NCBI GenBank assembly: GCA_031261445.1
Contig: JAISJQ010000025.1
Coordinates: 14,635 to 78,634, forward strand
DNA from: Oscillospiraceae bacterium
GTDB taxonomy: Bacteria; Bacillota; Clostridia; Oscillospirales; Acutalibacteraceae
Length of the DNA: 64,000 nt
Direction of reading: 5' to 3'
Part shown: positions 1-64,000 of the stretch, piece by piece
How the letters are laid out: the number at the start of each line of letters is the position of its first letter
Position numbering within the stretch: position 1 is the stretch's first letter
Program-made: the position numbers and the translations under genes
Notes under the pieces: generated by a model
Databases searched by the model: none
The model's input: the letters and a program-made list of their open reading frames with translations, nothing else
Told to the model about the DNA's origin: nothing

Positions 1-597
1 GGTCACCGGCGGTTTGGGGGTGGTGGGTGGTGTCGGGGTTGTAGGTGCAGAGGGATCCACCGGGGTGGTGACCACGGGTGTGGTCGGCGGAGGCGGCGGC
101 GTTGTGGGAGGCGTCGTCGGCGGTGTGGTCGGTGGGGTCGTGGGTGGTGTGGTGGGCGGGAGCGTTGTCGGCGGCTCTGTGGGACGCGCCGGCGGGGCAT
201 AATCTAGGGGATCAAAGCCCGGCACAGCGTCTGTGCCCTCACGGTAGAGGCGGTTTTTGCTCTCGCCGTTGGGGTACATCTGTAGCTCACCAAAGGTTTG
301 CATCACCACGTTGCCCACGATTGTGCCAGCGGTTTTGAAGTCCGCTTTTTTGAGCGCGGCGGTCAGACCGTCCATGTTTTCTTCAATGAGCTTGGTGAGT
401 TTTTCCATGTCCAAGTCAAACAAAGATTCATAGTAGATGTTCTTGTCCGCGTCCGTGAGCTTTTTCTGCCCACCCGTCAGGCGCACGATGGGGTACGGCG
501 TGGGCAACTGCGCCGCGCTGGCGGCCAGCGGGATGCCCATGAGTAGCGTCAGTGCCGCCAGCAGCAGGCACAGGGCGCGGGTGAATTTTGTCTTCAT
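1..597 (-). CDS. secreted protein, N-terminal part (signal peptide, ~100-aa domain, Pro/Thr-rich linker); continues past window start
   Basis: Hand translation of the reverse strand from ATG (rc of 595-597) behind GGAGG (rc of 603-607): MKTKFTRALCLLLAALTLLMGIPLAASAAQLPTPYPIV..., later PPTT repeats. No stop before position 1, so it is absent from the ORF track. Confidence 0.6.
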   Translation of the reverse strand, partial: MKTKFTRALCLLLAALTLLMGIPLAASAAQLPTPYPIVRLTGGQKKLTDADKNIYYESLFDLDMEKLTKLIEENMDGLTAALKKADFKTAGTIVGNVVMQTFGELQMYPNGESKNRLYREGTDAVPGFDPLDYAPPARPTEPPTTLPPTTPPTTPPTTPPTTPPTTPPPPPTTPVVTTPVDPSAPTTPTPPTTPKPPVT

Positions 598-646
598 TTT
601 TTCCTCCTTGGGGTGTTGATTCTTGCGAAAGCTTGTACTGCTCCTA

Positions 647-688
647 AGCATAGCATACTTTTCGACAAATTTGTTGCTCATTTAGAAA
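647..688 (-). promoter_or_regulatory. 42-nt shared promoter-proximal motif, copy upstream of the secreted PT-linker protein gene
   Basis: Minus strand reads TTTCTAAATGAGCAACAAATTTGTCGAAAAGTATGCTATGCT. 27/42 identical to copy 38446-38487. Confidence 0.45.
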
Positions 689-778
689 TATGAACATTTT
701 GTAACCGAATTGTTTCACATTTCGAAATCGAATGCTTGTACGCCTATCATTATTCACCTTTTGGCGCGGCGGCGCAAG

Positions 779-842
779 TGAGGAGTGAGGGTTGAGGACG
801 GAGGCGTGAGGTTTGTAGGGGCTTTTCTGTGCTCGCCCCTAC
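779..842. repeat. TGAGGNN heptad array (x5) plus palindrome GTAGGGGC-N12-GCCCCTAC
   Basis: Read directly. The 7-nt phase runs tgaggag/tgagggt/tgaggac/ggaggcg/tgaggtt into GTAGGGG. Confidence 0.85.
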
Positions 843-866
843 ACAAATGCATCAACATCATGTGAA

Positions 867-1688
867 CTAAACCACTTGACTCACCGCAATAAACGACGGA
901 TCATACATGACCCGCGCGTTGGCTTGGTCGATGATGGCCGCATCCAGCAGGTTGCCCGTGCGCTTGTCGTTGACGCGGCGCACAACACGGTTGCGGCGAT
1001 AATATTGTCCGTCCACACAAACAAAGTGTGCGTCTTCCTCCACAATGTGCACAGAAAGATCAAGGACCGTTTGGGCGCGCAGTTCCCCACAAAGATGCGT
1101 GTCATTGGTGGAGACGAGCAGCTGAAACGTCTGTTCGCTGTTGTTTTGGACGCGATAATCCAGATAATTATACAAAATCGATGTCCCGCAGCCAAAGGGC
1201 ACTTGTCGCCCAAAATCGGGGAATAGATCCAGGTCGTTGTGGTGATGGCGTTCGATGATGTCCAACGGGCTGTGCAGCACCATCCAGTGAATCAAGTTGC
1301 TCAACTGGCACATGCCGCCGCCCACATCATGGCTTGGAGCGTGCTGCTTGATGGTCAAGCCCTCTTTGTATCCACGTTTTGCGCTGGTATTGCCCACGAG
1401 TCGCCAGAGCGAAAACGTTTCGCCGGGTTGGATGAGAATACCGTTCACAAGGGGCGCGGCGAGCGCGAGATTGTGCGCTTTGTTTTCTTGTAATTGCATA
1501 TCTACGTTGCCCAACTTGCGGCGAATGAGTGATTTGTGCGCATAGATCAGGGTCGGCAAGGGCGCATCTGTTTCGTGCGCAAATTTTGTTCTCGCCCAAA
1601 AATCCTGTGCGTGGCGCACGAGACGTTCTTTTTGTGTGCTCAAATAATAAGTAGCGGGTGAAATTTCGCAAAACAGTTTTCTGGGCAT
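867..1688 (-). CDS. VanW family protein
   Basis: ORF 867..1733. GYKEGL and HDVGGGMCQLSN motifs are typical of the VanW/YoaR domain. Start set to ATG 1688 (MPRKLF) behind AAGGGA. Confidence 0.75.
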   Translation of the reverse strand: MPRKLFCEISPATYYLSTQKERLVRHAQDFWARTKFAHETDAPLPTLIYAHKSLIRRKLGNVDMQLQENKAHNLALAAPLVNGILIQPGETFSLWRLVGNTSAKRGYKEGLTIKQHAPSHDVGGGMCQLSNLIHWMVLHSPLDIIERHHHNDLDLFPDFGRQVPFGCGTSILYNYLDYRVQNNSEQTFQLLVSTNDTHLCGELRAQTVLDLSVHIVEEDAHFVCVDGQYYRRNRVVRRVNDKRTGNLLDAAIIDQANARVMYDPSFIAVSQVV

Positions 1689-1758
1689 GTGTGTTCCCTT
1701 GTTGGCTATATCTTCGCGCAGAGTATAGCACACACCCTAGGAAAATGCAAGCGCGTTG

Positions 1759-1979
1759 CAATGAACAATGAACAAAGAACAATGAACAATTGTTTGCCTG
1801 CTGCTTCAGCCAGTATTAAGATAACAACCTGTTTTGAGGCGTGAGGGATGAGGATACAGGCGTGAGGTCTGTATCCCCGCAACGGGCGGATGATATCCGC
1901 CCCTACCAGCCTCATTTCTGTATCCTCATCCCTCCACAACAATTGTTCATTGTTCATTGTCAATTGTTCATTGTCAATG
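1759..1979. repeat. about 220-bp nested inverted repeat: AATGAAC array / GAGG array / REP-like hairpin / CCTC array / GTTCATT array
   Basis: Arrays at 1760-1794, 1836-1870, 1884-1906, 1907-1935 and 1937-1979. The arms are reverse complements family by family. Confidence 0.9.
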
Positions 1980-1984
1980 CCCGC

Positions 1985-2013
1985 TTGACAAATCTGCCAC
2001 AATGTGCTATACT
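1985..2013 (+). promoter_or_regulatory. sigma-70-type promoter of rimP operon
   Basis: TTGACA (1985-1990), 17-nt spacer, TATACT (2008-2013) with TGn extension. Confidence 0.7.
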
Positions 2014-2089
2014 GTGCGCATCAAGTGTGTAGATTGAGGGAAAGAGTGGGTGTTAGCCCGCTCTTTCTTTTCAAAAAGGAGCTGCGCCC

Positions 2090-2560
2090 ATGCCCAAACC
2101 ACCCGGCAGCATTGCCGATGCCGTACAAACGCTGGCCACGCCCGTGACCGAACAGCTCGGTCTGTCCCTCTGGGATGTGCGCTTCTTTAAGGAGGGCGCG
2201 GACTGGATACTGCTGCTGGTGATCGACAAGGCCGACGCGCCTGTGGACATCAACGACTGCGAGCTCGTCAGCCACGCAATCGATCCCCTGCTCGACGAGA
2301 AGGACTGGATTGACCAGAGCTATCGCCTACAGGTCTCCTCCCCCGGCTTGGAACGCACACTGCGCACCCCCGCGCACTTCGCCGCGTATCTCGACCAGCC
2401 CGTGTTCTTCAAGCTCATTCGCCCCTACGAGGGTACGCGGGAATTCCACGGCACGCTGGCGGACTACGACAACGGCAGCTTCACGGTCGAGCTCCCAGAC
2501 GGTCAGGGCATGACCTGCACACTCAAGGAAGTCTCATTCGTCAAAGCAGATGATTTCTAG
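2090..2560 (+). CDS. rimP: ribosome maturation factor RimP
   Basis: 156 aa with SSPGLERTLR motif. AAGGAG RBS. Lies directly upstream of nusA. Confidence 0.9.
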   Translation: MPKPPGSIADAVQTLATPVTEQLGLSLWDVRFFKEGADWILLLVIDKADAPVDINDCELVSHAIDPLLDEKDWIDQSYRLQVSSPGLERTLRTPAHFAAYLDQPVFFKLIRPYEGTREFHGTLADYDNGSFTVELPDGQGMTCTLKEVSFVKADDF

Positions 2561-2675
2561 CTTTCTAGATGCTAGATTGTAGAGACTAGATTCTGTGTCA
2601 CAGCTGTTTTTCAGTAAGACAAGAAGGTCTAGTCCCTGAAATCTAACATCTAGAATCTAACATCTAACATCTAAA
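2555..2675. repeat. inverted pair of CTAGATN heptad arrays between rimP and nusA
   Basis: TAG recurs every 7 nt over 2558-2593. Reverse-complement array (ATCTAAC) at 2640-2675. Central CTGTG-T-CACAG. Confidence 0.85.
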
Positions 2676-2698
2676 TTTCGGAAGGATGATCGAAAAAT

Positions 2699-3787
2699 AT
2701 GGACACCCAAGAACTCTTTGCCGCACTGCAAATGCTCTCAAAGGAGCGCAGCATCCCCATCGATGCCCTCTACGCCGCGCTGGAGAAGGCCATCATCACC
2801 GCTGTGAAAAAGGACTACAAAGAGCGCGAGGAGCGCGAAGACTTTGTGTTCTGCCACATCAACGGTGAGGACGAGACCATGCGCGTCTACCTGCGCAAAA
2901 ACGTCGTGAGCGAAATTCTGGACGACGCGACGGACATTCTGCCCGAACAAGCGCAGAAATACAAAGAAAACGCCAAGCTGGGCGACATCATTGAGATTGA
3001 CGTGGAGCCGCGCGGACTCTCCCGCGTGGTGGCCGACAAGGTCAAACACGTGTTGCGCTCCGGGTTGCGTGAAGCGGAAAACGGCATCATTCTGGATAAA
3101 TTCGCCCAGATTCTGGGGCAAATCCTCACCGTGCGCGTGGCACGCATTGACCACACAACGGGCGATGCCTTTGTGGAGCTGGGCAAGACGGAGGAAATCC
3201 TCCCCCGCTCCGCCCAACTGCCGGAAGAGAACTTCCGCGAGGGCGACCTCATCAAAATCTACGTGGCGGACGTAAAGAGCCAAGAGCGCGGCAAGCCCCG
3301 CCCGGTGCTCAGCCGCAAAGATCCCGGCCTTGTGCGCCGCCTGTTCGAGCTAGAAGTGCCCGAAATCGGCGACGGCACGGTGATCCTCAAGGACGTGAGC
3401 CGCGAGGCGGGCGTGCGCACGAAAGTGAGCGTCTACAGCGACGACGAGGTCGTCGATCCCGTGGGCGCGTGCATCGGCTCGCGCAGCCAGCGCATTGGCC
3501 GCATCACCGATACGCTCGCGGGCGAGCGCATCGACATCATCCGCTACAGCGAAGATCTGGCGGAATACATCAGCGCGGCGCTCAGCCCCGCCGAAGTCAT
3601 CCGCGTGGAGGTCGATGAGGCCGCCCACGCCACCCGTGTCATCGTGCCGGATAACCAGCTGTCTCTGGCCATTGGCAACAAGGGGCAGAACGTTCGCCTA
3701 GCGGCCAAGCTCACGGGTTGGAAGATCGATCTGGCCAGCGAAACGGACGAAAAAGGCCCGATCATCGACCTGTCGAAAGAACTTTAA
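2699..3787 (+). CDS. nusA: transcription termination/antitermination factor NusA
   Basis: 362 aa with S1 and two KH regions ([34 protein letters not shown]). Confidence 0.95.
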
Positions 3788-3790
3788 TTC

Positions 3791-3814
3791 AGTGAATAAG
3801 TAATAGTGAATAGG
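3791..3814. repeat. AGTGAAT/AAGTAAT heptad array
   Basis: agtgaat/aagtaat/agtgaat/agg, immediately after the nusA stop. Confidence 0.85.
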
Positions 3815-3864
3815 TGTCAGGTCTATAACAGTTACCTTTGCTGATTAAGGAAGGAGTGTGTCCC

Positions 3865-4212
3865 ATGGCGGAGAAGAAGGTTGTCGGGGTGCGCAAAGTG
3901 CCTACGCGGCAGTGCATTGGTTGCCGGGCGCACAAAGAGAAGCGTGCGCTCATCCGCGTGGTGCGCCCCCCGGACGATGCCCCCATCACCTTGGATGCCA
4001 CGGGCAAAAAGAACGGGCGCGGCGCGTACCTCTGCCCAGACGCCGAGTGCCTGAAGAAAGCACGCAAAAAAAACGCGCTCTCCCACGCCTTCAAACAGCG
4101 CGTGCCCGAAGAAGTATACAACCAACTGGAAGAAGAGCTCAGGCATCTAGCGGCGGCCGCTTCCGAAAAAACAGAGACCCGAGAGGAGCTACCGTATGCA
4201 GACAAAATATAA
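3865..4212 (+). CDS. ylxR: YlxR/RnpM family (DUF448) RNA-binding protein
   Basis: ATG 3865 behind AAGGAAGGAG. RKVPTRQCIGCR...GRGAYLC signature. Sits between nusA and infB. Confidence 0.85.
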   Translation: MAEKKVVGVRKVPTRQCIGCRAHKEKRALIRVVRPPDDAPITLDATGKKNGRGAYLCPDAECLKKARKKNALSHAFKQRVPEEVYNQLEEELRHLAAAASEKTETREELPYADKI

Positions 4213-6739
4213 GCTCAGCGACTTAGCCAAGGATTTTGGTGTGAAGAGCAAAGTGATTATGGACTTGCTGGAGAAAGTGTTTGGCGGCAAGCGCAAGGGC
4301 ACGAGCAGCTCACTGGATTCCGACGAGCTGGATGTGGTCATTGAACACCTGACGGTGGAACGCTCAATGCCTGATTTTTCGGCGTATTTTGCGACGAGAA
4401 AGCCGCCCGAGACGCCTGCCGCGCCGGAAGCCGCGCCAGCGGTCAAGCCCACCGCGCCGCCTGCCCCCGTGGCATCGGCGAAGCCCGTGGCCACGCCGCC
4501 GCCTGTCGCGCCCGAAAAACCCGCCGCGCCGGCTAAGCCCGTGGCAACGCCGGCCGCGCCGAGCAAACCCGTGGTGGCCGCTACGCCGCCACCCGTGAAG
4601 CCGACCAAACCCACTGCGCCCCCGCGTCCCGCGCCACCGCCCAAGCCGCGGCCCACAGGTCCACTGCTGGATGCCAAGGGCAACCGCGTTACCATGCCCG
4701 TGCGCAAGGAGAAGCCCGCTGGCTCTGCGCCCCAAAAGCGCACCACGGGCGAGACGCGCACCATCGACACGCGCACGGCGGACGTGACGCTGGAAAAATA
4801 CACCGAACGCTACGATTCGCTGGCCAGCAGCCACGACATGCGCCGCAGCGATACGAGCACCTCCAAGCAGAAGCTCACCAAGCGCAACACGCAAAGCCGC
4901 CGCCCGCAGGGGATGCGCTCGCGCCGCCCGAAAGAGACTGAGCGCGACCGCCTGATGCGTCTGGAGCGCGAGCGCGCCCGCGCCCCCAAACTCCACATCA
5001 AAGTGGGCGAGGAAATCACCGTCACGGAGCTGGCCGAGCGCATGAAGCGCAAGGCCGCCGAGGTCATCAAAAAGCTGTTTGTGGAGATGGGGCAAGTCGT
5101 CACCGCCAACGATACCATTGATTTCGACACCGCCGAGCTCGTTGGCGACGCCATGGGCGTTGTGGTGGAGCGCGAAATTGTGGTGACCATTGAAGAGAAA
5201 ATCATCGACGACTCCACCGACGACGAGGGCAACCTCATCGGGCGTGCGCCCGTGGTCGTCGTCATGGGGCACGTGGACCACGGCAAAACGTCCATTCTCG
5301 ATGCCATCCGCAACACTTCCGTCACCGAGACCGAAAGCGGCGGCATCACCCAGCACATTGGCGCGTATCGCGTGGAGCTGGACGGCCAGCCCATCACGTT
5401 CCTAGATACCCCTGGACACGCCGCGTTTACCTCCATGCGTGCCCGTGGCGCCATGGCGACCGACATCGCCGTACTGGTGGTGGCGGCGGACGACGGCATC
5501 ATGCCGCAGACCATTGAGGCCATCAACCACGCCAAGGCGGCGGGTGTGAAGATCATCGTGGCCATCAACAAGATGGATCGCGAGGGCGCGAACCCCGACC
5601 GCATCAAGCAACAACTCACCGAATACGAGCTGGTCAGCGAGGACTGGGGCGGCGACACCATTTGCGTGCCCGTCTCCGCCGTCACGCGGCAGGGCATCAA
5701 CGACCTGCTACAGGCCATCCTGCTGGTGGCAGAAGTGCTGGAGCTCAAGGCCAATCCCAACCGCGCCGCCAAGGGCATTGTGATTGAGGCGCGTATGGAC
5801 AAAGCGCGTGGCGCGATTGCCACGCTCCTCGTGCAAAACGGCACGCTCCACAGCGGCGACTACGTGGTCGCGGGCGCAACGAGCGGTCGCGTGCGCGTGA
5901 TGACAGACGACAAGGGCAACAAGATCAACACGGCGGGGCCCTCCGTCCCGGTGGAAATCATGGGACTGGACGAAGCGCCGACCGCGGGCGACAGCGTGGA
6001 CTCCGTGAGCGATGAGCGCCTAGCGCGAGCGCTGGTGGAGCAACGCCGTGGGCAGATTAAAGAGATTGAGCAGGGCACGCACGAGAAAGTCAGCCTAGAG
6101 AACCTGTTTGAGAACCTACAGGCCGGGCAAATGAAGACGCTCGGGCTCATCGTCAAAGCGGATGTGCAGGGCTCTGTGGAGGCACTCAAGCAGAATTTGG
6201 AGAAGCTGAGCAACGAGGAAGTGCACGTGAAGATTCTCCACGCTGGCGTGGGGGCAATCAACGACAACGACGTGATGCTGGCCAACACCTCCAACGCGAT
6301 CGTCATCGGTTTCCGCGTGCGCCCAGATGCCTCCGCCCAAGCCAACGCAGAGCGGCAGGGCGTGCAACTGCGCATGTATTCGGTCATCTACCAGTGCATG
6401 GAGGAAGTGGAGGCCGCCCTGAAGGGGATGCTCGCGCCGAAATTCCGCGAGGTGCAGCTCGGACGCATTGAGGTGCGGCAGGTGGTGCACATCTCGGCCA
6501 TCGGCAACGTGGCGGGCTGTCACGTGCTCACGGGCAAGGTGACGCGCGGCGCGAAGATTCGCCTCGTGCGCGACGGCATTGTCATCGTGGAAGACGACAT
6601 TTCCAGCCTCAAGCGCTTTAAGGACGACGTGAAAGAAGTCGCGTCGGGCTACGACTGCGGCATCGCGCTGGAAAAATACAACGACATCAAAGACGGCGAC
6701 ATCTTTGAGGCGTTCATCATCGAAGAATACAGGGACTAA
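4196..6739 (+). CDS. infB: translation initiation factor IF-2
   Basis: 847 aa with [13 protein letters not shown] and NKMD GTPase motifs. Pro/Ala-rich N-terminal region. Confidence 0.97.
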
Positions 6740-6744
6740 CGTTC

Positions 6745-6801
6745 CAATGAACAATTGACAATTGACAATGAACAATTGGTGGGGCGGCAGATTGCCGCCC
6801 C
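6745..6801. repeat. AATGAAC heptad array plus REP-like hairpin GGGGCGGCA-gat-TGCCGCCCC
   Basis: Read directly. Lies after the infB stop. Confidence 0.85.
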
Positions 6802-6817
6802 TTACAGAGGGGTTTCT

Positions 6818-7426
6818 ATGGACAACGTGGCACGCAAGCGAGCGGGCTTGCCCTATTGCTATGACGACCCGGCGTTGATGGGCGACCAGCATGTCTATCA
6901 AGACGTGATGGCACGCTACAACCGCACGTTGCCCACGCAAACCGCCGAACGCCAGCAAATCGCGCGGGAGATGTTCGCAGAGATTGGCGAGGGTTGCACG
7001 GTGGAAACACCCGTCCACGCCAATTGGGGCGGCAAACACGTGCATTTGGGGCGCGGGGTCTATATCAATTCCAACGTGACCTTCGTGGATGACGAGCATA
7101 TCCACATTGGCGACAACTGCCTCATCGCGCCGAACGTGGTGTTCTCCACCTCCGGTCACCCCATTTTGCCCATCCTCCGAGAACATCATTACGTCTATAA
7201 CCTGCCCATTCATGTGGGCGCGAACGTGTGGATTGGCTCGGGCGCACAGATCATGCCCGGTGTCACCATTGGCGAAAACAGCGTGATTGGCGCGGGCAGT
7301 GTGGTCACGCAGGATATCCCCGCGAACGTGGTCGCCTTCGGTGTCCCCTGCCGCGTCCAACGAGAAATCGGCGAACAAGACCGCCAGTTCTACTACAAAA
7401 AACGAAAATTAGACGTTTGGGAATAA
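6818..7426 (+). CDS. maa: sugar (maltose/galactoside-type) O-acetyltransferase, hexapeptide-repeat family
   Basis: LbH repeats (NVWIGSGAQIMPGVTIGENSVIGAGSVV). ATG 6818 (MDNVARK) behind GAGGGG. The ORF-track start at 6755 lies inside a repeat module. Confidence 0.8.
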   Translation: MDNVARKRAGLPYCYDDPALMGDQHVYQDVMARYNRTLPTQTAERQQIAREMFAEIGEGCTVETPVHANWGGKHVHLGRGVYINSNVTFVDDEHIHIGDNCLIAPNVVFSTSGHPILPILREHHYVYNLPIHVGANVWIGSGAQIMPGVTIGENSVIGAGSVVTQDIPANVVAFGVPCRVQREIGEQDRQFYYKKRKLDVWE

Positions 7427-7430
7427 AAAA

Positions 7431-7460
7431 CTATTCACTATTCACTATTCGTTATTCACT
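7431..7460. repeat. CTATTCA heptad array (reverse complement of the AGTGAAT family)
   Basis: ctattca/ctattca/ctattcg/ttattca. Confidence 0.85.
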
Positions 7461-7474
7461 TGAGGAGGTCAGCT

Positions 7475-7828
7475 ATGACGACCCACGCCAGCCACATGAG
7501 CGAGGACATTCGGCGCGAGCTCATCGCGCTCATTCGCGAACTGAAAGACCCGCGCGTGGCCGGGCAACTGCTCACCGTGGTGCGCGTGGAACTGACGCGC
7601 GATATGTCCGTGGCGCGAGCCTATGTGTCCGCGATGGCGGGGATGGACGCGACGCGCGAGAGCGTGCAGGCACTGGACAAAGCCAGCGGTCACCTGCGCC
7701 ACGAGCTGGGGCAACGCCTGCGCCTGCGCAAGGCGCCGGAACTGCGCTTCATTGCCGACGACTCGACCGAATACGCCGTACACATCAACGAAACGCTCGA
7801 ACAACTGCGGAACAATGAACAATTGTAG
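7475..7828 (+). CDS. rbfA: ribosome-binding factor A
   Basis: ATG 7475 behind GAGGAGG. Typical RbfA core (IRRELIALIRELKDPRV..LTVVRVELTRDMSVARAY). The last 5 codons and the stop lie in an AATGAAC heptad array. Confidence 0.9.
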   Translation: MTTHASHMSEDIRRELIALIRELKDPRVAGQLLTVVRVELTRDMSVARAYVSAMAGMDATRESVQALDKASGHLRHELGQRLRLRKAPELRFIADDSTEYAVHINETLEQLRNNEQL

Positions 7829-7845
7829 TCCGAAAGGATTGCCCC

Positions 7846-8823
7846 ATGGCGACTCTCCCGCTGAATTTGGTGCAGACCGCCGCGTTTTTGCGCGACGCTG
7901 AGGACATCCTGATCCTCACCCATGGCCACCCCGACGGGGACACGCTGGGGGCGGGCTTTGCGCTGTTGCGTGCGTTGCGGGGCATGGCCAAGCGCGTGCG
8001 GCTGTTCTGCCCGGACGAGATCCCCCCGAAGTTCAGCTTCATGGCCGACGGCATCAAGTACGCGCACTACGCGCCGCAGACCATCATCGCGGTGGATCTG
8101 GCGGACAAGTCCCTGCTGGGCGACAGCCGGGACGACTTCCCGGTGATTCACCTGTGCATCGATCACCACAGCGCCAACCGCCCCTACGCCGAAAATGCGT
8201 GGGTCGATCCCGCCGCCGCCGCCTGTTGCGAGATGATCTACCAACTCCTGCGGGAACTCAACGCGCCCATCACCCCCGCCGTGGCGGACTGCCTGTACAC
8301 GGGCGTCTCCACGGACACGGGCTGTTTTCGCTACTCCAACGTGACCAGCGGCACGCTGCGCATCGCCGCCAAGCTACTCGATTACGGCGCACGCGCGGCG
8401 AAGCTCAATCAGCAATATTTTGAGACCAAGCGCAAGGCATATTTCGTGCTGGAGCGCATGGCATTGGAGACGTTGGAAGTGCTGGAGCGGGGCAAATACG
8501 CGGTGACCGCGCTGACGCGGGCGATGTATGACGAGTCGGGCGCAGGGGAAGACGAGGCCGAGAGCATCGCGGCGATTCCACGGCAGGTGGAGGGCGTGCT
8601 CATCGGCGCGACACTCAAGGAGCGCAAGCAGGGCGGATTCAAAGCGTCCCTGCGTTCGGTCGCGCCCGCGGACGTGAGCCGCGTGGCCGCGCAGCTGGGC
8701 GGCGGCGGACACCTCCGCGCAGCCGGCTGCACGCTGGAAACACCAGATTTGTCCGAAGCCAGAGCGCAACTACTCGCCGCCGTGCGCGAAGAGCTGGCGC
8801 GGGTGAAAGAGGAAAAGGCATAA
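7846..8823 (+). CDS. nrnA: DHH-family phosphoesterase (NrnA-like oligoribonuclease/pAp phosphatase)
   Basis: HGHPDGD, CIDHH and GGGGH motifs (DHH plus DHHA1). Position after rbfA. Confidence 0.8.
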   Translation: MATLPLNLVQTAAFLRDAEDILILTHGHPDGDTLGAGFALLRALRGMAKRVRLFCPDEIPPKFSFMADGIKYAHYAPQTIIAVDLADKSLLGDSRDDFPVIHLCIDHHSANRPYAENAWVDPAAAACCEMIYQLLRELNAPITPAVADCLYTGVSTDTGCFRYSNVTSGTLRIAAKLLDYGARAAKLNQQYFETKRKAYFVLERMALETLEVLERGKYAVTALTRAMYDESGAGEDEAESIAAIPRQVEGVLIGATLKERKQGGFKASLRSVAPADVSRVAAQLGGGGHLRAAGCTLETPDLSEARAQLLAAVREELARVKEEKA

Positions 8824-8832
8824 AGGTATTGT

Positions 8833-8859
8833 GGCCGCGCTTTGCGCGGCCTGAATTTT
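8833..8859 (+). terminator. intrinsic terminator after nrnA
   Basis: GGCCGCGC-TTT-GCGCGGCC hairpin followed by TGAATTTT. Confidence 0.6.
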
Positions 8860-8878
8860 GGAAAGATGAGGGGTTCTT

Positions 8879-9688
8879 ATGAAAACGAAGTCAAAAAAAG
8901 TCAAATTCGTGTTGGCGGTTGCGCTGGCGGTTGTGGTGGTTGGGGTTGGGGCGGCTTTGTATTTTTCGGAGGATAAGGTTGTGCCGGAGGATGTAAAGAA
9001 CGTGGCGACTGTCGTGGTTATCGCGGGGGAAGAGTACTTGTCGGACGAAACAAGTCTAGTGTTGCCCTATACGGGTCTGACAGATGGAGATGTTGAAATT
9101 ATCGCCAATAGCTTTACTGATTTGGAACTGCTAGATATTTCAGACAATCCCAAGATTACGAATATTGCGCCGCTAGCTAAATTGAAAACGCTGAAAGACC
9201 TATCAGTCTACACCACGCAGGTTTCGGATGTTTCAGCAATCGGCGAACTGACGGAGCTAGAGAGTTTGGTTCTTGGAACCAGCAAAATACAGGACATAAC
9301 CCCTTTGGCGAAGCTGAAAAATCTAACGTTTTTAACTCTTTACAATAAGGAAGTTTCAGATCTTTCCCCTCTGTCCAAGCTGACACAGTTAAAAACTTTA
9401 CATGTAGGATCTGTATACACGAAGACACTTACAGATTTGCGCCCTTTGGCCGCCCTGACCAATCTTACCTATCTTGGTATAATTGAAGCTCCCGGCGTCA
9501 AAGACATTTCGCCTCTTGCTGACCTGAAAAACTTGGATGAATTGCATTTGTCAGACCTAAACATCAGCGATCTAAGTTCTATTGCTGGTCTAACAAGACT
9601 TAAGAAATTGTATTTATACAACAACAAAACCTCCGTCACCGACTGGTCGCCTGTGGCGCACGTGCCAGACGTTGACGGTCGCCCATAA
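8879..9688 (+). CDS. membrane-anchored leucine-rich-repeat (internalin-like) protein
   Basis: N-terminal TM helix, then about 8 LRR units of 22 aa (LxxLxxLxLxxTxVSDISPL). GC is visibly lower than in the neighbours. Confidence 0.75.
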   Translation: MKTKSKKVKFVLAVALAVVVVGVGAALYFSEDKVVPEDVKNVATVVVIAGEEYLSDETSLVLPYTGLTDGDVEIIANSFTDLELLDISDNPKITNIAPLAKLKTLKDLSVYTTQVSDVSAIGELTELESLVLGTSKIQDITPLAKLKNLTFLTLYNKEVSDLSPLSKLTQLKTLHVGSVYTKTLTDLRPLAALTNLTYLGIIEAPGVKDISPLADLKNLDELHLSDLNISDLSSIAGLTRLKKLYLYNNKTSVTDWSPVAHVPDVDGRP

Positions 9689-9707
9689 CCCACCCTAGGA
9701 GTCCCCC

Positions 9708-10271
9708 ATGCAATACGATCTTTACGACTTTGACGGCACGGTTTACAGCAAGGAAACCGAGAGCCAGTTTTACCTTTACTGCCTGCTGCGGCGGCCATAC
9801 ATCTTGCCGCTGCTCCCCTTTCAGCTGCTGAGCCTGGTCTGCCGCTTCACCGCCCGCGCCCGTGCGCAGTGGATGGCGCGTTGGTTCTGCTTCCTGCGCT
9901 TCGTGGACGGTCCAAAGCTGGCCGCGCGATTTTGGGCGGCGCACAAACGCTACATCCGCCTCATCGACGACCCCGCTTCGCGCCCGCGCCCTGTCGCCAT
10001 TTGTAGCACGACGCCCGTGTTTTTGCTCGCGCCCGTCTGCGCCATGTTTGGCGTGGACTGCGTCATCGGTACGGACATTGACCCGCGCACGGGACGCTCC
10101 ACGGGGGACATCCTGCGCGGACAAGCCAAAGTGCCCGCGATTCACGCCGCACTGCCGGACGCACAGTTCGTCCGCGCGTACTCTGACCGCCCAGTGCTGG
10201 ACGCGCCCATGCTCGCGCTGGCGCAGGAACAATATCAGGTACACAAAGATGGGTCACTTACACGGCTGTAG
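9708..10271 (+). CDS. HAD-IB family hydrolase/phosphatase
   Basis: N-terminal DFDGT nucleophile motif, 187 aa. AGGAG RBS. Confidence 0.6.
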   Translation: MQYDLYDFDGTVYSKETESQFYLYCLLRRPYILPLLPFQLLSLVCRFTARARAQWMARWFCFLRFVDGPKLAARFWAAHKRYIRLIDDPASRPRPVAICSTTPVFLLAPVCAMFGVDCVIGTDIDPRTGRSTGDILRGQAKVPAIHAALPDAQFVRAYSDRPVLDAPMLALAQEQYQVHKDGSLTRL

Positions 10272-10280
10272 GCGACTGTT

Positions 10281-10424
10281 GTAGGGGCGCGCGCCCCTGC
10301 GCGCCCGCTGTCAGAAACATGAAGCCTGTAGGGGCGGCAATCTGCCGCCCGCTGAGTTTGTAGGAAGCAGCGGGCAGATTTTCGGGCGCAATTCTGCCCT
10401 CTGTCTTCTGATTTCTTCCCTCTG
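10281..10424. repeat. two REP-like hairpins, conserved linker, and a CTCTG-type heptad array
   Basis: GTAGGGGCGCGC..GCGCGCCCGC (10281-10308), GTAGGGGCGGCAatcTGCCGCCCGC (10328-10352), GCGCAATTCTGCCCTCTG.. (10385-10424). Confidence 0.85.
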
Positions 10425-10448
10425 AAATGTGATGGAATTTATCGAAAC

Positions 10449-10477
10449 TTGTATTCTTGCGGGATATCTGTTATAAT
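10449..10477 (+). promoter_or_regulatory. promoter of LCP gene
   Basis: TTGTAT, 17-nt spacer, TATAAT (10472-10477) with TGT extension. Confidence 0.55.
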
Positions 10478-10510
10478 ACGCGCGAACAGCAAACGGAGGC
10501 GAGGCATCCA

Positions 10511-12001
10511 ATGTCGAAAAAAACAGACACCCAAAGCATAAAAGAGCCCAAAAGCCGGAAAACACCCAAAGATTGGGCACGCGCTGTGCGCACATTTTTC
10601 CTGTCCATCCCCGGGAGAATCACGGCGTTCATCCAACCCAACGGCAAGTTCAGCAAGAAGAACATTGCCATTCTGGCCACGAGCATCTTGCTGGTGATTG
10701 CGCTGATTGTGGGCGCGGTCTTCGGCGGCATTGCGCTCTGGGGCAGCACGGACGATGACCCGTCCAACACCACGATTGAAGAGGAAGAGAACGACGACTT
10801 CCCCAGCGACAAGTACGGTCTGAGCGATGCGGGGAGCTTGAACGAGCTGCTCCGCGCGTGGGCGCAGACGGGCACACCTGTGCAACAGAACTACGTGATC
10901 AACGTGCTGCTCATCGGCGTGGACAGCCGCAAAGAGGGTGGCGAAGGGCGCAGTGACGCGATGATTTTGGTGTCTGTCAACAAACAGACGAAGAAAATCA
11001 CGCTGGCATCCTTCCCCCGCGATAGCTACACCTATATGCAGATTAAGGGCGAGGATCGCTACGACAAAGTCAACCACTCTTATGTTTGGGGCGGCGCGGA
11101 CGCGCTTGTGCCCACCCTTGAGAACGCCTACAAAATCAAGATCGATCACTGGGCGGCGGTGGATTTCGTCACGTTCAGCCGCGTGGTGGATATCCTCGGC
11201 GGCGTGAACATCACCGTCACCGAGGCGGAATCCAAAGAAGTCAACAACCACCCCAAAACCTATGGCAAAGTCACCCTGCCCTTTGGTGAAAACATCAAGC
11301 TCAACGGGCGGCAAGCCCTCACCTTCAGCCGCATTCGGCATTTGGGCAGCGACGTGGCACGCACCGAGCGTCAACGCAAAATGATCACCCAGCTCATCGG
11401 CAAGGCCAAGGGCGCGTCGCTGGATCAACTGACCAAAATCGCGGGGGAACTGCTCAAAAATGTGAAGACGGACATTGGTTTGGTGGACTTCACGGCGCTG
11501 GGCACGCAGGCACTGAGCGGCGGCTGGGCGGGCTTTGACATCGCTTCGTTGGAAGTGCCCGACAGCAGTTTGCGCCTGCCCACCCTCTTGCCGGGCACGT
11601 ATGCCAACCCCAATCGCAACATTTCTGTGTACGTCATTGACTACCCGCGCGGCGCGTATGACCTGCAGATGCGGCTGTATGGGCAATCCAACATCGTCAT
11701 TGACGAGAACACGCCCAATGCGCTGGCACTGCTCAGTCCCCCGCCGAAACCGACCAATCCGCCCACGGTGTATGTCCCGCGCACAGTTGCGCCCACTGTG
11801 CCCAACGTCAGCGCGGTCAAACCCAGTGCACCAGCACCCGCCAGCTCTGCCGTCAAGCCGTCCGCGACCACACCCGCGCAATCCACCACGCCGAGCGTCC
11901 CCGTCACAAAGCCGAGCACCGCGCCGACGATTCCGCCCGTCACCACAACGCCCACGAAACCCGCGACAGTGCCCAGCACCGCACCCGCTCCGTTGGGCTG
12001 A
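10511..12001 (+). CDS. LytR-CpsA-Psr (LCP) family cell-envelope transferase with Pro/Thr/Ser-rich C-terminus
   Basis: ATG 10511 behind GGAGG. TM helix. VLLIGVDSR..GRSDAMILVSVN..SFPRDSY LCP core. Confidence 0.85.
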   Translation: MSKKTDTQSIKEPKSRKTPKDWARAVRTFFLSIPGRITAFIQPNGKFSKKNIAILATSILLVIALIVGAVFGGIALWGSTDDDPSNTTIEEEENDDFPSDKYGLSDAGSLNELLRAWAQTGTPVQQNYVINVLLIGVDSRKEGGEGRSDAMILVSVNKQTKKITLASFPRDSYTYMQIKGEDRYDKVNHSYVWGGADALVPTLENAYKIKIDHWAAVDFVTFSRVVDILGGVNITVTEAESKEVNNHPKTYGKVTLPFGENIKLNGRQALTFSRIRHLGSDVARTERQRKMITQLIGKAKGASLDQLTKIAGELLKNVKTDIGLVDFTALGTQALSGGWAGFDIASLEVPDSSLRLPTLLPGTYANPNRNISVYVIDYPRGAYDLQMRLYGQSNIVIDENTPNALALLSPPPKPTNPPTVYVPRTVAPTVPNVSAVKPSAPAPASSAVKPSATTPAQSTTPSVPVTKPSTAPTIPPVTTTPTKPATVPSTAPAPLG

Positions 12002-12090
12002 GCCATCGGTAGATTCTGCCAAACGGCGCATGTATTTTGTCGTGTTTCTCGTCCATGCTAAGGACAAACCAGTAGCAGGAGTGACGAGAA

Positions 12091-12273
12091 ATGGATATGC
12101 AAGACGCGGCATGGCAACAGTTTATGCAAAGCGGCCAAGTGACGGATTATCTCCAGTATTGCAACGTGCGCAACATGGTCGTGGGCACGGCGCAGCACGT
12201 CAGGAAAGGCAAGCAGAATGCATCTCGACTGCCCCGGACTCGTTCTGGCGGCCAAGGATACGGCGGAAAATGA
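12091..12273 (+). CDS. YqzL-family small protein (tentative)
   Basis: AGGAG RBS. AWQQFMQSGQVTDYLQY resembles the YqzL motif, and the position upstream of recO matches Bacillus. The 3' end overlaps recO by 55 nt, so its extent is uncertain. Confidence 0.45.
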   Translation: MDMQDAAWQQFMQSGQVTDYLQYCNVRNMVVGTAQHVRKGKQNASRLPRTRSGGQGYGGK

Positions 12274-12970
12274 CCGCTTGCTGACCATCCTCACGGCAGA
12301 CGTGGGGGTGGTCACTGCGTTTGCCAACGGTGCGCGGCGGCGCAATTCCCGCCTACAGGCCGCCGTGCAGGCTCTGTGCTATGGCGATTTTTCCCTCTAC
12401 CGCCGCCGGGATACTTACACCGTGGACGATGCACGCGCCCAAAACGTCTTCTTTGGTCTGCGTGCCGACCTGACCCGCCTCGCGCTAGCGCAATATTTCT
12501 GCGCACTGGCGACGGTTTTAGCACCCGCCGAACACGGCGGCGCGGACTTTTTGCAGCTACTCCTGCTCGCGCTGACCTGTCTGGATAAACAGCGGCACGC
12601 GCCGGTACTCATTAAACCCGCCGTGGAACTGCGCCTACTGTCCCTTGCGGGGTGGACACCCGATCTCTCCCGTTGCCGCGTCTGCGGCGCGGACACACTA
12701 GCGGGCGATTTTGTCACGCTGGATCTGCACGAAGGCAATTTCATCTGTGCGGACGAACCGCCGCAGGCGGGCGAGCGCATCGGGTTGGGCGTGCTTTCCG
12801 CCATGCGCCACATCTGCGACGCGCCCTTGCGGCGACTATTCGCCTTCACCCTGCCCGCGCCGAGCCTGGCGCGTCTGGGCGAAGTGTGCGAGGCACTGGT
12901 GCGCGTGCACATCCCAGAGCGTACCCGCGCGGTGTGGGACACGCTGGCGTTTTATCAGGAGCTGTGCTGA
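12218..12970 (+). CDS. recO: DNA repair protein RecO
   Basis: 250 aa. N-terminal OB region (GLVLAAKDTAENDRLLTILT..GARRRNSR) and Cys4 zinc motif (CRVCG..C). Confidence 0.85.
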   Translation: MHLDCPGLVLAAKDTAENDRLLTILTADVGVVTAFANGARRRNSRLQAAVQALCYGDFSLYRRRDTYTVDDARAQNVFFGLRADLTRLALAQYFCALATVLAPAEHGGADFLQLLLLALTCLDKQRHAPVLIKPAVELRLLSLAGWTPDLSRCRVCGADTLAGDFVTLDLHEGNFICADEPPQAGERIGLGVLSAMRHICDAPLRRLFAFTLPAPSLARLGEVCEALVRVHIPERTRAVWDTLAFYQELC

Positions 12971-12982
12971 GCGGCAAAACTC

Positions 12983-13011
12983 TTGCGCAAATGCGCAAAA
13001 CATGTTATAAT
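12983..13011 (+). promoter_or_regulatory. promoter of dnaA
   Basis: TTGCGC (12983-12988), 17-nt spacer, TATAAT (13006-13011). Confidence 0.6.
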
Positions 13012-13045
13012 ATTCGGCGGAACAAAGTTGCGGGAGGGGACGAGC

Positions 13046-14347
13046 ATGGACAGCTTTATGGGCGACATTTGGCCCATGGTGCAAAAGGCGCTCAAGGAGA
13101 GTGTGTCGGAGATCACCTATAGCGTGTGGCTTTCCGACTTGCATGTGCAGGAATTCGACGAAGACCATGCGGTTCTCTACACCAGCGCGTTCAAAAAACA
13201 GCTGATTGAGAAGAAATTTGCCGAGCAACTCGATGCCGCGTTCGCGCGCGTGTTGGGCTTTTCCATTCGTGTGAGCATCATCGCCGACCCCGCCGAAGCC
13301 ACACCCAGCAAACCCGCGAAAACCGCCGCGCCACCCATGGTTTTGCAGACATTCGACAGCTTCGTCGTCGGCGATTCCAATAAGTTCGCCCACGCGGCGG
13401 CCGTCGCCGTGGCGGGGCGTCCGGGAGAAGTGTACAATCCGCTGTTCATTTGGGGGCACTCTGGCCTTGGCAAAACGCACTTGATGCAGGCAATTTTACA
13501 CGAAATCCGCATCAAACGGCCGGACGTGCGCATGATTTCAACCACTGGCGAAGCCTTCGCCAACGAGCTCATCAGTCACATTTACGCGAAAAATATGGAA
13601 GCGTTTCACAATAAATTTCGCGGCGTAGATGTCTTGCTGGTCGATGACGTGCAGTTCATTGGCGGCAAGGAGAGCACGCAAGAGGAATTTTTTCACACAT
13701 TCAACGAAATCACCAACAGCGGCGGACAAATCGCGCTGGTCAGTGACCGCCCACCCAAGGAGATCGCCACGCTCGATGAGCGACTGCGCACGCGCTTTGA
13801 AATGGGGCTCATTGCCGACATCGCGCCGCCCGATCTAGAGACCCGCACGGCCATTGTGCAACGCAAGGCGCGGGAAATCGGTGTGGACTTTCCGCCCGAA
13901 ATCTGCACCTTCATTGCCGAAAAACTTCACGCCAATGTGCGGCAGTTGGAGGGCGCGGCGCGGAAACTCCACGCGCACCTTGTCCTCAGCGGGCGGGAAC
14001 TGACACGGCAGACGGCAGAGCTGGCCATCCGCGATGTGCTGGAGGAATCCGCCCCGCCGGGCGTGACGGTGGAGCGCATTATTGAAGAAATTGCACGCGC
14101 CTATGGCGGTTCGCCTGAGATGATTCGTGGAAAAAAACGCGATGCCCGCACGGTGCTCATGCGTCAGGCGGCCATTTACTGTGCGCGACAGGCCACACCG
14201 CTTTCCATGCAGGAAATCGGCAAAGAGTTTGGCGGGCGCGACCACTCAACGGTCTTGCACTCGCTGAAAACCTGCGATTACGAAATGAAAAACAACGCCC
14301 AACTGCGAGCGGTGGTCAACGATGTGCTGAAGAATATTCGGGAGTGA
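13046..14347 (+). CDS. dnaA: chromosomal replication initiator protein DnaA
   Basis: ATG 13046 behind GGGAGGGG. GHSGLGKTHL Walker A, LLVDDVQF Walker B, and domain IV GGRDHSTVLH signature. Confidence 0.93.
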   Translation: MDSFMGDIWPMVQKALKESVSEITYSVWLSDLHVQEFDEDHAVLYTSAFKKQLIEKKFAEQLDAAFARVLGFSIRVSIIADPAEATPSKPAKTAAPPMVLQTFDSFVVGDSNKFAHAAAVAVAGRPGEVYNPLFIWGHSGLGKTHLMQAILHEIRIKRPDVRMISTTGEAFANELISHIYAKNMEAFHNKFRGVDVLLVDDVQFIGGKESTQEEFFHTFNEITNSGGQIALVSDRPPKEIATLDERLRTRFEMGLIADIAPPDLETRTAIVQRKAREIGVDFPPEICTFIAEKLHANVRQLEGAARKLHAHLVLSGRELTRQTAELAIRDVLEESAPPGVTVERIIEEIARAYGGSPEMIRGKKRDARTVLMRQAAIYCARQATPLSMQEIGKEFGGRDHSTVLHSLKTCDYEMKNNAQLRAVVNDVLKNIRE

Positions 14348-14353
14348 CGCGCC

Positions 14354-17029
14354 TCAACGCAAGGGCGCGAGCAACTCTTGCGCCATGTCGGGATTTTCCA
14401 CGCGCATGAACATGCCGTCCTGTCCGCCGCCGTACCACACGATGATGCCATCCACGATGCAAAAGCGGCCACGGGCACTTTCTTTTTGTAGCACCTGCAC
14501 CCCAGCGCCGCGCAACGTCTGTAGACAGGCCGTCTGCGCCTCGCCGCGCACGGGGCGCGTCACCACCACGGGGCGTGCGCCCTGCACTTTTGCCGTGGTC
14601 AGCCACGGCAAAAGCTGTGTGATTTGCGCCTCGCTGAGCGTTGGCGCGACGACGACAATGCCCTTTTTGGCGCCCTGTATGTCCCGCGCAAAAACGGGGG
14701 CGTAGGTGTCGGCGTCAAAAAACGTGCCGATTTTTTCCACGTTTTGCGCTTCCCGCGTGTGATATTGCATGGCGGCATAACCCGCCGCACGCTTGGCGTA
14801 CATGCGCTCGAGCATCACAACCTGGGTGTCCACATAGTCGTAAATCATCACATCGCTTTTGCTCGGATGTGTGCGGTGCAGGCGACCGGCGTACTGCTGG
14901 AGCGTGCCTTTCCATGCAATAGGCGTGGCCAAAAACAGCGTATCCAGGCGCGGCTCATCGAAGCCCTCGCCCACAAATTGCCCAGTGGCCACCAAACAAA
15001 ACGGCTCGCCGTCTGGAATCGCTTGTAGTCGCTCCACGGCCTCGCGCTTTTCTTTGGCACTCGCCTTGCCCGTCAGTTCAATCACATTGTCACAAAAAGC
15101 GGAAATCATCGTGGAAAGCGCGTGCACGTGCGCCACAGATTTGCTCAAGACAAGCGGCGTGCGCCCCTCCGCTAGCGCGGCGCAGACATCCGACACAATC
15201 AACTTATTGCGCACCGGGTCATCGGCCAGCGCGTTATACAGCTGCGCAATTTTCAGGTCGTTCGGGTTCATGTGCAGCGGCACTTGAAACGCCGTAAAGC
15301 GCGGCACAAGAAAACGCGCAAGCCCCGTGATTTCCGCCTGCTTGGCCGCATTGACACGGTGACGAATGGGACCACATTGCATGAAGATGATGGGCGTCAG
15401 ACCGTCCGAACGCGCGGGTGTGGCCGATAGGCCATAGACGTGGCGTGCCGTCACAGCACCCAGAATACGCTCGAAACTCACAGCGGAAACATGGTGGCAT
15501 TCGTCCACAATCACCATGCCATAATCGCGCACAAGCCCCTTCACCTCGTCGCCCTCGGCCAGCGACTGCATCACCGCAATATCCACCTTGCCGTAGAGCG
15601 CATTTTTGCCGCCGCCCAGCTGTCCAATGTGGCTCGGGCGTTTGCGCGGCACGATGGGCAAGGGCTCGTCGAAAACCAAAAAGCTCTCCAACGCCTTTTT
15701 CCACTGGTTCAGCAATGCCGTGGTGTGCACCAAAATCAGCGTGTTGACCTGCCGTTGGGCGATGAGATACGCGCCCACCACCGTTTTGCCAAAGGCCGTG
15801 GTGGCACTGAGCACGCCATTTTCGTGCCGGAGCATGGCCGCCGCCGCCGGCGTTTGTTCCGGGCGCAGCTCGCCACTGAACGTCACATTTACATGCCGCC
15901 CATCCGTGCGTTTATCCAACAGACTGTAGGGCGCGTGCGCCTCGTCCAGCAGGGCGCACAAATCCTGTGCACAGCCCCGCGGGAGGAGCAGGTAGTCCGC
16001 TGTCTCGTCTGCGCAGCAGACGATGCGTGGCAGTGTGCCCACCGTGGGCAAGCGCATGGCCACCGCCTTCGCCCACGCCGGATTGCGGAACGCCGCCAAC
16101 CGCTTGATGCGCCCCAGCGCTCGCTCGCTCACGCCCCCTTTGGGGATGTAGAGCCGATTGGCGTGCACGATCTCCAGCGCGGCGGGGAAGTCGGCGGGCG
16201 TCAGGGGGGGCGGCGGGGGGGCGGCTTCCCACGGGGTTTTGTCCTCTGGGTCGGGACTGAGAACGCCCAGTTCTGATCCGCCGATTTTGCGAATCACCTC
16301 CTGCACATCGTCTGGGCTGAGTCGCTCAACGCGTGACAAATAGTCCCACTGATCGGGGTATGCTTCGAGATTGTCATCCACAAACAAGCTATTGCCCGCT
16401 TTGCGCATTTTGCCTTGGAGTGGCAACGCGATCAGGTTGCCCAAACCGCCGCGGGGCACGCTGTCCTGGTTGGGGAAGAGGCGGTCGTAGCTCTCGAACG
16501 GGATCTCGTGCCGCTTGCCCATGGCAAACGTGAGCAGGGCTGAGCCAAAACGCCGCGCTTGCACCGCCGGGATTTTCTCGTCAAAAAAGAACCACACATG
16601 CGCCCCGTTGCCCGAACGCGAACGCTCCACCGCTGGGTGCAGTTCCAGCTCCTCGCAGGCCAAACGAAAGGCGGCCACGTCTTTTTTCCACGCGGATTTG
16701 TCGAAATCCAGCGCAAGAAAGTGGCAACAGTCGTCCAGCGTTAAGGGGTAGATGCCGACAACGTCTGCGCCGATGGGGCTTTTACCCGCTAGGTGGTCGT
16801 AGAGCACTTTTTCGCTCAGACGCATGAAGCTGCGGTGGGGGCACTCGGCACAACGGTGTGCTTTTTTGTCGCACAGCCCCCGCACCCATTCGTTGCGGCA
16901 GACCGGCGCGTAGCCGCTTTTGCCCGTGCGTTGGTTCTCCCAGCGTTTGGCGTACACGTCTTCGCGCCCACGAAACAAGCCCATAAAGAGGGCGACTTTC
17001 TCGTCCGTACTGCTTTTGTTGGTGACCAT
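14354..17029 (-). CDS. fusion protein: N-terminal archaeo-eukaryotic primase (PrimPol)-like domain, SF2 DExH helicase, C-terminal degenerate PLD-like domain
   Basis: AGGAGG RBS. AEP-type motifs LALDFD (DxD), SGNGAHVWFFF (sGxGxH) and YDRLFPNQD. Helicase motifs TAFGKT, VDECHH, LSATP and QYAGRLHR. The C-terminal ~130 aa resemble a PLD-fold repeat without HKD. Confidence 0.8.
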   Translation of the reverse strand: MVTNKSSTDEKVALFMGLFRGREDVYAKRWENQRTGKSGYAPVCRNEWVRGLCDKKAHRCAECPHRSFMRLSEKVLYDHLAGKSPIGADVVGIYPLTLDDCCHFLALDFDKSAWKKDVAAFRLACEELELHPAVERSRSGNGAHVWFFFDEKIPAVQARRFGSALLTFAMGKRHEIPFESYDRLFPNQDSVPRGGLGNLIALPLQGKMRKAGNSLFVDDNLEAYPDQWDYLSRVERLSPDDVQEVIRKIGGSELGVLSPDPEDKTPWEAAPPPPPLTPADFPAALEIVHANRLYIPKGGVSERALGRIKRLAAFRNPAWAKAVAMRLPTVGTLPRIVCCADETADYLLLPRGCAQDLCALLDEAHAPYSLLDKRTDGRHVNVTFSGELRPEQTPAAAAMLRHENGVLSATTAFGKTVVGAYLIAQRQVNTLILVHTTALLNQWKKALESFLVFDEPLPIVPRKRPSHIGQLGGGKNALYGKVDIAVMQSLAEGDEVKGLVRDYGMVIVDECHHVSAVSFERILGAVTARHVYGLSATPARSDGLTPIIFMQCGPIRHRVNAAKQAEITGLARFLVPRFTAFQVPLHMNPNDLKIAQLYNALADDPVRNKLIVSDVCAALAEGRTPLVLSKSVAHVHALSTMISAFCDNVIELTGKASAKEKREAVERLQAIPDGEPFCLVATGQFVGEGFDEPRLDTLFLATPIAWKGTLQQYAGRLHRTHPSKSDVMIYDYVDTQVVMLERMYAKRAAGYAAMQYHTREAQNVEKIGTFFDADTYAPVFARDIQGAKKGIVVVAPTLSEAQITQLLPWLTTAKVQGARPVVVTRPVRGEAQTACLQTLRGAGVQVLQKESARGRFCIVDGIIVWYGGGQDGMFMRVENPDMAQELLAPLR

Positions 17030-17069
17030 GCGCCCTCCTTTCGGTGTTCTCGACAGAATCTCTGTAAAG

Positions 17070-17561
17070 CTATTGAGCTTTACACGTGGTCAGCACGTAC
17101 CCGTCGCGCGTCTGCGTCTCAAAGCGCAGATTCGGCAACACAAGCACCGAAAACGATGCCAGCGGGCGGCTGAGCCCGTCCCCCGTGTACTTCAGATACG
17201 CCTCTTTCTGCGTCCAGATCTGAAAAAAACGCTGGGCATCCTCCCCCACGAACGCGGCCTCGTCCGGAGCGAAATTGCGCCGCGCAATGCGAAAATCTGG
17301 CGCACGCAGTCGCTCCACGTCCACACCAATGGGGGTGTCGCTCACCGCCAACGCCAACGCCGCGCCGCTGTGGGACAGGTTGAAGTGAAAGCCCGGCGCG
17401 TCGACAAAATAGGGCTTGCCGTGGGGTTCGCGCCGACAGTCCAGCGCATCGGCGGGGTGACCCGTGTGCTGGGCACACAGTGCCCGCGCGAGGGCGTACC
17501 CACGCGCGGAAAGCGTTTTGGTGTCTGCACCGGGGTACAGCTCGAAGAGCAGACGCTGCAT
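17070..17561 (-). CDS. Sfp-type 4'-phosphopantetheinyl transferase
   Basis: FHFNLSHSG, GVDVE and WTQKEAYLK motifs. ATG 17561 overlaps the upstream stop (ATGA). Confidence 0.85.
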   Translation of the reverse strand: MQRLLFELYPGADTKTLSARGYALARALCAQHTGHPADALDCRREPHGKPYFVDAPGFHFNLSHSGAALALAVSDTPIGVDVERLRAPDFRIARRNFAPDEAAFVGEDAQRFFQIWTQKEAYLKYTGDGLSRPLASFSVLVLPNLRFETQTRDGYVLTTCKAQ

Positions 17562-18835
17562 CAGTGCCTGATGAGCCGGAGGAGCTCCCGCAACTTGGGT
17601 GGCTTGCCATAAAGTAGCACACCCACGCGGTAGATGGCTGTGGCCAATAGTCCCACGCCCACGATGGACGCCACGAGAATTGCCAGCGAGAGCGCGACTT
17701 CCCACGGCGCGGCCAAATTGGTGCTCATGCGGATGAACATGGCCAAGGGTGAAGTGAACGGCAGGTAGGAGAGCACCTTCATGAAGGCGGAATCCGTGTA
17801 GTTGAAGACGGTGGAGAAATAGCAGGCGTAAAACGCGGCGAGCACCGACATAGTGACGGGCATCATGGTGCTTTGCAGATCCTCCGTGCGACTCACGAGA
17901 CTCCCCAGCGCCCCGAAGAGGAAGCTATAGAGCAGGTAGCCCAGGACGAAGAAAATCACGACAAAGAGTAGTAGAGTGCCATTTCCGCTCACAAACAAGG
18001 AGGAGACGGACGGCGTGTTGTCCCAATACGCGCCAGAGAGCTTGTAGCCCGCCAGCGCGGTCAGAATCCACAGGAGCAGTTGCGCGAGGCCGGCACAGCC
18101 CACGCCGAGCACCTTGCCGAAAATCAGTGCGCTCGGCCGGGCGGCGGTGACGAGCAATTCCATGGCACGGCTGGATTTTTCCGTGGCCACAGAGCCCGCG
18201 ACGATGCCGCCGTAGATCATGATGGTGATCATCATCAGCACGTTCAGGAGCATGGTGTAGCCCGACGTGTTGCTGCCATCGTTTTTGGTGGCAACGAGGG
18301 TTTGTTCGGTCTGCGCCGTCAGGATGGCCTGCGCCTGCTGGGCGGTCGCGCCAATTTCGGCGAGCTGTGCGCTCTGGTAAACGCCCAAAATCACAGCATC
18401 AATCTGATAGGGCGTCAGATCCGTCATGCCCGCCTGCTGCGTATAGAAGGTATAGTGCAGCGCATCGGCGAAGTAGAGGGCGTAGTCCACCTCGCCGCGC
18501 GTAACCGCGTCCAAAAGATCCGCTTCGCTCGCCTGCGCCTCCAAGAGCACCGTCCCAAAGGACAATTGCGCCTGCAACGCCGCCTGCAGCGTTTCGGGCT
18601 GTTCCAGATGGGCGATGCGCAGCGTTTTGTCGCTGTAATCCGTGGCGATGAGGTTGTTCATCAGTTCGTCCAGACCGCCGCCCGGCTGCATGGGTTCGGC
18701 GGTTTTGCCCAGCAGCGCGGGGAAGCCCAGCCCCACGAGGAACGCCAGCGCGAAGAGAATGGTGGTGAAGATATACGCTCCGGACTTGGCCGTGGTCTTG
18801 AATTCGTGCCGAAACACAGGGAAAAACTGCCTCAT
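17561..18835 (-). CDS. ABC-2 family exporter permease (NatB-like)
   Basis: Start MRQFFPVF at 18835 overlaps the ATPase stop (ATGA). One N-terminal TM helix, a large extracytoplasmic loop, and a C-terminal bundle of 5-6 TM helices. Confidence 0.7.
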   Translation of the reverse strand: MRQFFPVFRHEFKTTAKSGAYIFTTILFALAFLVGLGFPALLGKTAEPMQPGGGLDELMNNLIATDYSDKTLRIAHLEQPETLQAALQAQLSFGTVLLEAQASEADLLDAVTRGEVDYALYFADALHYTFYTQQAGMTDLTPYQIDAVILGVYQSAQLAEIGATAQQAQAILTAQTEQTLVATKNDGSNTSGYTMLLNVLMMITIMIYGGIVAGSVATEKSSRAMELLVTAARPSALIFGKVLGVGCAGLAQLLLWILTALAGYKLSGAYWDNTPSVSSLFVSGNGTLLLFVVIFFVLGYLLYSFLFGALGSLVSRTEDLQSTMMPVTMSVLAAFYACYFSTVFNYTDSAFMKVLSYLPFTSPLAMFIRMSTNLAAPWEVALSLAILVASIVGVGLLATAIYRVGVLLYGKPPKLRELLRLIRH

Positions 18836-19746
18836 GCCGCGCCTCCTTTGTCGGTAGTGGTGTCCACGAAAATGTCTTGCAACGTGGGTTCCCACACAGC
18901 GAACGAATCGATGTCAAAGCCCTGCTCGCTGAGCACCGAGAGCAGAATGGCCTTGTCTTCGGGCGCACGAAGCTGTGCGTGGACGCTCTCGCCCTCGGCC
19001 TGTAGCGACTGCGTGGCGGCCTGCACGGCCGCACTCTGGGCGATGGCCGCCGCCTGCGGGGAGCGTAGCACGATGCGGGCGCGGTCATACCCGCGCTTGA
19101 TCTGCTGGATCTGCCCGGTACGCGCAATCGCGCCGTGATTGAGAATGGCAATCTCTTGGCAAAACTCCTCAATGTAGTTCATCTGGTGCGACGAGAAGAA
19201 GACCAGCGCCCCTTTGCCGACCAGTTCCCGCACCAGATCTTCCAGTAGCATGGCGTTGACGGGGTCAAGCCCGCTGAAGGGCTCATCGAGCACCACCAGC
19301 TCCGGCTCGGCGATGAGCGTGGCGACAAACTGGATTTTCTGCTGATTGCCCTTGCTGAGCGTCTGGAGCTTTTTCTTGGCCGTGTCGCCCATCTCTAGGC
19401 GCTCGAGCAAGCGCAGGGCATTTTTTCGCGCCGCCGGGGTCTTCAGCCCCGCCAGCTGACCGAAATAGATCAGCTGTTCCAGCACCGTTTTTTTCGGGTA
19501 CATCCCCCGCTCTTCGGGCAGGTAGCCCGTGCGCAGCATCCCCCGCCGCAGGGGCACGCCGTCCAGGAGCACCTGCCCCTCATCTGGGCGAAACACCTCC
19601 ATGACGATGCGGATCATGGTGGTTTTGCCCGCGCCGTTGCGTCCGAGCACCCCGAATGCGTGCCCGCTTTCCGCCCGTAGGTTGATGCCGCGCAGGACGT
19701 GGTTTGTCCCAAAGGACTTGTGAATGTTTTGCAGTTCCAAAATCAC
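18832..19746 (-). CDS. ABC transporter ATP-binding protein (NatA-like)
   Basis: GRNGAGKTT Walker A, LSKGNQQK signature, VLDEPFSGLD Walker B. Confidence 0.9.
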   Translation of the reverse strand: MILELQNIHKSFGTNHVLRGINLRAESGHAFGVLGRNGAGKTTMIRIVMEVFRPDEGQVLLDGVPLRRGMLRTGYLPEERGMYPKKTVLEQLIYFGQLAGLKTPAARKNALRLLERLEMGDTAKKKLQTLSKGNQQKIQFVATLIAEPELVVLDEPFSGLDPVNAMLLEDLVRELVGKGALVFFSSHQMNYIEEFCQEIAILNHGAIARTGQIQQIKRGYDRARIVLRSPQAAAIAQSAAVQAATQSLQAEGESVHAQLRAPEDKAILLSVLSEQGFDIDSFAVWEPTLQDIFVDTTTDKGGAA

Positions 19747-19758
19747 AGGTTTTTCCTC

Positions 19759-20928
19759 CTAAATAAAACTGTTTTCCACAGTAATCACGCAGTTGTAGCG
19801 CGGATCGAGTGCCGAAATCCCCGTGCAGAGGGTCTGCTCCAGATCGCGTGCCTTTTCTGGTTTCGTGTCGTGGGGGACGACCAAATCGAAGATGAGGTTG
19901 ATGCGCTTTTCGCCATCGACCACGCGAAAGTCGTGGAGCGACAGCGTGGGATCGGTCGCTTTCACGAGTGCTTTCACGGCATCGTAGATCGCGGAGATAC
20001 GCGCGTCGTGCAGGGCGATGGGGTCCATATGGAGCACAAAGGGAATGGCGAGCACATCGAAAATGCGCTTTTCGGCGGCGTCCACGTGCTCGTGGCTGAT
20101 CATCACGTCCACGTCGGCGGGCACTTCCGCGTGGGCAGAGCCGAAAATCCGCCCCGGGCCATAGTTGTGCAGCATCATGTCGTGCACGCCCACGATGCCC
20201 TCGCTCTGAATCAGAATGTCGTGGATACGCTGGGGCAAATCGCCGCTGGGACGCTCGCCCACCAGCGTGCCCAGTGTCTCCAAGAGCATTTTGCCGCCGC
20301 TCCAAAAGATAAACAAGGCCACCACCGCGCCAAAATAGCCATCGAGCGGCACGCCCGTAAAGCGTGCGAGCACGAGCGAGAGCAAGGTCACGCCAGAGCA
20401 GAGCGTATCGGAAAAGCTGTCCTGCGCGGCGGCCAAAAGCGCGGGGGCATCCGTGCGTTTGCCCAGCCTGCGGTAGAAAAATCCCAGCCCAACCTTGCAG
20501 AAAATTGACCCGGCCACGATGCCCACGGGCACCCAGCCAAAGCTGACGGGCGTGGGGGCGAAGATGCGCTCAAGCGAGTTGCGCCCCATTTGCCAGCCCA
20601 TAAAGAGCACCAGCACGCTGAAAAACACCGTCACCAGATATTCCATGCGCCCGTGACCAAAGGGGTGTTCGGCATCGGCACTCTTGCCGGCCATTTTTGT
20701 GCCCACGGCGGAAATCAGGGCACTGCCCGCGTCGGTGAGGTTGTTCATCGCGTCCGCTGTCACGGCAACGGAGTGGCTCAGATTGCCCGCAATGAACTTG
20801 CCGACCGCCAGCGCAAGGTTCACCACTGCACCCAAAGCACTGCCCATCACGCCAATGCGCGTGCGAGCGGCAGGGGTGATTTCCTCCGCCGATGATCCGG
20901 CGATTAAACAACGAAACAACGATAGCAT
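19759..20928 (-). CDS. cation diffusion facilitator (CDF) family metal exporter
   Basis: 389 aa with SVAVTADAMNNLTD and HPFGHGRMEY motifs. The ATG lies only 6 nt after a TATACT box, so the mRNA may be leaderless. Confidence 0.88.
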   Translation of the reverse strand: MLSLFRCLIAGSSAEEITPAARTRIGVMGSALGAVVNLALAVGKFIAGNLSHSVAVTADAMNNLTDAGSALISAVGTKMAGKSADAEHPFGHGRMEYLVTVFFSVLVLFMGWQMGRNSLERIFAPTPVSFGWVPVGIVAGSIFCKVGLGFFYRRLGKRTDAPALLAAAQDSFSDTLCSGVTLLSLVLARFTGVPLDGYFGAVVALFIFWSGGKMLLETLGTLVGERPSGDLPQRIHDILIQSEGIVGVHDMMLHNYGPGRIFGSAHAEVPADVDVMISHEHVDAAEKRIFDVLAIPFVLHMDPIALHDARISAIYDAVKALVKATDPTLSLHDFRVVDGEKRINLIFDLVVPHDTKPEKARDLEQTLCTGISALDPRYNCVITVENSFI

Positions 20929-20934
20929 AGAGAT

Positions 20935-20976
20935 AGTATAACACAGCTGCGCTGTATTTTATTTCCAAATTAGAAA
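20935..20976 (-). promoter_or_regulatory. 42-nt shared promoter-proximal motif, copy upstream of the CDF exporter gene
   Basis: Minus strand reads TTTCTAATTTGGAAATAAAATACAGCGCAGCTGTGTTATACT. Confidence 0.6.
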
Positions 20977-21022
20977 GTTCGAACAATTGTTTTTCTGCTG
21001 GGAACGGCGCAGTTAACACAAC

Positions 21023-21071
21023 GGGCGACCGAGGACGGTCGCCCCTACGGGCAATTGTTCATTGTTCATTG
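21023..21071. repeat. REP-like hairpin (..CTAC) plus GTTCATT heptads overlapping the exporter gene stop
   Basis: GGGCGACCgaggacGGTCGCCCCTAC, then caattgttcattgttcattg. Confidence 0.85.
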
Positions 21072-21622
21072 GTTTCCCCCCGCACTGGCCGTATAACGTG
21101 GTTGACCGCGACGCTCACGGCGATGCCCAGAGCCGTGTCTAGGATGCGATTGAGGGCGTAGAGGTACGGCAGTTCGCGCTCGTTCGCGCCCACCAGCAGG
21201 ATGATGAACGTCACCGCGCAGATGGCGCAAGCGTCGCGGCGGTCGAGCAGGAGCATCAGCCAGATGACCAGCATACAGCCCACCAGCAGGAACAAAATGT
21301 TCAGCCGCCCGCCCCAGACGTGCGCACTGATCCACATGAAGCCCAGCCCCACCGCGCCGCCCACCGCCGTGCCCAGCAGTCGCCCGCCGCCGCTGTGCAG
21401 GGAGTGCGCGACGGTCTGTTGCATACAGATCACCGCCGCCACGCAGGCGAACAGGGGCTCTTGCATGGTGAGGAATGCCCCCACGGACGCGACAAAGCCC
21501 GTGCCGTGCGTCACCAGCGCTTGCCCCAGCGCCGCCAGCCCGAGGAACAGCAAGAGACACACCGTCACAGCCAAGGCGGTTTTGACCGTGCGCATACCGA
21601 GTTTGGGGATTTTTGTTTTCAT
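21059..21622 (-). CDS. aromatic acid exporter (ArAE/FUSC-like) family membrane protein
   Basis: MRTVKTALAVTVCLLLF N-terminus and 5-6 TM helices. The stop lies in a heptad array. Confidence 0.6.
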   Translation of the reverse strand: MKTKIPKLGMRTVKTALAVTVCLLLFLGLAALGQALVTHGTGFVASVGAFLTMQEPLFACVAAVICMQQTVAHSLHSGGGRLLGTAVGGAVGLGFMWISAHVWGGRLNILFLLVGCMLVIWLMLLLDRRDACAICAVTFIILLVGANERELPYLYALNRILDTALGIAVSVAVNHVIRPVRGETNEQ

Positions 21623-21672
21623 GTCCTATAGTATACTAAAAAATGTGCGAAAGTGCAAACGGGCGCGAAGCG

Positions 21673-21783
21673 CAATTAACAAAGAACAATTGTCTGTAGG
21701 GGCGACCGTCCCTACATATAAACAACGCAGATTGTCCATGCCTCACCCGCCTCACGCCTGTATCCTCAGTCCTCATGCCTCAC
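21673..21783. repeat. AAC-type heptads, GTAG hairpin, and a CCTCA-type heptad array overlapping the rarA stop
   Basis: 21673-21692, 21696-21715 and 21737-21783, read directly. Confidence 0.85.
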
Positions 21784-23037
21784 ACGTTGCCAATAGGCGG
21801 CCGCGGCTTGCTCGATTTTGTTTTCGCCGGGGTGATAATATTGCGTGCCCAACAGCTCGTCCGGCAGATATTGCTGCGCTGTCCAGTGGTCGGGGAAGTC
21901 GTGGGGATAGACGTAGTGCTGGCCGTGCTGCTCGCGCTCCGCGCCGTCGGCATGGACGTTCTGCAAGTTGCGCGGCACAACGCCGCCTTTGCCCGCCCGC
22001 ACGTCCGCCAGCGCGGCATCGATGGCCAGATACGCGCTGTTACTCTTGGGGGCTGTGGCCACCAGCACCACGGCGTCCGCCAGCGGAATACGCGCCTCTG
22101 GCAAGCCGACCGCCTGCGCGATTTCGCACGCGGCACGCACGATGGGGATGATCTGCGGATATGCCAGGCCCACGTCCTCACAGGCGCAGACCATCAGTCG
22201 GCGGATTGCGGAGGGCAGATCGCCCGCCTCCAGCAAGCGTGCCAGATAGTGCAGAGCCGCGTCCGGGTCAGAGCCGCGCAAGCTCTTTTGGTACGCCGAA
22301 ACGGCGTCGTAGTGCCCGTCGCCATCCTTATCGTAGCGCAGGGCGGATTTTTGCGTCAGCGACTGCGCGAGCTCCAGCGTGATGGGGCGCGGCGCGTCCC
22401 CGCGCATTTGCCCAGTCGCCAAAAAGCACAGCTCCGTAGCGTTGAGCGCCTTGCGCACATCGCCGCCACAGGCAGTGGCAATATGCGCCACAACCCCCGG
22501 CGCAATGTCCGCTTTCGTGGCGGATTCCTCCGCCAGGCACGCAAAGCCGCGCTCCACCACGGGCGCGATGTCCTCGGGCGTCAGCGGGCGGAACTCAAAC
22601 ACCGTGGCACGGCTGAGCAGGGCGTGGTAGATATAGAAAAACGGGTTCTCGGTGGTGGAGGCAATGAGCGTGATGCTGCCTTTTTCCAGATGCTCCAGCA
22701 GGGTCTGCTGCTGCTTTTTGTTCAGGTACTGGATTTCGTCCAGATAGAGCAAAATGCCGCCGGGCGCGAGCAAGGTATCGAGCTTGGCGACCGCCGCCTT
22801 GATGTCCGCCGTGCCCGCCGTTGTGCCGTTGAGTTTGATGAGCAGGCGGTCAGTGCGCTTGGCGATGATGTTGGCCAGCGTCGTTTTGCCGATGCCGGGC
22901 GGCCCATAGAAAATCAGGTTGGGGATTTGCCCGGAAAGGATGATGTTGCGCAACGGTCGCCCTTCGCCCAACAGCAACGGCTGTCCGGCGACTTCGTCGA
23001 GGGACTGGGGGCGCAGGCGTTCGGCTAAAGGCGGCAT
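21766..23037 (-). CDS. rarA: replication-associated recombination protein A (MgsA/RarA AAA+ ATPase)
   Basis: Start MPPLAERLRPQSLDEV at 23037. GPPGIGKTTLA motif and the MgsA C-terminal domain. Confidence 0.9.
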   Translation of the reverse strand: MPPLAERLRPQSLDEVAGQPLLLGEGRPLRNIILSGQIPNLIFYGPPGIGKTTLANIIAKRTDRLLIKLNGTTAGTADIKAAVAKLDTLLAPGGILLYLDEIQYLNKKQQQTLLEHLEKGSITLIASTTENPFFYIYHALLSRATVFEFRPLTPEDIAPVVERGFACLAEESATKADIAPGVVAHIATACGGDVRKALNATELCFLATGQMRGDAPRPITLELAQSLTQKSALRYDKDGDGHYDAVSAYQKSLRGSDPDAALHYLARLLEAGDLPSAIRRLMVCACEDVGLAYPQIIPIVRAACEIAQAVGLPEARIPLADAVVLVATAPKSNSAYLAIDAALADVRAGKGGVVPRNLQNVHADGAEREQHGQHYVYPHDFPDHWTAQQYLPDELLGTQYYHPGENKIEQAAAAYWQRVRHED

Positions 23038-23066
23038 GGCAAACTCCGTGAGCTTTCGTTGCCCAT

Positions 23067-23095
23067 AGTATAGCACATTTGTGCGCTGTGTGCAA
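23067..23095 (-). promoter_or_regulatory. promoter of rarA
   Basis: On the minus strand: TTGCAC, 17-nt spacer, TATACT with an AATGTGC extension identical to the rimP promoter. Confidence 0.55.
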
Positions 23096-23097
23096 AT

Positions 23098-23244
23098 GGA
23101 GGGATGAGGATTCAGGATACAGGCGTGAGGCCTGTAGGGGCGGCAACCTGCCGCTGTTAAGACGGCAGATGTCAGAGGACAGATCTTTAGGCGCAATTCT
23201 GTCCTCTTCAAGGTCAGCGGGCGCGCAGGGGCGCGCGCCCCTAC
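23098..23244. repeat. GAGG heptad array plus composite element bounded by inverted REP-like hairpins
   Basis: 23098-23133 heptads, GTAG hairpin 23134-23154, CAGAGGACAGA..TCTGTCCTCT 23167-23208, hairpin ending CCCCTAC 23217-23244. Confidence 0.85.
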
Positions 23245-23398
23245 ATCGGACGGCATCCGTAGTTTTGGGCGTACGGATCACGCTACCCTATTTTCTATGT
23301 CGGGCGGAAGTTCTCGCACGTGATATAAACAAACAAAAAGACGATAAACAAAACCCAAAATGCTACAAGATTGTTACCCAGAAAATCCCATCTAGCCC

Positions 23399-23427
23399 TT
23401 GTAAACGCAGCGTTTTTATGCTATACT
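23399..23427 (+). promoter_or_regulatory. promoter of secreted-protein pair
   Basis: TTGTAA, 17-nt spacer, TATACT (23422-23427). Confidence 0.55.
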
Positions 23428-23460
23428 GTGGGCAAAGACCATCTCACGAGGAGGCTCTCC

Positions 23461-24021
23461 ATGAAAAAGACATGCTCCACCCTGCTCGCGCTGGCACTTG
23501 TGCTGACGCTCACGCTCTCGGCTTTTGCCGCCGCGCCCGTCGATTACCCAGACGGCAGCGACAGCGCATCCATTGTTGAAACTTTTGTGGGCACGCTTTC
23601 GGCACTGAGCACGGCGCGGAAAAATCCCCCCGCCGACCCTCAAGCCGCCGCCGCCGCGTTGGCCGCGCAGGCGCAGTACACACTCTACACACTGGCGGAC
23701 GGCAAAAAGAGCGTGACCATTGCCTTCCGCGCGGACACGCCAGAGGCCGCGGCGCTACTGGATTCCGCCACATTGCAGGCCTTTGCGCACGCGCTGGCGG
23801 AGGCGCAGAAAAACTACGGCGACGCCGACACCGTCTACATGACGCAGACCCATATCGCAGGCGAAGCGCGTCTGCACATTGCCGGCTACTGGTTTACGCG
23901 CCTGCTGGGCGGTGCGCGTGGACTGCTCAAGGCGAACTACGAGGACTTCCGCGTGGCCGACCTGAATGTGGATGAGGATCGCCTGCCGTGGTGGATGTTC
24001 ATCGCCGCCGGACTCTTTTGA
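23461..24021 (+). CDS. secreted hypothetical protein
   Basis: GAGGAGG RBS. Signal peptide MKKTCSTLLALALVLTLTLSAFAA. No recognisable domain. Confidence 0.6.
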   Translation: MKKTCSTLLALALVLTLTLSAFAAAPVDYPDGSDSASIVETFVGTLSALSTARKNPPADPQAAAAALAAQAQYTLYTLADGKKSVTIAFRADTPEAAALLDSATLQAFAHALAEAQKNYGDADTVYMTQTHIAGEARLHIAGYWFTRLLGGARGLLKANYEDFRVADLNVDEDRLPWWMFIAAGLF

Positions 24022-24038
24022 TCAAGAGGTGATTGCCC

Positions 24039-24701
24039 ATGAAAACGCGCATGAAATGGATGCAAAAGCTCATTCTCGTGCTGGGTCTGGCGCTCACTGT
24101 GGCGACATTGTGGCCAGCTGTTGCTGGCTCTGCGTCCAAATCGATTAAGATTGTCACAGACGAGCTGTCCGCGCATGGGGTGTCCACGGATGCCTGCGTC
24201 TGCGTGACACTACGTGGCAACGCCGTGAAAAAGCCGCTGGCCGATGCGCCCGACGACACGGACGCACCCTATTGGACGGCGCTGTACTACCCGCCGGACT
24301 TCCTGACCAGCGACGCGGGGGTGGCGCAGGTGTACTTTGCGCACCTCAATCGCGGGCGGACAAAGTTGCTCCGCGCCGGGGAGGGACAAATTGCGGTCGC
24401 CGCGCTGAGCGATGCCCTGCAAAATGGCGGCACGGATCTCGTGCGCCTCACGTCCCTCTTCTTGCCCGACGGCCAAGTGCGCGAAATCTACGCCAGCCAA
24501 GTGATGACGACCCTCGCCACGCTCGACCCCGCCACCGGCCAGCGCAGCGACAGCGCACGCATCCTGACGGTGCGCGGCAACACCAGCCTCTCGTTCACCG
24601 TAGAGGGCAAGCGTGCGCAATACACCCTGACGGGCGGCGCGTGGACGGACAAAGACGGTGCAGTCCTGCGCGTAGATCCGTGGACGTTTTTGCCGCTCTG
24701 A
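24039..24701 (+). CDS. secreted/membrane-anchored hypothetical protein
   Basis: AAGAGGTG RBS 7 nt upstream of ATG 24039. N-terminal hydrophobic segment. No recognisable domain. Confidence 0.6.
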   Translation: MKTRMKWMQKLILVLGLALTVATLWPAVAGSASKSIKIVTDELSAHGVSTDACVCVTLRGNAVKKPLADAPDDTDAPYWTALYYPPDFLTSDAGVAQVYFAHLNRGRTKLLRAGEGQIAVAALSDALQNGGTDLVRLTSLFLPDGQVREIYASQVMTTLATLDPATGQRSDSARILTVRGNTSLSFTVEGKRAQYTLTGGAWTDKDGAVLRVDPWTFLPL

Positions 24702-24764
24702 ATACGCAAAATGTACGCCCCCGCCGCAGAATAGTGATTATTCTTACACAAAGAAGGTGATTCT

Positions 24765-25658
24765 ATGTGGTCAAGCCTCATAATCTCAACAGCCTTAAAA
24801 ACACTTGCTGAAATATTTGCTGCGTATGGAATTGGTAAAGGACTTGACGCTCTCGCAGAAAAAATGAAAAGAAATACGTGGGAATGGCAATTAATTAAAG
24901 CTATGGAAGAAACATGTAAAAGCTACACTTGGGACTATGACTCTAAACGGATAAGTATAGTTGCGCAAAATCAACAAGCTCCGCAGAGCTCAACGAACTT
25001 CCTGCGAGCTTTACTCTCTGATATGATAGGACATGACGTTACCGAAAATGAATTATCGCAATGGCTTCGCACTTTTAGTGGCGTGGTTGCAAACATGCGT
25101 TTTGTTGCGCTCCGAGATTACCTTCAGTTGAATTTCACAACCACTTATCCACTGATTTCTGCATTTTCTGCTGAAAAACCGATTGATTCAGCTGTTTTCC
25201 CATCGAATGCTCCACAAAATAATCTGAACCTTTTCTTTTCTGTGCAAACGTTCTTAGCATATCATATTAACGAAAATTACTATGGCGGCGTACATTTCGT
25301 TTGGTGCGCAGATAGTTTTGATGATAAAGAACTCCCACCTTTTGCAAATCCCAAAAGCATTTACCACTCTTTGATTAATACCAAGGACAAATACAGCCGG
25401 AGTATTAATGAAAAAATGAAAGGCATTCTGGCGGGTGCCGCCCAGATGTATGCCAAAGGAAAAATTAATAAAAAAGAGCTGAAAGAGATAATAGATATTG
25501 TAAATCGTGCACCCGTGCACCATTTTCGTCCCGTTTTATATCTGATTCACAAGTTACTCATTCAACCCGAGAGAATTGACACCGTTGTCTCTTATCGTAA
25601 CAACATTCATATTATCGCTGACCTAAGTTCCAATGAGTGCGAGATGTTAGAACTATGA
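24765..25658 (+). CDS. hypothetical protein in a low-GC island
   Basis: 297-aa ORF with GAAGGTGA RBS. The AT-rich composition is sharply different from the flanks. I cannot assign a domain. Confidence 0.6.
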   Translation: MWSSLIISTALKTLAEIFAAYGIGKGLDALAEKMKRNTWEWQLIKAMEETCKSYTWDYDSKRISIVAQNQQAPQSSTNFLRALLSDMIGHDVTENELSQWLRTFSGVVANMRFVALRDYLQLNFTTTYPLISAFSAEKPIDSAVFPSNAPQNNLNLFFSVQTFLAYHINENYYGGVHFVWCADSFDDKELPPFANPKSIYHSLINTKDKYSRSINEKMKGILAGAAQMYAKGKINKKELKEIIDIVNRAPVHHFRPVLYLIHKLLIQPERIDTVVSYRNNIHIIADLSSNECEMLEL

Positions 25659-25721
25659 CATGTTATTCGAAGAACTAATCAAGATATACACTACTGAGAA
25701 TTGATATGCTTTGCGCCACAT

Positions 25722-25751
25722 AAAAAACAGGCGCAAGGTTTCCCCTGCGCC
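25722..25751 (-). terminator. intrinsic terminator after argG
   Basis: Minus strand: GGCGCAGG-GGAAA-CCTTGCGCC followed by TGTTTTTTA. Confidence 0.7.
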
Positions 25752-25762
25752 CGCCAACGTGT

Positions 25763-26986
25763 TTACTGCCCGCGCTCCTGCTCTAGGATTGCCTTGACTT
25801 TAATGGGCAGGCCGAACAGGTTGATGAAGCCGGCGCTGTCGTTCTGGTCGTAGACTTCGTCCTCGTCAAAGGTGGCGAAGGCCTCGCTGTAGAGCGAGTA
25901 GGGACTGGTCACGCCAGCGTTGAAAATCCCGCCTTTATAGAGTTTTAGGCGCACATCGCCCGTGACGGTCTCTTGCGTTTTGTCCACAAACGCATCCATG
26001 GCACTGCGCAGGGGCGTGAACCACTGGCCAAAGTACACAAGCTCCGCATAGCGCAGGGCGAGCTGCTCTTTGTAGTGCTGGGTATCGCGGTCGAGTGTGA
26101 TGGTTTCGAGCACGTCGTGGGCGCGGTACAGAATCGCCCCGGCGGGGTTTTCGTACACGCCACGCGATTTCATGCCCACAAGGCGGTTTTCCACCAGATC
26201 GTCGATCCCCACGCCGTGGCGACCGCCAATCTCGTTGAGCTTCGCGATGAGCGCCACGCCGCCCAGCGTCTCGCCGTCCAGCGCGGTGGGAATGCCCTTC
26301 TCAAAGTGGACGGTGACGTACTCCGCCGCGTCGGGCGCAAGCTCTGGCGCAACGCCCAGTTCCAGAAAGCCGGGCTTGGTGTACTGCGGCTCGTTGGCAG
26401 GGTCTTCCAAATCCAGCCCCTCGTGGCTCAGATGCCAGAGGTTTTTGTCTTTGGAGTAGTTGGTCTCCCGGTTGATCTTCAGCGGGATGTCGTGCGCCTC
26501 GGCGTAAGCAATCTCGTCCTCACGGCTCTTGAGATCCCACACGCGCCACGGGGCGATGATCTTCATGCCCGGCGCAAACGCCTTGATGGTCAGTTCAAAG
26601 CGCACTTGGTCGTTGCCCTTGCCTGTGCAGCCGTGACAAATGGCGTCCGCGCCCTCCGCCAGCGCGATTTCCACGATGCGCTTGGCGATGATGGGGCGCG
26701 CGAAGCTCGTGCCCAGCAGGTAGTCGCGCTCATAGCGCGCGCCCGCCTTGAGCGTCGGGAAGATGTAATCCTCCACAAAAGTCTGCTTGAGGTCTTCAAT
26801 GTAGAGCTTGCTTGCGCCGGTTTTGATGGCCTTTTCTTCCAGACCGTCCAGCTCCGTGCCCTGCCCCACGTCACCGCTCACAGCGATGACCTCGCAACCG
26901 GGGTAGTTCTCCTTGAGCCACGGGATGATGATGGACGTATCCAGCCCACCGGAATACGCCAGCACGATTTTCTTGATGTCCGCCAT
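25763..26986 (-). CDS. argG: argininosuccinate synthase
   Basis: Start [18 protein letters not shown] at 26986. [13 protein letters not shown] motif. Confidence 0.95.
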
Positions 26987-27060
26987 AATGCAAAACTCCT
27001 TGTTCACAGATGGTGGTTAGTATACCAGATTTTCGCGAAAAATGCAATTGCCGGCTAGCG

Positions 27061-27153
27061 CAATGAACAATTAACAAAGAACAATGAACAATTATTCGCA
27101 ACGGGCGGCAACTTGCCGCCCCACAACAATTGTTCATTGTTCATTGTTCATTA
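27061..27153. repeat. nested inverted repeat: AATGAAC array / hairpin GGGCGGCAactTGCCGCCCC / GTTCATT array
   Basis: 27061-27094, 27103-27122 and 27124-27153. Confidence 0.9.
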
Positions 27154-27164
27154 CATTCACGCCG

Positions 27165-27425
27165 TCATTCCGCCGCCGGCTCTTCTTCCTCAAACATTTC
27201 TAGCATGGTGCAGCCCAACACTTCGGCCAGCGCCCGTAGCTCATAATCGGCCACAGAACGTATCTGTCCCTCGATTTTTGAGAGACCGCTGGAATTGAGA
27301 TCAATTCCCATAATCTGCAGTTGGCTGAGTAGGTCTTTCTGCTTAATATTCAGCTCTTTGCGACGCCTAGCAACAAAAGCGCCCACAATATTGCGGTCTC
27401 CAGTGGAGAGTTTTCGCACGCGCAC
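27165..27425 (-). CDS. XRE-family helix-turn-helix transcriptional regulator
   Basis: 86 aa. GTG start behind GGAGG. HTH_3-like segment (RRRKELNIKQKDLLSQLQIMGIDLNSSGLSKIEG). Confidence 0.75.
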   Translation of the reverse strand: MRVRKLSTGDRNIVGAFVARRRKELNIKQKDLLSQLQIMGIDLNSSGLSKIEGQIRSVADYELRALAEVLGCTMLEMFEEEEPAAE

Positions 27426-27511
27426 TTTTACCTCCTGACAGGGTGAGTATGATAACTCCTAAAATGAGAAATGGTGAGCAGAGGATGCAGGAATGAGAGG
27501 GGTCATCTATT

Positions 27512-27539
27512 AGTATACCACATTTTTTTTTCTTGTCAA
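27512..27539 (-). promoter_or_regulatory. promoter of XRE regulator gene
   Basis: On the minus strand: TTGACA, 16-nt spacer, TATACT with TGn extension. Confidence 0.65.
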
Positions 27540-27660
27540 GCATTATGAACAAAATAGACCGTTTGTTCTGAAAAAGTTAACAAAAAAACGTTGAAATGTT
27601 ATCACTCTTGGGGCATAATCGGTTGTCGGGTACACATTTGGGGATACGCACAACGCTTCG

Positions 27661-27700
27661 CGCCTGCATCCTCACGCCTCATCCCTCAATGCCCTCATTC
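27661..27700. repeat. CCTCA-type heptad array overlapping the oxidoreductase stop
   Basis: cgcctgcatcctcacgcctcatccctcaatgccctcattc. Confidence 0.8.
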
Positions 27701-28651
27701 TTCGAACGGGTATTTTAGCCCCATTTGGCGGCGGCATTCGTCTAGTATGCCCATGATTTCCACTGTGTTTTCCAGCGGCACATAGCGGCTCTCCGTCTGC
27801 CCCTGCCGGATTTCGTCGGCCACCACGCTGAATTCGTTGCCGTAGCCGCCATCGCCCTTGAAGCGCGTCTTGCGCCGACCTTGCACGAGCGTGGCTTTGT
27901 TGGTGCAGTGGAAAAACGGACAGCGGATTTCCCCCTGCGTCCCCGTGATGATCAGCTTTTCCGAGATGTCTCGCGTGAGCGAAATGGTCACGGGCACGCG
28001 CAGTCCATTCGCGTAGTCCAGCGTGACGACTTCGTCCACGTCCGCGCCGTCCCGCAACGTGCCTTTGCAGGTGACGTGCTCCGGCTTGCCCAGCAGGTTG
28101 TAGAGGTAGGTCAGCGGGTAGACGCCGATATCCAGCAGTGCGCCGCCGGCGGTGTTGGGGTTATAGACGCGGTCGGCAGAGCGCGGAATGCGCGTGCAAA
28201 AGCTGATTTGGATGTTTTTGATCTCGCCGATCTCCCCGCACCAAGCCTTCACCTGCCGCGCCACGGGGGAATACCACGTCCACATGGCCTCGGCCAGATA
28301 GACGCCCTTTTCCCGTGCCAGCGCCACCAGCTCCTGCGCCTGTGCACGGGTGACGGTGAAGGCCTTCTCCACCAACACGGGCTTGCCCAGCAGGAGGCAC
28401 TCCCGCGCGGCGGCGTAGTGGTGGTTGTGCGTGGTGGCGATGTAGACACCCTGCACGTCGGGTCTGTCGACCGCCTGTGCAATCGTTGCGCAGGGCACAG
28501 CGCCGAACTTTTTGCCAAACTCCGCCGCCCTTTGTGGATTACGATTCCAGACGGACACAATGCGGTGTTGTCCGGTTTTCAGGATCTGTTTTGCGGTGCT
28601 GCGGGCAATCCCGCCCGCGCCGATGTAAGCCCAATTGAATTTCTCGCGCAT
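27695..28651 (-). CDS. Gfo/Idh/MocA family oxidoreductase
   Basis: N-terminal Rossmann motif (WAYIGAGGIARS) and an EKAF-type motif (VLVEKAF). Confidence 0.8.
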   Translation of the reverse strand: MREKFNWAYIGAGGIARSTAKQILKTGQHRIVSVWNRNPQRAAEFGKKFGAVPCATIAQAVDRPDVQGVYIATTHNHHYAAARECLLLGKPVLVEKAFTVTRAQAQELVALAREKGVYLAEAMWTWYSPVARQVKAWCGEIGEIKNIQISFCTRIPRSADRVYNPNTAGGALLDIGVYPLTYLYNLLGKPEHVTCKGTLRDGADVDEVVTLDYANGLRVPVTISLTRDISEKLIITGTQGEIRCPFFHCTNKATLVQGRRKTRFKGDGGYGNEFSVVADEIRQGQTESRYVPLENTVEIMGILDECRRQMGLKYPFEE

Positions 28652-28665
28652 ATTCGCACTCCTTA

Positions 28666-28717
28666 CTAGATGCTAAGCAAATAATTGTACATTGTAAATT
28701 GTTCATTGTTCATTGAA
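28666..28717. repeat. short CTAGATG unit plus GTTCATT-type heptad array abutting the mgtA stop
   Basis: ctagatgcta ... ttgtacattgtaaattgttcattgttcattgaa. Confidence 0.8.
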
Positions 28718-31360
28718 TTACAGCCATTCGCCGAATAGCTTCACGTAGATTTTCTTCACCACTTGGGTGGAGACGCAGTAGCCCGCCAAAAGCGCCAGCA
28801 GCCACGGCAGGAACAGCAGCGGCAGGCGTGCCATGTCGAGCCCCACGGCCAAGCCGCTGAAGCCCACCAGCAGGGTCACCGCCGCCACAATCAGCGTGGG
28901 CAACCACAGCGCAAGACTGGGCTTGCTCTGCAAAAACGGCACTTTCGCGGTGCGGATCATGTGGATAATGAGCACCTGCGAGACCGTCCCGAACACAAAC
29001 CAACCGCATTGGAAGAGCGGCGCGTTTTCCAGCCCGTTGGCCTGAATGACCCACCACATAATCGCGAAGCACAGAATGTCGAACACGGAGCTGAGCGGGC
29101 CCATGAACGCCATGAAGGACTTGATGGATTTCGTCTCCCACTTGCGCGGTTTTTTCAGGTATTCCGCATCCACGCGGTCAAAGGGCATCCCCATCTGCGA
29201 AAAGTCGCACAGCAGGTTTTGCGTGAGGATCTGCACGGAGAGCATGGGCAAAAACGGCAGGAAAATGCTGGCCACCATCACGGAAATCATGTTGCCAAAG
29301 TTGCCGCTGGCCGCCATTTTGATGTACTTGACGATGTTGCCAAAGGTGCGCCGCCCCTCCAGCACGCCCGCTTCCAGCACCATCAGGTCTTTTTGCAGCA
29401 GGATGATGTCGGCGGTCTCTTTGGCGATATCCACCGCACTGTCGACCGAAATGCCCACGTCCGCTTGGTGTAGCGGCGGCGCGTCGTTGATGCCGTCGCC
29501 CATGTACCCCACCGTGTGCCCGTTGGTCTGTAGCGCCTTGACCACGCGCTCTTTTTGCGCAGGCGAGAGCTTGGCGTAAAGGTCGCAGGTCTCTACAGCC
29601 GCCTGAAGCTGTTCATCGTCCAGGAGCGCCACGTCCTTGCCCGTGAGCACCTGCTCGGTGCGCACGCCCACCTTGCCGCAGACTTTGATGGCCACGCCCT
29701 CGCTGTCCCCCGTGAGGACGACCGTGCGCACGCCGTGCTCCCGCAGGGCGGCAATGGCCGTTTTCGCGCTCTCTTTGGGGGGATCGAGGAAGCCGACAAA
29801 GCCGATGAGCACCATCTCGCTCTCGTCCGCCACGCTAAACGCGCCCGAGCCGGGCACGGCGTTTTTCTGCGCCACGGCAATCATCCGCAGACCGTCGGCG
29901 TTGTGTTTTTCGTAGGTCTCCAGCGCGATGCGGCGGTTTTCGTCATCCAACGGCAGAATCTGGCCGCGCATCTCGGCCAGCGTGCAGGTGGCCAGCACTT
30001 CCTCCACCGCGCCCTTGGTGATGAGCTGACGCTTGCCCGTTTCGTCCTCGAGCACCACGCTCATGCGGCGGCGGGCAAAGTCAAAGGGGATTTCGTCCAC
30101 GCGGGTGAAACGCTCCAGCTCCGGCGCAAAGCCGTTTTCCTGCGCACGGTTGATGATGGCCAAATCGATCAGATTTTTCAGCCCCGTTTGGAAGGTGCTG
30201 TTGCGGTAGGCGTGGCTGAGCACGCGCGTGTCGTCCTCGCCGTAAGGGTTCAGGTAGCGCTCCAGCACAATCTTGTCTTCGGTGAGCGTGCCCGTTTTGT
30301 CGGTGCACAGCACGTCCATTTCGCCAAAGGTCTGAATCGCGCCCAGCGTCTTGACGATCACCTTGTGTTTGGACATAGAGACCGCGCCCTTGGCCAGCGT
30401 GGAGGTCATGATGACCGGGAGCATCTCCGGCGTGAGCCCCACCGCGATGGAGATGGCAAAGAGCAGCGCCTCCATCCAGTCGCCCTTGGTGAAGCCGTTG
30501 ATGAGCAGCACCACGGGCACCATCACCAGCATCAAGCGAATGAGTAGGCCACTCACGGAATCCACGCCGCGCTCAAAGCTGTTCTTCGCGCGGTCGCCAG
30601 AGAGCGACTTGGCCATAGAGCCAAAATAGGTGTCGTTGCCCGTGGCCAGCGCAATGGCCGTGGCCGAGCCGCTGACGATGTTCGAGCCCATGAAGCCGAT
30701 GTTGGGCAGATCCGTCAGGGCATCGTCTGGCTGTTCACTGATGCTGGAAAATTTCTCAACGGGGTTGGATTCGCCCGTCAGCGCGGCCTGCGCCACGAAG
30801 GTGTCTTTCGTGGTCAAAAAGCGCACGTCGGCGGGGATCATGTCGCCCGCAGAGAGCTTGACGATGTCGCCGGGGACGACTTCGTCCATGGCGATTTCGG
30901 TGCGCTTGCCGTCCCGCCAAACGTCCGCCTTGTTGGAGATCATCTTCGAGAGGCTCTCGGCGGCGGAATTGGAGCGCTGGCTCTGGATGAACGCCACTGT
31001 GCTCGAGAGCAGCACCAGTGCCAAAATGATGCCCACCGTCAGCCAGTCCGGCCGGGAGGAGGACATAACGTCCGTGAACACCGTGATGCCCGCGATGATG
31101 AGCAGCACGATGTTGAACGGGTTGATGACGGCCTCGCGCAGGCGGTGGAGCACGCCGTGCTGTTGCCCGGCAGTGATAACGTTTTTGCCGTACTCGTCCT
31201 GAAATTCCTCCGCCTGCTCGCTGGTCAGCCCCCCCGGCATGGTGGAGAGCGCCGCGTACAGCGCGGACATGTCTTCAAACGCGAACGAGCGCAAACGGCT
31301 TTCGCTCTCGTTTTTGTTTTGGCGGATTTTGTTTTCTTTGTTGAAGAATTTCAACTTCAT
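28718..31360 (-). CDS. mgtA: magnesium-translocating P-type ATPase
   Basis: 880 aa with DKTGTLT, TGD and MGDGINDAPPL motifs. The N-terminal region is typical of MgtA/MgtB. Confidence 0.88.
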   Translation of the reverse strand: MKLKFFNKENKIRQNKNESESRLRSFAFEDMSALYAALSTMPGGLTSEQAEEFQDEYGKNVITAGQQHGVLHRLREAVINPFNIVLLIIAGITVFTDVMSSSRPDWLTVGIILALVLLSSTVAFIQSQRSNSAAESLSKMISNKADVWRDGKRTEIAMDEVVPGDIVKLSAGDMIPADVRFLTTKDTFVAQAALTGESNPVEKFSSISEQPDDALTDLPNIGFMGSNIVSGSATAIALATGNDTYFGSMAKSLSGDRAKNSFERGVDSVSGLLIRLMLVMVPVVLLINGFTKGDWMEALLFAISIAVGLTPEMLPVIMTSTLAKGAVSMSKHKVIVKTLGAIQTFGEMDVLCTDKTGTLTEDKIVLERYLNPYGEDDTRVLSHAYRNSTFQTGLKNLIDLAIINRAQENGFAPELERFTRVDEIPFDFARRRMSVVLEDETGKRQLITKGAVEEVLATCTLAEMRGQILPLDDENRRIALETYEKHNADGLRMIAVAQKNAVPGSGAFSVADESEMVLIGFVGFLDPPKESAKTAIAALREHGVRTVVLTGDSEGVAIKVCGKVGVRTEQVLTGKDVALLDDEQLQAAVETCDLYAKLSPAQKERVVKALQTNGHTVGYMGDGINDAPPLHQADVGISVDSAVDIAKETADIILLQKDLMVLEAGVLEGRRTFGNIVKYIKMAASGNFGNMISVMVASIFLPFLPMLSVQILTQNLLCDFSQMGMPFDRVDAEYLKKPRKWETKSIKSFMAFMGPLSSVFDILCFAIMWWVIQANGLENAPLFQCGWFVFGTVSQVLIIHMIRTAKVPFLQSKPSLALWLPTLIVAAVTLLVGFSGLAVGLDMARLPLLFLPWLLALLAGYCVSTQVVKKIYVKLFGEWL

Positions 31361-31399
31361 GGCATACCTCCTCTAGCGGCCGAGCGATGAACTGGGACT

Positions 31400-31428
31400 A
31401 TTATACCACAAAAAAGCAATCTGCACAA
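31400..31428 (-). promoter_or_regulatory. promoter of mgtA (short leader)
   Basis: On the minus strand: TTGTGC, 17-nt spacer, TATAAT with TGTGG extension, about 35 nt before the ATG. Confidence 0.55.
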
Positions 31429-31462
31429 TGCGGCCAGGACGATTGCCGCTATATTTTGCATT

Positions 31463-31588
31463 GTAGGGGCGCACGCTGATTATCACAAACGCAAGCGGGC
31501 GGCAGATTGCCGCCTCTACAGGCCTCATGCCTGTATCCTCAATCCTCATGCCTCTATAGCAGCGGGCGCACGGGGCGTGTGCCCCTAC
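31463..31588. repeat. half GTAG hairpin, REP-like hairpin plus CCTCA heptads (60-nt unit), second hairpin ending CCCCTAC
   Basis: 31463-31476, 31495-31554 and 31562-31588. Confidence 0.85.
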
Positions 31589-31594
31589 AAAACC

Positions 31595-31632
31595 AAAACG
31601 CCGCTTGAACTTTTCCCGTCAAGCGGCGTTTT
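31595..31632 (-). terminator. intrinsic (potentially bidirectional) terminator after the Big-repeat gene
   Basis: 12-bp stem AACGCCGCTTGA/TCAAGCGGCGTT flanked by an A-run and a T-run. Confidence 0.75.
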
Positions 31633-31647
31633 GGTGCACAAGTTGCG

Positions 31648-33348
31648 TTAGGTGACCGTCACCTTGCAGGTCGCCTTTTTGCCGTTATAGAGCTTGACGG
31701 TGATGATGGCCGTGCCCTTTTTCTTGGCGGTGACAACGCCTTTCGCGCTCACGGTGGCCACCTTTTCGTTATTGCTCTCCCAAGTGACCGCGCTGGCGGT
31801 GTTCGCTGGCAGGGTACTCTTTAAGGTCAGCGTTTTCTTCACGGCCAGTTTCGCCGTGGTCTTGCTGATGGTCACTTTGCTGGGGGCGGCTTTCACCGTC
31901 ACGGTGAACGTGGCGGGCTTTTTGTTGTATGTCGTCACCGTGATGGTGGTTTTGCCCACGCCTTTGGCGGTGATGCGCCCCGCAGAATCCACGGTGGCGA
32001 TTTTGGAATTCGCGCTTTTGTACGTGCGCGTGGTTTGCGCGGCGGCGGGTGTGAGCGTGACGGCGGTGGCGTATTTCTCCCCCACGCCCAGCGTGACGGA
32101 TTTCACCTTATAGGCAATCTTTGTGGGCGCGGCCTTGACGGTGACGGTGAATTTCGCGCTCAGCTCGTTATAGGTCGTGACGGTGATGGTGGCCTTGCCC
32201 ACGCCTTTGGCGGTGATTCTGCCCGCAGAATCCACGGTCGCGATTTTTTCGTTGTCGCTTTTATACGTGCGCTTGTCCTTCGCCGCCGCAGGGGTGAGGG
32301 TCACGGCAGAGCTGTATTTCTCCCCCACGCCCAGCGTGATAGACGCTGGCTTGAAAGCGATTTTTGTGGGCACGGCTTTCACCGTCACGGTGAGATTGGC
32401 GACCAATTTGTTGTAGCTTTGCACTTTGATGGTCACCGTGCCCACGCCCACGGCGGTGACAACGCCGTCCGCGTCCACGGTGGCGATCTTCTTGTTGGCG
32501 CTCGTATATGTGCGCTTGTCCCGGGCGTTCGTGGGCGTAATCGTCACGGCTGAGCGATACTTTTCGCCCACACCCAGCGTCACGGCAGTGCTCTTATAGG
32601 CAAGCGCGGTCGGCGCAGGCAGGACGGTGACGGTCAGCTCGTCGGTTAAGCTGTTATAGCTTTGCACTTTGATGGTGGTCGTGCCCACGCCAACGGCGGT
32701 GACAACGCCGCTGGCATCCACGGTGGCGACTTTTTTGTTTAAGCTGGTATACGTGCGGCTGTCCTTGGCCGCCTTCGGCGCGAGCGTGACGACGGTGGTA
32801 GCTTCTTCGCCCACGCCCAGCGTGAGGGGCGCGGTTTTGTAGGCCAGATCCGTCAAGGCCTCCAGCACCGTGACGGTCTGCGTGGCGGTCTTGTTGTTGT
32901 AGCTGGTGACGGTGATGGTGGCGGTGCCCGCGGCCACGGCGGTCACTTTGCCGCTGGCGTCCACGGTGGCGATGCTCTCATCGGAAGAGATGTACGTGCG
33001 CACCGCCTTGGCATCCGCAGGCGTTAGGGTGAGCGCGGGGGTGTTGATTTCGCCCACGCCCAGCGTGCTCTCGGCGGCTTTGAAGGCGATATCCTTGAGC
33101 GCAGGCTTCACGGTGATGACCAGCTTCGCGCTCTGATTGTTATAGGTGGTGGTGACGGTGATGGTGGCCGTGCCGGCGGCCTTCGCGCTGATTTTCCCGG
33201 CCGCGTCCACGGTCGCCACGGCCGTGTTGGAGGACGCATAACTGCGCCCACTGGCCGCACCGCCCGGCGTGATGACCGTGCTTGTCGCCAACGTTTGCCC
33301 CACGGCCAGCAGGGTCTCGCTTGCGCTGAGGGTGATGCCCGTGGGCTT
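31648..33348 (-). repeat. in-frame tandem repeats of ~240 nt encoding 7 Big_2 domains
   Basis: Adjacent units are highly similar at protein level (e.g. ..KIATVDSAGRITAKGVGKATITVTTYN.. twice). Confidence 0.8.
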
Positions 33349-34404
33349 GGGCGTGACGGCAATGGGGATGCTCGCCGTGGCGGTCGCGCCATTCAGGGCG
33401 TAACTGACGGTGACGGCAGTGTCCGTGGTCTTGAGCGCGGCGGTGGGGACGGTGTACGCCGTGACGGCGGCGGATTTGCCGTTGTTATAAGTCGCGGTGA
33501 CGACCAGTCCCGTTTTGTCGAACTTCTCGTCTTCAACGTACTGCACTTTGGCGGGCTTGGCGGTGATGGACAAGGCCGTGGGCTTTTTGCCGGACACCGT
33601 GATGGCCTGCGTGGTGGTTTTGGTCACAGACGCGTGGGTGTAGCTGATGGTCACGCTCTTGGTGGCGGTCGTCAAGGCCGCCGTGGGAACGGTGTAGGCC
33701 GTGACCGCGCCAGACGTGCCGTTGTCATAGGTCGCGGTGACAACCATGCCGCTTTTGTTGAAGACTTCGTCTTCTATGTAGCCCGTCTTGCTGGGCGGGG
33801 CAGTGACGGCGATTTGGGTCAGTGCCTTGGCACGCACACTGATGGGCGTGGTGGTGGTGACGGTCTGGCCGTTTTCGGTGTAGCTGATGGTCGCGCTGGT
33901 GCTCCCGGTGGTGAGCTTTGCGCTGGGGACGGCGAAATTGGTGACGGCGGCAGACGTGCCATTGTCATAATCCACGCGGACGGTCAAGCCCGCCTTGTCG
34001 AAGAGCTGCTCTTCAATGTACGCCGTCTTGTTGGGCGCGTGGGTGACGGTGATTTTGGTGGGCGTTTTGGCGCGAATGGTGATGGGCACTTCCGCTTGGA
34101 TCGTCCGCACCGCCGAGAGCTGCCAGATGACGTAGATTTTCTCGCCGGCTTTGGTGATATCGTCAGAAATGGCGTAATTCTGCACCGTTTCGGGCTCGCC
34201 TTCGGCGTATTGCAGCTGGACAACCATGCCCTTGGGCTCAAAGCGGTCGCCCTCAAGATAGTCATTTTTGGTGGGCGGGGTGAGGACGACGATGGCCGTG
34301 GGCTGATCCGCCGCCAATGCGGAAAAAGTGCCGACAAACGCGCCCATGAGCACGCAGACAGCCGCGACCAGCGCGAGCATTTTTCTGGGAAATGTGTGTT
34401 TCAT
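31648..34404 (-). CDS. cell-surface protein with 4 Big_3-like and 7 Big_2 Ig-like repeats
   Basis: Start MKHTFPRKMLALVAAV (signal peptide). Repeated YxEGxxFDxxGLxVxxxYxNG units, then repeated ATVDxxGxVTAxxxGTATITV units. Confidence 0.85.
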   Translation of the reverse strand: MKHTFPRKMLALVAAVCVLMGAFVGTFSALAADQPTAIVVLTPPTKNDYLEGDRFEPKGMVVQLQYAEGEPETVQNYAISDDITKAGEKIYVIWQLSAVRTIQAEVPITIRAKTPTKITVTHAPNKTAYIEEQLFDKAGLTVRVDYDNGTSAAVTNFAVPSAKLTTGSTSATISYTENGQTVTTTTPISVRAKALTQIAVTAPPSKTGYIEDEVFNKSGMVVTATYDNGTSGAVTAYTVPTAALTTATKSVTISYTHASVTKTTTQAITVSGKKPTALSITAKPAKVQYVEDEKFDKTGLVVTATYNNGKSAAVTAYTVPTAALKTTDTAVTVSYALNGATATASIPIAVTPKPTGITLSASETLLAVGQTLATSTVITPGGAASGRSYASSNTAVATVDAAGKISAKAAGTATITVTTTYNNQSAKLVITVKPALKDIAFKAAESTLGVGEINTPALTLTPADAKAVRTYISSDESIATVDASGKVTAVAAGTATITVTSYNNKTATQTVTVLEALTDLAYKTAPLTLGVGEEATTVVTLAPKAAKDSRTYTSLNKKVATVDASGVVTAVGVGTTTIKVQSYNSLTDELTVTVLPAPTALAYKSTAVTLGVGEKYRSAVTITPTNARDKRTYTSANKKIATVDADGVVTAVGVGTVTIKVQSYNKLVANLTVTVKAVPTKIAFKPASITLGVGEKYSSAVTLTPAAAKDKRTYKSDNEKIATVDSAGRITAKGVGKATITVTTYNELSAKFTVTVKAAPTKIAYKVKSVTLGVGEKYATAVTLTPAAAQTTRTYKSANSKIATVDSAGRITAKGVGKTTITVTTYNKKPATFTVTVKAAPSKVTISKTTAKLAVKKTLTLKSTLPANTASAVTWESNNEKVATVSAKGVVTAKKKGTAIITVKLYNGKKATCKVTVT

Positions 34405-34539
34405 CAAAATACCTCCTAAGTTGGAGCGCAAGAAGCCCCACTATACAGCTAATAGTATAGCGTAAGCGGTCGAAAAAGTCAAACGGCTGAGAGGAGAGAG
34501 GCGTGACGAATCAGCCCACAAGAATGCATTTCTAGAAAC

Positions 34540-34581
34540 TTTCGAATATAGAAACAAAACATATCACGCGTGTGCTATACT
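34540..34581 (+). promoter_or_regulatory. 42-nt shared promoter-proximal motif, copy upstream of hypothetical gene 34615
   Basis: TTTCGAATATAGAAACAAAACATATCACGCGTGTGCTATACT. Confidence 0.6.
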
Positions 34582-34614
34582 GTGTGTCGGTAGAGGAACT
34601 ATTTGGAGGGATGC

Positions 34615-35352
34615 ATGAAAAAACTATGGAAAGCGCTAAAAATCGCGGGGATCTCGCTACTCGCGTTGCTCGTTGCGGCAACGGGGTACTACTTCATCCG
34701 TGGGCAACTGTTTCCGCCAACGAAAGTGCTTAAAAACTCCATCATCGTTGACAGCTTGTTTGACATACGAGAACCCGTGAATAGTGCCGCCACACTCGGG
34801 TATATTTTCGTTGCAAAAGTTGAAAAAATCACCGATTATCACGCCAATAAGCTTCTGAGAAAATTCCCAGCGTTCATAAAAAACGAAAGTGATTTCAATT
34901 TCCCGCACGGTCGATATCCCTATTCCGAGCTCAACGTAACCGTTGTACGGAACATCAAAGGCAATTTACCCGAAGGCAAGGAAATTCCCATCTATGCGGG
35001 CTTTGGCTACAATGCCCTGCTGACACACGTTGATAGACAAGCCTATTCCGAGCTACCCGAAACAGGAAAAACGTATCTGTTTCTGTGCAACACAACATCG
35101 GATAACGATCTAGTGGTCATTTCAGACAGTCAAACGCACTTGGATGGAGAAGTAAGTGCCGAAAATGTTGCGCAGTTCGACGTTGTGCGTAGCTATCAAA
35201 AGGCGGTGGTGGCGGCGCAAGACGCAAAAAACGTGCCGAAAATCGTGCTAAAATTCAATGCGCAAAGAGAGATTTTCTTGTCCAAATACGACAGCGACTA
35301 CACACATAAAGGACAAAAAATTCCCGACGATGAAATCGTTGGGAAAGAGTAG
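34615..35352 (+). CDS. membrane-anchored hypothetical protein (lower-GC gene)
   Basis: Start MKKLWKALKIAGISLLALLVAA behind GGAGGG. No recognisable domain. Confidence 0.55.
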   Translation: MKKLWKALKIAGISLLALLVAATGYYFIRGQLFPPTKVLKNSIIVDSLFDIREPVNSAATLGYIFVAKVEKITDYHANKLLRKFPAFIKNESDFNFPHGRYPYSELNVTVVRNIKGNLPEGKEIPIYAGFGYNALLTHVDRQAYSELPETGKTYLFLCNTTSDNDLVVISDSQTHLDGEVSAENVAQFDVVRSYQKAVVAAQDAKNVPKIVLKFNAQREIFLSKYDSDYTHKGQKIPDDEIVGKE

Positions 35353-35355
35353 CTT

Positions 35356-35430
35356 TGAGGCAACCCAGGCGTGAGGGGGTACGCTGGGCGATTTGTGCAT
35401 ACCCTCATTCCTGTATCCTCATCCCTCATT
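35356..35430. repeat. inverted GAGG / CCTCA heptad arrays between convergent genes
   Basis: tgaggcaacccaggcgtgaggggg ... accctcattcctgtatcctcatccctcatt. The right arm contains the response-regulator stop. Confidence 0.8.
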
Positions 35431-36112
35431 ACTCAAACCGATACCCCACGCCGCGCAGGGTGACGATGTGCTCTTTGTGCCGCCCAAGGCGCGCACGGAG
35501 GGTTTTGATGTGCGTGTCCACCGTGCGGTCGTCGCCGAAAAAGTCGTAGCCCCAGACCTTAGAGAGCAGCGTTTCACGGCTGAGCGCGATGTTTTTGTTG
35601 CGCACCAAAAAGAACAGCAGGTCGTATTCTTTGGGCGTGAGCTCCGCTTTTTCGCCGTCACAGGTGACGGTACGCGCGGTCATGTCAATCGCCAGCGCGT
35701 CGTCTTCGTAGACCTCGTGCCCGTCCGCGTCTGTGGCGGGATCTTTATTCTCCGCCGCGCGGGTGATGATGGCGGCAATGCGCGCGATGACCTCCCGCAC
35801 GGAAAACGGCTTGGTGACGTAGTCGTCCACGCCCAGCTCAAAGCCGAAGAGCTTGTCGTATTCCTCCCCCCGCGCCGAGAGCATCAGGATGGGCACGCCC
35901 GACGTTTTGCGGATCTCCTTGCAGGCGGTGAAACCATCCATGCGCGGCATCATGATGTCCAGCACAATCAGGTCAAACGCGGTCTCCCGCGCCATCTGCA
36001 CGGCCGCAAAGCCGTCCGCCGCTTCGCTCACTTCGTAGCCCACAAAGCGGGCATATTCCGCAAAGCCCTCGCGGATGGCCGCCTCATCGTCGGCGATTAA
36101 AATGTGGCTCAT
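35429..36112 (-). CDS. OmpR/PhoB-family response regulator
   Basis: Receiver domain (ILIADDE..LDIMMPRMDG) plus winged-helix domain (LTPKEYDLLFFL..TLRGVGYRF). No histidine kinase is adjacent. Confidence 0.9.
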   Translation of the reverse strand: MSHILIADDEAAIREGFAEYARFVGYEVSEAADGFAAVQMARETAFDLIVLDIMMPRMDGFTACKEIRKTSGVPILMLSARGEEYDKLFGFELGVDDYVTKPFSVREVIARIAAIITRAAENKDPATDADGHEVYEDDALAIDMTARTVTCDGEKAELTPKEYDLLFFLVRNKNIALSRETLLSKVWGYDFFGDDRTVDTHIKTLRARLGRHKEHIVTLRGVGYRFE

Positions 36113-36125
36113 GGGGTGCTCCTTA

Positions 36126-36162
36126 CTAGAAATTAGATATTAGAGACTAGATGCTAGATTTT
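36126..36162. repeat. CTAGATN heptad array (5 units in perfect 7-nt phase) in the response-regulator 5' UTR
   Basis: TAG at 36127, 36134, 36141, 36148 and 36155. Confidence 0.9.
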
Positions 36163-36178
36163 CCGCATCCCTGCATGT

Positions 36179-36207
36179 ATTATAACGGATTCGAGCGTTT
36201 TGCGCAA
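36179..36207 (-). promoter_or_regulatory. promoter of response-regulator gene
   Basis: On the minus strand: TTGCGC, 17-nt spacer, TATAAT. Confidence 0.6.
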
Positions 36208-36349
36208 GTGCCCGTGAGCGGATGTAGTTCCGGTGCACTGCATCCGCCCACGGGGTTGCCCTGCGCGTATATTATCGCCCCCGCGCATGTGTTGGGCATG
36301 GCAGAATTGTGAAGATGTGCTGAAAACTATCGCGATAAATTCCGCAAAA

Positions 36350-36380
36350 GAAACAAAACGCACCGCGCGTGTGCTATAAT
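36350..36380 (+). promoter_or_regulatory. shared promoter motif (3' 31 nt only), copy upstream of aroQ
   Basis: GAAACAAAACGCACCGCGCGTGTGCTATAAT. 25/31 identical to 34551-34581; four of the six differences are transitions in the middle block, and the -10 box differs at two positions. Confidence 0.55.
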
Positions 36381-36440
36381 ACAGGCGCAGAAATCTCGCC
36401 GTGCGCGGCGGACGTATCCCCCCACAAGTAAGGAAAATCT

Positions 36441-36893
36441 ATGCACCTGCTCATCCTCAACGGCCCCAACCTCAACCTTCTGGGTCTGCGCGAACCCGCA
36501 TTGTACGGTGCCCAGACCTACGCCGCGCTGTGCCAGACTTGCGAGGACGCTTGCCGCGCCCGGGACGTGACCTGCACCCTCTTCCAGTCCAACCACGAGG
36601 GCGCGTTGGTGGACGCCATCCAAGACGCCTACGGCAAGGCCGACGGCATTGTCCTCAACCCGGCGGCGTACACGCACACGAGCGTGGCGATTCTGGACGC
36701 GCTCAAGGCCGTCCATCTCCCCGCAGTGGAAGTGCACCTGACCGCTGTGGCGGAACGCGAGCCCTTCCGCCATGTCTCCTTTGCCGGCCTGGCCTGCGAG
36801 AAAACCATTACGGGGCAAGGCTTTGCGGGCTACGTGCAAGCGATCGATTATCTCGCTGAGCGTTATGGTGCATCCAATGGGCAGGGGGCGTGA
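36441..36893 (+). CDS. aroQ: type II 3-dehydroquinate dehydratase
   Basis: 150 aa with ILNGPNLNLLGLREP and ..HTSVAI.. motifs. Confidence 0.92.
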   Translation: MHLLILNGPNLNLLGLREPALYGAQTYAALCQTCEDACRARDVTCTLFQSNHEGALVDAIQDAYGKADGIVLNPAAYTHTSVAILDALKAVHLPAVEVHLTAVAEREPFRHVSFAGLACEKTITGQGFAGYVQAIDYLAERYGASNGQGA

Positions 36894-36894
36894 C

Positions 36895-37569
36895 GTGAAC
36901 ATCCTGGCGGCAATTTTGGCGGCAGGCTCTGGCTCGCGGGTGGGGGCGGACGTGCCCAAGCAGTATCTGCCCATCGGCGGCGTGCCCATGCTGCGCCGTG
37001 CGGCGGATGCCTTTTTGTTGCACCCAGCTGTCGACCAAGTGGCGGTGTTTTGCCCAGCGGATTGGCTCGCGCAGACCCGCGCAATCTTTGCGGACACGGG
37101 CGCGGTCATTCTCCCCGGCGGCGCAACGCGCACGCAAACCCTAGAGCGCGTGGTGGGTTTTTGGCGCACGGATTCCGGCAATCCCGACGACATTTTGCTC
37201 ACGCACGACGGCGCACGCCCACTCGTCAGTGCGCGGATTATCCACGCGAACATCGCCGCCGCGCGGACATACGATGCCGTGGGCACGTATCTGGCCTGCG
37301 CAGATTCGCTCGTGCGCGGGGAGGGCGACACGGTGACCACACCCGTCAGCCGCGCGGGTGTGTACCGCGCACAGACGCCCCAGACCTTCCGCGCAGGCGC
37401 ACTGGCGGCGCGGTTGGCGCAGCTCACGGACGCACAAAAAAATGCCCTCACAGACGCATGCGGCATCTTCACGCTGTTGGGCGAAACGGTGCATATCGTG
37501 CCGGGCGAGGCAATCAACTTCAAGATTACCACGGCGGATGATTTGCGATTGGCAGAAGACAGAAAATAG
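36895..37569 (+). CDS. ispD: 2-C-methyl-D-erythritol 4-phosphate cytidylyltransferase
   Basis: AAGSGSRVG..PKQYL motif. GTG 36895 is 1 nt after the aroQ stop. An alternative ATG lies at 36877. Confidence 0.85.
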   Translation: MNILAAILAAGSGSRVGADVPKQYLPIGGVPMLRRAADAFLLHPAVDQVAVFCPADWLAQTRAIFADTGAVILPGGATRTQTLERVVGFWRTDSGNPDDILLTHDGARPLVSARIIHANIAAARTYDAVGTYLACADSLVRGEGDTVTTPVSRAGVYRAQTPQTFRAGALAARLAQLTDAQKNALTDACGIFTLLGETVHIVPGEAINFKITTADDLRLAEDRK

Positions 37570-37614
37570 AGGGCAGAATCTTGTACTAGACAGGTGCGAC
37601 CACTCCGCACGGAT

Positions 37615-37694
37615 GTAGGGGACGCCGCCCTCGGCGTCCCGCTGATCTCTATGGTTTTTCTGCGCCACGGGGCGATGTGGACATCGCCCCCTAC
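37615..37694. repeat. pair of REP-like hairpins in opposite orientation
   Basis: GTAGGGGACGCCgccctcGGCGTCCCGC (37615-37642) and GGGGCGATGTggACATCGCCCCCTAC (37669-37694). Confidence 0.85.
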
Positions 37695-37720
37695 GGAAGG
37701 ATTTCTAAAACGGAATCGTA

Positions 37721-38119
37721 TCACATCTCGCCCAGCAGCGCCAGCGCGTCCTGAATCTGGAACGCGCATTCTTTGTATGCCTCTAGGTTGTGGCCGTAGG
37801 GGTCGTCAATGCCGTTCCCCAGAAGCACCACGCGCTTGTGGGGGTATGCGCCTTGCAGCACTTGCTGATGATATGCGCCGATGGCCACAATCAGGTCGGC
37901 GGTCTGGGCGATGTCCGGGGTCAAAAAACGGGAGCGGTGGTCGCTGATGTCAACGCCAAAAGTCTGTAGCGCGGCGACGGCGTGCGCAGAAGCCGACAGG
38001 CCGTCGGTGGCCAAAATGCCCGCGCTCGCGCACGATATTTCTGGATGCAACACGCCAAAAAGCCCCGCCGCCATGGGACTGCGGCAGGTGTTGCCGGTGC
38101 AGACAAACAGTACGTTCAT
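37721..38119 (-). CDS. low-molecular-weight protein-tyrosine/arginine phosphatase
   Basis: Start MNVLFVCTGNTCRSPMA at 38119, carrying the CX5R(S) P-loop. Confidence 0.85.
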   Translation of the reverse strand: MNVLFVCTGNTCRSPMAAGLFGVLHPEISCASAGILATDGLSASAHAVAALQTFGVDISDHRSRFLTPDIAQTADLIVAIGAYHQQVLQGAYPHKRVVLLGNGIDDPYGHNLEAYKECAFQIQDALALLGEM

Positions 38120-38163
38120 AGCTGAGTAAAGAACAGACGCTTTACGCTCGTCACACTTTTTGG

Positions 38164-38209
38164 TCAAAACAAAGCCGCCCTATGCCAGCGGGTAGCCGGT
38201 ACGGGCGGC
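38164..38209 (-). terminator. possible terminator after the 49-aa ORF
   Basis: GCCGCCC..GGGCGGC stem with a long loop, followed on the minus strand by TTTGTTTTG. Confidence 0.4.
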
Positions 38210-38220
38210 AATATGTTCGC

Positions 38221-38370
38221 TTACGCCGTGGCGAAGATGTCGGAAATCCCTTTGAGCAGAGACCCCCAAAGCTCGTTTAGGGCGATGGCGTCCCACGGTT
38301 TGCCCTCAGAACCGAAGCCCTGGAACCAGACGTTGAACGCGTTGAACAGATCTTGAATCAGTTTGTCCAT
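38221..38370 (-). CDS. small acidic hypothetical protein (49 aa)
   Basis: MDKLIQDLFNAFNVWFQGFGSEGKPWDAIALNELWGSLLKGISDIFATA. AAAGGAGG RBS, its own promoter motif (38446-38487), and a downstream hairpin. Confidence 0.5.
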   Translation of the reverse strand: MDKLIQDLFNAFNVWFQGFGSEGKPWDAIALNELWGSLLKGISDIFATA

Positions 38371-38445
38371 GTGTGTAGCCTCCTTTCCATGCTGGTAGGG
38401 GGCTTTGCCCCCGGAAGCGCTTGTGTCAAGAAGCGTTGCAGTAGT

Positions 38446-38487
38446 ATTGTAACACACTGTTCACAAGTTTTGTTTCCAAATTAGAAA
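38446..38487 (-). promoter_or_regulatory. 42-nt shared promoter-proximal motif, copy upstream of the 49-aa ORF
   Basis: Minus strand reads TTTCTAATTTGGAAACAAAACTTGTGAACAGTGTGTTACAAT. Confidence 0.6.
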
Positions 38488-38539
38488 ATCACACAAGATT
38501 TTTTTGCACCATATACTAATGTAGAGGAGTGATGACGAT

Positions 38540-40375
38540 ATGTGTGGAATTGCTGGCGTGATTAGTTTCGACCGAACGCCCGATGTGGGGGTGCTGCTGG
38601 GGATGCGCAACGCCTTAGTCCACCGCGGGCCGGATCAGCAGGGGCTGTATTTAGGCGAGCATGTGGGGCTGGCGCACACGCGGCTGAGTGTGGTGGATCT
38701 GGCGCACGGGCAGCAGCCCATGCGCTTGCGGCGGGGCGAGGCCGAATACTGGCTGGTCTACAACGGCGAGCTGTATAACACGGATGAATTGCGCCACGAG
38801 CTGCAGGCGGCGGGTTATCGCTTTGCGGGGCACAGCGACACCGAGGTGCTGCTGGCCGCGTGGGCACACTGGCAGGAGGGTTGCCTAGCGCGACTCAACG
38901 GCATTTTTGCGTTTGCCGTGTGGGAAAAACACCGCGAACGCTTGATTCTGGCGCGGGATCGCATGGGTGTAAAGCCTTTAGCCTTTACAGTCCAAGACGG
39001 CGCATTGATCTTTGCGTCTGAGTTAAAAGCGATCCTGACCGTGCCCGGCGTGGCGGCAAAACTCGATTCGGCGGGTGTGGCAGAGCTGGCGTTGCTCAGC
39101 CCCGGACGCACGCCGGGGCGGCTATTATTGAAAGATATGCAGGAACTCAAGCCCGGTCAGTGGGCGATTTTTTCGCGCGACACTGGCTTACAAACGCACA
39201 CCTATTGGAAACTCAAGGCGGCGAAACACACGGACAGCGCCGACGAAAGCGTCGAGCATGTGCGCTATTTGGTCAAGGACGCCATTGAACGGCAGCTGGT
39301 CAGCGATGTGCCCGTGGGGACGCTACTCTCTGGCGGGCTGGATTCGTCGGTGATTTCCAGCGTGGCGGACATCTATTTTACCGCGCGTGGGCAACGGCTC
39401 AAGACCTTTTCGGTGACCTATAAAGACCAGAAAAAGCACTTCCGCGCCGGAAAATTCCAGCCGAACGCGGACGACGAATATATTGCGCGGATGAACCGCT
39501 ACCTGAGCGCGGAGCACTTTGACGTGGTGCTCGACACCCAAGAGCTGGCCTGCGCCCTGCGCACCGCGCTGGAGGCGCGGGATCTGCCGGGCATGGCGGA
39601 CGTGGACAGCTCGCTACTCCTGTTTTGCCGCGAGATTCGCAATGAAGTGACCGTGGCGCTCAGCGGTGAGTGCGCGGATGAACTTTTTGGGGGGTATCCG
39701 TGGTATCGCGACGAGACGATTCGCGCACGGGCGGGGCTACCGTGGGCGCAGAGCACGGACTATCGCTACGGCTTTCTGCGCCCGGAGTGGCGTGCGCAAA
39801 TCGACCCTGCGGCGGTGGTACGCGCACAATACGAGGCGGTGCGTGCGGACACAGATGTGCAGGACGATGCGCCGGAAAGTCACAAGAATCTGCAACGCAT
39901 GGTGCGCCAGAACACGGACTTGTTCATGCAGACGCTGCTCACGCGCAAGGATGCCATGAGCATGGCCAGTGCGCTGGAAGTGCGCGTGCCGTTTTGTGAC
40001 TATCGCCTGGCCGAGTACCTCTACAACGTGCCGTGGGAGATCAAGGAACTGGGCGGGCAGGAGAAGGGTTTGCTCCGCACGGCGATGGCGGACTTCCTGC
40101 CCCACGAGGTATTGCACCGCAAGAAAAGCCCCTATCCCAAGACCCACAACCCCGCCTATTTACAGGTGGTGCGCGACATGCTGCGCGAAATATTGGACGA
40201 CCCCAACGCGCCTCTCTTTGCCCTGTTTGACCCGGCCGCGCTGGCGGGGCTACTGACCGAAGACGGCCGCTCCCTGCCGTGGTACGGGCAACTGATGACC
40301 ACGCCCCAAACCATCGCGTGGTTCGTGCAGGTCAATCACTGGCTCAAAAAATTTCATGTAGATGTTAGAAACTAG
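38540..40375 (+). CDS. asnB: asparagine synthase (glutamine-hydrolysing)
   Basis: MCGIAG nucleophile Cys2 and SGGLDSS PP-loop. 611 aa. Confidence 0.92.
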   Translation: MCGIAGVISFDRTPDVGVLLGMRNALVHRGPDQQGLYLGEHVGLAHTRLSVVDLAHGQQPMRLRRGEAEYWLVYNGELYNTDELRHELQAAGYRFAGHSDTEVLLAAWAHWQEGCLARLNGIFAFAVWEKHRERLILARDRMGVKPLAFTVQDGALIFASELKAILTVPGVAAKLDSAGVAELALLSPGRTPGRLLLKDMQELKPGQWAIFSRDTGLQTHTYWKLKAAKHTDSADESVEHVRYLVKDAIERQLVSDVPVGTLLSGGLDSSVISSVADIYFTARGQRLKTFSVTYKDQKKHFRAGKFQPNADDEYIARMNRYLSAEHFDVVLDTQELACALRTALEARDLPGMADVDSSLLLFCREIRNEVTVALSGECADELFGGYPWYRDETIRARAGLPWAQSTDYRYGFLRPEWRAQIDPAAVVRAQYEAVRADTDVQDDAPESHKNLQRMVRQNTDLFMQTLLTRKDAMSMASALEVRVPFCDYRLAEYLYNVPWEIKELGGQEKGLLRTAMADFLPHEVLHRKKSPYPKTHNPAYLQVVRDMLREILDDPNAPLFALFDPAALAGLLTEDGRSLPWYGQLMTTPQTIAWFVQVNHWLKKFHVDVRN

Positions 40376-40540
40376 GAACTAGGTGTTACGTGTGAGGTAG
40401 ACGCTGATGCCTCTACCTGTAGGGGCGAGCTATGCTCGCCCGCTGTGAAGACGCCAGCTTTTCGGGTGCGCAATTCTGTCCTCTGCCTTCTGATTCCTGT
40501 CTTCTGCTAGCTCAGCGGGCGAGCGCAGAAACGCCCCTAC
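40358..40540. repeat. TAGA-type heptads (contain the asnB stop) plus composite element bounded by inverted REP-like hairpins
   Basis: 40358-40388 heptads, GTAG hairpin 40419-40443, linker plus CTCTG heptads 40439-40507, degenerate hairpin ending CCCCTAC 40515-40540. Confidence 0.85.
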
Positions 40541-40561
40541 ACAAAATTGATTTCCCTGCAA

Positions 40562-42535
40562 TTAGCCACCCAAGGCATTGATTTCGTCCCGCAACTTGGC
40601 GGCGTGTTCAAATTCTAGGAGTTTCGCCGCCGCACGCATTTCTTGCGTGAGCTGCTCGATGAGCGCCGCGCGTTCCGCTGGGGAGAGGGTCTGCTGCGTC
40701 TTGCGGCCACGTTTGGTCTTGCCCGTGGGCTTGTCCGTCTGCGAGATATACAGCAGGTCGCGCACGTCCTTGACGATGGTTTTGGGGACGATGCCGTGCG
40801 CTTCGTTGTACGCCATCTGCTTTTCGCGGCGGCGGGCGGTCTCGCGCAGGGCACGTTCCATGCTGGGGGTAACCTGGTCGGCGTAGAGAATCACCATGCC
40901 CCCCGCGTTGCGTGCCGCGCGTCCCATGGTCTGGATGAGGCTGGTCTCCGAGCGCAAAAAGCCCTCTTTGTCCGCGTCGAGAATCACCACAAGGCTCACT
41001 TCTGGGATGTCCAACCCCTCGCGCAGGAGGTTGATGCCCACCAGCACGTCAAACTCCCCGTTGCGCAGGTCGCGGATGATCTCCATGCGCTCAATGGTCT
41101 CCACCCCAAAGTGCAAATAGCGCACTTTGATGCCCACGTCTTCCAGATAATCCGTCAGGTCTTCCGCCATCTTTTTCGTCAGCGTGGTGACCAACACCCG
41201 CTCGCCGCGCTCGATGCGCAGGTTGATTTCGCCGATCATGTCGTCGATCTGCCCCTCTGTGGGGCGCACGGACGTTTCGGGGTCGAGCAGCCCCGTGGGA
41301 CGAATGACCTGTTCGGCGACGACGGCGGATGTTTCGCGCTCAAACGCGCCGGGCGTGGCGGAGACGAACACCTTTTGCGGGCAGCGTGCGTAGAATTCCT
41401 CGTATTGTAGCGGGCGGTTGTCGTAGGCCGACGGGAGGCGAAAGCCGTAGGAAATCAGGTTCTCTTTGCGGGCGCGGTCGCCGGCATACATGGCGCGGAC
41501 TTGCGGCAGCGTGGCGTGCGATTCGTCCACAAACAGGAGGAAATCTTTGGGGAAATAATCCAGCAGCGTGAAGGGCGCAGAGCCGGGCGCACGTCCGCTC
41601 ATGACGCGGCTGTAGTTCTCGATGCCCTTGCAAAAGCCCGTTTCACGCAGCATTTCAATGTCGTAGAGCGTGCGCTCGCGGATGCGCTGCGCCTCAATGA
41701 GTTTGCCCGCCGCCGTGAATTCGGCCTCGCGGTCAATGCTCTCCGCGCCGATTTCGATGAGCGCCTTCTCCAGCTTTTCGCTCTCCACCACGTAGTGGCT
41801 GGCGGGATAAATCGCCACGTGGCTGACGACGTTCAGCACCTTGCCCGTCAGCGCGTTGATCTCGCTGATGCGCTCCACTTCGTCGCCAAAAAACTCCACG
41901 CGAATCGCCGTTTCGCTGGAATACACGGGGAAGACCTCCACCACGTCGCCCCGCACGCGGAAGGTGTTGCGCACAAAGCTGATGTCGTTGCGGTCGTACT
42001 GAATCTCCACCAGCTTGGCGATGAGGGCGTCGCGGTTTTTCGTCTGCCCCTGCCGCAGGCTGATGACCATGGAACGGTAGTCAATGGGGTCGCCCAGCGA
42101 ATAGATGCAGCTGACCGATGCCACCAAAATCACATCCCGCCGCTCGCTGAGTGCCGCCGTGGCCGAGTGGCGCAGCTTCTCAATCTCGTCGTTGATGGCC
42201 GAATCTTTCTCGATGTAGGTGTCGGTCGTGGGCAGGTACGCCTCCGGCTGGTAGTAGTCGTAATAGCTGACGAAATACTCGACGGCGTTGTGCGGAAAAT
42301 ATTCACGAAACTCACTGCACAGTTGGGCGGCAAGGGTCTTGTTGTGCGCCAAAATCAGCGTCGGGCGGTTCAGGTCCGCGATGATGCTGGCCATGGTGAA
42401 GGTCTTGCCCGACCCCGTCACGCCCAACAGCGTCTGCTCCGCGTGCCCCGCGTTGAGAGAGGCCTCCAGCGCGGCGATGGCCTCGGGCTGGTCGCCCGTG
42501 GGCACGTAGGGTGCAACCAATTCAAAATGATCCAC
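40562..42535 (-). CDS. uvrB: excinuclease ABC subunit B
   Basis: [12 protein letters not shown] motif, helicase motifs, and C-terminal UVR domain ([13 protein letters not shown]). Confidence 0.97.
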
Positions 42536-42569
42536 GATGTTACTCTTTTCTTACTAACAGATGGCAGCG

Positions 42570-42800
42570 GTAGGGGCGGATATCATCCGCCCGCCGTTTG
42601 ATTTGTAGGGGCATTGAGGTATGAGGCGTGAGGGTTCAGGAATGAGGGTTGTAGGGGCGCACGCCCCGTGCGCCCGCTGTGAAGACGACAGATTTTCGGG
42701 TGCGCAATTCTGCCCTCTGCGTGAATCAGTGGGCGCACAGGGGCGTGCGCCCCTACGGGGATACCTGCCCGCCACACGGGCGGCGGATTGCCACCCCTAC
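42570..42800. repeat. dense cluster: GTAG hairpin, GAGG heptads, composite element with inverted hairpins, degenerate hairpin
   Basis: 42570-42594, 42613-42650, 42651-42756 and 42776-42800. Confidence 0.85.
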
Positions 42801-42816
42801 AAAAACCTAATCCCCA

Positions 42817-43716
42817 TTATAGTCTTTCAAGCAACGGTGCGCCGCATTCGGCACAGCGACCCACTGTGCCCGATTTTAGTTCCTTTTCTGTGCCGCAATC
42901 CACGCAACGCAGGCGCACCAGAATGGGCTTGTCCGCCAGCAGTTCGGCGTTCTTTTTGCGCTGGGCATCCAGCTTCAGGTTGCCGATGTGGTGCTGGTGC
43001 AGGTTCATGTATGCGCCGGGGAAGAACTGCTTTTTTAGGAACATCAACAGATTCTTCTGCACTTTCTGCATCTGCCGCTTTAAGGCGCGGCCTTGCAGGG
43101 GTTTGGGCGTGCGGTTGCGCGGGTGCAGGATGCTCTCGGGTTGCACAGAAAAATAGGACGGCGCACCCAGATGTTTGATGCTCCACTGCGCGTGCAGGCG
43201 TTGCGTGAACTCCGCGGTTGAGCACTCCGGTTCCCACCACAGCGCGGCCGCATAGCGCGGGTAGAGCTTGTACATCTTGCGACTCCGCAGTCCCGCACGC
43301 AAGACGTAATAGCCCACAAACGGCGCGACAAACATCATCAGCACGCCAAAAACTGCCCAGCCGCTCAAGCCGGAATCGTCATCCGAATCTTTCGGCTCTG
43401 CGGGCGTTGCCGGGTCGCGCGGAAAGAGCACGTAGTTATACAGCGCCGAGAGCGCCAGCATCACCCCCGGCAGGAGCAGGAGGCTACCCAGCACAATAAA
43501 CGGCACGGCGCGGGGGCGCAAGCGTTGCCAGCGCATCTGCGGCGTGACGCGCTTTCGCTTGTCGCGGCGGCGCTGGGCGCGTTTGTCTTTCACGCTTTTG
43601 GGAATGAAAAGCAGAATCAGCTTGCCGATGGGGCGCAAGAGGAACTGAATGCCTTTGACCAGAAACTTGATGAGTTGTCCCACAAAATCCTCATTAATGC
43701 AAAAATCACAGCCCAA
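42817..43716 (-). CDS. hypothetical membrane protein with C-terminal CxxC..CxxC zinc ribbon
   Basis: Two TM segments, a basic stretch, and C-terminal RCVDCG..GRCAECG. The start is uncertain (TTG 43716, GTG 43683 or a later ATG). Confidence 0.5.
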   Translation of the reverse strand: MGCDFCINEDFVGQLIKFLVKGIQFLLRPIGKLILLFIPKSVKDKRAQRRRDKRKRVTPQMRWQRLRPRAVPFIVLGSLLLLPGVMLALSALYNYVLFPRDPATPAEPKDSDDDSGLSGWAVFGVLMMFVAPFVGYYVLRAGLRSRKMYKLYPRYAAALWWEPECSTAEFTQRLHAQWSIKHLGAPSYFSVQPESILHPRNRTPKPLQGRALKRQMQKVQKNLLMFLKKQFFPGAYMNLHQHHIGNLKLDAQRKKNAELLADKPILVRLRCVDCGTEKELKSGTVGRCAECGAPLLERL

Positions 43717-43728
43717 CGAATTAGGCTC

Positions 43729-43765
43729 TTGAAAAAGTATACAAAAAATGTTATACTCTTGTCAA
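43729..43765. promoter_or_regulatory. overlapping face-to-face divergent promoters (glpA-like operon / zinc-ribbon membrane protein)
   Basis: Plus strand: TTGAAA(43729)-17-TATACT(43752). Minus strand: TTGACA(rc 43760-65)-18-TATACT(rc 43736-41). The 37-nt segment is near-palindromic. Confidence 0.6.
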
Positions 43766-43774
43766 GGACAAAAC

Positions 43775-45498
43775 ATGGTAATGGGGGGATTTTTACGAAA
43801 GAACTTCGATTTTTGCAGGCAAAACTCGAAAAAAAGTTTCCGGGCGTGGTTTGTTCGGCTTTTGGTGACTCTGTTCGACTGGAAGGCGAGCTGACCGATT
43901 GGGACGAAATCGTGCGCTGTGGCAAACGTGCCGCCAAGGCGGGCTTTCGCGCGGTGATCAACGACATCACGCTTAAAGGCTTTGTGCCGCCGCCCATGCG
44001 CACGCCCGCCCTGCAAGATAACGCGCTGGCCGAACAGACACCGGACGTGCTGATCATCGGCGGGGGCGTGATTGGTTGCGCCATCGCGCGGGAACTGCGC
44101 CGCTGGGCGCTGGACGTGCTGCTCATCGACAAAGAAGACGATGTGGCCATGCACGCCTCCTCCCGCAACGACGGCATGATTCACCCCGGCATCGCCTCCC
44201 ACGTGGGCACGTTGCGCGGGCTGTATAACGTGCGCGGCAACGCCATGTACACCCAATTGTGCCAAGAATTGCATGTGCCCTTTGAGCGCTGGAGTAACCT
44301 GATTTTGTATTCTGACCCAATTTTTGGGGTCGGCGCACGCTTCTATCTGGGCTACCGCCAAAAAGCTTTCGGCATCCCCGGCTGGCACGTCAGCCGCCGC
44401 CGACTGCAAGAGCTAGAGCCCAACATTGCCCAGGGCATCCGTGGCGGCTTTGAGTACCCCACGTCGGGGATGCTCAGCCCCTACAAGCTCACCGTGGCTT
44501 TGGCGGACTGCGCCGTGGAGAACGGTGCGCGGGTCTCGCTGAACACCGTCGTCACCGCCATGGACGTTAAGGGAACGGCCATCACCGCCGTGCACACCAA
44601 CCGCGGCACACTGCGCCCGCGCGTGGTCATCAACGCCGCTGGCTGCTTTAGCGACACCGTGGCCGGCATGGCCGGCGACCGCTTCTTCTCCATCCACCCG
44701 CGCAAGGGCGAGTGCTGCATTCTGGATAAAGAGGCCGGGCCACTGAGCCAACGCTCGATGGGTCTGGTGGGTCTGGCGGCTATGAGCGCCACCAGCAAGG
44801 GCGGCGGCATCATGCGCACCATTGACGGCAACGTGCTCGTGGGGCCTGACGCCTATGAACAGCCTCTGCGTGAGGACTTCAGCACCCACAAGGAACACAT
44901 CGATGCTGTGCTCGACAAGCACCTCAAGCTCATCCGTGGCTTCCACCGTGGGCAGGTCATCACCTACTTTGCGGGTGTCCGCGCGGCAACCTATGAGGAA
45001 GAGTTCATCGTGGAGGGCAGCGCACGCGTGCAAAATTTGGTGCACGCGGCGGGGATTCAGTCCCCGGGACTGGCCAGCGCACCGGCCATTGCGGAGGAGA
45101 TCGCGAAGATCACCTTGGGGCGTTTGGGCGGGCAGATCCTGCCCAACGAGCGCTTCAACCCTGTGCGCACGGCCGCGCCCGTTTTAGCGAAGCTCAGCCT
45201 AGAAGAAAAGCAAAAAGTGATTGCGGACAATCCCGAATACGGCGTGGTGGTCTGCCGCTGTGAGGGCATCAGCCGGGGCGAAATCCGCGCGGCAGTGCAA
45301 GCCCCTGTCCCCGCCACGAGCATTGACGCGGTCAAGCGGCGCGTGCGGCCGGGCATGGGACGCTGTCAGGGCGGCTTCTGCAGCCCACTGGTGGCGGAGA
45401 TTCTGGCGGAAGAGGGCGTAGAAACCATCACCAAAAAGGGCGCGGGCAGCGAACTGTTCGTGGGCACGGACGGGAAAGAGGGTGCAGACCATGCCTAA
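43775..45498 (+). CDS. FAD-dependent oxidoreductase (GlpA / glycerol-3-phosphate dehydrogenase-like) with BFD-like [2Fe-2S] region and N-terminal BON-like segment; start disrupted by a G6 tract
   Basis: VLIIGGGVIGCAIAREL dinucleotide motif and CRCEGISRGEI BFD-like motif. The long frame has no ATG/GTG near the promoter. ATG 43775 with an AAGGA RBS is in the +1 frame and would join the long frame if the G-run at 43783-43788 had one more G. Confidence 0.65.
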
Positions 45499-46756
45499 CA
45501 GCGCAGCGGAAAAATATGACGTGTTGGTGCTGGGCGCAGGGCCGGGCGGCTTGGCCGCGGCGGTCAGTGCGCACGAAAACGGTGCGCGGGTGCTGCTGGT
45601 GGAGCGCGAGCGCAAGCTGGGCGGCATCCTCAAGCAGTGCGTGCACGACGGCTTTGGGCTCATGCGCTTCAAGGAGCGGCTGACGGGCACGGAGTATGCC
45701 CAGCGCGAAATCGACCGCTTTCACGCGCTAAACATCGACGTGGTCACCGAGAGCTTTGTGGTGGATATTCAGCCCACGGATGGCACATATCTCGTCACGA
45801 CGCAGAGCGCGGCGGGCATGTGTCGCTACGAGTGCAAGGCCATCATTCTAGCCTGCGGTTGCCGCGAGCGCACGAGCCGCCAAGTGTTCATCCATGGCGA
45901 CCGCCCAGCGGGGATTTTCTCGGCGGGCACGGCGCAATACTTCGTAAACATACAGGGCAAAATGCCCACGAAAAAGTGCGTGATTCTGGGTTCGGGCGAC
46001 ATCGGCCTCATCATGGCGCGTCGCCTAACGCTGGAAGGCGCAGAAGTGGTGGGTGTCTATGAAATCAAGGACGCGCCCGCAGGTCTCAGCCGCAACATCA
46101 GCCAGTGCCTGAACGACTTTGACATCCCCCTGCACCTCTCCACCACGGTGACGGAGGTCTTCGGGCAAGAGCGCGTGGAGGCCGTGGCGGTGGAACAGGT
46201 GGACAAAAACTTCCAGCCCATCCCCGGCACGCGGCAGGTGATCGATTGCGACGCGCTGATCCTCTCGGTGGGTCTGCTGCCAGAGATTGAGCTGCCCAAC
46301 ATGCTCGCGCTCCCCATTGACCCGGCCACGAAAGGCCCTGTGGTGGATCAGACGATGATGACCAAAGCGGCGGGTGTGTTCGCCTGCGGCAACGTGCTGC
46401 ACGTGAACGATTTGGCCGACTGGGTGAGCGTCAGCGGCGAGGCGGCCGGGCGCAGTGCCGCCGCCTACTGCACCGCCCCACGGACGTGGAACGACAACGC
46501 CACCGCACTGCAATATGAGCGCGGCGACTTCCTCTACGCTCTGCCGCAATACTTCGACCCCACCGCGTCCGAGCCCCTCACGCTCTATTTCCGCAGCCGC
46601 GAGGACGTAGCGGGCAAGCGCGTCACGCTGGATTTGGGCGGCGAAAAGGCAGCGTTCAGCAAGAAATACCGCCGCCTCATTCCCTCCGAGATGGAGGCCG
46701 TGACGGTCAAAGAGGCGGCCAGTGGTACGGTGTATCAATTGACCATGCACAACTAA
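45491..46756 (+). CDS. NAD(P)/FAD-dependent oxidoreductase (second subunit of the glpA-like trio)
   Basis: YDVLVLGAGPGGLAAA motif plus a second Rossmann motif (VILGSGDIGL). Confidence 0.8.
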   Translation: MPNSAAEKYDVLVLGAGPGGLAAAVSAHENGARVLLVERERKLGGILKQCVHDGFGLMRFKERLTGTEYAQREIDRFHALNIDVVTESFVVDIQPTDGTYLVTTQSAAGMCRYECKAIILACGCRERTSRQVFIHGDRPAGIFSAGTAQYFVNIQGKMPTKKCVILGSGDIGLIMARRLTLEGAEVVGVYEIKDAPAGLSRNISQCLNDFDIPLHLSTTVTEVFGQERVEAVAVEQVDKNFQPIPGTRQVIDCDALILSVGLLPEIELPNMLALPIDPATKGPVVDQTMMTKAAGVFACGNVLHVNDLADWVSVSGEAAGRSAAAYCTAPRTWNDNATALQYERGDFLYALPQYFDPTASEPLTLYFRSREDVAGKRVTLDLGGEKAAFSKKYRRLIPSEMEAVTVKEAASGTVYQLTMHN

Positions 46757-46815
46757 ACGCGCCGCTTTGTGCGCACACTATCGATACAAAAATGACCTTG
46801 CACGGGAGGAACACA

Positions 46816-47169
46816 ATGGAAATGATCTGTATCGTCTGCCCCAACGGTTGCCGACTGGAAGTCACAGGCACGGGGGACGACATCACCGTTACGGGTGCGC
46901 TCTGCCCGAAGGGCGTGGACTTTGCGCACACGGAGCTGACCGCCCCCCTGCGCAGCCTAACGAGCACCGTGGCCACGGCGTTCCCGCTCGTGCCGCGCCT
47001 GCCCGTGAAGACGCGCGGGGAGATTCCCAAGGGCAAGATGCACGAGGCGATGGCGCAGATTCGCGCCGTGCGCGTGACGAAACCCGTCAAGGTGGGCGAC
47101 GTGATTTTGGCGGACGTGTTCGGCACGGACATCATCGCCACGGGCAACGCCGGGGAGGTGGCCGCATGA
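46816..47169 (+). CDS. DUF1667 domain protein
   Basis: MEMICIVCPNGCRLEV N-terminus behind GGGAGG. Usual third gene of this trio. Confidence 0.75.
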   Translation: MEMICIVCPNGCRLEVTGTGDDITVTGALCPKGVDFAHTELTAPLRSLTSTVATAFPLVPRLPVKTRGEIPKGKMHEAMAQIRAVRVTKPVKVGDVILADVFGTDIIATGNAGEVAA

Positions 47170-47579
47170 GACGAGTGCTGACCTATGGCACATTTGACCT
47201 GCTGCACTACGGGCACATTGAGTTACTGCGCCGTGCGCGTGCGCTGGGCGACTACCTCATCGTGGCGCTCAGCACAGACGAATTCAACGCGGGCAAGGGA
47301 AAAAGCGCATACCACAACTTCGAAGTACGTCGAAAAATGCTCGAAGCGATCCGCTACGTGGATCTGGTGATTCCCGAACTGAACTGGGAACAGAAGGCCG
47401 ACGATGTGCGCCGCTACGAGGTGGACGTGGTGGTGATGGGCAGCGACTGGCAGGCGGACGAGCGATTCACCGCCGCGCTGCAAGGCCTGTGCGAACTGAC
47501 GTTTTTGCCGCGCACGCCGGGGGTCTCCACCAGCGAAATCAAGTCACGGCTGAAACTCCCAGAACCCGACGAAGTCTAG
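47166..47579 (+). CDS. tagD: glycerol-3-phosphate cytidylyltransferase
   Basis: MRRVLTYGTFDLLHYGHIELL (HxGH motif). The ATG overlaps the upstream stop (ATGA). Confidence 0.88.
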   Translation: MRRVLTYGTFDLLHYGHIELLRRARALGDYLIVALSTDEFNAGKGKSAYHNFEVRRKMLEAIRYVDLVIPELNWEQKADDVRRYEVDVVVMGSDWQADERFTAALQGLCELTFLPRTPGVSTSEIKSRLKLPEPDEV

Positions 47580-47580
47580 G

Positions 47581-47785
47581 TAATAGTGAATAGGTTTTGG
47601 GATGAGGTTCGTAGGGGCGGATATCATCCGCCCGCCGTACAGAGGGCAGAGCGTTTCGCGCCTTGTATCCTCACGCCTCTGTAGGGGCAACCCTTGTGGT
47701 TGCCCTGCGGGTATGGTTGCCCCGATAATGTATTTTCCGTAAAGGGCGACCATACCCGCAGGGCACAGGCAAGGGTTGCCCCTAC
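47581..47785. repeat. AGTGAAT heptads, GTAG hairpin, and a 105-bp element with 28-bp inverted termini enclosing an 11-bp-stem hairpin
   Basis: 47581-47596, 47611-47635 and 47681-47785. Confidence 0.85.
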
Positions 47786-47804
47786 ATCCCCTGCGTTTCG
47801 GCAG

Positions 47805-47846
47805 GTGAACCAAAACACAACAGGGCACAGCTTGCGCTGTGCCCTA
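47805..47846 (-). terminator. intrinsic terminator after the GxGYxYP gene
   Basis: Stem AGGGCACAGC/GCTGTGCCCT (47822-47846), followed on the minus strand by GTTGTGTTTTGG. Confidence 0.65.
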
Positions 47847-47859
47847 CCCCCACCATCCA

Positions 47860-49995
47860 TCACCCAAAAATCCCCGTGACCAGACGTTTGAGCCAATCGT
47901 AAATCAGGAAGAAGAAGTTGACGAACTGTTGCCATGCGTCTTGCAGCCACACGCCCACACGTTTTTCGGGCGTGGCATCGCTGGCTTTGATGCCGAAGAG
48001 CTCCAGCTCCTGCACCCGCGCAATGCCGTCCGCGCCCGGGTCGGTGATAAGGACACGCACATAGCGTGCGCTCTGGTTAGACAGATCGCGATACGCGATG
48101 GCCGCACTGTTGCCCTGCACGCGGTCAATCGTCCGCCAGTCGCCGCCGTCTGTGCGCACTTGCAATTGCCAAGCCTTGCTGTTGAACGTGGCATCCAGAT
48201 AGTTCGTTTCGGCGTTCTTGAGCACGTAGCGATCGAGCTTGTAGTCCTCGCCCAGATCGACTTCCAGCCACGCTTCGCCGCTGGTCGCCGCCGTCCAGCC
48301 AGTGGAAATTGTGCCGTCGACTGCGTTGGCCGTGTCCGCGCCCGAAGAGGCCGTGGCCGCCTGCTGCAAGCTGGCGGCATAGGGCTTACCGCTCGCTTCG
48401 TTCAGGAGCATGAAGAAGTGGTCCGGGCGCACGAACTCGAAACGCCCAGGGTAGGCTTGATCCAGATTGTCCTTTAGCTGGACAAAATCGCTGTAGCTGG
48501 TGTGCCAAACATCGCCTTGGGCGGCGTAGAACTGCGCTTTGCTTTGCGACTTGTTGGCCACGTCCGTGAGCACGCGCTCGAAGTTGCCCATGCCCGATTC
48601 GTAGGACAGCCCGGCCAGATTGGGCAAGCTATCCGAACCCAACCACAGCACCGGCACGTCCGAGGCCGTGTGGCGAATGCGCAAGCCCGAAAGCCCCTGC
48701 GTTGTCAAGCCCAGCACAGAGGGCATGGCCGCCGTGTAGCTGTCCGCACGCGGACCTGTCAGCTCGTGCCATACGGTGATGATGTTGATGCCCGTCTTCT
48801 CGAAGTAGTCGTTGGTCATCGCGCCATAGTTCTGGATGAATTTTTCGTTCGGCCACTGGAACGAGGTGGAATACCCCGCGCCCGATGGACCGCAGACCAG
48901 CACGTCGTTGGGCGTGGCGGTTTGGTAATACCAGTTTAGAACCTGCGGTCCAGCGTCGAGCATCAGCGGGCTGAACGTCCAGCCCACGGGCACAGAGCCA
49001 CGCGCGGCATCGCCCCACAAGCGTTCCACGCGCATCGCGCCTTGGTCATACTGAATGTTGTCGCCGTCGCTGATATACACAGCCACGTAGATTTTGCTGT
49101 TGTCCAGCGCGGGCTTTGCGGGCACGGCGGGAATGGTCAGCTGGCGGCTTTGGCCAGCGTAGACCGTGTAGTTGCGGTAAAAATCGCTGGCCACGGTCAT
49201 CACGCCGTAGGCACTGGCGAAGTCGATGCCCTTTGGCTCATCCGGCCACCAGCCCGTGTAGAAGGTCTCCAGCGGGGTGCTGTCCTTGAAGAAGAGTTTC
49301 AGTATGTCTCTCTCGGCGGGGACGCCCGCGTCCAACCAAAGCACGGCAGAATTCACCGCCACGGCCAAGTCGCGCATGGGGCTGTGCCCGTCGGGCGCAA
49401 GACCGCTGATGGTGCGGCGGGTGCAGTCCCCCCAGTAGTGGTCATAAAGATAGCGGTAAGCGCTGAGCTTGTCGCTGATGCCCACGGTGCGCAGATCCAC
49501 GGTCACGGGCAGGTTATAGGGTGCGCTCGTCAGCAGTGCCGCCAGTGTGGGCGAGGCGATGAGCGAGCTCGTCACGCCCGCGATGGTGGTGGCCACGTTG
49601 TTGCTGTCCACCACGTCTGGGTTGGTGATGACGATGCCGGAAAGTTCGCCCAGATACTTCGCCACGGCGTCCTGCCACGGCAGATAGGCGAGGTTCAGCG
49701 CAAGATCTGTGCCCCACGCGTCGCGGCTGTCAAAGTCGCCGTCAGAATTGAAAATGCGCGGCTGTGTGCGGTTGACGATGCCCTGCAAGCTGCCAATGAG
49801 TAGCTCCGTGGGAAAGTCAAGCCCGCGCACGTCGATGGCATCGAGCGTGGCAGCGGGGGCGGGGAAGGTCGGCAGTGCCTGCTTTTTGCCCCAAGTGTAG
49901 CCCGCGCTCGGCGCGGCGGCGGCCGGCAACGCCAATGCCGAAAGCATCAGCAGCAGTGCCAAAAGCCAAGCGAGGGATTTGCGAAACGTTTTCAT
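47860..49995 (-). CDS. secreted GxGYxYP-type putative glycoside hydrolase with C-terminal F5/8 type C (discoidin-like) domain
   Basis: Signal peptide, GPSGAGYSTS region, discoidin-like C-terminal module (WLEVDLGEDYKLDRYVL..ARYVRVLI), and a hydrophobic tail. Confidence 0.6.
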   Translation of the reverse strand: MKTFRKSLAWLLALLLMLSALALPAAAAPSAGYTWGKKQALPTFPAPAATLDAIDVRGLDFPTELLIGSLQGIVNRTQPRIFNSDGDFDSRDAWGTDLALNLAYLPWQDAVAKYLGELSGIVITNPDVVDSNNVATTIAGVTSSLIASPTLAALLTSAPYNLPVTVDLRTVGISDKLSAYRYLYDHYWGDCTRRTISGLAPDGHSPMRDLAVAVNSAVLWLDAGVPAERDILKLFFKDSTPLETFYTGWWPDEPKGIDFASAYGVMTVASDFYRNYTVYAGQSRQLTIPAVPAKPALDNSKIYVAVYISDGDNIQYDQGAMRVERLWGDAARGSVPVGWTFSPLMLDAGPQVLNWYYQTATPNDVLVCGPSGAGYSTSFQWPNEKFIQNYGAMTNDYFEKTGINIITVWHELTGPRADSYTAAMPSVLGLTTQGLSGLRIRHTASDVPVLWLGSDSLPNLAGLSYESGMGNFERVLTDVANKSQSKAQFYAAQGDVWHTSYSDFVQLKDNLDQAYPGRFEFVRPDHFFMLLNEASGKPYAASLQQAATASSGADTANAVDGTISTGWTAATSGEAWLEVDLGEDYKLDRYVLKNAETNYLDATFNSKAWQLQVRTDGGDWRTIDRVQGNSAAIAYRDLSNQSARYVRVLITDPGADGIARVQELELFGIKASDATPEKRVGVWLQDAWQQFVNFFFLIYDWLKRLVTGIFG

Positions 49996-50007
49996 GTCTG
50001 TTCCTTT

Positions 50008-50068
50008 CTAGATGCTAGATTTTAGATGTTAGGTGCTAGATATCGAAGCTCTAGTGTCTAACATCTAA
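50008..50068. repeat. CTAGATN heptad array plus short inverted copy containing the aminotransferase stop
   Basis: tctagat/gctagat/tttagat/gttaggt/gctagat ... tctaacatctaa. Confidence 0.85.
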
Positions 50069-51327
50069 TTCTCAAGAGCAGCGATCTTCACGGCCAAGCA
50101 CAGCAGTTCTGCCGCCGTTTCCAGTTCTGTGATGGGCGGCAGGGTGGGCGCGATGCGGATGTTGCGGTCGAGCGGATCGATCCCCAGCGGCCAGGTTGCG
50201 CCTGACGGCGTGAGCACCACGCCTGCCTCGGCGCACAGCTCCCCCACGCGTTTGGCGCAGCCCTGCGGCACGTCCAGACTGATGAAGTATCCACCGCGCG
50301 GGCGCGTCCACTGGGCAATACCCAAAGCGCCCAAATTGCGCTCCAACGCGGCGAGCACGGCATCGAACTTGGGCTCAAGCAGGGCGCGGTGCTTTTCCAT
50401 GTGGGCATACACACCCGCCGCAGAGCCAAAATAGCGCACATGACGCAGTTGGTTGAGTTTGTCGTGGCCGATGGTCTGCACCGAAAGCCGCGTTTTGATG
50501 GCCGCAAGGTTGCTCTCGCTGGCCACGAGCACGCTCACACCCGCACCGGGGAAGGTGATTTTGCTGGTGCTGGTGACCTCCAAGAAGTGATCCTCGTGCC
50601 CATATTTCCGCGCTTCGGCGAAAATCTCCAGCAGCTCTTCGCCGCCCGCGCGGACATCGTGCACGCAGTAGGCATTGTCCCAAATGACGCGGAAATCCGT
50701 GGCGGCGGGAGAGAGCGCGGCCAGCGCACGCACGGTGTCGTCGCTGAAGGTGATGCCCGTGGGGTTGGCGTATTTGGGCACGCAGAACATGCCCTTCACG
50801 GTGGGGTCGGCGGCCAGCTCACCCAGCACGCGCATGTCCGGGCCCTCTTCCGTCATAGGCACGGGCAACATCTGGATGCCAAAGTGCTCCAGAATGGCAA
50901 AGTGGCGGTCATAGCCCGGCACGGGGCACAGGAACTTGACGGCGCGTTGCTGACTCCACGGCTTGGCGCTGCCGCCCACGCCGTGCGTCCAGTACTGGGC
51001 GATGAGGTCATACATGATGTTCAGCGAAGAATTGCCAAAGACGAGGACGTTTTTGGCATCTACGCCCAAAAGTTCGGCAAACAGTGTCCGCGCTTCAGGC
51101 AGACCGTCAGGACCGCCGTAGTTGCGGGTATCCAGCCCGCCGCTGGTCACGTCCCGCGCGATGAGGGAGGCATCCAGCAACCCCATCGAGAGTTCCAGCT
51201 GTTCGCGGCAGGGCTTGCCCCGGCTCATGTCCAGCTTCAGCCCCCGCGCCTGAAAATTGGCGTAGTCGCCCTGCAACTGCGTCAGCAGTGCGCCACGCAT
51301 GTCTGCGCTCATGTCTTTATACTGCAT
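50065..51327 (-). CDS. PLP-dependent aminotransferase (class I/II fold)
   Basis: 420 aa with LDMSRGKP N-terminal motif and STSKITFPGAGV (Lys-PLP region). Confidence 0.75.
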   Translation of the reverse strand: MQYKDMSADMRGALLTQLQGDYANFQARGLKLDMSRGKPCREQLELSMGLLDASLIARDVTSGGLDTRNYGGPDGLPEARTLFAELLGVDAKNVLVFGNSSLNIMYDLIAQYWTHGVGGSAKPWSQQRAVKFLCPVPGYDRHFAILEHFGIQMLPVPMTEEGPDMRVLGELAADPTVKGMFCVPKYANPTGITFSDDTVRALAALSPAATDFRVIWDNAYCVHDVRAGGEELLEIFAEARKYGHEDHFLEVTSTSKITFPGAGVSVLVASESNLAAIKTRLSVQTIGHDKLNQLRHVRYFGSAAGVYAHMEKHRALLEPKFDAVLAALERNLGALGIAQWTRPRGGYFISLDVPQGCAKRVGELCAEAGVVLTPSGATWPLGIDPLDRNIRIAPTLPPITELETAAELLCLAVKIAALEN

Positions 51328-51348
51328 AGGGTATTGCTCCTTGTTTTT

Positions 51349-51422
51349 CAGAGGAGAGAAGGCAGATGTTTGGATCTGCGAGTCTGTCTTCTGTCTTCTG
51401 CCCTCTGACTTCTGAATTCTGA
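51349..51422. repeat. inverted CAGARRN / NYYTCTG heptad arrays
   Basis: cagaggagagaaggcagatg ... tctgcga/gtctgtc/ttctgtc/ttctgcc/ctctgac/ttctgaa/ttctga. Confidence 0.85.
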
Positions 51423-51426
51423 TGAA

Positions 51427-53256
51427 TTACATGTACTTGCTACCAAAGAAACGATACTTGACATTATGGTCATACCAGAAGACGATTTTGTCGGCGGCAG
51501 TTTGGAAGAAGCCGCTGACTTTTTTTGTCCAGCCGCGATCGGCCTGTGTGCCCAGCTGGTGTGCGCCAATGTCGGGTGCGCCGTCTTTCAGCGATGTGCC
51601 GAAGAAGTCGGTGTCTGGCAGGGTGTAGATGTCCGCCCCCGCCCCGATGGCCGCTGAGCCCTCGGTAATCTGGAAGTAGGCCGCGCGTGTGCGCAGGGCG
51701 GCGACAAAGGCATCGATGTTGTCCCCCGTCGGCGGGGCGATTTCGTAGCCGCTTTGGTAGAGTGCCTCAAAGCCGGCCACGTCTTTCAGCTTTGGATCGG
51801 CCACGATGTTCTTCTTGCGGCCTTGCTCCGAAAAGCCCTCCGCCACGCTGGCGGGGTAGAAAATGTTGCCCTCAATGTGCCCCTCTTTGGCATTCGACCA
51901 CGCCCAATCGATGGATGCGCCCTCCACGGCGGCGATGATGTTGTTCTTGAAGTAGCCGACCTTGCCCCCGTCAAACAGTGCCGTGTGTTGCCCCGCGCCC
52001 AGCACGATGGTGTTGTTGTAGACGCGCACGTTGTCGGGGTTGACGTGGAAGGTCTGCTGGTATTTGCCAATGCCGTCGTTGTAGCTGATGTTGTAGCGGA
52101 AGGTGTTGGTGCGGTTGCCGTGCCCGTCCATGGTCAGGAGCGTCCCGCCGTCGTTGTGGTGGCTGAAGTTGTACTCAAAGGTGATGCCCACGCTGCCGAT
52201 GTCAAAGTCGAAGGCCTCGCCGTCGCCGTAACCGCCCGCGTTGTCTTTATCGTAGCCGAATTCGCCGTCGAAGACCTCGTTATAGCGGAAGACGGCGTCG
52301 GTGCTCTGCCACGTCCAGCAGCCAGCGTAGTTAAAGTCGCCCACATCCGTGTTGGCAAAGTGGCGGATGACGTTGTATTCCACCACGCCGCCGCCGCCCA
52401 CTTCCGAGAGCACGATACCGTCGCCGAAAATCTCCTCAATGTAGTTGGCGCGAATCACAACATTGCGGTGCGGACGCTTGTTGCGGAACGGGCCGCCGTC
52501 CCCGTGCCCCGTGGTGCGGATGCCCTCTTTGGCCACATTCTTCACATGGTTGCCCTCAATGAGCACACCGTCAAAGCCGACCTTCTTTTCAAACGACTCG
52601 TTTTCGTTGCCGTCCACCCAACAGGTTGAGCCCGCGGCAATGATGCCGCCCGTGATTTTGACGTTCTTTTCCTGCGAGGCCGCGATGTCGTGCACGTAAC
52701 AGCCGCGCACGGTCAGGCCGCGCGTCTGGCCGGTTTTGCCCGTGGTGAGCAGGAAAATGCCGATGTTGTTGGTGTCGTCCGTGGCCGTACTGCTCACTTC
52801 TAGGTTCTCGATGACCCAGTAGTCCTGGTCGCCCAGGAACACCACGGGGTTGTACTTCTGCCCGGCCAGCGGGTCAGTGCCCAAGGGCACGACCGTGTCC
52901 GTCCCGTTGCCGATGATGTGCGGCAGTGCGTCCCCGCCGTACTTGCCCAGCAGGATGGGCGAGCCGAGAACACCGCTCCCCTTTGGCCAGAGCGAGCCGT
53001 TCCACGTGCCGCCAGACTTCAGCAGGATTTTGTCCCCGGGCTGGAAGGTGGTGGCGTTGATTTTCGCCAAACTCTTCCACGCTGCGCTTTGGGACGTCCC
53101 CGCGTTGTCGTCCGAGCCGCCGACACTGTCCACGTAGTAGGTCGTGCCCTTGATCGTTGGTAAGAGCATCGCTGTCCCCATAATCGGCATCCCAAGCGTG
53201 AAGACCGTGCCCGTCAGCAGCAGCGCAAGTAGCGCACGCAAAGTCGTTTTTTTCAT
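51427..53256 (-). CDS. secreted right-handed parallel beta-helix repeat protein (polysaccharide lyase/hydrolase-like)
   Basis: Start MKKTTLRALLALLL (signal peptide). YYVDSVGGSDDNAGTS opening and repeated G-x-N beta-helix coils. Confidence 0.6.
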   Translation of the reverse strand: MKKTTLRALLALLLTGTVFTLGMPIMGTAMLLPTIKGTTYYVDSVGGSDDNAGTSQSAAWKSLAKINATTFQPGDKILLKSGGTWNGSLWPKGSGVLGSPILLGKYGGDALPHIIGNGTDTVVPLGTDPLAGQKYNPVVFLGDQDYWVIENLEVSSTATDDTNNIGIFLLTTGKTGQTRGLTVRGCYVHDIAASQEKNVKITGGIIAAGSTCWVDGNENESFEKKVGFDGVLIEGNHVKNVAKEGIRTTGHGDGGPFRNKRPHRNVVIRANYIEEIFGDGIVLSEVGGGGVVEYNVIRHFANTDVGDFNYAGCWTWQSTDAVFRYNEVFDGEFGYDKDNAGGYGDGEAFDFDIGSVGITFEYNFSHHNDGGTLLTMDGHGNRTNTFRYNISYNDGIGKYQQTFHVNPDNVRVYNNTIVLGAGQHTALFDGGKVGYFKNNIIAAVEGASIDWAWSNAKEGHIEGNIFYPASVAEGFSEQGRKKNIVADPKLKDVAGFEALYQSGYEIAPPTGDNIDAFVAALRTRAAYFQITEGSAAIGAGADIYTLPDTDFFGTSLKDGAPDIGAHQLGTQADRGWTKKVSGFFQTAADKIVFWYDHNVKYRFFGSKYM

Positions 53257-53322
53257 AAAGCTCTCCATTCAATGACGTTCCTTTTTTGCGGGTTTTATTG
53301 TAGCACAAATGTGGGGGAATTG

Positions 53323-53344
53323 CAAACAATTGTTCATTGTTCAA
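53323..53344. repeat. GTTCATT heptads containing the GH gene stop
   Basis: caaacaattgttcattgttcaa. Encodes ..VEQ plus stop on the minus strand. Confidence 0.8.
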
Positions 53345-55823
53345 CATAAACTCTGCCGTCAAACGGCTGTAGCGTCACGATGCTACTCTGGCTGACGTCG
53401 AGCACTTCGCCGCTCCAGAGCTCGCGGACGCTTTGGGTGTGCGTGGGCAGGGGCAGGGTAAACTGCTCTGGGTTGCCCGAAAAGTTGATGACCGCCCAGT
53501 AGCGTTTGCCGTCAATTTCGGCGGTGTAGATGTTCGCCGCGTCGCTGTGCACGTGGGGTGTCCAGGCGGGGGCGAAAACGGTGCGACTACGTGCCAGACG
53601 CAGGATTTCTTCGTTGCCCAAGAGATCCGCAAAGCGTCGGAAGGCGGTTTCGGCATCGCCTGCTGGGCCAGAGAAGTCGTCCCCCGTCAAGAAGCTGGCC
53701 GCCAGCAGGCCAGAGGTCGCCCGGGCACGCGCTTCGTTTTCGCTGGCGTTCCCATCGCGCCCCCAGAGCACAATGTGGTCGGGATCTGGGCAAGCGTAGA
53801 GTTCCTGCGTCCAAAAGCCGTAGCTCAGGGAGTTGAGCATGTAGCGCGTGTCGGTGCTGGAAGAATACGTGTCGCAGGCTAGTCGCCGCCCGTGGGCGTA
53901 TTGATAGGGGAAAATCGGCGCGATGGACAGGTTGATGAACATTTTGTCCGCCACTTTGTCGGCGATCTTTTTCATGCCGTAGTTGTACGCCTGCGTGCCC
54001 GTCTGGATTTCGGGCAGGTAGTGCTTGCCCTCCATTGCGCCGTGGCTCATAAAGTCCAGCTTGATGTAGGCAATGCCCACGTCCAAAAAGCTTTGCAGCT
54101 GCTTTTCTATGCGCTCCCAGACCAAGGGGTGAGTGGGGTCATACGCCAGAGCACCGTCCCACGCGGGGAGGATGTTGCCATCTGCATCGCGTAGTAGCGC
54201 GTCATACAGCGGCTTGCCGACCATGTCTTGTTCTTTCGTCCAGCACGCCCACGGCGTGGCATACACGCCCACTTTTTGCCCGTTTTTGGCGCAGTATTCC
54301 ACAAAATCGCGCCAATCACTCTCCACGCCTAGTTCATCCAAACCGCCGGCATCCAGATTGACATACACCACGTCGTCTTCGCTCTGTTGCCAGACCTCCG
54401 CAAACGTATCGTGCAGATAATCCGACACCGCCTGAACCTTGTTTTTCGTGATGTCAAACTGCATCGCGCCCCAGCTGTTCCAGCCCACGGGGGCGTTGCC
54501 TGCCCACGCGAGGGGCTTAGCCTCGGCGGCATTGGCCTTGCCGTAGGCCGCCAGCGCGTCCTGCCAATAGTCGAACGCGCCAATAAAGATGGTGGGAGAC
54601 GTGACCGTTTTGCCGCTGACCGTGCCATGGGGGGCGCTGTCGCGGGTCTCTTCCCCTGCCGTGCCGCCAAAGACAGTGAAGCGCTCAATTGCGCCGTCTT
54701 TTTGACTCCACGAAATGCCCGTTTTCCACGTGTCGTGCGTCACGCTGCCGATGACCACGCCGCTTTGGTCGTCCTTGTTGATGAGCGCCGTCACTTCACT
54801 GCTGTAGCCCAAAGACGAGCCAGAAGGCAAGGTTTTGTAGTAGCTGTAGTCGTCGTTGTCGTAGGGCACGGACACCCAGCTTGTGCCGCCGGTGAGGCTG
54901 TTCGCGCTCTGGGTGTGGAGCGGCGAAATCCAGTTTGTCGCTGTGCCATCGGGGACTTCAAGCATGACGTTGGTCAGCAGCGCGTCCCCCTCCAGCCAGA
55001 ACTTCTGGACGACTGTTGTGATGTTCTCGTCAAAGTCCTCTTTGCCGTAGTGATTCCACGCCACGGTGTCGTCTGTATACAGCGCGGTGATGCCCTCTTT
55101 CGTCTCCGTCGTGGCCAGTTGGGACAGATTGGGGCACATCGTGCCGTTACCATACGCCACACGCGCGTCTTCAATCAGCACGCGCTCGCCCTTTTGGATG
55201 GAATAGAAGCCCGACTTGAAAGTGATTTTGTAGTCGCCCAGCGTGCAGGTTTTCTGGACATCGCCGCGTGCGCCGCCGTCCATGGTGGGCGCGTATGCGG
55301 AGTATGCGGCAATGGTGATTTTGTCCAAATCTGGCGCGTACCAGTCCGCGCAGCCAAAGGCCAAGGTGTTCTTGCCCGGTTTCAGGTCTATCTGCACGCG
55401 CGTTTGCATGGGTCTGTCGCCATACATCCCCGGGCACGCCACGGTCTGCGCCGTGCCGCCGTTGACGCTGAGGGTCAACGTGCGGTCGGGCGCGGCGGAA
55501 GTGTAATGAATCGTCAGCCAGTACAGTCCCCCCCACTTGACGCGCGGCGTGAAGACCACCTGCCCGTCTTTGCGATTGCCGCCGTTCGTGCCCAGATTGG
55601 TCGCCTTCAGGAGCAGGGACGCGCCATACTCCGCCTTCAGCCGCGCCCCGCCCTTCAGACGCGCGTATTCCGCCTCGCGGGTATAGACCGCGTCCGCAGG
55701 CGCGAACTGCGGCGTGACGATCCACACCATGACCGCCCAAAAAATCACAGGCAGGGCGCAGATGGGCAAGAGAATCTTTAGGGCAAGGTGGCGTTTTTTT
55801 GTCTTGTCTTTGCGTTTGGACAT
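53334..55823 (-). CDS. membrane-anchored clan GH-D (GH27/GH36-like) alpha-galactosidase family protein with N-terminal carbohydrate-binding module
   Basis: TM anchor, CBM6/35-like segment (AEYARLKGG..LTIHY..), and a catalytic region with PVGWNSWG and YIKLDF motifs. Confidence 0.65.
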   Translation of the reverse strand: MSKRKDKTKKRHLALKILLPICALPVIFWAVMVWIVTPQFAPADAVYTREAEYARLKGGARLKAEYGASLLLKATNLGTNGGNRKDGQVVFTPRVKWGGLYWLTIHYTSAAPDRTLTLSVNGGTAQTVACPGMYGDRPMQTRVQIDLKPGKNTLAFGCADWYAPDLDKITIAAYSAYAPTMDGGARGDVQKTCTLGDYKITFKSGFYSIQKGERVLIEDARVAYGNGTMCPNLSQLATTETKEGITALYTDDTVAWNHYGKEDFDENITTVVQKFWLEGDALLTNVMLEVPDGTATNWISPLHTQSANSLTGGTSWVSVPYDNDDYSYYKTLPSGSSLGYSSEVTALINKDDQSGVVIGSVTHDTWKTGISWSQKDGAIERFTVFGGTAGEETRDSAPHGTVSGKTVTSPTIFIGAFDYWQDALAAYGKANAAEAKPLAWAGNAPVGWNSWGAMQFDITKNKVQAVSDYLHDTFAEVWQQSEDDVVYVNLDAGGLDELGVESDWRDFVEYCAKNGQKVGVYATPWACWTKEQDMVGKPLYDALLRDADGNILPAWDGALAYDPTHPLVWERIEKQLQSFLDVGIAYIKLDFMSHGAMEGKHYLPEIQTGTQAYNYGMKKIADKVADKMFINLSIAPIFPYQYAHGRRLACDTYSSSTDTRYMLNSLSYGFWTQELYACPDPDHIVLWGRDGNASENEARARATSGLLAASFLTGDDFSGPAGDAETAFRRFADLLGNEEILRLARSRTVFAPAWTPHVHSDAANIYTAEIDGKRYWAVINFSGNPEQFTLPLPTHTQSVRELWSGEVLDVSQSSIVTLQPFDGRVYVEQ

Positions 55824-55899
55824 GAAGGAACTCCTCGTGCTTTTTGTTCTGCCGATATTATAGCAGATGAAGGGGAGAAAAACAAGCTAGAGGCGCATT

Positions 55900-55956
55900 G
55901 CAATGAACAATTTACAATGAACAAAGAACAATTGTCCATTGTTCTTTGTTCATTGC
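55900..55956. repeat. near-perfect palindrome made of AATGAAC heptads and their complement
   Basis: gcaatgaacaatttacaatgaacaaagaacaattg t ccattgttctttgttcattgc. Confidence 0.9.
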
Positions 55957-55968
55957 GCGAAGCGCACA

Positions 55969-55997
55969 TTGCGTTTTGCGCACAAAAATGTTATAAT
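55969..55997 (+). promoter_or_regulatory. promoter of gltX
   Basis: TTGCGT, 17-nt spacer, TATAAT (55992-55997). Confidence 0.6.
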
Positions 55998-56110
55998 TTA
56001 GATGCTAGACGTTAGAGACTAGGTTTTGCATCTATACGTCTCTTCATCAAAGAAACAACAGCGTTTTGCGACAGAATCTAGCCTCTAGTCTCTAATATCT
56101 AACATCTAGA
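55998..56110. repeat. inverted TAGA-type heptad arrays forming the gltX leader
   Basis: TTAGAGACTAGG (56012-56023) pairs with CCTCTAGTCTCTAA (56081-56094). Both arms are 7-nt periodic. Confidence 0.8.
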
Positions 56111-56122
56111 ACAGGAGTTTTT

Positions 56123-57760
56123 ATGCCTACCCTCGCCGAAGTGCTCTTCCCGCAGTCCCTGCCCAACCCCGCCGCGCTGGAGGCGCAGTATCCGCCCCGC
56201 AGCCTGCCCGAGGGCGCACGCGTCACGCGCTTTGCCCCCAGTCCCACGGGCTTTTTGCATTTGGGCAGCCTCTACACGGCCTACGTCAATTTTCTCACGG
56301 CGCACAGCACGGGCGGCGTGTTTTTCCTGCGCATTGAGGACACGGACAAAAAGCGTGAGGTGGCCGGCGGCGTGGCATCGCTGTTGGAGAGCCTAGCGGC
56401 GTTTGGCATTGTGCCCGACGAGGGCGGCGTGGCGGGCGGCGCTTATGCCCCCTATACCCAGAGTGCGCGGCGGGAAATTTATCAAGCCTTTGCCAAGGAT
56501 TTAGTCGAGCGCGGCTTGGCGTACCCCTGCTTTTGCACGGAGGACGAACTGACCGCCTTGCGGGATGCCCAAGAGACAGCCGATGTGCCCCAGAAGGGCT
56601 ACTGGGGGCAGTGGGCGCGTTGCCGGGATTTATCTGCACAGGACGCCATCGCCCGTGTACAGGCGGGCGATGCGTGGGTATTGCGCTTGCGTGCGGATGG
56701 CGACGCCGAAAAGCGCATCGTCTTCACGGACGAAGTGCGCGGCAAGATTGAGATGCCTGAGAACATTCTGGACACTGTCTTACTCAAGCGCGACGGCGTG
56801 CCGACCTATCACTTTGCCCACGCGGTGGACGACCACCTCATGCGCACCACCCACGTCATCCGTTCCGAGGAATGGCTCGCCTCCGTGCCGCTCCATCTGG
56901 CGCTCATGCGCGTCTGCGGCTTCCGTGCACCCAAATACGCCCACATTTCCGCGCTCATGAAGAGTGAGGACGGCGCGAAGCGCAAGCTGAGCAAACGCAA
57001 AGACCCTGAAGCGGCGGTCAGCTGGTTCAGTGCGCAGGGCTACCCCGCCGATGCGGTGCTGGAATACCTCATGACCCTCATCAGCTCCGCCTTTGAAGAC
57101 TGGCGGCGCGTCCACCCCACTGAGCCGCGCTCTGCGTTCCCCTTCACGCTCAAAAAAATGAGTGCCTCTGGCGCACTGTTCGATGCCGTTAAACTGGCCG
57201 ACGTGAGCAAGGGTGTCATCGCGCTCGTCAGCGGTGCGGATTTGGCACAGCAGGTGCGGCACTGGGCGGGGGCGCACGACACCGCTTTGGCTGCGCTATT
57301 GGACAAGCACCCCGATCGTCTTGCGCAAATTCTGGCGATCGATCGCGACGGCGCAAAGAAGCCACGCAAAGACATCGCCCGTTACGGCGAAGTGCTCGGC
57401 TATGTGTCCTACTTTTTTGACGAACTGTTCGTCCCCGCGCTGCCGCTGCCTGAGGGCATCAGCCCCGCCGATGCATCGGAGATTTTGGGTGCATACGACT
57501 ACGATGCCGACGAAGACAAGGACGCGTGGTTTGCGCGTATCCGCGCGTTGGCGCTCTCGTTGGGCTACGCCGCCAGCCCCAAGGAATACAAAGACAACCC
57601 CGCCCAGTGGCGCGGTCACGTGGGCGCGGTCTCTTCTGTGATTCGCGCCGCCATCACGGGGCGCAGTAACACGCCGGATCTATGGGCGATTTGCCGCGTC
57701 TTGGGCGCAACTACGGTGCTCTCGCGCCTCCAGAAGGCGCTGGTGTCGCTGAACACTTAG
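56123..57760 (+). CDS. gltX: glutamate--tRNA ligase
   Basis: RFAPSPTGFLHLG (HIGH-type) and KLSKRK (KMSKS-type) motifs. 545 aa. Confidence 0.85.
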   Translation: MPTLAEVLFPQSLPNPAALEAQYPPRSLPEGARVTRFAPSPTGFLHLGSLYTAYVNFLTAHSTGGVFFLRIEDTDKKREVAGGVASLLESLAAFGIVPDEGGVAGGAYAPYTQSARREIYQAFAKDLVERGLAYPCFCTEDELTALRDAQETADVPQKGYWGQWARCRDLSAQDAIARVQAGDAWVLRLRADGDAEKRIVFTDEVRGKIEMPENILDTVLLKRDGVPTYHFAHAVDDHLMRTTHVIRSEEWLASVPLHLALMRVCGFRAPKYAHISALMKSEDGAKRKLSKRKDPEAAVSWFSAQGYPADAVLEYLMTLISSAFEDWRRVHPTEPRSAFPFTLKKMSASGALFDAVKLADVSKGVIALVSGADLAQQVRHWAGAHDTALAALLDKHPDRLAQILAIDRDGAKKPRKDIARYGEVLGYVSYFFDELFVPALPLPEGISPADASEILGAYDYDADEDKDAWFARIRALALSLGYAASPKEYKDNPAQWRGHVGAVSSVIRAAITGRSNTPDLWAICRVLGATTVLSRLQKALVSLNT

Positions 57761-60384
57761 TCCGCACAGCTACGGGCACTTTGCGCCGCATCAAACAGCG
57801 TTTGCATCGCTTCAAAGGGCGTTAGGGTGTTCACGTCCAGCCGCGCCAGTTGCCGCAGCAGGGCGCTCTGTGCCTCACGCGCGAAGGATATCTGGGTGTC
57901 GTCCGTGGGTAGGGGCACGTCATGACGTGCCCCTACGTTGGCGTCGCGTTCCAGCTGCGCCAGCACCACCCGCGCCCGCTTGACCACGCTCTCGGGCACG
58001 CCGGCCAGCTTTGCCGCCTCAATGCCGTAAGAGTCGTCCGCACCGCCGGGGACAATCTTGCGCAGAAAGGTCAGCTCGTCGCCGCGTTTTTTCACGGCAA
58101 TGTTGTAGTTCTTGACACCCGCAATGCTGTCCTCTAAATCTGTCAGCTCGTGATAGTGCGTGGCGAAGAGGGTCTTTGCGCCCAGTTTTTTCTTGTCCGC
58201 GCAGTGTTCAAGGACGGCCCTAGCGATGGACATGCCGTCGTAAGTGGACGTGCCGCGCCCGATTTCGTCTAGGATAAGTAAGCTACCCGGTGTCGCCGCA
58301 GAAAGAATCGCAGCCACCTCGCTCATCTCCACCAAAAAGGTGGATTGCCCCGCACTCAAATCGTCGCTCGCACCAATGCGGGTGTAAATGCCGTCGAGCA
58401 CCGTGAGCCGCGCACTGCTGGCCGGAACAAAACTGCCCGCCTGCGCTAAAAGACAAATGAGCGCGACTTGGCGCATGTAGGTGCTCTTGCCGGCCATGTT
58501 GGGACCGGTGAGTATCATGCAGCGGCACTCGTCCGTGTTGAGGTCCGTGTCGTTGGGGACGAAGGGAGCCGCGCCCTGCATCCGCTCCACAACGGGGTGT
58601 CGCCCGCCCACGATGTGTAGCACGCCGTCCGTGCACATGTCCGGGCGGACGTAGTTGGCCTGCGCCGCCGTCTGCGCAAGGGCGCATAGGGCGTCCAGCT
58701 CCGCCAGCGCACGCGCCGTTTTTTGTACGCGTGCCACCTGCGCCGCCGTCTTTGTCCGCACGCGCTCAAAGAGCTCAAACTCAATGCGCGTGATGCGCTC
58801 CTGTGCGCCGAGCACCTTGCTCTCGAGCTCTTTGAGCTCCTGCGTGATGTAGCGTTCCTTGTCCGTGAGGGTCTGCTTGCGGATGTAGTGCTCCGGCACG
58901 AGCGTTTTTTGGCTGTTGGGGACTTCCAGATAGTAGCCGTAGACACGATTGTAGCCGATCTTCAGCTTGCGGATGCCCGTCTTCTCCGCCTCTTTTTGGG
59001 CGATGCCCGCTAAGTAGCCCTTGCTGTCAGCAATCAGTGCGCGTAGCTCATCGAGCTCCTTGTGGAAGCCGTCGCGGATCATGCCGCCCTCGCGCGTGCT
59101 GGCGGGGGGCTCGTCGCTGATGGCACGCTCGACCAGTGCGCTCACGTCCTCTAAGGGGTCAAGGGACTCAAACAATTCCGCCAGCAGCGTGCTCTTGCAG
59201 ACGATGAGCGTGTCCAAAATCTTGGGCACAACCGCCGCCGTCACCGCCAGAGCACGCAGCGTCTGCGCGTTGGCCGAAGCGTACACAATGCGCGTGATGA
59301 GCCGCTCCATGTCCTGCATACTCGCCAGCAACAGTAGCAAGTCCTCCCGCACAGCCGCGGCGTTCACCAGCTCCTCCACCGCGCTGTGGCGGCGCGTGAT
59401 TGTGCCGATGTTCAGTAGCGGTTTTTCCAGCCAGCTGCGCAGTGTGCGCTTGCCCATGGCCGTGCGGCAACAGTCCATCACCCAGAGCAGCGAGCCACGC
59501 TTTTCCCGCGAGCGCAAGGTCTCTGTGAGCTCCAGATTGCGCAGTGTCGCGGCGTCTAGCCGCATGAAGGCCGACTCGCCATAGAACTCCAGCGTGCGCA
59601 TGTGCCCCAGCTCGCCCCGCTGTGTCTCCGCCAAATAGCGCAGACATGCCCCCGCCGCGCGGATGCTCTCCTGCGCCGCCAATAGGGGTTCGAGTGCCTC
59701 CTGGCCAAAGTGCCCTTCCAGTGCGCTTTGGGTGATGATGGGGTCAAAATAGCTCTCGGGCAACGCCTGTAGCATGGTCTGCAGGCGCGTGTTGGCAAAA
59801 CTGCGCAGTGCCGTGTCGGCGGCGGCCGCCTCGTTGAGCAGTAGCTCGGAGGGGTTGATGCGTGCCAGCTCCGCGCGAATGCTCTCGCCCAGATGTGCGC
59901 CCTGCAGCAGGCAGCAGGAAAACGCCCCCGTGGAGACATCCGCAAAGCAGAGCCCCGCGCGGTCGTCAAAGCGTGCGAGCACGGCCAAAAAGTTGTTGCG
60001 CCCATCGTCGAGCATCGAGCCCTCAATCACCGTGCCGGGCGTGAGGATGCGCGTCACCTCGCGCCTGACTAAGCCCTTGGCTTGCGCGGGGTCTTCCATC
60101 TGTTCACAGACGGCGACCTTGAAGCCCTGCTTGATGAGCCGCGCAAGGTAGGTCTCGATGGCGTGGTGGGGGACGCCGCACATGGCGGCGCGTTCGGGCA
60201 GGCCGCAGTCCCGCGCCGTGAGGGTCAGCCCCAGCGCACGAGAGACGGTCACCGCATCGTCAAAGAACATCTCATAAAAATCGCCCAGACGCCAGAACAA
60301 AACGGCGTCCGGGTTTTGCGCTTTGGCCTCCAAATACTGGCGCATCATAGGCGTGATGCTGGCGGGGATATTCTCGTAGATCAT
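57757..60384 (-). CDS. mutS: DNA mismatch repair protein MutS
   Basis: TPMMRQYLE N-terminus, TGPNMAGKSTYMRQ and LDEIGRGTSTYDG motifs. Confidence 0.97.
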   Translation of the reverse strand: MIYENIPASITPMMRQYLEAKAQNPDAVLFWRLGDFYEMFFDDAVTVSRALGLTLTARDCGLPERAAMCGVPHHAIETYLARLIKQGFKVAVCEQMEDPAQAKGLVRREVTRILTPGTVIEGSMLDDGRNNFLAVLARFDDRAGLCFADVSTGAFSCCLLQGAHLGESIRAELARINPSELLLNEAAAADTALRSFANTRLQTMLQALPESYFDPIITQSALEGHFGQEALEPLLAAQESIRAAGACLRYLAETQRGELGHMRTLEFYGESAFMRLDAATLRNLELTETLRSREKRGSLLWVMDCCRTAMGKRTLRSWLEKPLLNIGTITRRHSAVEELVNAAAVREDLLLLLASMQDMERLITRIVYASANAQTLRALAVTAAVVPKILDTLIVCKSTLLAELFESLDPLEDVSALVERAISDEPPASTREGGMIRDGFHKELDELRALIADSKGYLAGIAQKEAEKTGIRKLKIGYNRVYGYYLEVPNSQKTLVPEHYIRKQTLTDKERYITQELKELESKVLGAQERITRIEFELFERVRTKTAAQVARVQKTARALAELDALCALAQTAAQANYVRPDMCTDGVLHIVGGRHPVVERMQGAAPFVPNDTDLNTDECRCMILTGPNMAGKSTYMRQVALICLLAQAGSFVPASSARLTVLDGIYTRIGASDDLSAGQSTFLVEMSEVAAILSAATPGSLLILDEIGRGTSTYDGMSIARAVLEHCADKKKLGAKTLFATHYHELTDLEDSIAGVKNYNIAVKKRGDELTFLRKIVPGGADDSYGIEAAKLAGVPESVVKRARVVLAQLERDANVGARHDVPLPTDDTQISFAREAQSALLRQLARLDVNTLTPFEAMQTLFDAAQSARSCAD

Positions 60385-60585
60385 TGCTAGATCCTAATTT
60401 AGGTAATAAGTAATAGTGAATAGTGAATAGGTCATTTCAATGAACAATTTACAATGAAAAATTGTTGCAGGAATCAGCGGGCGGCAGGTTGCCGCCCCTA
60501 CAGGCCTCATGCCTGTATCCTGAATCCTCATTCCTCAATAGCCCATACAAACAATTGTTCATTGTTCATTGTTCATTGTTAATTG
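60385..60585. repeat. five-module spacer: TAGA, AGTGAAT, AATGAAC arrays / REP-like hairpin / CCTCA and GTTCATT arrays
   Basis: 60385-60400, 60401-60433, 60436-60468, 60477-60501, 60502-60539 and 60548-60585. Confidence 0.9.
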
Positions 60586-60995
60586 CACTGCCCGCAGTCG
60601 CTGCCGCATTCTGGGCCGCAACTGTGTTCTTCTTGGGGTTCGGCGGTGGCGGGGTCTTCGCCGTCGGCAGAGAGGGACAGAATGCCAAAGATGCGGTGCA
60701 TCAGCTTGGCCAAGCCCTTTTGTTGCTCCTGAAACGCCACCATGGTCGGGCGTGCCATCGCTAGGCTGTACAGGCGCTCAAACTCGTCTTGGTAAGCCTT
60801 GAGCTTGCTCTCGTTGGGCTTGTCCTCGTGTTGCTCTTGGTGAAAGCCGTATTCGCTCATCTGCATCCGTTGCATCAAGCCAACGAGCTCTTCATCGGCG
60901 GCGTTTTTCTCCATGGCGGCCTGCACGGCGGCGAATTCGTCTGTCTGCTGAATCAGTGCACCCAGCTCGCGGGTTTTTGCGATCAAATCTGACAT
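60579..60995 (-). CDS. ylbF: YlbF/YmcA-family regulator with Cys-rich C-terminus
   Basis: 138 aa. ELGALIQQTDEFAAVQAAMEKNAADEEL.. helical YlbF-like core. C-terminal CGPECGSDCGQC. Confidence 0.65.
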   Translation of the reverse strand: MSDLIAKTRELGALIQQTDEFAAVQAAMEKNAADEELVGLMQRMQMSEYGFHQEQHEDKPNESKLKAYQDEFERLYSLAMARPTMVAFQEQQKGLAKLMHRIFGILSLSADGEDPATAEPQEEHSCGPECGSDCGQCN

Positions 60996-61025
60996 GCTTC
61001 TACTCCTGTGTTGTGAATTGTGTAT

Positions 61026-61054
61026 AGTATACCTGATTTTGCACGGAAACGCAA
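61026..61054 (-). promoter_or_regulatory. promoter of ylbF
   Basis: On the minus strand: TTGCGT, 17-nt spacer, TATACT. Confidence 0.55.
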
Positions 61055-61098
61055 GACTAGATGCAAGATTTTTTGCACCGTTGCCTGTAGGGACAGGG

Positions 61099-61129
61099 CA
61101 AAAGGAAAACCGCCCGTTGGTCAGGCGGC
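61099..61129 (-). terminator. intrinsic terminator of the TA/DUF2442 operon (the hairpin includes the stop codon)
   Basis: Minus strand: CCGCC-TGACCAACG-GGCGG followed by TTTTCCTTTTG. Confidence 0.6.
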
Positions 61130-61378
61130 TTCTTGGACGGGCTGGCTGTATTCATATAGCGTATTTGGACAAAAGTCCTGCCCTGTTGGCCAGTAGATAT
61201 CGCCGTTCTCGACATACACCAGTTCAAACAGCTTTGCTTCTGACAGAGCCGCATAGAAAGGGTGTGATAGATGCTGTGAAAAGTCGTACTCGCGCACATT
61301 GCCGTCGCTGTAGACGAGCTGCAAACGATAGTCACAAATCGGCGTTGCGCTGAGCAGTTTGGGGTATTCCTTTATCAC
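61121..61378 (-). CDS. DUF2442 domain protein
   Basis: 85 aa, ..YRLQLVYSDGNVREYDF.. pattern. The ATG overlaps the upstream stop (ATGA). Confidence 0.65.
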   Translation of the reverse strand: MIKEYPKLLSATPICDYRLQLVYSDGNVREYDFSQHLSHPFYAALSEAKLFELVYVENGDIYWPTGQDFCPNTLYEYSQPVQEAA

Positions 61379-61584
61379 GCAAGACCCAGTTCTTTCATTG
61401 CCTCGTCAAACGACAGACATTCGCCGTTGCGGTAGTCTTCCATCGCTTGCTCGTGCGCTCGGTCGTCCTCTGGAGAGGCGACATCATCGGGCAACAGATT
61501 TTCCACAAGCGCAAGGACAAGCTCTTGTTGACCAACGGGTAACAAGTCAAAATACTCGTTGAGCATCTGTGTTCTAGGTGCCAT
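61375..61584 (-). CDS. putative antitoxin (RelB/DinJ-like C-terminus)
   Basis: Start MAPRTQ at 61584 behind GGAGG. 69 aa, acidic, with a ..SFDEAMKELGLA tail. Starts 1 nt after the toxin stop. Confidence 0.5.
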   Translation of the reverse strand: MAPRTQMLNEYFDLLPVGQQELVLALVENLLPDDVASPEDDRAHEQAMEDYRNGECLSFDEAMKELGLA

Positions 61585-61585
61585 A

Positions 61586-61831
61586 TCAAAAACCTCCTTG
61601 GTAAATTCCACCACGTGCACCAAATCGTTCAATGACTATCGTATGCTCGTCTAGTTGATAATATACTACACGCCAATCACCTACGCGCAAGCGGAATTTT
61701 TCATTGTACCCTTTGATTGGTCTAACGTCACCGTCTGGCAGCTTGGCAATTGCGTCCATGACACGTTTTCGTGTCGAAATGCTTTGGCGCGACAATTCTT
61801 TGATCACTCGCTTGGATAACTCGAACTCCAA
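61586..61831 (-). CDS. RelE/ParE-family toxin
   Basis: 81 aa, ..IKGYNEKFRLRVGDWRVVYYQLDEHTIVIERFGARGGIY. TTG start downstream of a TTGACA-17-TAGAAT promoter. Confidence 0.75.
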   Translation of the reverse strand: MEFELSKRVIKELSRQSISTRKRVMDAIAKLPDGDVRPIKGYNEKFRLRVGDWRVVYYQLDEHTIVIERFGARGGIYQGGF

Positions 61832-61870
61832 AAACTCACCCCGCCCACAGATACTTCTAACATAGATCTA

Positions 61871-61899
61871 ATTCTAACACTTTTCGTGTACCATGTCAA
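61871..61899 (-). promoter_or_regulatory. promoter of relE-antitoxin-DUF2442 operon
   Basis: On the minus strand: TTGACA, 17-nt spacer, TAGAAT. Confidence 0.6.
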
Positions 61900-61920
61900 G
61901 TCTCGGCAAGAAATCAGCAC

Positions 61921-61943
61921 AACAATTGTACATTGTCAATTGA
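61921..61943. repeat. GTTCATT-type heptads abutting the obg stop
   Basis: aacaattgtacattgtcaattga. Confidence 0.7.
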
Positions 61944-61944
61944 A

Positions 61945-63207
61945 TTACGGTATGTACTCAAACACCAGCCCGGCCACGCAGACTGTGTCGCCTTCTTGCA
62001 GGCCTGCGGCGAAGAGCTCGTCCATCACGCCGCTGGTCTGTAGCACGCGCTGAAAGTATTGCAGGGACTCAAAGTCGTCCATGTCCACCCGCGCGAGCAC
62101 CCGCGCCAGCCATTCGGCCTCCACGTAGTATTCGCCGTCCTCCACCGTCACGGTGAACTGTCCGGCTCTTTCTTCTTTGAGCGGCAACGGTTCGGGCGCG
62201 TAGATCTTCACGGGCGGGAGCGTGGCCAACAGCGCGGCCGTGGCCTGCATGAGCTCTTTTGTGCCCATGCCGATGGGGGCGCAGATTTCGTAGAACGGCA
62301 GCGTTTGCGCCGTGCAATAGTCCTGCACGCGCTGTAGCTGCTCCTGCGTGGCGCAGTCGATTTTGTTCAGCGCGACAATCTGCGGCAACCGCGCCAGTTC
62401 CGGCTGAAAGGCCGCCAGCTCCGCATTGATTTTCTCAAAGTCCTCCAGCGGGTCGCGTCCCTCTGTCCCCGCCGCATCGAGCACGTGGATGAGCATACGA
62501 CAACGCTCCACGTGGCGCAGGAACGCGTGCCCCAGCCCCGTGCCGTCGCTCGCGCCCTCAATCAAGCCGGGAATATCCGCCATCACAAAGCTTGTGCCCT
62601 CGGCAATGCGCACCACACCCAACACGGGCGAGAGCGTGGTGAAGTGGTAATCGGCCACCACGGGCTTGGCCTGACTGACCGTGGCCAGCAGCGAGCTCTT
62701 GCCCACGTTGGGGAAGCCCAGCAGCCCCACATCGGCCAGCAACTTCAGCTCCAGCGTGATTTCCCAGCTCTCGCCTTGTGCGCCGGATTTGGCAAAGCGC
62801 GGCGCTTGCCGCACGGCAGAGGCAAAGTGGGTGTTGCCCCAACCGCCCCGTCCGCCGCGGGCGATGACCACCGGCTCGCCGTCGGACATGTCCGCCATCA
62901 CCGCGCCGCTCTCGGCCTCGCGCACCAGCGTCCCCACGGGCACGCGGATGATGAGATCGTCCGCCGATCGACCCGATCGCCGCCCCGCTTCGCCCGGCTT
63001 GCCGCTGTCGGCCTTGTAGGCGCGTCTGTAACGGAAATCCGCCAGCGTGGACAGGTTGGAATCGGTTTGGAGCACTATGTTGCCGCCTTTGCCGCCGTCG
63101 CCGCCGTCTGGACCGCCAGAGGCCACGTATTTCTCGCGGTGAAAGCTAACTTTGCCGTCGCCGCCCGCGCCAGCCGTCACGCGAATTTTCGCTGTATCCA
63201 CAAACAT
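61945..63207 (-). CDS. obgE: GTPase ObgE/CgtA
   Basis: MFVDTAKIRVTAGAGGDGKVSFHREKY N-terminus, GFPNVGKSSLL motif, and a C-terminal OCT domain. Confidence 0.96.
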   Translation of the reverse strand: MFVDTAKIRVTAGAGGDGKVSFHREKYVASGGPDGGDGGKGGNIVLQTDSNLSTLADFRYRRAYKADSGKPGEAGRRSGRSADDLIIRVPVGTLVREAESGAVMADMSDGEPVVIARGGRGGWGNTHFASAVRQAPRFAKSGAQGESWEITLELKLLADVGLLGFPNVGKSSLLATVSQAKPVVADYHFTTLSPVLGVVRIAEGTSFVMADIPGLIEGASDGTGLGHAFLRHVERCRMLIHVLDAAGTEGRDPLEDFEKINAELAAFQPELARLPQIVALNKIDCATQEQLQRVQDYCTAQTLPFYEICAPIGMGTKELMQATAALLATLPPVKIYAPEPLPLKEERAGQFTVTVEDGEYYVEAEWLARVLARVDMDDFESLQYFQRVLQTSGVMDELFAAGLQEGDTVCVAGLVFEYIP

Positions 63208-63273
63208 AAAAAGCCCTCATGCCTTCGTCAATCTACTAGAAGCCGCTTGTCTGGGACAAACGGCCTGTATACT

Positions 63274-63302
63274 ATTGTAACCGATTTACAGATATTTTGC
63301 AA
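63274..63302 (-). promoter_or_regulatory. promoter of obg
   Basis: On the minus strand: TTGCAA, 17-nt spacer, TACAAT. Confidence 0.55.
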
Positions 63303-63338
63303 TACTAGATGCCAGATTTTGAAATTAGACGTTTGTGG

Positions 63339-63434
63339 GTAGGGGCGGATAGCATCCGCCCGTGGTCTAGCAGAGGACAGAAATCAGAAGACAGAGGGCA
63401 GATTTGCGCCTTCTGCCCTCTGACATCTGATCTC
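63339..63434. repeat. GTAG hairpin plus inverted CAGARRN / CTCTG heptad arrays reaching the htrA stop
   Basis: GTAGGGGCGGATagcATCCGCCCG (63339-63362), cagagga/cagaaat/cagaaga/cagaggg/caga (63371-63402), ttctgccctctgacatctgatctc (63411-63434). Confidence 0.85.
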
Positions 63435-64000
63435 TAATTCGTTTCTTCCACCAAAGTGTGCGTGAGCTTCGTCTCTTCACCGTCACGTTGCACGGTGATC
63501 TGTATTTTTTCGCCGGGCTTTTTGCCGCTGAGGGCGCTGCTGAAGTCGGCCTGCGTGTCGATGCTCTTGCCGTCCACGTCCACAATGCGGTCACCGCGCT
63601 GGAACTGCGCGTCCGTGCTCTGCGCGATATACAGCCCCGCTTCGCTCACGCGGTACTGCATGGCCGAGAACATGTCGCTCACCTCCACCAGCTGGAAGGG
63701 ATTGGCCACCCGCCCGGTGACGTAGCCGTGGGCGATGATGTCCTCAATGACCAGTTTGGCCGTGTCGATGGGGATGGCAAAGCCCAGTCCCTCAATGCCC
63801 GTGCCCGAAGACTTGGCGTTGACGATACCGATGAGCTCGCCGTGGGCATTGAACAGACCGCCGCCGCTGTTGCCGGGATTAATGGCCGCGCTGGTTTGCA
63901 ACAGGTTCATAGTGGCGTTGTCGATGGTGACCGCGCGATCCAGCGCACTGATGATGCCCTCGGTGACCGTACCGCCCAGCTCGCCCAGCGGGTTGCCGAT
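63434..64000 (-). CDS. htrA: HtrA/DegP-family serine protease, C-terminal part (protease core end plus PDZ); 5' end outside window
   Basis: The frame stays open to 64000 (..GNPLGELGGTVTEGIISAL..). GNSGGGLFN catalytic Ser motif and a PDZ domain. Confidence 0.85.
   Translation of the reverse strand: MGNPLGELGGTVTEGIISALDRAVTIDNATMNLLQTSAAINPGNSGGGLFNAHGELIGIVNAKSSGTGIEGLGFAIPIDTAKLVIEDIIAHGYVTGRVANPFQLVEVSDMFSAMQYRVSEAGLYIAQSTDAQFQRGDRIVDVDGKSIDTQADFSSALSGKKPGEKIQITVQRDGEETKLTHTLVEETN

Follow-up and report, generated by a model that had tools for sequence, protein, structure and literature searches.

What does a single polypeptide that joins a primase-polymerase, a helicase and a nuclease-like domain do when its gene lies between dnaA and a PPTase gene? 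The window, by which we mean the whole 64,000-nt stretch of Oscillospiraceae DNA that was analysed, carries such a gene as an intact open reading frame with an ATG start, encoding 891 amino acids (P0001). An earlier note on this DNA had regarded fusions of this kind as typical of mobile-element replication or anti-phage modules. We favour, with moderate confidence, the reading that this is a functional protein from the family of the E. coli enzyme IEE (IS-excision enhancer), composed of a Prim-Pol with a Cys4 element, an XPB/UvsW-like ATPase and a non-catalytic PLD domain, and that it acts in IEE-like end fill-in. The features discussed below are collected in Table 1.

Table 1. Positions in the window of the 891-aa gene, its encoded domains and motifs, and its flanking signals.
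Feature	Position	Strand	Basis
Whole gene, IEE-family AEP primase-polymerase / SF2 helicase / inactivated PLD-domain protein	14354..17029	-	ORF list, translation; IEE match
Shine-Dalgarno-like AAGGAGG, 4 nt before the ATG at 17029	17034..17040	-	Direct sequence reading
AEP (Prim-Pol) domain, residues 10-244	16298..17002	-	PF22548, PADLOC PrimPol, PDB CAPP, Foldseek, residue census
Putative zinc-binding four-Cys cluster, N-terminal part of the AEP domain	16841..16900	-	Alignment of family
Bridging region, residues 245-385, partly disordered in model	15875..16297	-	Structure model; alignment to IEE 281-421
SF2 (XPB/UvsW/RadD-like) helicase core, residues 386-756	14762..15874	-	Pfam, PDB, Foldseek, motif census
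PLD-fold domain, residues 761-888, predicted catalytically dead	14366..14749	-	Profile search, domain model, Foldseek
HKD motif relic R853-G-R855-F-C-I-V-D860	14450..14473	-	Alignments, census
7-bp G+C hairpin, arms 14348-14354 / 14363-14369, across the 6-nt spacer of the convergent dnaA/891-aa gene stops	14348..14369	.	Direct reading and fold

The N-terminal domain matches the Pfam family PF22548, "AEP-TOTE" (residues 10-244, E=4.5e-98), and the PADLOC PrimPol model (E=2.4e-92). A sequence search of the PDB retrieved CAPP (7nqd, E=3e-10), the CRISPR-associated Prim-Pol of Marinitoga, and Foldseek superposed the N-terminus on the CAPP Prim-Pol domain with a TM of 0.73-0.77. CAPP (PDB 7NQD/7NQE/7NQF/7P9J) is the closest solved structure for this domain, but the two share only 21-24% identity and the NCBIfam CAPP model NF040561 gives 93.6 bits, short of the required 200. 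The three AEP catalytic motifs that had been read from the letters are confirmed in their order, LALDFD (D108/D110), SGNGAHVWFFF (H144) and YDRLFPNQD (D182), followed by GLGNLIALPLQG. A residue census found the metal ligands D108, D110 and D182 intact, along with the nucleotide-binding H144 and Y94. The label of a "conflict-system" AEP domain, given in the earlier note, agrees with the Pfam annotation of PF22548. The Cys cluster of that note is also present, but not in the CxxC..C..CxxC..H-like pattern that it had proposed: the arrangement is C44-x8-C53-x6-C60-x2-C63, with one CxxC only. Each of these cysteines is kept in 125 of the 127 aligned family members, IEE included, and the element is a putative zinc binder.

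Between this domain and the helicase lies a bridging region in which the structure model falls below pLDDT 50 at residues 250-271 and 320-333. The helicase itself is matched by ResIII/DEAD over residues 387-540 and by Helicase_C in Pfam, by XPBII in the PDB sequence search (E=2e-15), and by XPB, UvsW and RadD in Foldseek, which placed them on the centre of the protein (XPB, E=1e-16). Motifs I (K415), II (D509, E510, C, H512), III (SAT) and VI (Q712, R716, R719) are intact. The strings TAFGKT (K415), VDECHH, LSATP and QYAGRLHR, quoted earlier as signs of a central SF2 helicase, were all found in that order, with ARGRFCIVDGIIVWYGG after them.

The closest characterised relative is IEE of E. coli O157:H7 (ECs_1305, NP_309332.1; 'Z1568-like'; Kusumoto 2011; Calvo et al. 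2023, PMC9943667). The earlier note had not named IEE, which is no replication primase and is not known to be anti-phage. Both belong to the Pfam AEP-TOTE family (IEE matches PF22548 at E=1.7e-98), and BLASTP aligns them at 45% identity over 753 aa (E=0) with the AEP and SF2 helicase domains collinear. Common to both are the four cysteines, the catalytic Asp/Asp/His/Asp, the steric Tyr, the Walker A Lys and the arginine finger. D142, D144, H178, D216, Y128 and K451 of IEE correspond to D108, D110, H144, D182, Y94 and K415 of the window protein, while R735 corresponds to one of the two motif VI arginines, R716 and R719, both of which are present. The two proteins differ at their ends and in their surroundings. 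IEE stops after the helicase (786 aa), whereas the window protein continues into an inactive PLD-fold domain of 130 residues; IEE begins with a 45-residue leader, whereas alignments show the window protein to be without the N-terminal leader of 45-80 residues present in relatives and IEE. Moreover, IEE resides beside IS elements on the horizontally spread island SpLE1, in contrast to the window gene, which lies among housekeeping genes and is inherited within its genus.

For the added domain, the Pfam scan of the window protein gave no PLDc_2 (PF13091) match. Residues 761-888 do match a profile built from 107 relatives with an intact PLD domain (78 bits, E=1.4e-25). Foldseek with the whole model returned mostly helicase matches; modelled alone, the domain reaches a pLDDT of 87 and matches Zucchini/PLD6, PLD3/4 and NucT (E about 1e-5, TM 0.6-0.7), the list also including the non-enzymatic PLD-like domains of TrmB/TrmBL2. 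Where relatives have H-x-K-x4-D, the window protein has R853-x-R855-x4-D860, with both the catalytic His and Lys replaced by Arg, and the alignments show that the seven-residue GSxN segment which follows is deleted. In a census of this motif over 126 relatives, 115 have the His and 111 the Lys, and the R/R combination was found in the window protein only. The window protein thus has the fold of single-HKD nucleases such as Zucchini/PLD6, H. pylori NucT and PLD3/4, but not their catalytic His, Lys or GSxN loop. The SauUSI restriction enzyme (7CLG), a PLD-helicase protein whose helicase core resembles that of the window protein (E=5.6e-12), carries its PLD domain at the N-terminus, whereas here the PLD fold is C-terminal. 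The suggestion of a degenerate PLD domain with a replaced HxK therefore holds, and the domain is predicted to be a surviving fold without catalysis. With its PLD site dead, the protein should be unable to cut DNA itself.

The genomic setting bears on whether this is a defence gene. Apart from DnaA and RecO on one side and PPTase, ABC and CDF on the other, the neighbours include NusA, IF-2, MgsA and ArgG, which makes the setting a housekeeping one. The GC content of the gene (0.608) and its GC3 (0.735) are host-like and match those of its neighbours. The strong Shine-Dalgarno-like sequence of the gene sits inside the 40-nt gap that follows the PPTase stop codon (TAG, 17072-17070). Because a scan of this gap found no terminator-like site, co-transcription with the CDF-ABC-PPTase string is likely; a sigma-70 promoter scan of 12000-21500 gave no match. 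At the other end the dnaA stop (TGA, 14345-14347) is separated by 6 nt (14348-14353) from that of the convergent 891-aa gene. Direct reading thus bears out the geometry described earlier, 40 bp downstream of the CDF-ABC-PPTase string and 6 bp from the dnaA stop. The hairpin across this junction was considered as a bidirectional terminator and rejected, its fold of -20 kcal/mol being not significant (z=-1.68) and lacking a U-tract. A dnaA-PPTase junction lacking the gene was sought in four congeners, but none of them has dnaA, recO and the PPTase/ABC string linked, so that no empty site can be defined. Because what flanks dnaA differs within the genus, the adjacency of the gene to dnaA appears incidental.

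Relatives of the window protein are mostly found in other company. The wider family comprises at least 8000 clustered sequences in our search, and its typical member is a protein of 950-975 aa with an intact PLD, whose gene lies in a defence island or on a plasmid. The AEP-helicase-PLD subfamily (PF22548 + ResIII + PF13091; e.g. P0002 and P0033) has the same three-domain order as the window protein and 50-57% identity to it over the full length. Its members have a coiled-coil-like leader and the canonical HxK(x4)D(x6)GSxN, in contrast to the R-x-R, the deleted GSxN and the absent leader of the window protein, and occur mostly in defence-type or mobile neighbourhoods, unlike the window copy. 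In a survey of homologue neighbourhoods of the kind that the earlier note had proposed, seven of eight sampled relatives adjoin AbiEii, RloB/AAA_15, SLFN_AlbA_2, BREX/Dnd, RM, integrase or IS genes. In the sampled loci, relatives with an intact PLD are often the second gene after SLFN_AlbA_2/HATPase_c_4, AbiEii, AAA_14/DUF4143 or SNF2 partners. The earlier expectation of a mobile-element or anti-phage context is therefore correct for the family, in these loci and in the 94 plasmid records that carry the AEP-helicase core, but not for the window copy, with its housekeeping flanks, host-like GC3 and lack of an island.

A stand-alone anti-phage or anti-plasmid system could nevertheless sense foreign replication intermediates and block them without cutting, through aberrant priming and extension or through translocase action. 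The Pfam family is labelled a conflict-system domain, PADLOC files this PrimPol domain under Cas-associated genes, and the defence-type neighbourhoods of intact-PLD relatives point in this direction. The acronym TOTE, for TPR, OB, TBP and Effector, denotes a class of conflict systems (Aravind, Iyer & Burroughs 2022, quoted after bioRxiv 10.1101/2025.09.15.676423). Taken as that quoted description defines them, these systems lend their name to the Pfam family of the window AEP, but their TPR/OB (S1-CSD) and TBP operon partners are absent at the locus: no TPR, S1/CSD-OB or TBP gene was found among the neighbours of the 891-aa gene or in the loci of eight sampled relatives. PADLOC gave no matches on the scanned neighbours, a search of the assembly for Cas1 (PF01867) found none, and there is no partner gene or island. 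The presumed effector nuclease is lost in the window copy, and the gene is inherited vertically, unlike defence genes, which are usually swapped. In the literature we found no named defence system with AEP, SF2 and PLD domains together, nor any experimental report of defence by a member of the AEP-TOTE family. A defence role for the window gene is, in our judgement, decidedly unlikely.

A second role suggested for such fusions is that of a primase-helicase which replicates an integrated element, be it a plasmid, phage or ICE. It is true that fusions of an AEP with a helicase frequently serve the replication of mobile elements (Kazlauskas et al. 2018, PMC5862659), and the plasmid records mentioned above would fit this. 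However, none of 50,697 phage records contains the fusion, the helicase part alone giving matches at ~25% identity, and the surroundings of the 891-aa gene showed neither an integrase, repeats or further element genes nor a shift in composition. The helicase is a monomeric-type SF2 motor, XPB-like and not of the hexameric replicative kind, and IEE, the homologue that has been characterised, does not act as a replicase (PMC9943667). We regard this role, which the earlier note had put forward, as essentially refuted.

The copies of the window and of all four sister species form one clade in a tree of the AEP+helicase core (SH-aLRT 98) and again in a helicase-only tree (support 99), the latter calculated without P0014, P0022 and P0092 (identical to the G003, G002 and G004 proteins) and without the very long G025 branch. 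In both trees the window protein nests within the AEP-helicase-PLD subfamily. The analyses of motifs, identities and trees do not include G006, whose homologue is 47% identical. Terminal branches within the clade are long (0.46-0.62 changes per site); the nearest sequence is ~57% identical to the window protein, a distance at which synonymous sites are saturated. The trees indicate that the gene is an old resident of the genus and not a newly arrived defence gene, and that it has been inherited vertically within the genus, not swapped.

Such long branches could also belong to a decaying relic, a gene on its way to becoming a pseudogene in which different domains are hit first in different species. 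No other C-terminal domain in the sampled family is as eroded as that of the window protein (32% median identity vs the family median of 45%, with two deletions), and the N-terminal leader is missing. Yet the frame is open in all five species, without stops or frameshifts, although their DnaA proteins are only 60-72% identical. The reading frames appear to be kept by selection, because neutral decay would close a 2.7-kb frame over such divergence. The helicase, and in the window copy the AEP as well, retain family-typical conservation, the dead PLD still models as a folded domain, and the ribosome-binding site is good. Decay is thus a very improbable explanation.

The more serious alternative concerns which parts of the protein are kept. 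The PLD is dead in all five copies and every helicase motif is kept in all five, with helicase identities to 116 outgroups of 55-60% throughout. The DxD metal ligands of the AEP are lost in the four sister species and kept in the window copy. As the sisters keep the gene without these ligands, selection in the genus may act on a function that does not need the polymerase. One could then imagine that the genus domesticated a conflict-type primase-helicase-nuclease, with the nuclease switched off in the ancestor, the polymerase switched off in four of five species, and only the XPB-like motor kept throughout. The task in the genus would require only an ATPase motor with DNA-binding scaffolds, for example in the sensing or remodelling of DNA structures, distinct from both IS excision and defence, and the polymerase site of the window protein would be a leftover of no consequence. 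The housekeeping setting of the gene in G000, G001 and G002 is consistent with domestication. Against a leftover polymerase stands the AEP of the window protein itself, which keeps its four catalytic residues and Cys4 and has not drifted: its identity to the same 116 outgroups is 56%, which is family-typical, in contrast to 44-47% for the four sisters. That the sister AEPs without DxD have drifted and the window AEP has not suggests continued selection on polymerase function in the window lineage. Domestication for the motor is in our view unlikely; a polymerase site without consequence in the window protein we judge to be about equally so.

We therefore return to the IEE-like reading. Biochemical studies of IEE describe an ATPase module that holds bound DNA ends and an AEP that performs a Mn-dependent, MMEJ-like fill-in, an activity by which copy-out-paste-in insertion sequences are removed in E. 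coli (Calvo et al. 2023, PMC9943667). By analogy, the most likely activity of the window protein would be DNA-end synapsis and fill-in without cutting by the protein itself. Its ATPase module would bind and hold DNA ends or branched intermediates, and its AEP domain would extend 3' ends paired through short microhomologies, in a Mn-dependent, error-prone, MMEJ-like manner. Its substrates would be limited to breaks or intermediates that arise through other enzymes, such as transposases, or through replication accidents. The in vivo role of IEE needs a matching transposase, the copy-out-paste-in elements being of the IS3/IS30/IS1 type. In the 89.8%-complete assembly of 75 contigs, in which repeats often go unassembled, no rve (IS3/IS30-type) and no IS256 transposase was found and only one DDE_Tnp_1 gene was; metagenome assemblies commonly lack IS copies. 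Because single-HKD nucleases function as dimers, the retained PLD fold would probably serve in dimerisation or DNA binding. The gene, with its PLD already inactive, would have been present in the ancestor of the genus and kept by selection since.

The IEE/AEP-TOTE family is known and catalogued, and according to the literature IEE occurs in over 30% of E. coli assemblies; the 891-aa gene is a variant of it with a dead PLD-fold domain in a housekeeping setting. As this case shows, the Pfam "TOTE conflict system" and PADLOC "Cas-associated PrimPol" labels are no grounds for taking an individual copy to be a defence gene. To our knowledge, the two-domain E. coli enzyme is the sole IEE-type primase-helicase that has been studied, and the PLD-fused subfamily is much larger. 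The genus offers a natural dissection of this subfamily: one species has the polymerase on and the nuclease off, four have both off, close outgroups have both on, and the helicase is constant. From a comparison among these natural variants one could learn which activities the family needs for its biological role, and whether conflict-system enzymes can be kept in the long term for a cellular function.

Translation of the 891-codon gene, which runs without interruption from an ATG start, recovers all of the motifs that the earlier note had described, in the order given there. The distances it claimed to the flanking genes are also correct: the ATG at 17029, with AAGGAGG before it, lies 40 nt 3' of the 4'-phosphopantetheinyl-transferase (PPTase) stop, and the stop codon stands 6 nt from the TGA of the convergent, full-length dnaA. 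The hairpin at the dnaA junction lacks a U-tract, and shuffled sequences give it no significance (z=-1.68).

Features of the window, with one transposase gene and the partner genes at sampled loci
Feature	Location	Strand	Remarks
AEP-helicase gene	14354-17029	-	891 aa
PPTase stop	17072-17070		TAG
7-bp G+C hairpin	14348-14369		covers the 6-nt spacer plus the two stop codons of converging dnaA and AEP-helicase genes
dnaA	12983-14347	+	follows recO; no dnaN behind it
LRR-repeat protein gene	8879-9688	+	GC 0.452, GC3 0.49 (neighbours ~0.6 and 0.7-0.8)
Long ORF	10439-12112	-	557 aa; GC3 0.54, under local norm
Long ORF, overlapping on opposite strand	10457-12001	+	514 aa
ORF	24765-25658	+	297 aa
ORF	36327-37769	-	480 aa
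DDE_Tnp_1 transposase gene (L040)	G000:C4:56459-57127		at contig end
Variable gene 1 of pair	L041:6602-8050		
Variable gene 1 of pair	L042:6700-7986		
Variable gene 1 of pair	L043:6703-8004		
Variable gene 1 of pair	L002:8682-9980		
Variable gene 1 of pair	L003:9396-10004		
Variable gene 1 of pair	L044:5569-7965		

The "conflict system" label that the earlier note gave to the primase domain proved right, because Pfam assigns PF22548 to residues 10-244 (E=4.5e-98); ResIII/DEAD follows at residues 387-540 with a weak Helicase_C match, and no PLD family is matched by Pfam anywhere in the protein. The PADLOC profile "PrimPol, Cas-associated" is matched at 2.4e-92. Among solved structures, the N-terminus finds the Marinitoga CRISPR-associated Prim-Pol (7NQD, E=3e-10) and the central part XPB, UvsW, RadD and SauUSI. 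Structure comparison of the full-length AlphaFold model (pLDDT 74) finds XPB-type helicases (E ~1e-16) as well as the CAPP Prim-Pol domain (TM 0.73-0.77, E ~1e-11). A Cys/His cluster of the type CxxC..C..CxxC..H had been suggested; the cluster is real and its pattern is different, reading C44-x8-C53-x6-C60-x2-C63, and each of these Cys is kept by 125 of the 127 members aligned.

The protein belongs to a known, catalogued family whose sole characterised member is the E. coli O157 IS-excision enhancer, IEE (ECs_1305, NP_309332.1), found in SpLE1 of the Sakai chromosome adjoining IS remnants. IEE is its closest characterised relative (aligned over 753 residues at 45% identity, E=0), and IEE itself scores 1.7e-98 against PF22548. 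Residues D142, D144, H178, D216, Y128 and K451 of IEE and the arginine finger, essential there by experiment or modelling, are all kept in the window protein (PMC9943667). IEE is an error-prone, Mn-dependent DNA polymerase that joins 3' overhangs via microhomologies of at least 4 nt, for which both domains are required; its ATPase is DNA-dependent and unwinding was undetectable (PMC9943667). Within cells it stimulates the excision of IS3, IS1 and IS30 family elements, a process that depends on transposase (bioRxiv 10.1101/2023.06.07.543989).

The C-terminal domain deviates from that of its relatives. A search with the 891-aa protein returned at least 8000 matches; among those listed, the best are 56-57% identical and nearly all are 950-975 aa long with a C-terminal PF13091 (PLDc_2) domain. 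Where these carry IHQKFAVIDQxIVWYGSINxLS, the canonical HxK(x4)D(x6)GSxN, the window protein aligns as ARGRFCIVDGIIVWYG-------GG, and it also lacks their coiled-coil-like leader of 60-80 residues, just 20 codons lying between the upstream stop and its ATG. Of 126 relatives, 115 retain the His and 111 the Lys, and none shares the R/R state with deletion of GSxN. A profile from 107 intact-PLD relatives nevertheless matches the domain along its whole length (78 bits, E=1.4e-25). Modelled by itself (pLDDT 87, pTM 0.80), it matches Zucchini/PLD6, PLD3/PLD4, NucT and PLD1/2 (E ~1e-5, TM 0.6-0.7) and also resembles the non-enzymatic PLD-like domains of TrmB/TrmBL2. Alignment, census and model agree with the earlier view of a degenerate PLD whose HxK is replaced, and the domain is predicted to be catalytically dead.

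Homologues in four sister species of the genus (G001-G004) have lost the PLD Lys together with the metal-binding DxD of the AEP domain.

Domain states of the genus copies, and identity to 116 outgroups (family medians: AEP 57.6%, C-terminal domain 45.2%)
Genome (copy)	PLD His/Lys	AEP DxD	AEP His (H144)	Helicase motifs	AEP	Helicase	C-terminal
G000 (window)	R/R	D.D (intact)	H	all intact	56.1%	58.9%	32.0%
G001 (L018)	H/N	S.F	R	all intact	46.7%	55.1%	36.9%
G002 (L019)	Y/S	E.C	R	all intact	46.7%	59.5%	36.3%
G003 (L017)	H/N	E.G	H	all intact	47.1%	59.0%	35.6%
G004 (L009)	H/N	A.E	H	all intact	43.8%	58.2%	37.2%

From their residues, these sister copies (intact ORFs of 931-975 codons) would be natural variants dead as both polymerase and nuclease. 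We infer selection on the 2.7-kb frame, since it is open in all five species although their DnaA identities are just 60-72% and the terminal branches measure 0.46-0.62 changes per site. The simplest history has the PLD inactivated in the genus ancestor and the polymerase lost later in the sister lineage or lineages, while the window lineage kept its polymerase constrained and its PLD relic eroded further.

The five copies form one clade on the AEP and helicase core (SH-aLRT 98). The helicase domain alone gives support of 99, so long-branch effects in the fast-evolving domains do not account for the grouping. In a set of 40 related genomes, all four congeners have a full-length homologue, and beyond them only one other genus of the same family and one other family of the same order do. 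Database entries under the label Oscillospiraceae bacterium match the sister proteins with full identity. The locus occupies a common position in G001 and G002 and another in the window's genome, where the corresponding flanking genes lie within contigs C55 and C14.

Around the window copy are housekeeping genes: NusA, IF-2, DHH phosphoesterase, RecO, DnaA, PPTase, ABC exporter, CDF, MgsA, ArgG, P-type ATPase and AsnB. PADLOC finds nothing in six flanking ORFs, Cas1 was not found in the assembly, and the gene resembles its neighbours in composition (GC 0.608, GC3 0.735). Its adjacency to dnaA is probably incidental, as the dnaA flanks are unconserved in all four congeners. Bac_DnaA finds a single strong match in the assembly, this dnaA, and a second, weak one on contig C26. 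Elsewhere in the window, the LRR-repeat gene is probably foreign. The 557-aa ORF has no Pfam match, neither it nor the 514-aa ORF is matched by PADLOC, and the 297-aa and 480-aa ORFs match no Pfam family at E<=1e-5.

The mobile or anti-phage setting proposed in the earlier note, whose observations stand and whose interpretation holds in part only, suits the family but not the window copy. Variable, defence-type neighbourhoods surround seven of eight sampled PLD-bearing relatives, containing RloB with AAA_15, Fic and IS66; AbiEii, integrase and SLATT; BrxC/PglY with DndB and other Dnd-type genes; an MmeI-type RM enzyme and Bro-N; or HNH and S24 peptidase. The AEP-helicase core (residues 2-756) occurs on 94 plasmid records at ~47% identity, and none of 50,697 phage records covers at least 80% of the 891-aa query, the helicase part alone matching at ~25% identity. 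The genes of intact-PLD relatives often stand second in a tight or overlapping pair with a variable upstream partner (SLFN_AlbA_2 with HATPase_c_4 or Fic-like_C three times; AAA_14/DUF4143, AbiEii and SNF2 helicase once each), which may be an undescribed two-gene module. TOTE systems are described as including TPR/OB and TBP among their defining genes (bioRxiv 10.1101/2025.09.15.676423); neither partner occurs in the neighbourhoods scanned, at the window locus or at sampled relatives.

Taken with the residues and folds, the homology suggests that the window protein most likely acts like IEE. Its XPB-like ATPase would bind and hold DNA ends or branched intermediates while the Prim-Pol domain would fill in across microhomologies, and the protein would cut no DNA by itself. 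The PLD relic was most likely retained for dimerisation or DNA binding; single-HKD nucleases (Nuc, NucT, Zucchini) work as dimers. IS transposases are almost lacking from the assembly, which is 89.8% complete in 75 contigs and of a kind usually without repeats; no rve or IS256-type transposase was detected in it, and L040 is the only DDE_Tnp_1 found. The role could be excision of IS or mobile DNA, break repair, or a motor-only function common to the sister species. What is new in the window copy is the inactivated PLD, the absent leader and a long history of vertical descent among housekeeping genes, together with the complementary inactivation of domains across the genus.

Follow-up and report, generated by a model that had tools for sequence, protein, structure and literature searches.

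The DNA analysed here (the window, a 64 kb stretch) comes from an uncultured gut Oscillospiraceae bacterium of the Clostridia and carries many short GC-rich hairpins headed by GTAG. The repeated unit consists of a 5' GTAG tag and a GC-rich hairpin of 8-9 bp whose base is GGGC/GCCC, and at 23-30 nt it is a short palindrome of the REP kind. About 20 copies are tagged hairpins with 8-9 bp stems in which GTAG directly abuts the stem, with a minority untagged or degenerate (e.g. 6781, 27103). The sequence GTAGGGGC occurs 27 times over both strands, compared with 1.20 ± 1.05 in dinucleotide shuffles (maximum 4), and GTAGGG sites number 39. A preliminary description had claimed that such hairpins are numerous, which these counts bear out. 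Perfect hairpins with stems of at least 8 bp gave 46 rows against 10.7 ± 3.4 in shuffles, mostly of the GTAG-REP family. A tRNA scan of the window found nothing. The REP-like reading of the preliminary description is supported, as the hairpin with its GTAG tag, the covariation of the stems and the inverted doublets were all confirmed. Its appeal to a proteobacterial hallmark holds for the type of element but not for the host, which is a Firmicute rather than a proteobacterium.

Between the start of uvrB and the next gene lies a REP copy of the form GTAG-GGGCGGAT-atc-ATCCGCCC-G (42570-42593, plus strand), a 24-mer common to many Clostridia with a predicted single-stranded fold of -9.5 kcal/mol. 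A lone GTAGGGGC head then precedes a heptamer array of five TGAGGNN repeats (42605-42650, plus strand), which runs into the next REP. This is a REPIN-like doublet (42651-42756) comprising GTAG-GGGCGCACG-ccc-CGTGCGCCC, a conserved spacer and an inverted GCAC copy ending in CTAC. The doublet is predicted to form one long hairpin (-45.2 kcal/mol, z -9.0), and its spacer is also found in 40419-40540. A degenerate copy, GTAGGGGTGGCAATCCGCCGCCCG, lies at 42777-42800 (minus strand). The doublet at 40419-40540 has a GAGC stem (-27.9 kcal/mol, z -3.1) and sits between the convergent stops of asnB and uvrB. In relatives, a RAYT gene occupies the matching position downstream of uvrB. Two different variants, GGGACGCCG and GGGGCGATG, form an inverted pair at 37615-37694, which is intergenic by the called genes of L119. 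The copy at 47611-47634 (plus strand) belongs to a 28-nt identity already pointed out in the preliminary description, 42570-42597 being the same as 47611-47638. It is accompanied by an inverted pair with AACC-type stems at 47681-47785 (AACC at 47681), the right-hand copy of which is degenerate, and by a related hairpin, GTAGGGCACAGC...GCTGTGCCC, with a T-rich tail at 47819-47848 (minus strand).

Elsewhere in the window, a cluster between convergent genes (10281-10400, plus strand) combines a GCGC copy (10281-10310), a GGCA copy (10328-10351) and a spacer hairpin (10372-10399). A REPIN-like doublet at 23134-23244 (-31.1 kcal/mol, z -5.1) joins a truncated GGCA copy, a spacer and a GCGC copy identical to 10281-10310 over 30 nt. 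The degenerate cluster at 31463-31588 holds a broken left copy, a GGCA copy near 31495 and a GCAC copy with one mismatch (31561-31588, minus strand). At 1883-1906 (minus strand) a GGAT copy forms the centre of a nested palindrome of about 230 nt made of mirrored heptamer arrays. The GGCA copy at 6781-6801 lacks an intact GTAG (...CCCCTTAC) and is preceded by an ACAATTG heptamer array, and an untagged GGCA hairpin lies between the inverted heptamer arrays CAATGAA and ATTGTTC at 27103-27121. A GACC copy stands between GAACAATTG motifs at 21022-21048 (minus strand). In mutS, the perfect palindrome GTAGGGGCACGT-catg-ACGTGCCCCTAC (57909-57936) is read in frame as NVGARHDVPLPT in a variable linker, and a GGCA copy lies upstream of the gene at 60478-60501 (minus strand). 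The remaining copies are a GGAT copy whose loop is agc, accompanied by a spacer-type hairpin at 63392-63422 (63339-63422, plus strand), and a copy tagged at both ends, GTAGGGGC...GCCCCTAC, which is poorly paired inside and lies a short way downstream of the VanW gene (815-842).

On an approximate gene map, all copies except the one in mutS (57909-57936) fall outside ORFs with domain support and are in this sense extragenic. A greedy ORF map had placed many hairpins inside ORFs, but Pfam checks and the called genes of L119 reduced these to unsupported ORFs or over-extended starts. Many copies lie just after stops or between convergent genes (10281-10400, 40419-40540, 47611-47848, 815-842), as might be expected if the hairpins were host-functional transcript elements, either 3'-end mRNA stabilisers or Rho-independent-like terminators, kept by selection on RNA structure with no transposase involved. 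We consider this explanation unlikely. Between 36 and 48.5 kb a T-tract follows only the copy at 47819-47848, the sole terminator-like one, in agreement with the earlier remark that most copies lack a U-tract; the 3' flanks of the others read GCTG.., GCCG.. or GTTG.. and do not resemble those of intrinsic terminators. Copies are also present in divergent promoter regions (1883-1906, 23134-23244) and in mutS, and an Rfam search gave no match for the hairpins. Moreover, neither the conserved single-stranded GTAG nor the inverted-doublet geometry has a role in termination.

The preliminary description reported oppositely oriented, BIME-like pairs, and these are real at 23134-23244, 37615-37694, 40419-40540 and 42651-42756. 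The units are inverted with their GTAG ends outermost, and single units also occur. Three of the four pairs have a conserved spacer and 5' flank in common, and an exact 20-mer is common to two pairs and found nowhere else in the window. Like REPINs, 42651-42756 and 40419-40540 are predicted to fold end to end, and they share their spacer. The pair at 37615-37694 does not fold as one unit and gives two separate hairpins. The arrangement extends to other genomes. Of 122 copies of the 24-mer there, 45 are paired with an inverted copy no more than 120 nt away such that the GTAG ends face outwards, compared with 30 of 580 random segments (37% of foreign copies against 5% by chance).

All the stem classes listed in the preliminary description are present where it had placed them. 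The GGAT/ATCC stem occurs at 1884, 42570, 47611 and 63339; GGCA/TGCC at 6781, 10328, 27103, 31495 (imperfect) and 60477; GCGC at 10281 and 23217; and GCAC at 42651, 42731 and 31562 (one mismatch at 31562). The GGGACGCC stem is found at 37615 and the GGGGCGATG stem at 37669. At least nine stem variants coexist in the window, which requires either a RAYT blind to the inner stem or several paralogues.

Covariation was scored on copies from the window and all fetched loci, chosen solely by their constant GTAGGG head and CCC tail. For the five inner pairs, 83% of cells showed Watson-Crick pairing, compared with 18-28% when partners were slid. Over 104 distinct 24-mers, 90.9% of cells were paired compared with 72% in shuffles, and 155 cells had changed on both sides compared with 37. 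The covariation score was 0.472 against 0.124 in shuffles (0/500), with slid controls at or below 0.171, and 25 distinct perfect 8-nt stems were recorded. The claim that inner stems vary yet stay complementary is thus upheld: the inner stem is free to change provided pairing is kept. Covariation of this kind is also seen in structural RNA and, together with the T-tract at one copy, counts in favour of a transcript-level role.

The exact 24-mer of the 42570 copy was found in more than 117 genome stretches from many Clostridia families, at local GC contents of 31-66% and with unrelated flanks. Among the isolates with this 24-mer are Flintibacter faecis BX5, Pseudoflavonifractor phocaeensis, Colidextribacter sp. 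OB.20 and Acetivibrio sp. MSJd-27. Since the flanks are unrelated over such a range of GC and families, the unit itself must be the conserved or mobile entity. Its occurrence in such unrelated contexts, and inside RayT ORFs, is a further point against transcript elements. Viral contigs carrying the 24-mer contained no RAYT. Retention of an exact sequence across families might instead suggest that the copies are bound by a DNA-binding protein of the host, whether nucleoid-associated, gyrase-like or repair-associated, with any presence in a RayT gene being incidental. Copies do lie near DNA-repair genes (the uvrB flanks, mutS and the uvrB-uvrA cluster), and gyrase and IHF are known binders of the REP/BIMEs of E. 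coli (PMC2817692). However, the inner stem varies freely with its pairing retained, as one would expect if a folded single strand were recognised rather than a sequence motif in duplex DNA. The copies inside RayT genes also covary with each other and with local dispersed copies, a pattern that an unrelated host factor would not generate. We therefore regard a host binding protein as the least credible explanation.

We also checked for a RAYT gene. As the preliminary description had said, the window contains none: tblastn of the 64-kb window with E. coli RayT and with clostridial RayT matched hairpin-encoded peptides only. The possibility that 40419-40540 is a decayed RAYT was rejected, as the tblastn similarity was limited to hairpin peptides and the spacer is the same as in other doublets. 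In relatives, by contrast, the 24-mer is tied to a RayT-like Y1 HUH transposase, and comparison of related Clostridia genomes strongly supports a link between the hairpins and RAYT. A check proposed at the outset was to look for a Y1 HUH gene flanked by the hairpins; the gene is indeed associated with them in related genomes, but the hairpins lie inside its ORF and do not flank it.

The RayT-like protein carries PF01797, and its name in the source is 'REP element-mobilizing transposase RayT'. H93, H95 and Y156, the HUH motif and the catalytic tyrosine, are invariant in the family. The best PDB match by sequence is 4ER8, E. coli TnpA-REP (3.4e-12, compared with about 7e-3 for ISDra2 TnpA). Foldseek confirmed the Y1 fold, matching Y1 transposases with the top TM-score to 4ER8. 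The closest subfamily is located in a uvrB-RAYT-ybaK-uvrA cluster whose synteny is kept in about 14 loci, with more distant paralogues elsewhere. This subfamily departs from the canonical REPtron layout: no REPs flank the RAYT gene in L120 and L125, where it lies 6-13 nt from uvrB and 0-5 nt from ybaK.

These features bear on whether the hairpins derive from IS200/IS605-type insertion sequences with TnpA/TnpB, as their ends or remnants (MITEs), and are served by a classical multi-copy Y1 transposase instead of a domesticated RAYT. The associated protein does share its Y1 HUH fold with the IS608 and ISDra2 TnpAs, and recognition of single-stranded DNA hairpins is common to both systems. The protein sequence is nevertheless much closer to TnpA-REP than to ISDra2 TnpA, the GTAG tag is a REP hallmark, and the closest subfamily occupies one syntenic context, as a resident gene would and an IS would not. 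The left- and right-end hairpins of IS200/IS605 elements also lie on the same strand and are not inverted, and no tnpB-like ORF was noticed beside the hairpins in an unsystematic look. An IS200/IS605 origin is accordingly very improbable.

Within the RayT-like ORF there are two inverted hairpin copies, in frame, which bracket the HUH motif and encode two surface loops. The first GTAG-hairpin corresponds to the loop that follows strand beta-1, and its reverse complement to the one following the HUH strand. They are spaced 149-309 nt apart (median 167), and the spacer encodes the HUH catalytic motif. Both segments are present in nearly all close RayT-like homologues, and perfect tagged hairpins occupy both sites in 39 of 78 metagenome loci. 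The homologues P0148, P0160 and P0181 have no insert. A rough signature census of internal hairpins gave 115/119 and 71/143. In L148, L149 and L185 the first hairpin copy is near the 5' end of the RayT gene. The same caller found no internal hairpin in E. coli rayT.

Site 1 and the reverse complement of site 2 had a core identity of 0.925 within a locus compared with 0.424 between loci (0/10,000 permutations). Of 48 external copies, 21 carried the stem of the resident internal hairpin where 3.6 were expected (0/2000), or 44% against about 7.5%. The internal hairpins are frozen at synonymous sites, and their frame and orientation differ between lineages. A protein-level statistic of reverse-complement compatibility (6-aa against 5-aa window) was positive for reversed or shuffled controls in 50-65% of proteins; it was therefore not used as evidence, and DNA-level tests were used instead. 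Only 44% of nearby dispersed copies carry the variant of the resident gene.

Taken together, our results indicate that the hairpins are probably REP/REPIN elements of the GTAG superfamily, that is, miniature, non-autonomous, intergenic mobile hairpins acting as single-stranded DNA. By analogy with E. coli TnpA-REP and IS200/IS605, a RayT-type Y1 HUH transposase would bind the folded hairpin and its GTAG on single-stranded DNA, for example at a replication fork. It would then cut and rejoin the DNA, such that copies spread and are homogenised. The two internal copies match each other and nearby dispersed copies, which suggests that enzyme and substrate are inherited together as a single unit. 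Such joint inheritance would explain how an identical 24-mer persists across Clostridia families. Secondary effects on the host, such as stabilisation of transcript 3' ends, are possible but not required.

In this large clade of Clostridia RayT genes, the catalytic motif can be viewed as the 'spacer' of a gene-internal REPIN, with the putative substrate of the enzyme written into its own coding sequence. More tentatively, and with some doubt on our part, the internal pair may be a selected and so far undescribed functional part of the system rather than a set of tolerated insertion scars. It could represent heritable master copies through which transposase and REP stay linked and evolve together, and/or a site of self-recognition that serves autoregulation or self-inactivation. 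Selection on the internal pair would explain both the identity of the 24-mer across families and why the gene sits, as if domesticated, between uvrB and uvrA. The uvrB-uvrA linkage and the presence of REPs in mutS and other repair genes hint that the system is functionally connected with single-strand intermediates of DNA repair.

Among bacteria, REP/REPIN elements and their RAYTs best exemplify mobile DNA that is long-lived and inherited vertically, and knowledge of them comes almost wholly from Proteobacteria. The GTAG-REP system is now extended to abundant gut and rumen Clostridia, where the elements are so common that they break up metagenome assemblies and give rise to spurious small ORFs. 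The finding bears on two standing questions, how RAYTs are matched to REP classes and how REPs are copied. With substrate hairpins embedded in the enzyme gene as a natural experiment, enzyme-substrate co-evolution becomes directly testable, as does whether recognition is by shape or sequence and whether the enzyme acts on its own gene. Our literature searches (REPs of Firmicutes and Clostridia, uvrB linkage, peptide signatures) returned no description of REPs in these taxa, the gut-taxa search being swamped by microbiome papers, nor of REPs inside RAYT ORFs.

The closest described relatives are the GTAG-tagged REP superfamily (Di Nocera, De Gregorio & Rocco 2013, PMC3733652). As in that superfamily, a 5' GTAG abuts a GC-rich stem (5-13 bp) with a short loop, copy number is high, copies are mostly extragenic with frequent inverted dimers, and occasional copies lie in frame within DNA-repair genes. 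The host differs, however, being a member of the Clostridia (Oscillospiraceae): neither Firmicutes nor Clostridia are mentioned in PMC3733652, and PMC6006769 draws on a REP catalogue described as 'mostly Proteobacteria'. The exact 24-mer also spans many families and a wide GC range and is not species- or genus-specific. Like the REP/BIMEs of E. coli with their TnpA-REP/RayT (PDB 4ER8, PMC3479197), the elements are associated with a Y1 HUH transposase, for which 4ER8 itself is the nearest solved structure, but the REPs lie within the RayT ORF instead of flanking it.

The REPIN-RAYT systems of Pseudomonas fluorescens SBW25 and its relatives (Bertels & Rainey 2011, PMC3116915; Bertels et al. 2017, PMC5581495) offer a second parallel, in that the mobile unit is an inverted REP doublet predicted to fold into a long hairpin. 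The RAYTs of those systems are single-copy, resident-like and vertically inherited, each with its own REP class, which may hold for the clostridial genes as well. By contrast, the clostridial pair is intragenic with the HUH motif in its spacer, the closest subfamily is embedded in the uvrB-uvrA cluster with almost no intergenic space, and many stem variants coexist in one genome. The TnpA proteins of IS200/IS605 elements (IS608, ISDra2) have the same Y1 HUH fold, and their recognition of a single-stranded hairpin with an adjacent tetranucleotide is probably paralleled here. The hairpins of IS200/IS605 elements delimit a mobile unit that contains the gene, share one strand and belong to a multi-copy IS, whilst here they are inverted and within the ORF of a syntenic gene whose sequence similarity to these TnpAs is weaker than to TnpA-REP.

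Finally, intragenic palindromic elements are known as Rickettsia RPEs and as REPs in uvrA, uvrB, recBCD and polA (Di Nocera 2013, PMC3733652). In both cases, as here, in-frame hairpin insertions are tolerated in protein loops or linkers, notably of DNA-repair proteins, and the mutS copy of the window is one further case of an intragenic REP. The RayT insertions differ in being paired, inverted and located in the same two loops across a large family, and in covarying with each other and with dispersed copies, and are thus systematic rather than sporadic.

Four GC-rich hairpins headed by GTAG and one lone GTAGGGGC head occupy positions 42570-42800 of the window. The GTAGGGGC head occurs 27 times over both strands of the window against 1.20 +/- 1.05 expected from dinucleotide-preserving shuffles, and GTAGGG is found at 39 sites. 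Perfect hairpins with stems of at least 8 bp account for 46 rows versus approximately 11 in shuffles, the majority belonging to the GTAG-REP family. The GTAGGG site list and perfect-hairpin scan recovered every stem class and coordinate of the preliminary description, and 42570-42597 and 47611-47638 are indeed identical over 28 nt. An Rfam search of the window gave no match and a tRNA scan found no tRNAs. The window is an ordinary chromosomal segment (about 59% GC) and carries nusA, infB, argG, a P-type ATPase gene, asnB, uvrB, mutS and obg. Proteins of 'Oscillospiraceae bacterium' MAGs share 76-78% identity with its Obg, which makes the host an uncultured member of the Oscillospiraceae.

We checked whether the stems covary, as had been claimed. 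To avoid circularity, the only features required of a copy, in the window or in any locus retrieved, were the constant GTAGGG head and CCC tail a fixed distance apart; inner pairing played no part in the choice. In the layout with a 3-nt loop, the five inner pairs were Watson-Crick in 83% of cells versus 18-28% with a slid partner, and perfect stems comprised 25 distinct 8-mers. Across 104 distinct 24-mers, 90.9% of cells were paired (72.0% in shuffles) and 155 cells had both sides changed (37 in shuffles), giving a covariation score of 0.472 versus 0.124 in shuffles (0/500 reached the observed value) and at most 0.171 with slid partners; these cells are not independent events, as copies descend from amplified variants. 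Nevertheless, the 5' arm of the REP stem specifies its 3' partner.

After removal of unsupported ORFs and over-extended starts, all REP copies in the window but one were intergenic, occupying convergent, tandem and divergent spacers alike. REP clusters lie on either side of uvrB (40562-42535, minus strand). Between 36 and 48.5 kb only one copy carries a T-tract, in line with the earlier remark that most copies lack a U-tract, indicating that REP hairpins are not canonical terminators. The single intragenic copy (57909-57936) lies within mutS (57757-60384, minus strand). It is a doubly GTAG-tagged perfect palindrome, in frame, encoding NVGARHDVPLPT in a variable linker preceding the MutS C-terminal region, and is missing from the Lawsonibacter homologue (L047). 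Thus mutS joins the known list of DNA-repair genes with intragenic REPs.

Two further features of the window were recorded. An 891-aa protein (14354-17029, minus strand), which combines an AEP-TOTE primase domain at its N terminus (PF22548, 4.5e-98) with a DEAD/ResIII helicase domain, is a component of the TOTE conflict (defence) system. Tandem repeats of 243 nt (31875-32972; 73-74% identity) within the ORF at 31648-34431 (minus strand) correspond to the Big_2 Ig-like domains, seven in number, of a 927-aa surface protein. In a second, independent assembly of sample SRR14710919 (Logan), the window was recovered only as pieces of 2.8-3.6 kb (L119, L221, L222), corresponding to approximately 37692-40984 plus the obg and nusA surroundings. 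At least L119 starts at a REP (about 37692), suggesting that REP repeats break up assemblies of such genomes from short reads.

Inverted REP pairs in the window have outward-facing GTAG ends. A spacer and 5' flank are common to the pairs at 40419-40540, 42651-42756 and 23134-23244 and to the cluster at 10328-10400, with an exact 20-mer of the spacer found only in the first two pairs. As ssDNA, 42651-42756 forms a single end-to-end fold (-45.2 kcal/mol, z -9.0), as does 40419-40540 (z -3.1). The pair at 37615-37694 folds as two separate hairpins of different variants. Such inverted arrangements are REPIN-like units.

Tandem heptamer arrays decorate many REP copies, as do the motifs GAACAATTG and GGCGTGAGG, and the result is a BIME-like mosaic. 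A period of 7 appears in approximately 25 of 62 TRF rows of the window, and 7-nt arrays fill many intergenic spacers, with units including CAATGAA/ATTGTTC, GAGGNNT, AAATCTA, ACTATTC, CTAGATG and TCTGACT. Arrays lie at 777-811, 1759-1790, 1942-1978, 2639-2675, 6751-6778, 7430-7460, 27061-27092, 27129-27152, 28684-28715, 36124-36158, 42613-42650, 50008-50041, 51383-51422, 55901-55955 and 60554-60585. Often two arrays mirror each other on either side of a REP (e.g. 27061-27152), and 1735-1980 is a nested palindrome of about 230 nt. Both motifs are strongly over-represented and adjoin REP hairpins: GAACAATTG has 13 sites versus 0.83 expected (e.g. 1784, 1940, 1961, 6749, 6770, 20981, 21052, 21684, 27127, 60552) and GGCGTGAGG ten exact sites (e.g. 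803, 1838, 1859, 21750, 23122, 42625, 47669). Copies of the motifs frequently come in pairs spaced by 21 nt, or three heptamer periods. The arrays resemble cyanobacterial STRR heptamer repeats.

The exact REP variant at 42570-42593, the 24-mer GTAGGGGCGGATATCATCCGCCCG, was found in more than 117 stretches of a species-representative genome collection. Among the matches listed, hosts belong to Oscillospiraceae, Ruminococcaceae, Acutalibacteraceae, Christensenellaceae and Lachnospiraceae, isolates include Flintibacter, Pseudoflavonifractor, Colidextribacter and Acetivibrio, and local GC ranges from 31% to 66%. Flanks are unrelated between loci, and the conserved unit is thus the element of about 25 nt itself. 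An inverted partner lies within 120 nt downstream of 45/122 copies (median 51 nt) versus 30/580 random segments. Strong lag-7 arrays adjoin the 24-mer in 7/260 flanks versus 0/130 random segments, and the same 260 flanks had no strong arrays at lags 5, 6, 8 or 9. The 24-mer also occurs in 13 IMG/VR viral contigs (L208-L220), all of them lacking a RAYT homologue. Such contigs may span prophage-host junctions, may be host DNA that was binned wrongly, or may be a means by which the element spreads horizontally. GTAGGGG sites crowd some of them (25 in 4.3 kb of L220, 16 in 14 kb of L213).

An E. coli RayT query matched ORFs in three 24-mer loci. The preliminary description had envisaged a Y1 HUH transposase flanked by the hairpins; the enzyme was found in these related loci, with hairpins not flanking but within the ORF, as two inverted in-frame copies. 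The L086 protein reads ...DTG[VGADIIRP]RPIQ...YVIMPNHVHILLTLGEQN[GRMISAPT]KGL... (brackets mark hairpin-encoded segments), and L108 has another variant at the same two places. The hairpin caller applied to these genes found none inside E. coli rayT. The family gave 1505 word-search matches, carrying names like 'REP element-mobilizing transposase RayT' and PF01797 matches; at E<=1e-3 it comprises 20,783 cluster representatives (205 at E<=1e-30). Among the 120 closest homologues nearly all carry both segments, which co-vary as reverse complements demand (VGAACGRP/GRPQAAPT, VGAAFGRP/GRPKAAPT, GAQCAPA/GRTLCAPT). In diverse representatives the element lies in other frames (RAINNRPY, RAIRESPLQ) or the opposite orientation, or is absent. 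By a rough signature census, 115/119 close and 71/143 diverse members have both sites; proteins measure 166-175 aa with inserts versus 149-153 aa without.

At the DNA level, 85 RayT loci were studied and 78 ORFs scored, 39 of which had perfect hairpins at both sites. Typically, gtag-HAIRPIN precedes the HUH codons by 100-121 nt and HAIRPIN-ctac follows the start of those codons by 40-61 nt. In L204 both copies are downstream of HUH, in L148, L149 and L185 the first is about 260 nt upstream, near or before the start codon, and L207 has four tagged hairpins, two on each side. In 29 non-redundant loci (site spacing 149-309 nt, median 167), variable-core identity between site 1 and the reverse complement of site 2 was 0.925 within loci versus 0.424 between (0/10,000 permutations reached the observed value). 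Where the sites of one gene differ, every difference is compensated in its own hairpin (L134, L136, L175, L191, L200, L201, L206), indicating that local hairpins are what is maintained. In the small sample of four distinct VGADxIRP genes, all stem third-codon positions are invariant and the loop codon alone varies, with MPNHxH varying at each degenerate third position. GTAG hairpins beyond the RayT gene carried the resident internal 8-nt stem in 21/48 cases versus 3.6 +/- 2.3 permuted (0/2000), including 4/8 in L123. The internal pair may be functional, perhaps providing linked master copies or acting in self-regulation, or may represent self-insertions that are tolerated and kept uniform with the dispersed copies by homogenisation. 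That frames, orientations and positions vary speaks for repeated insertion or replacement; that the pair is nearly universal and its two sites match speaks for selection or for active homogenisation.

The RayT gene of the closest subfamily has uvrB as its immediate neighbour on one side and a YbaK/tRNA_edit gene on the other, with gaps of 0-13 nt, in the order uvrB, RayT, YbaK/tRNA_edit, (TfoX_N/Cys-rich genes), uvrA (L120 8030-15365; L125 8020-13839; L123 2934-9433). This arrangement suggests co-transcription of RayT with nucleotide-excision-repair genes. Linkage to uvrB, uvrA or ybaK is seen at about 14 RayT loci; paralogues that are more distant have other locations. Downstream of the window uvrB are a REPIN-like doublet and asnB, with no RAYT at that position.

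The HUH (H93, H95) and Tyr (Y156) residues are invariant in the family. Its best solved relative by sequence is E. coli TnpA-REP (4ER8; 3.4e-12), with ISDra2 TnpA at about 7e-3, and the site-2 segment falls opposite a gap in the E. coli protein. The AlphaFold model of one RayT-like protein, P0036 (pLDDT 84), is weakest in two internal blocks, residues 41-60 and 101-110; the weak blocks include VGADIIRP (49-56) and GRMISAPT (105-112), modelled as the loops that follow beta-1 and the HUH strand. Foldseek with this model returned only Y1 transposases, 4ER8 ranking top by TM-score and rmsd.

The hairpins of the window constitute a genuine REP/REPIN family within the GTAG superfamily, upholding the REP reading of the preliminary description with the host phylum corrected. 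By analogy with E. coli and IS200/IS605, the Y1 HUH enzyme would recognise the ssDNA hairpin plus GTAG tag and would then cleave and rejoin DNA. In the literature searched, REPs are reported to flank RAYT genes or at most to overlap the gene ends. New relative to that literature are REPs in Oscillospiraceae/Clostridia, one REP variant identical across families, and an intragenic, co-varying REP pair bracketing HUH in the RayT gene.
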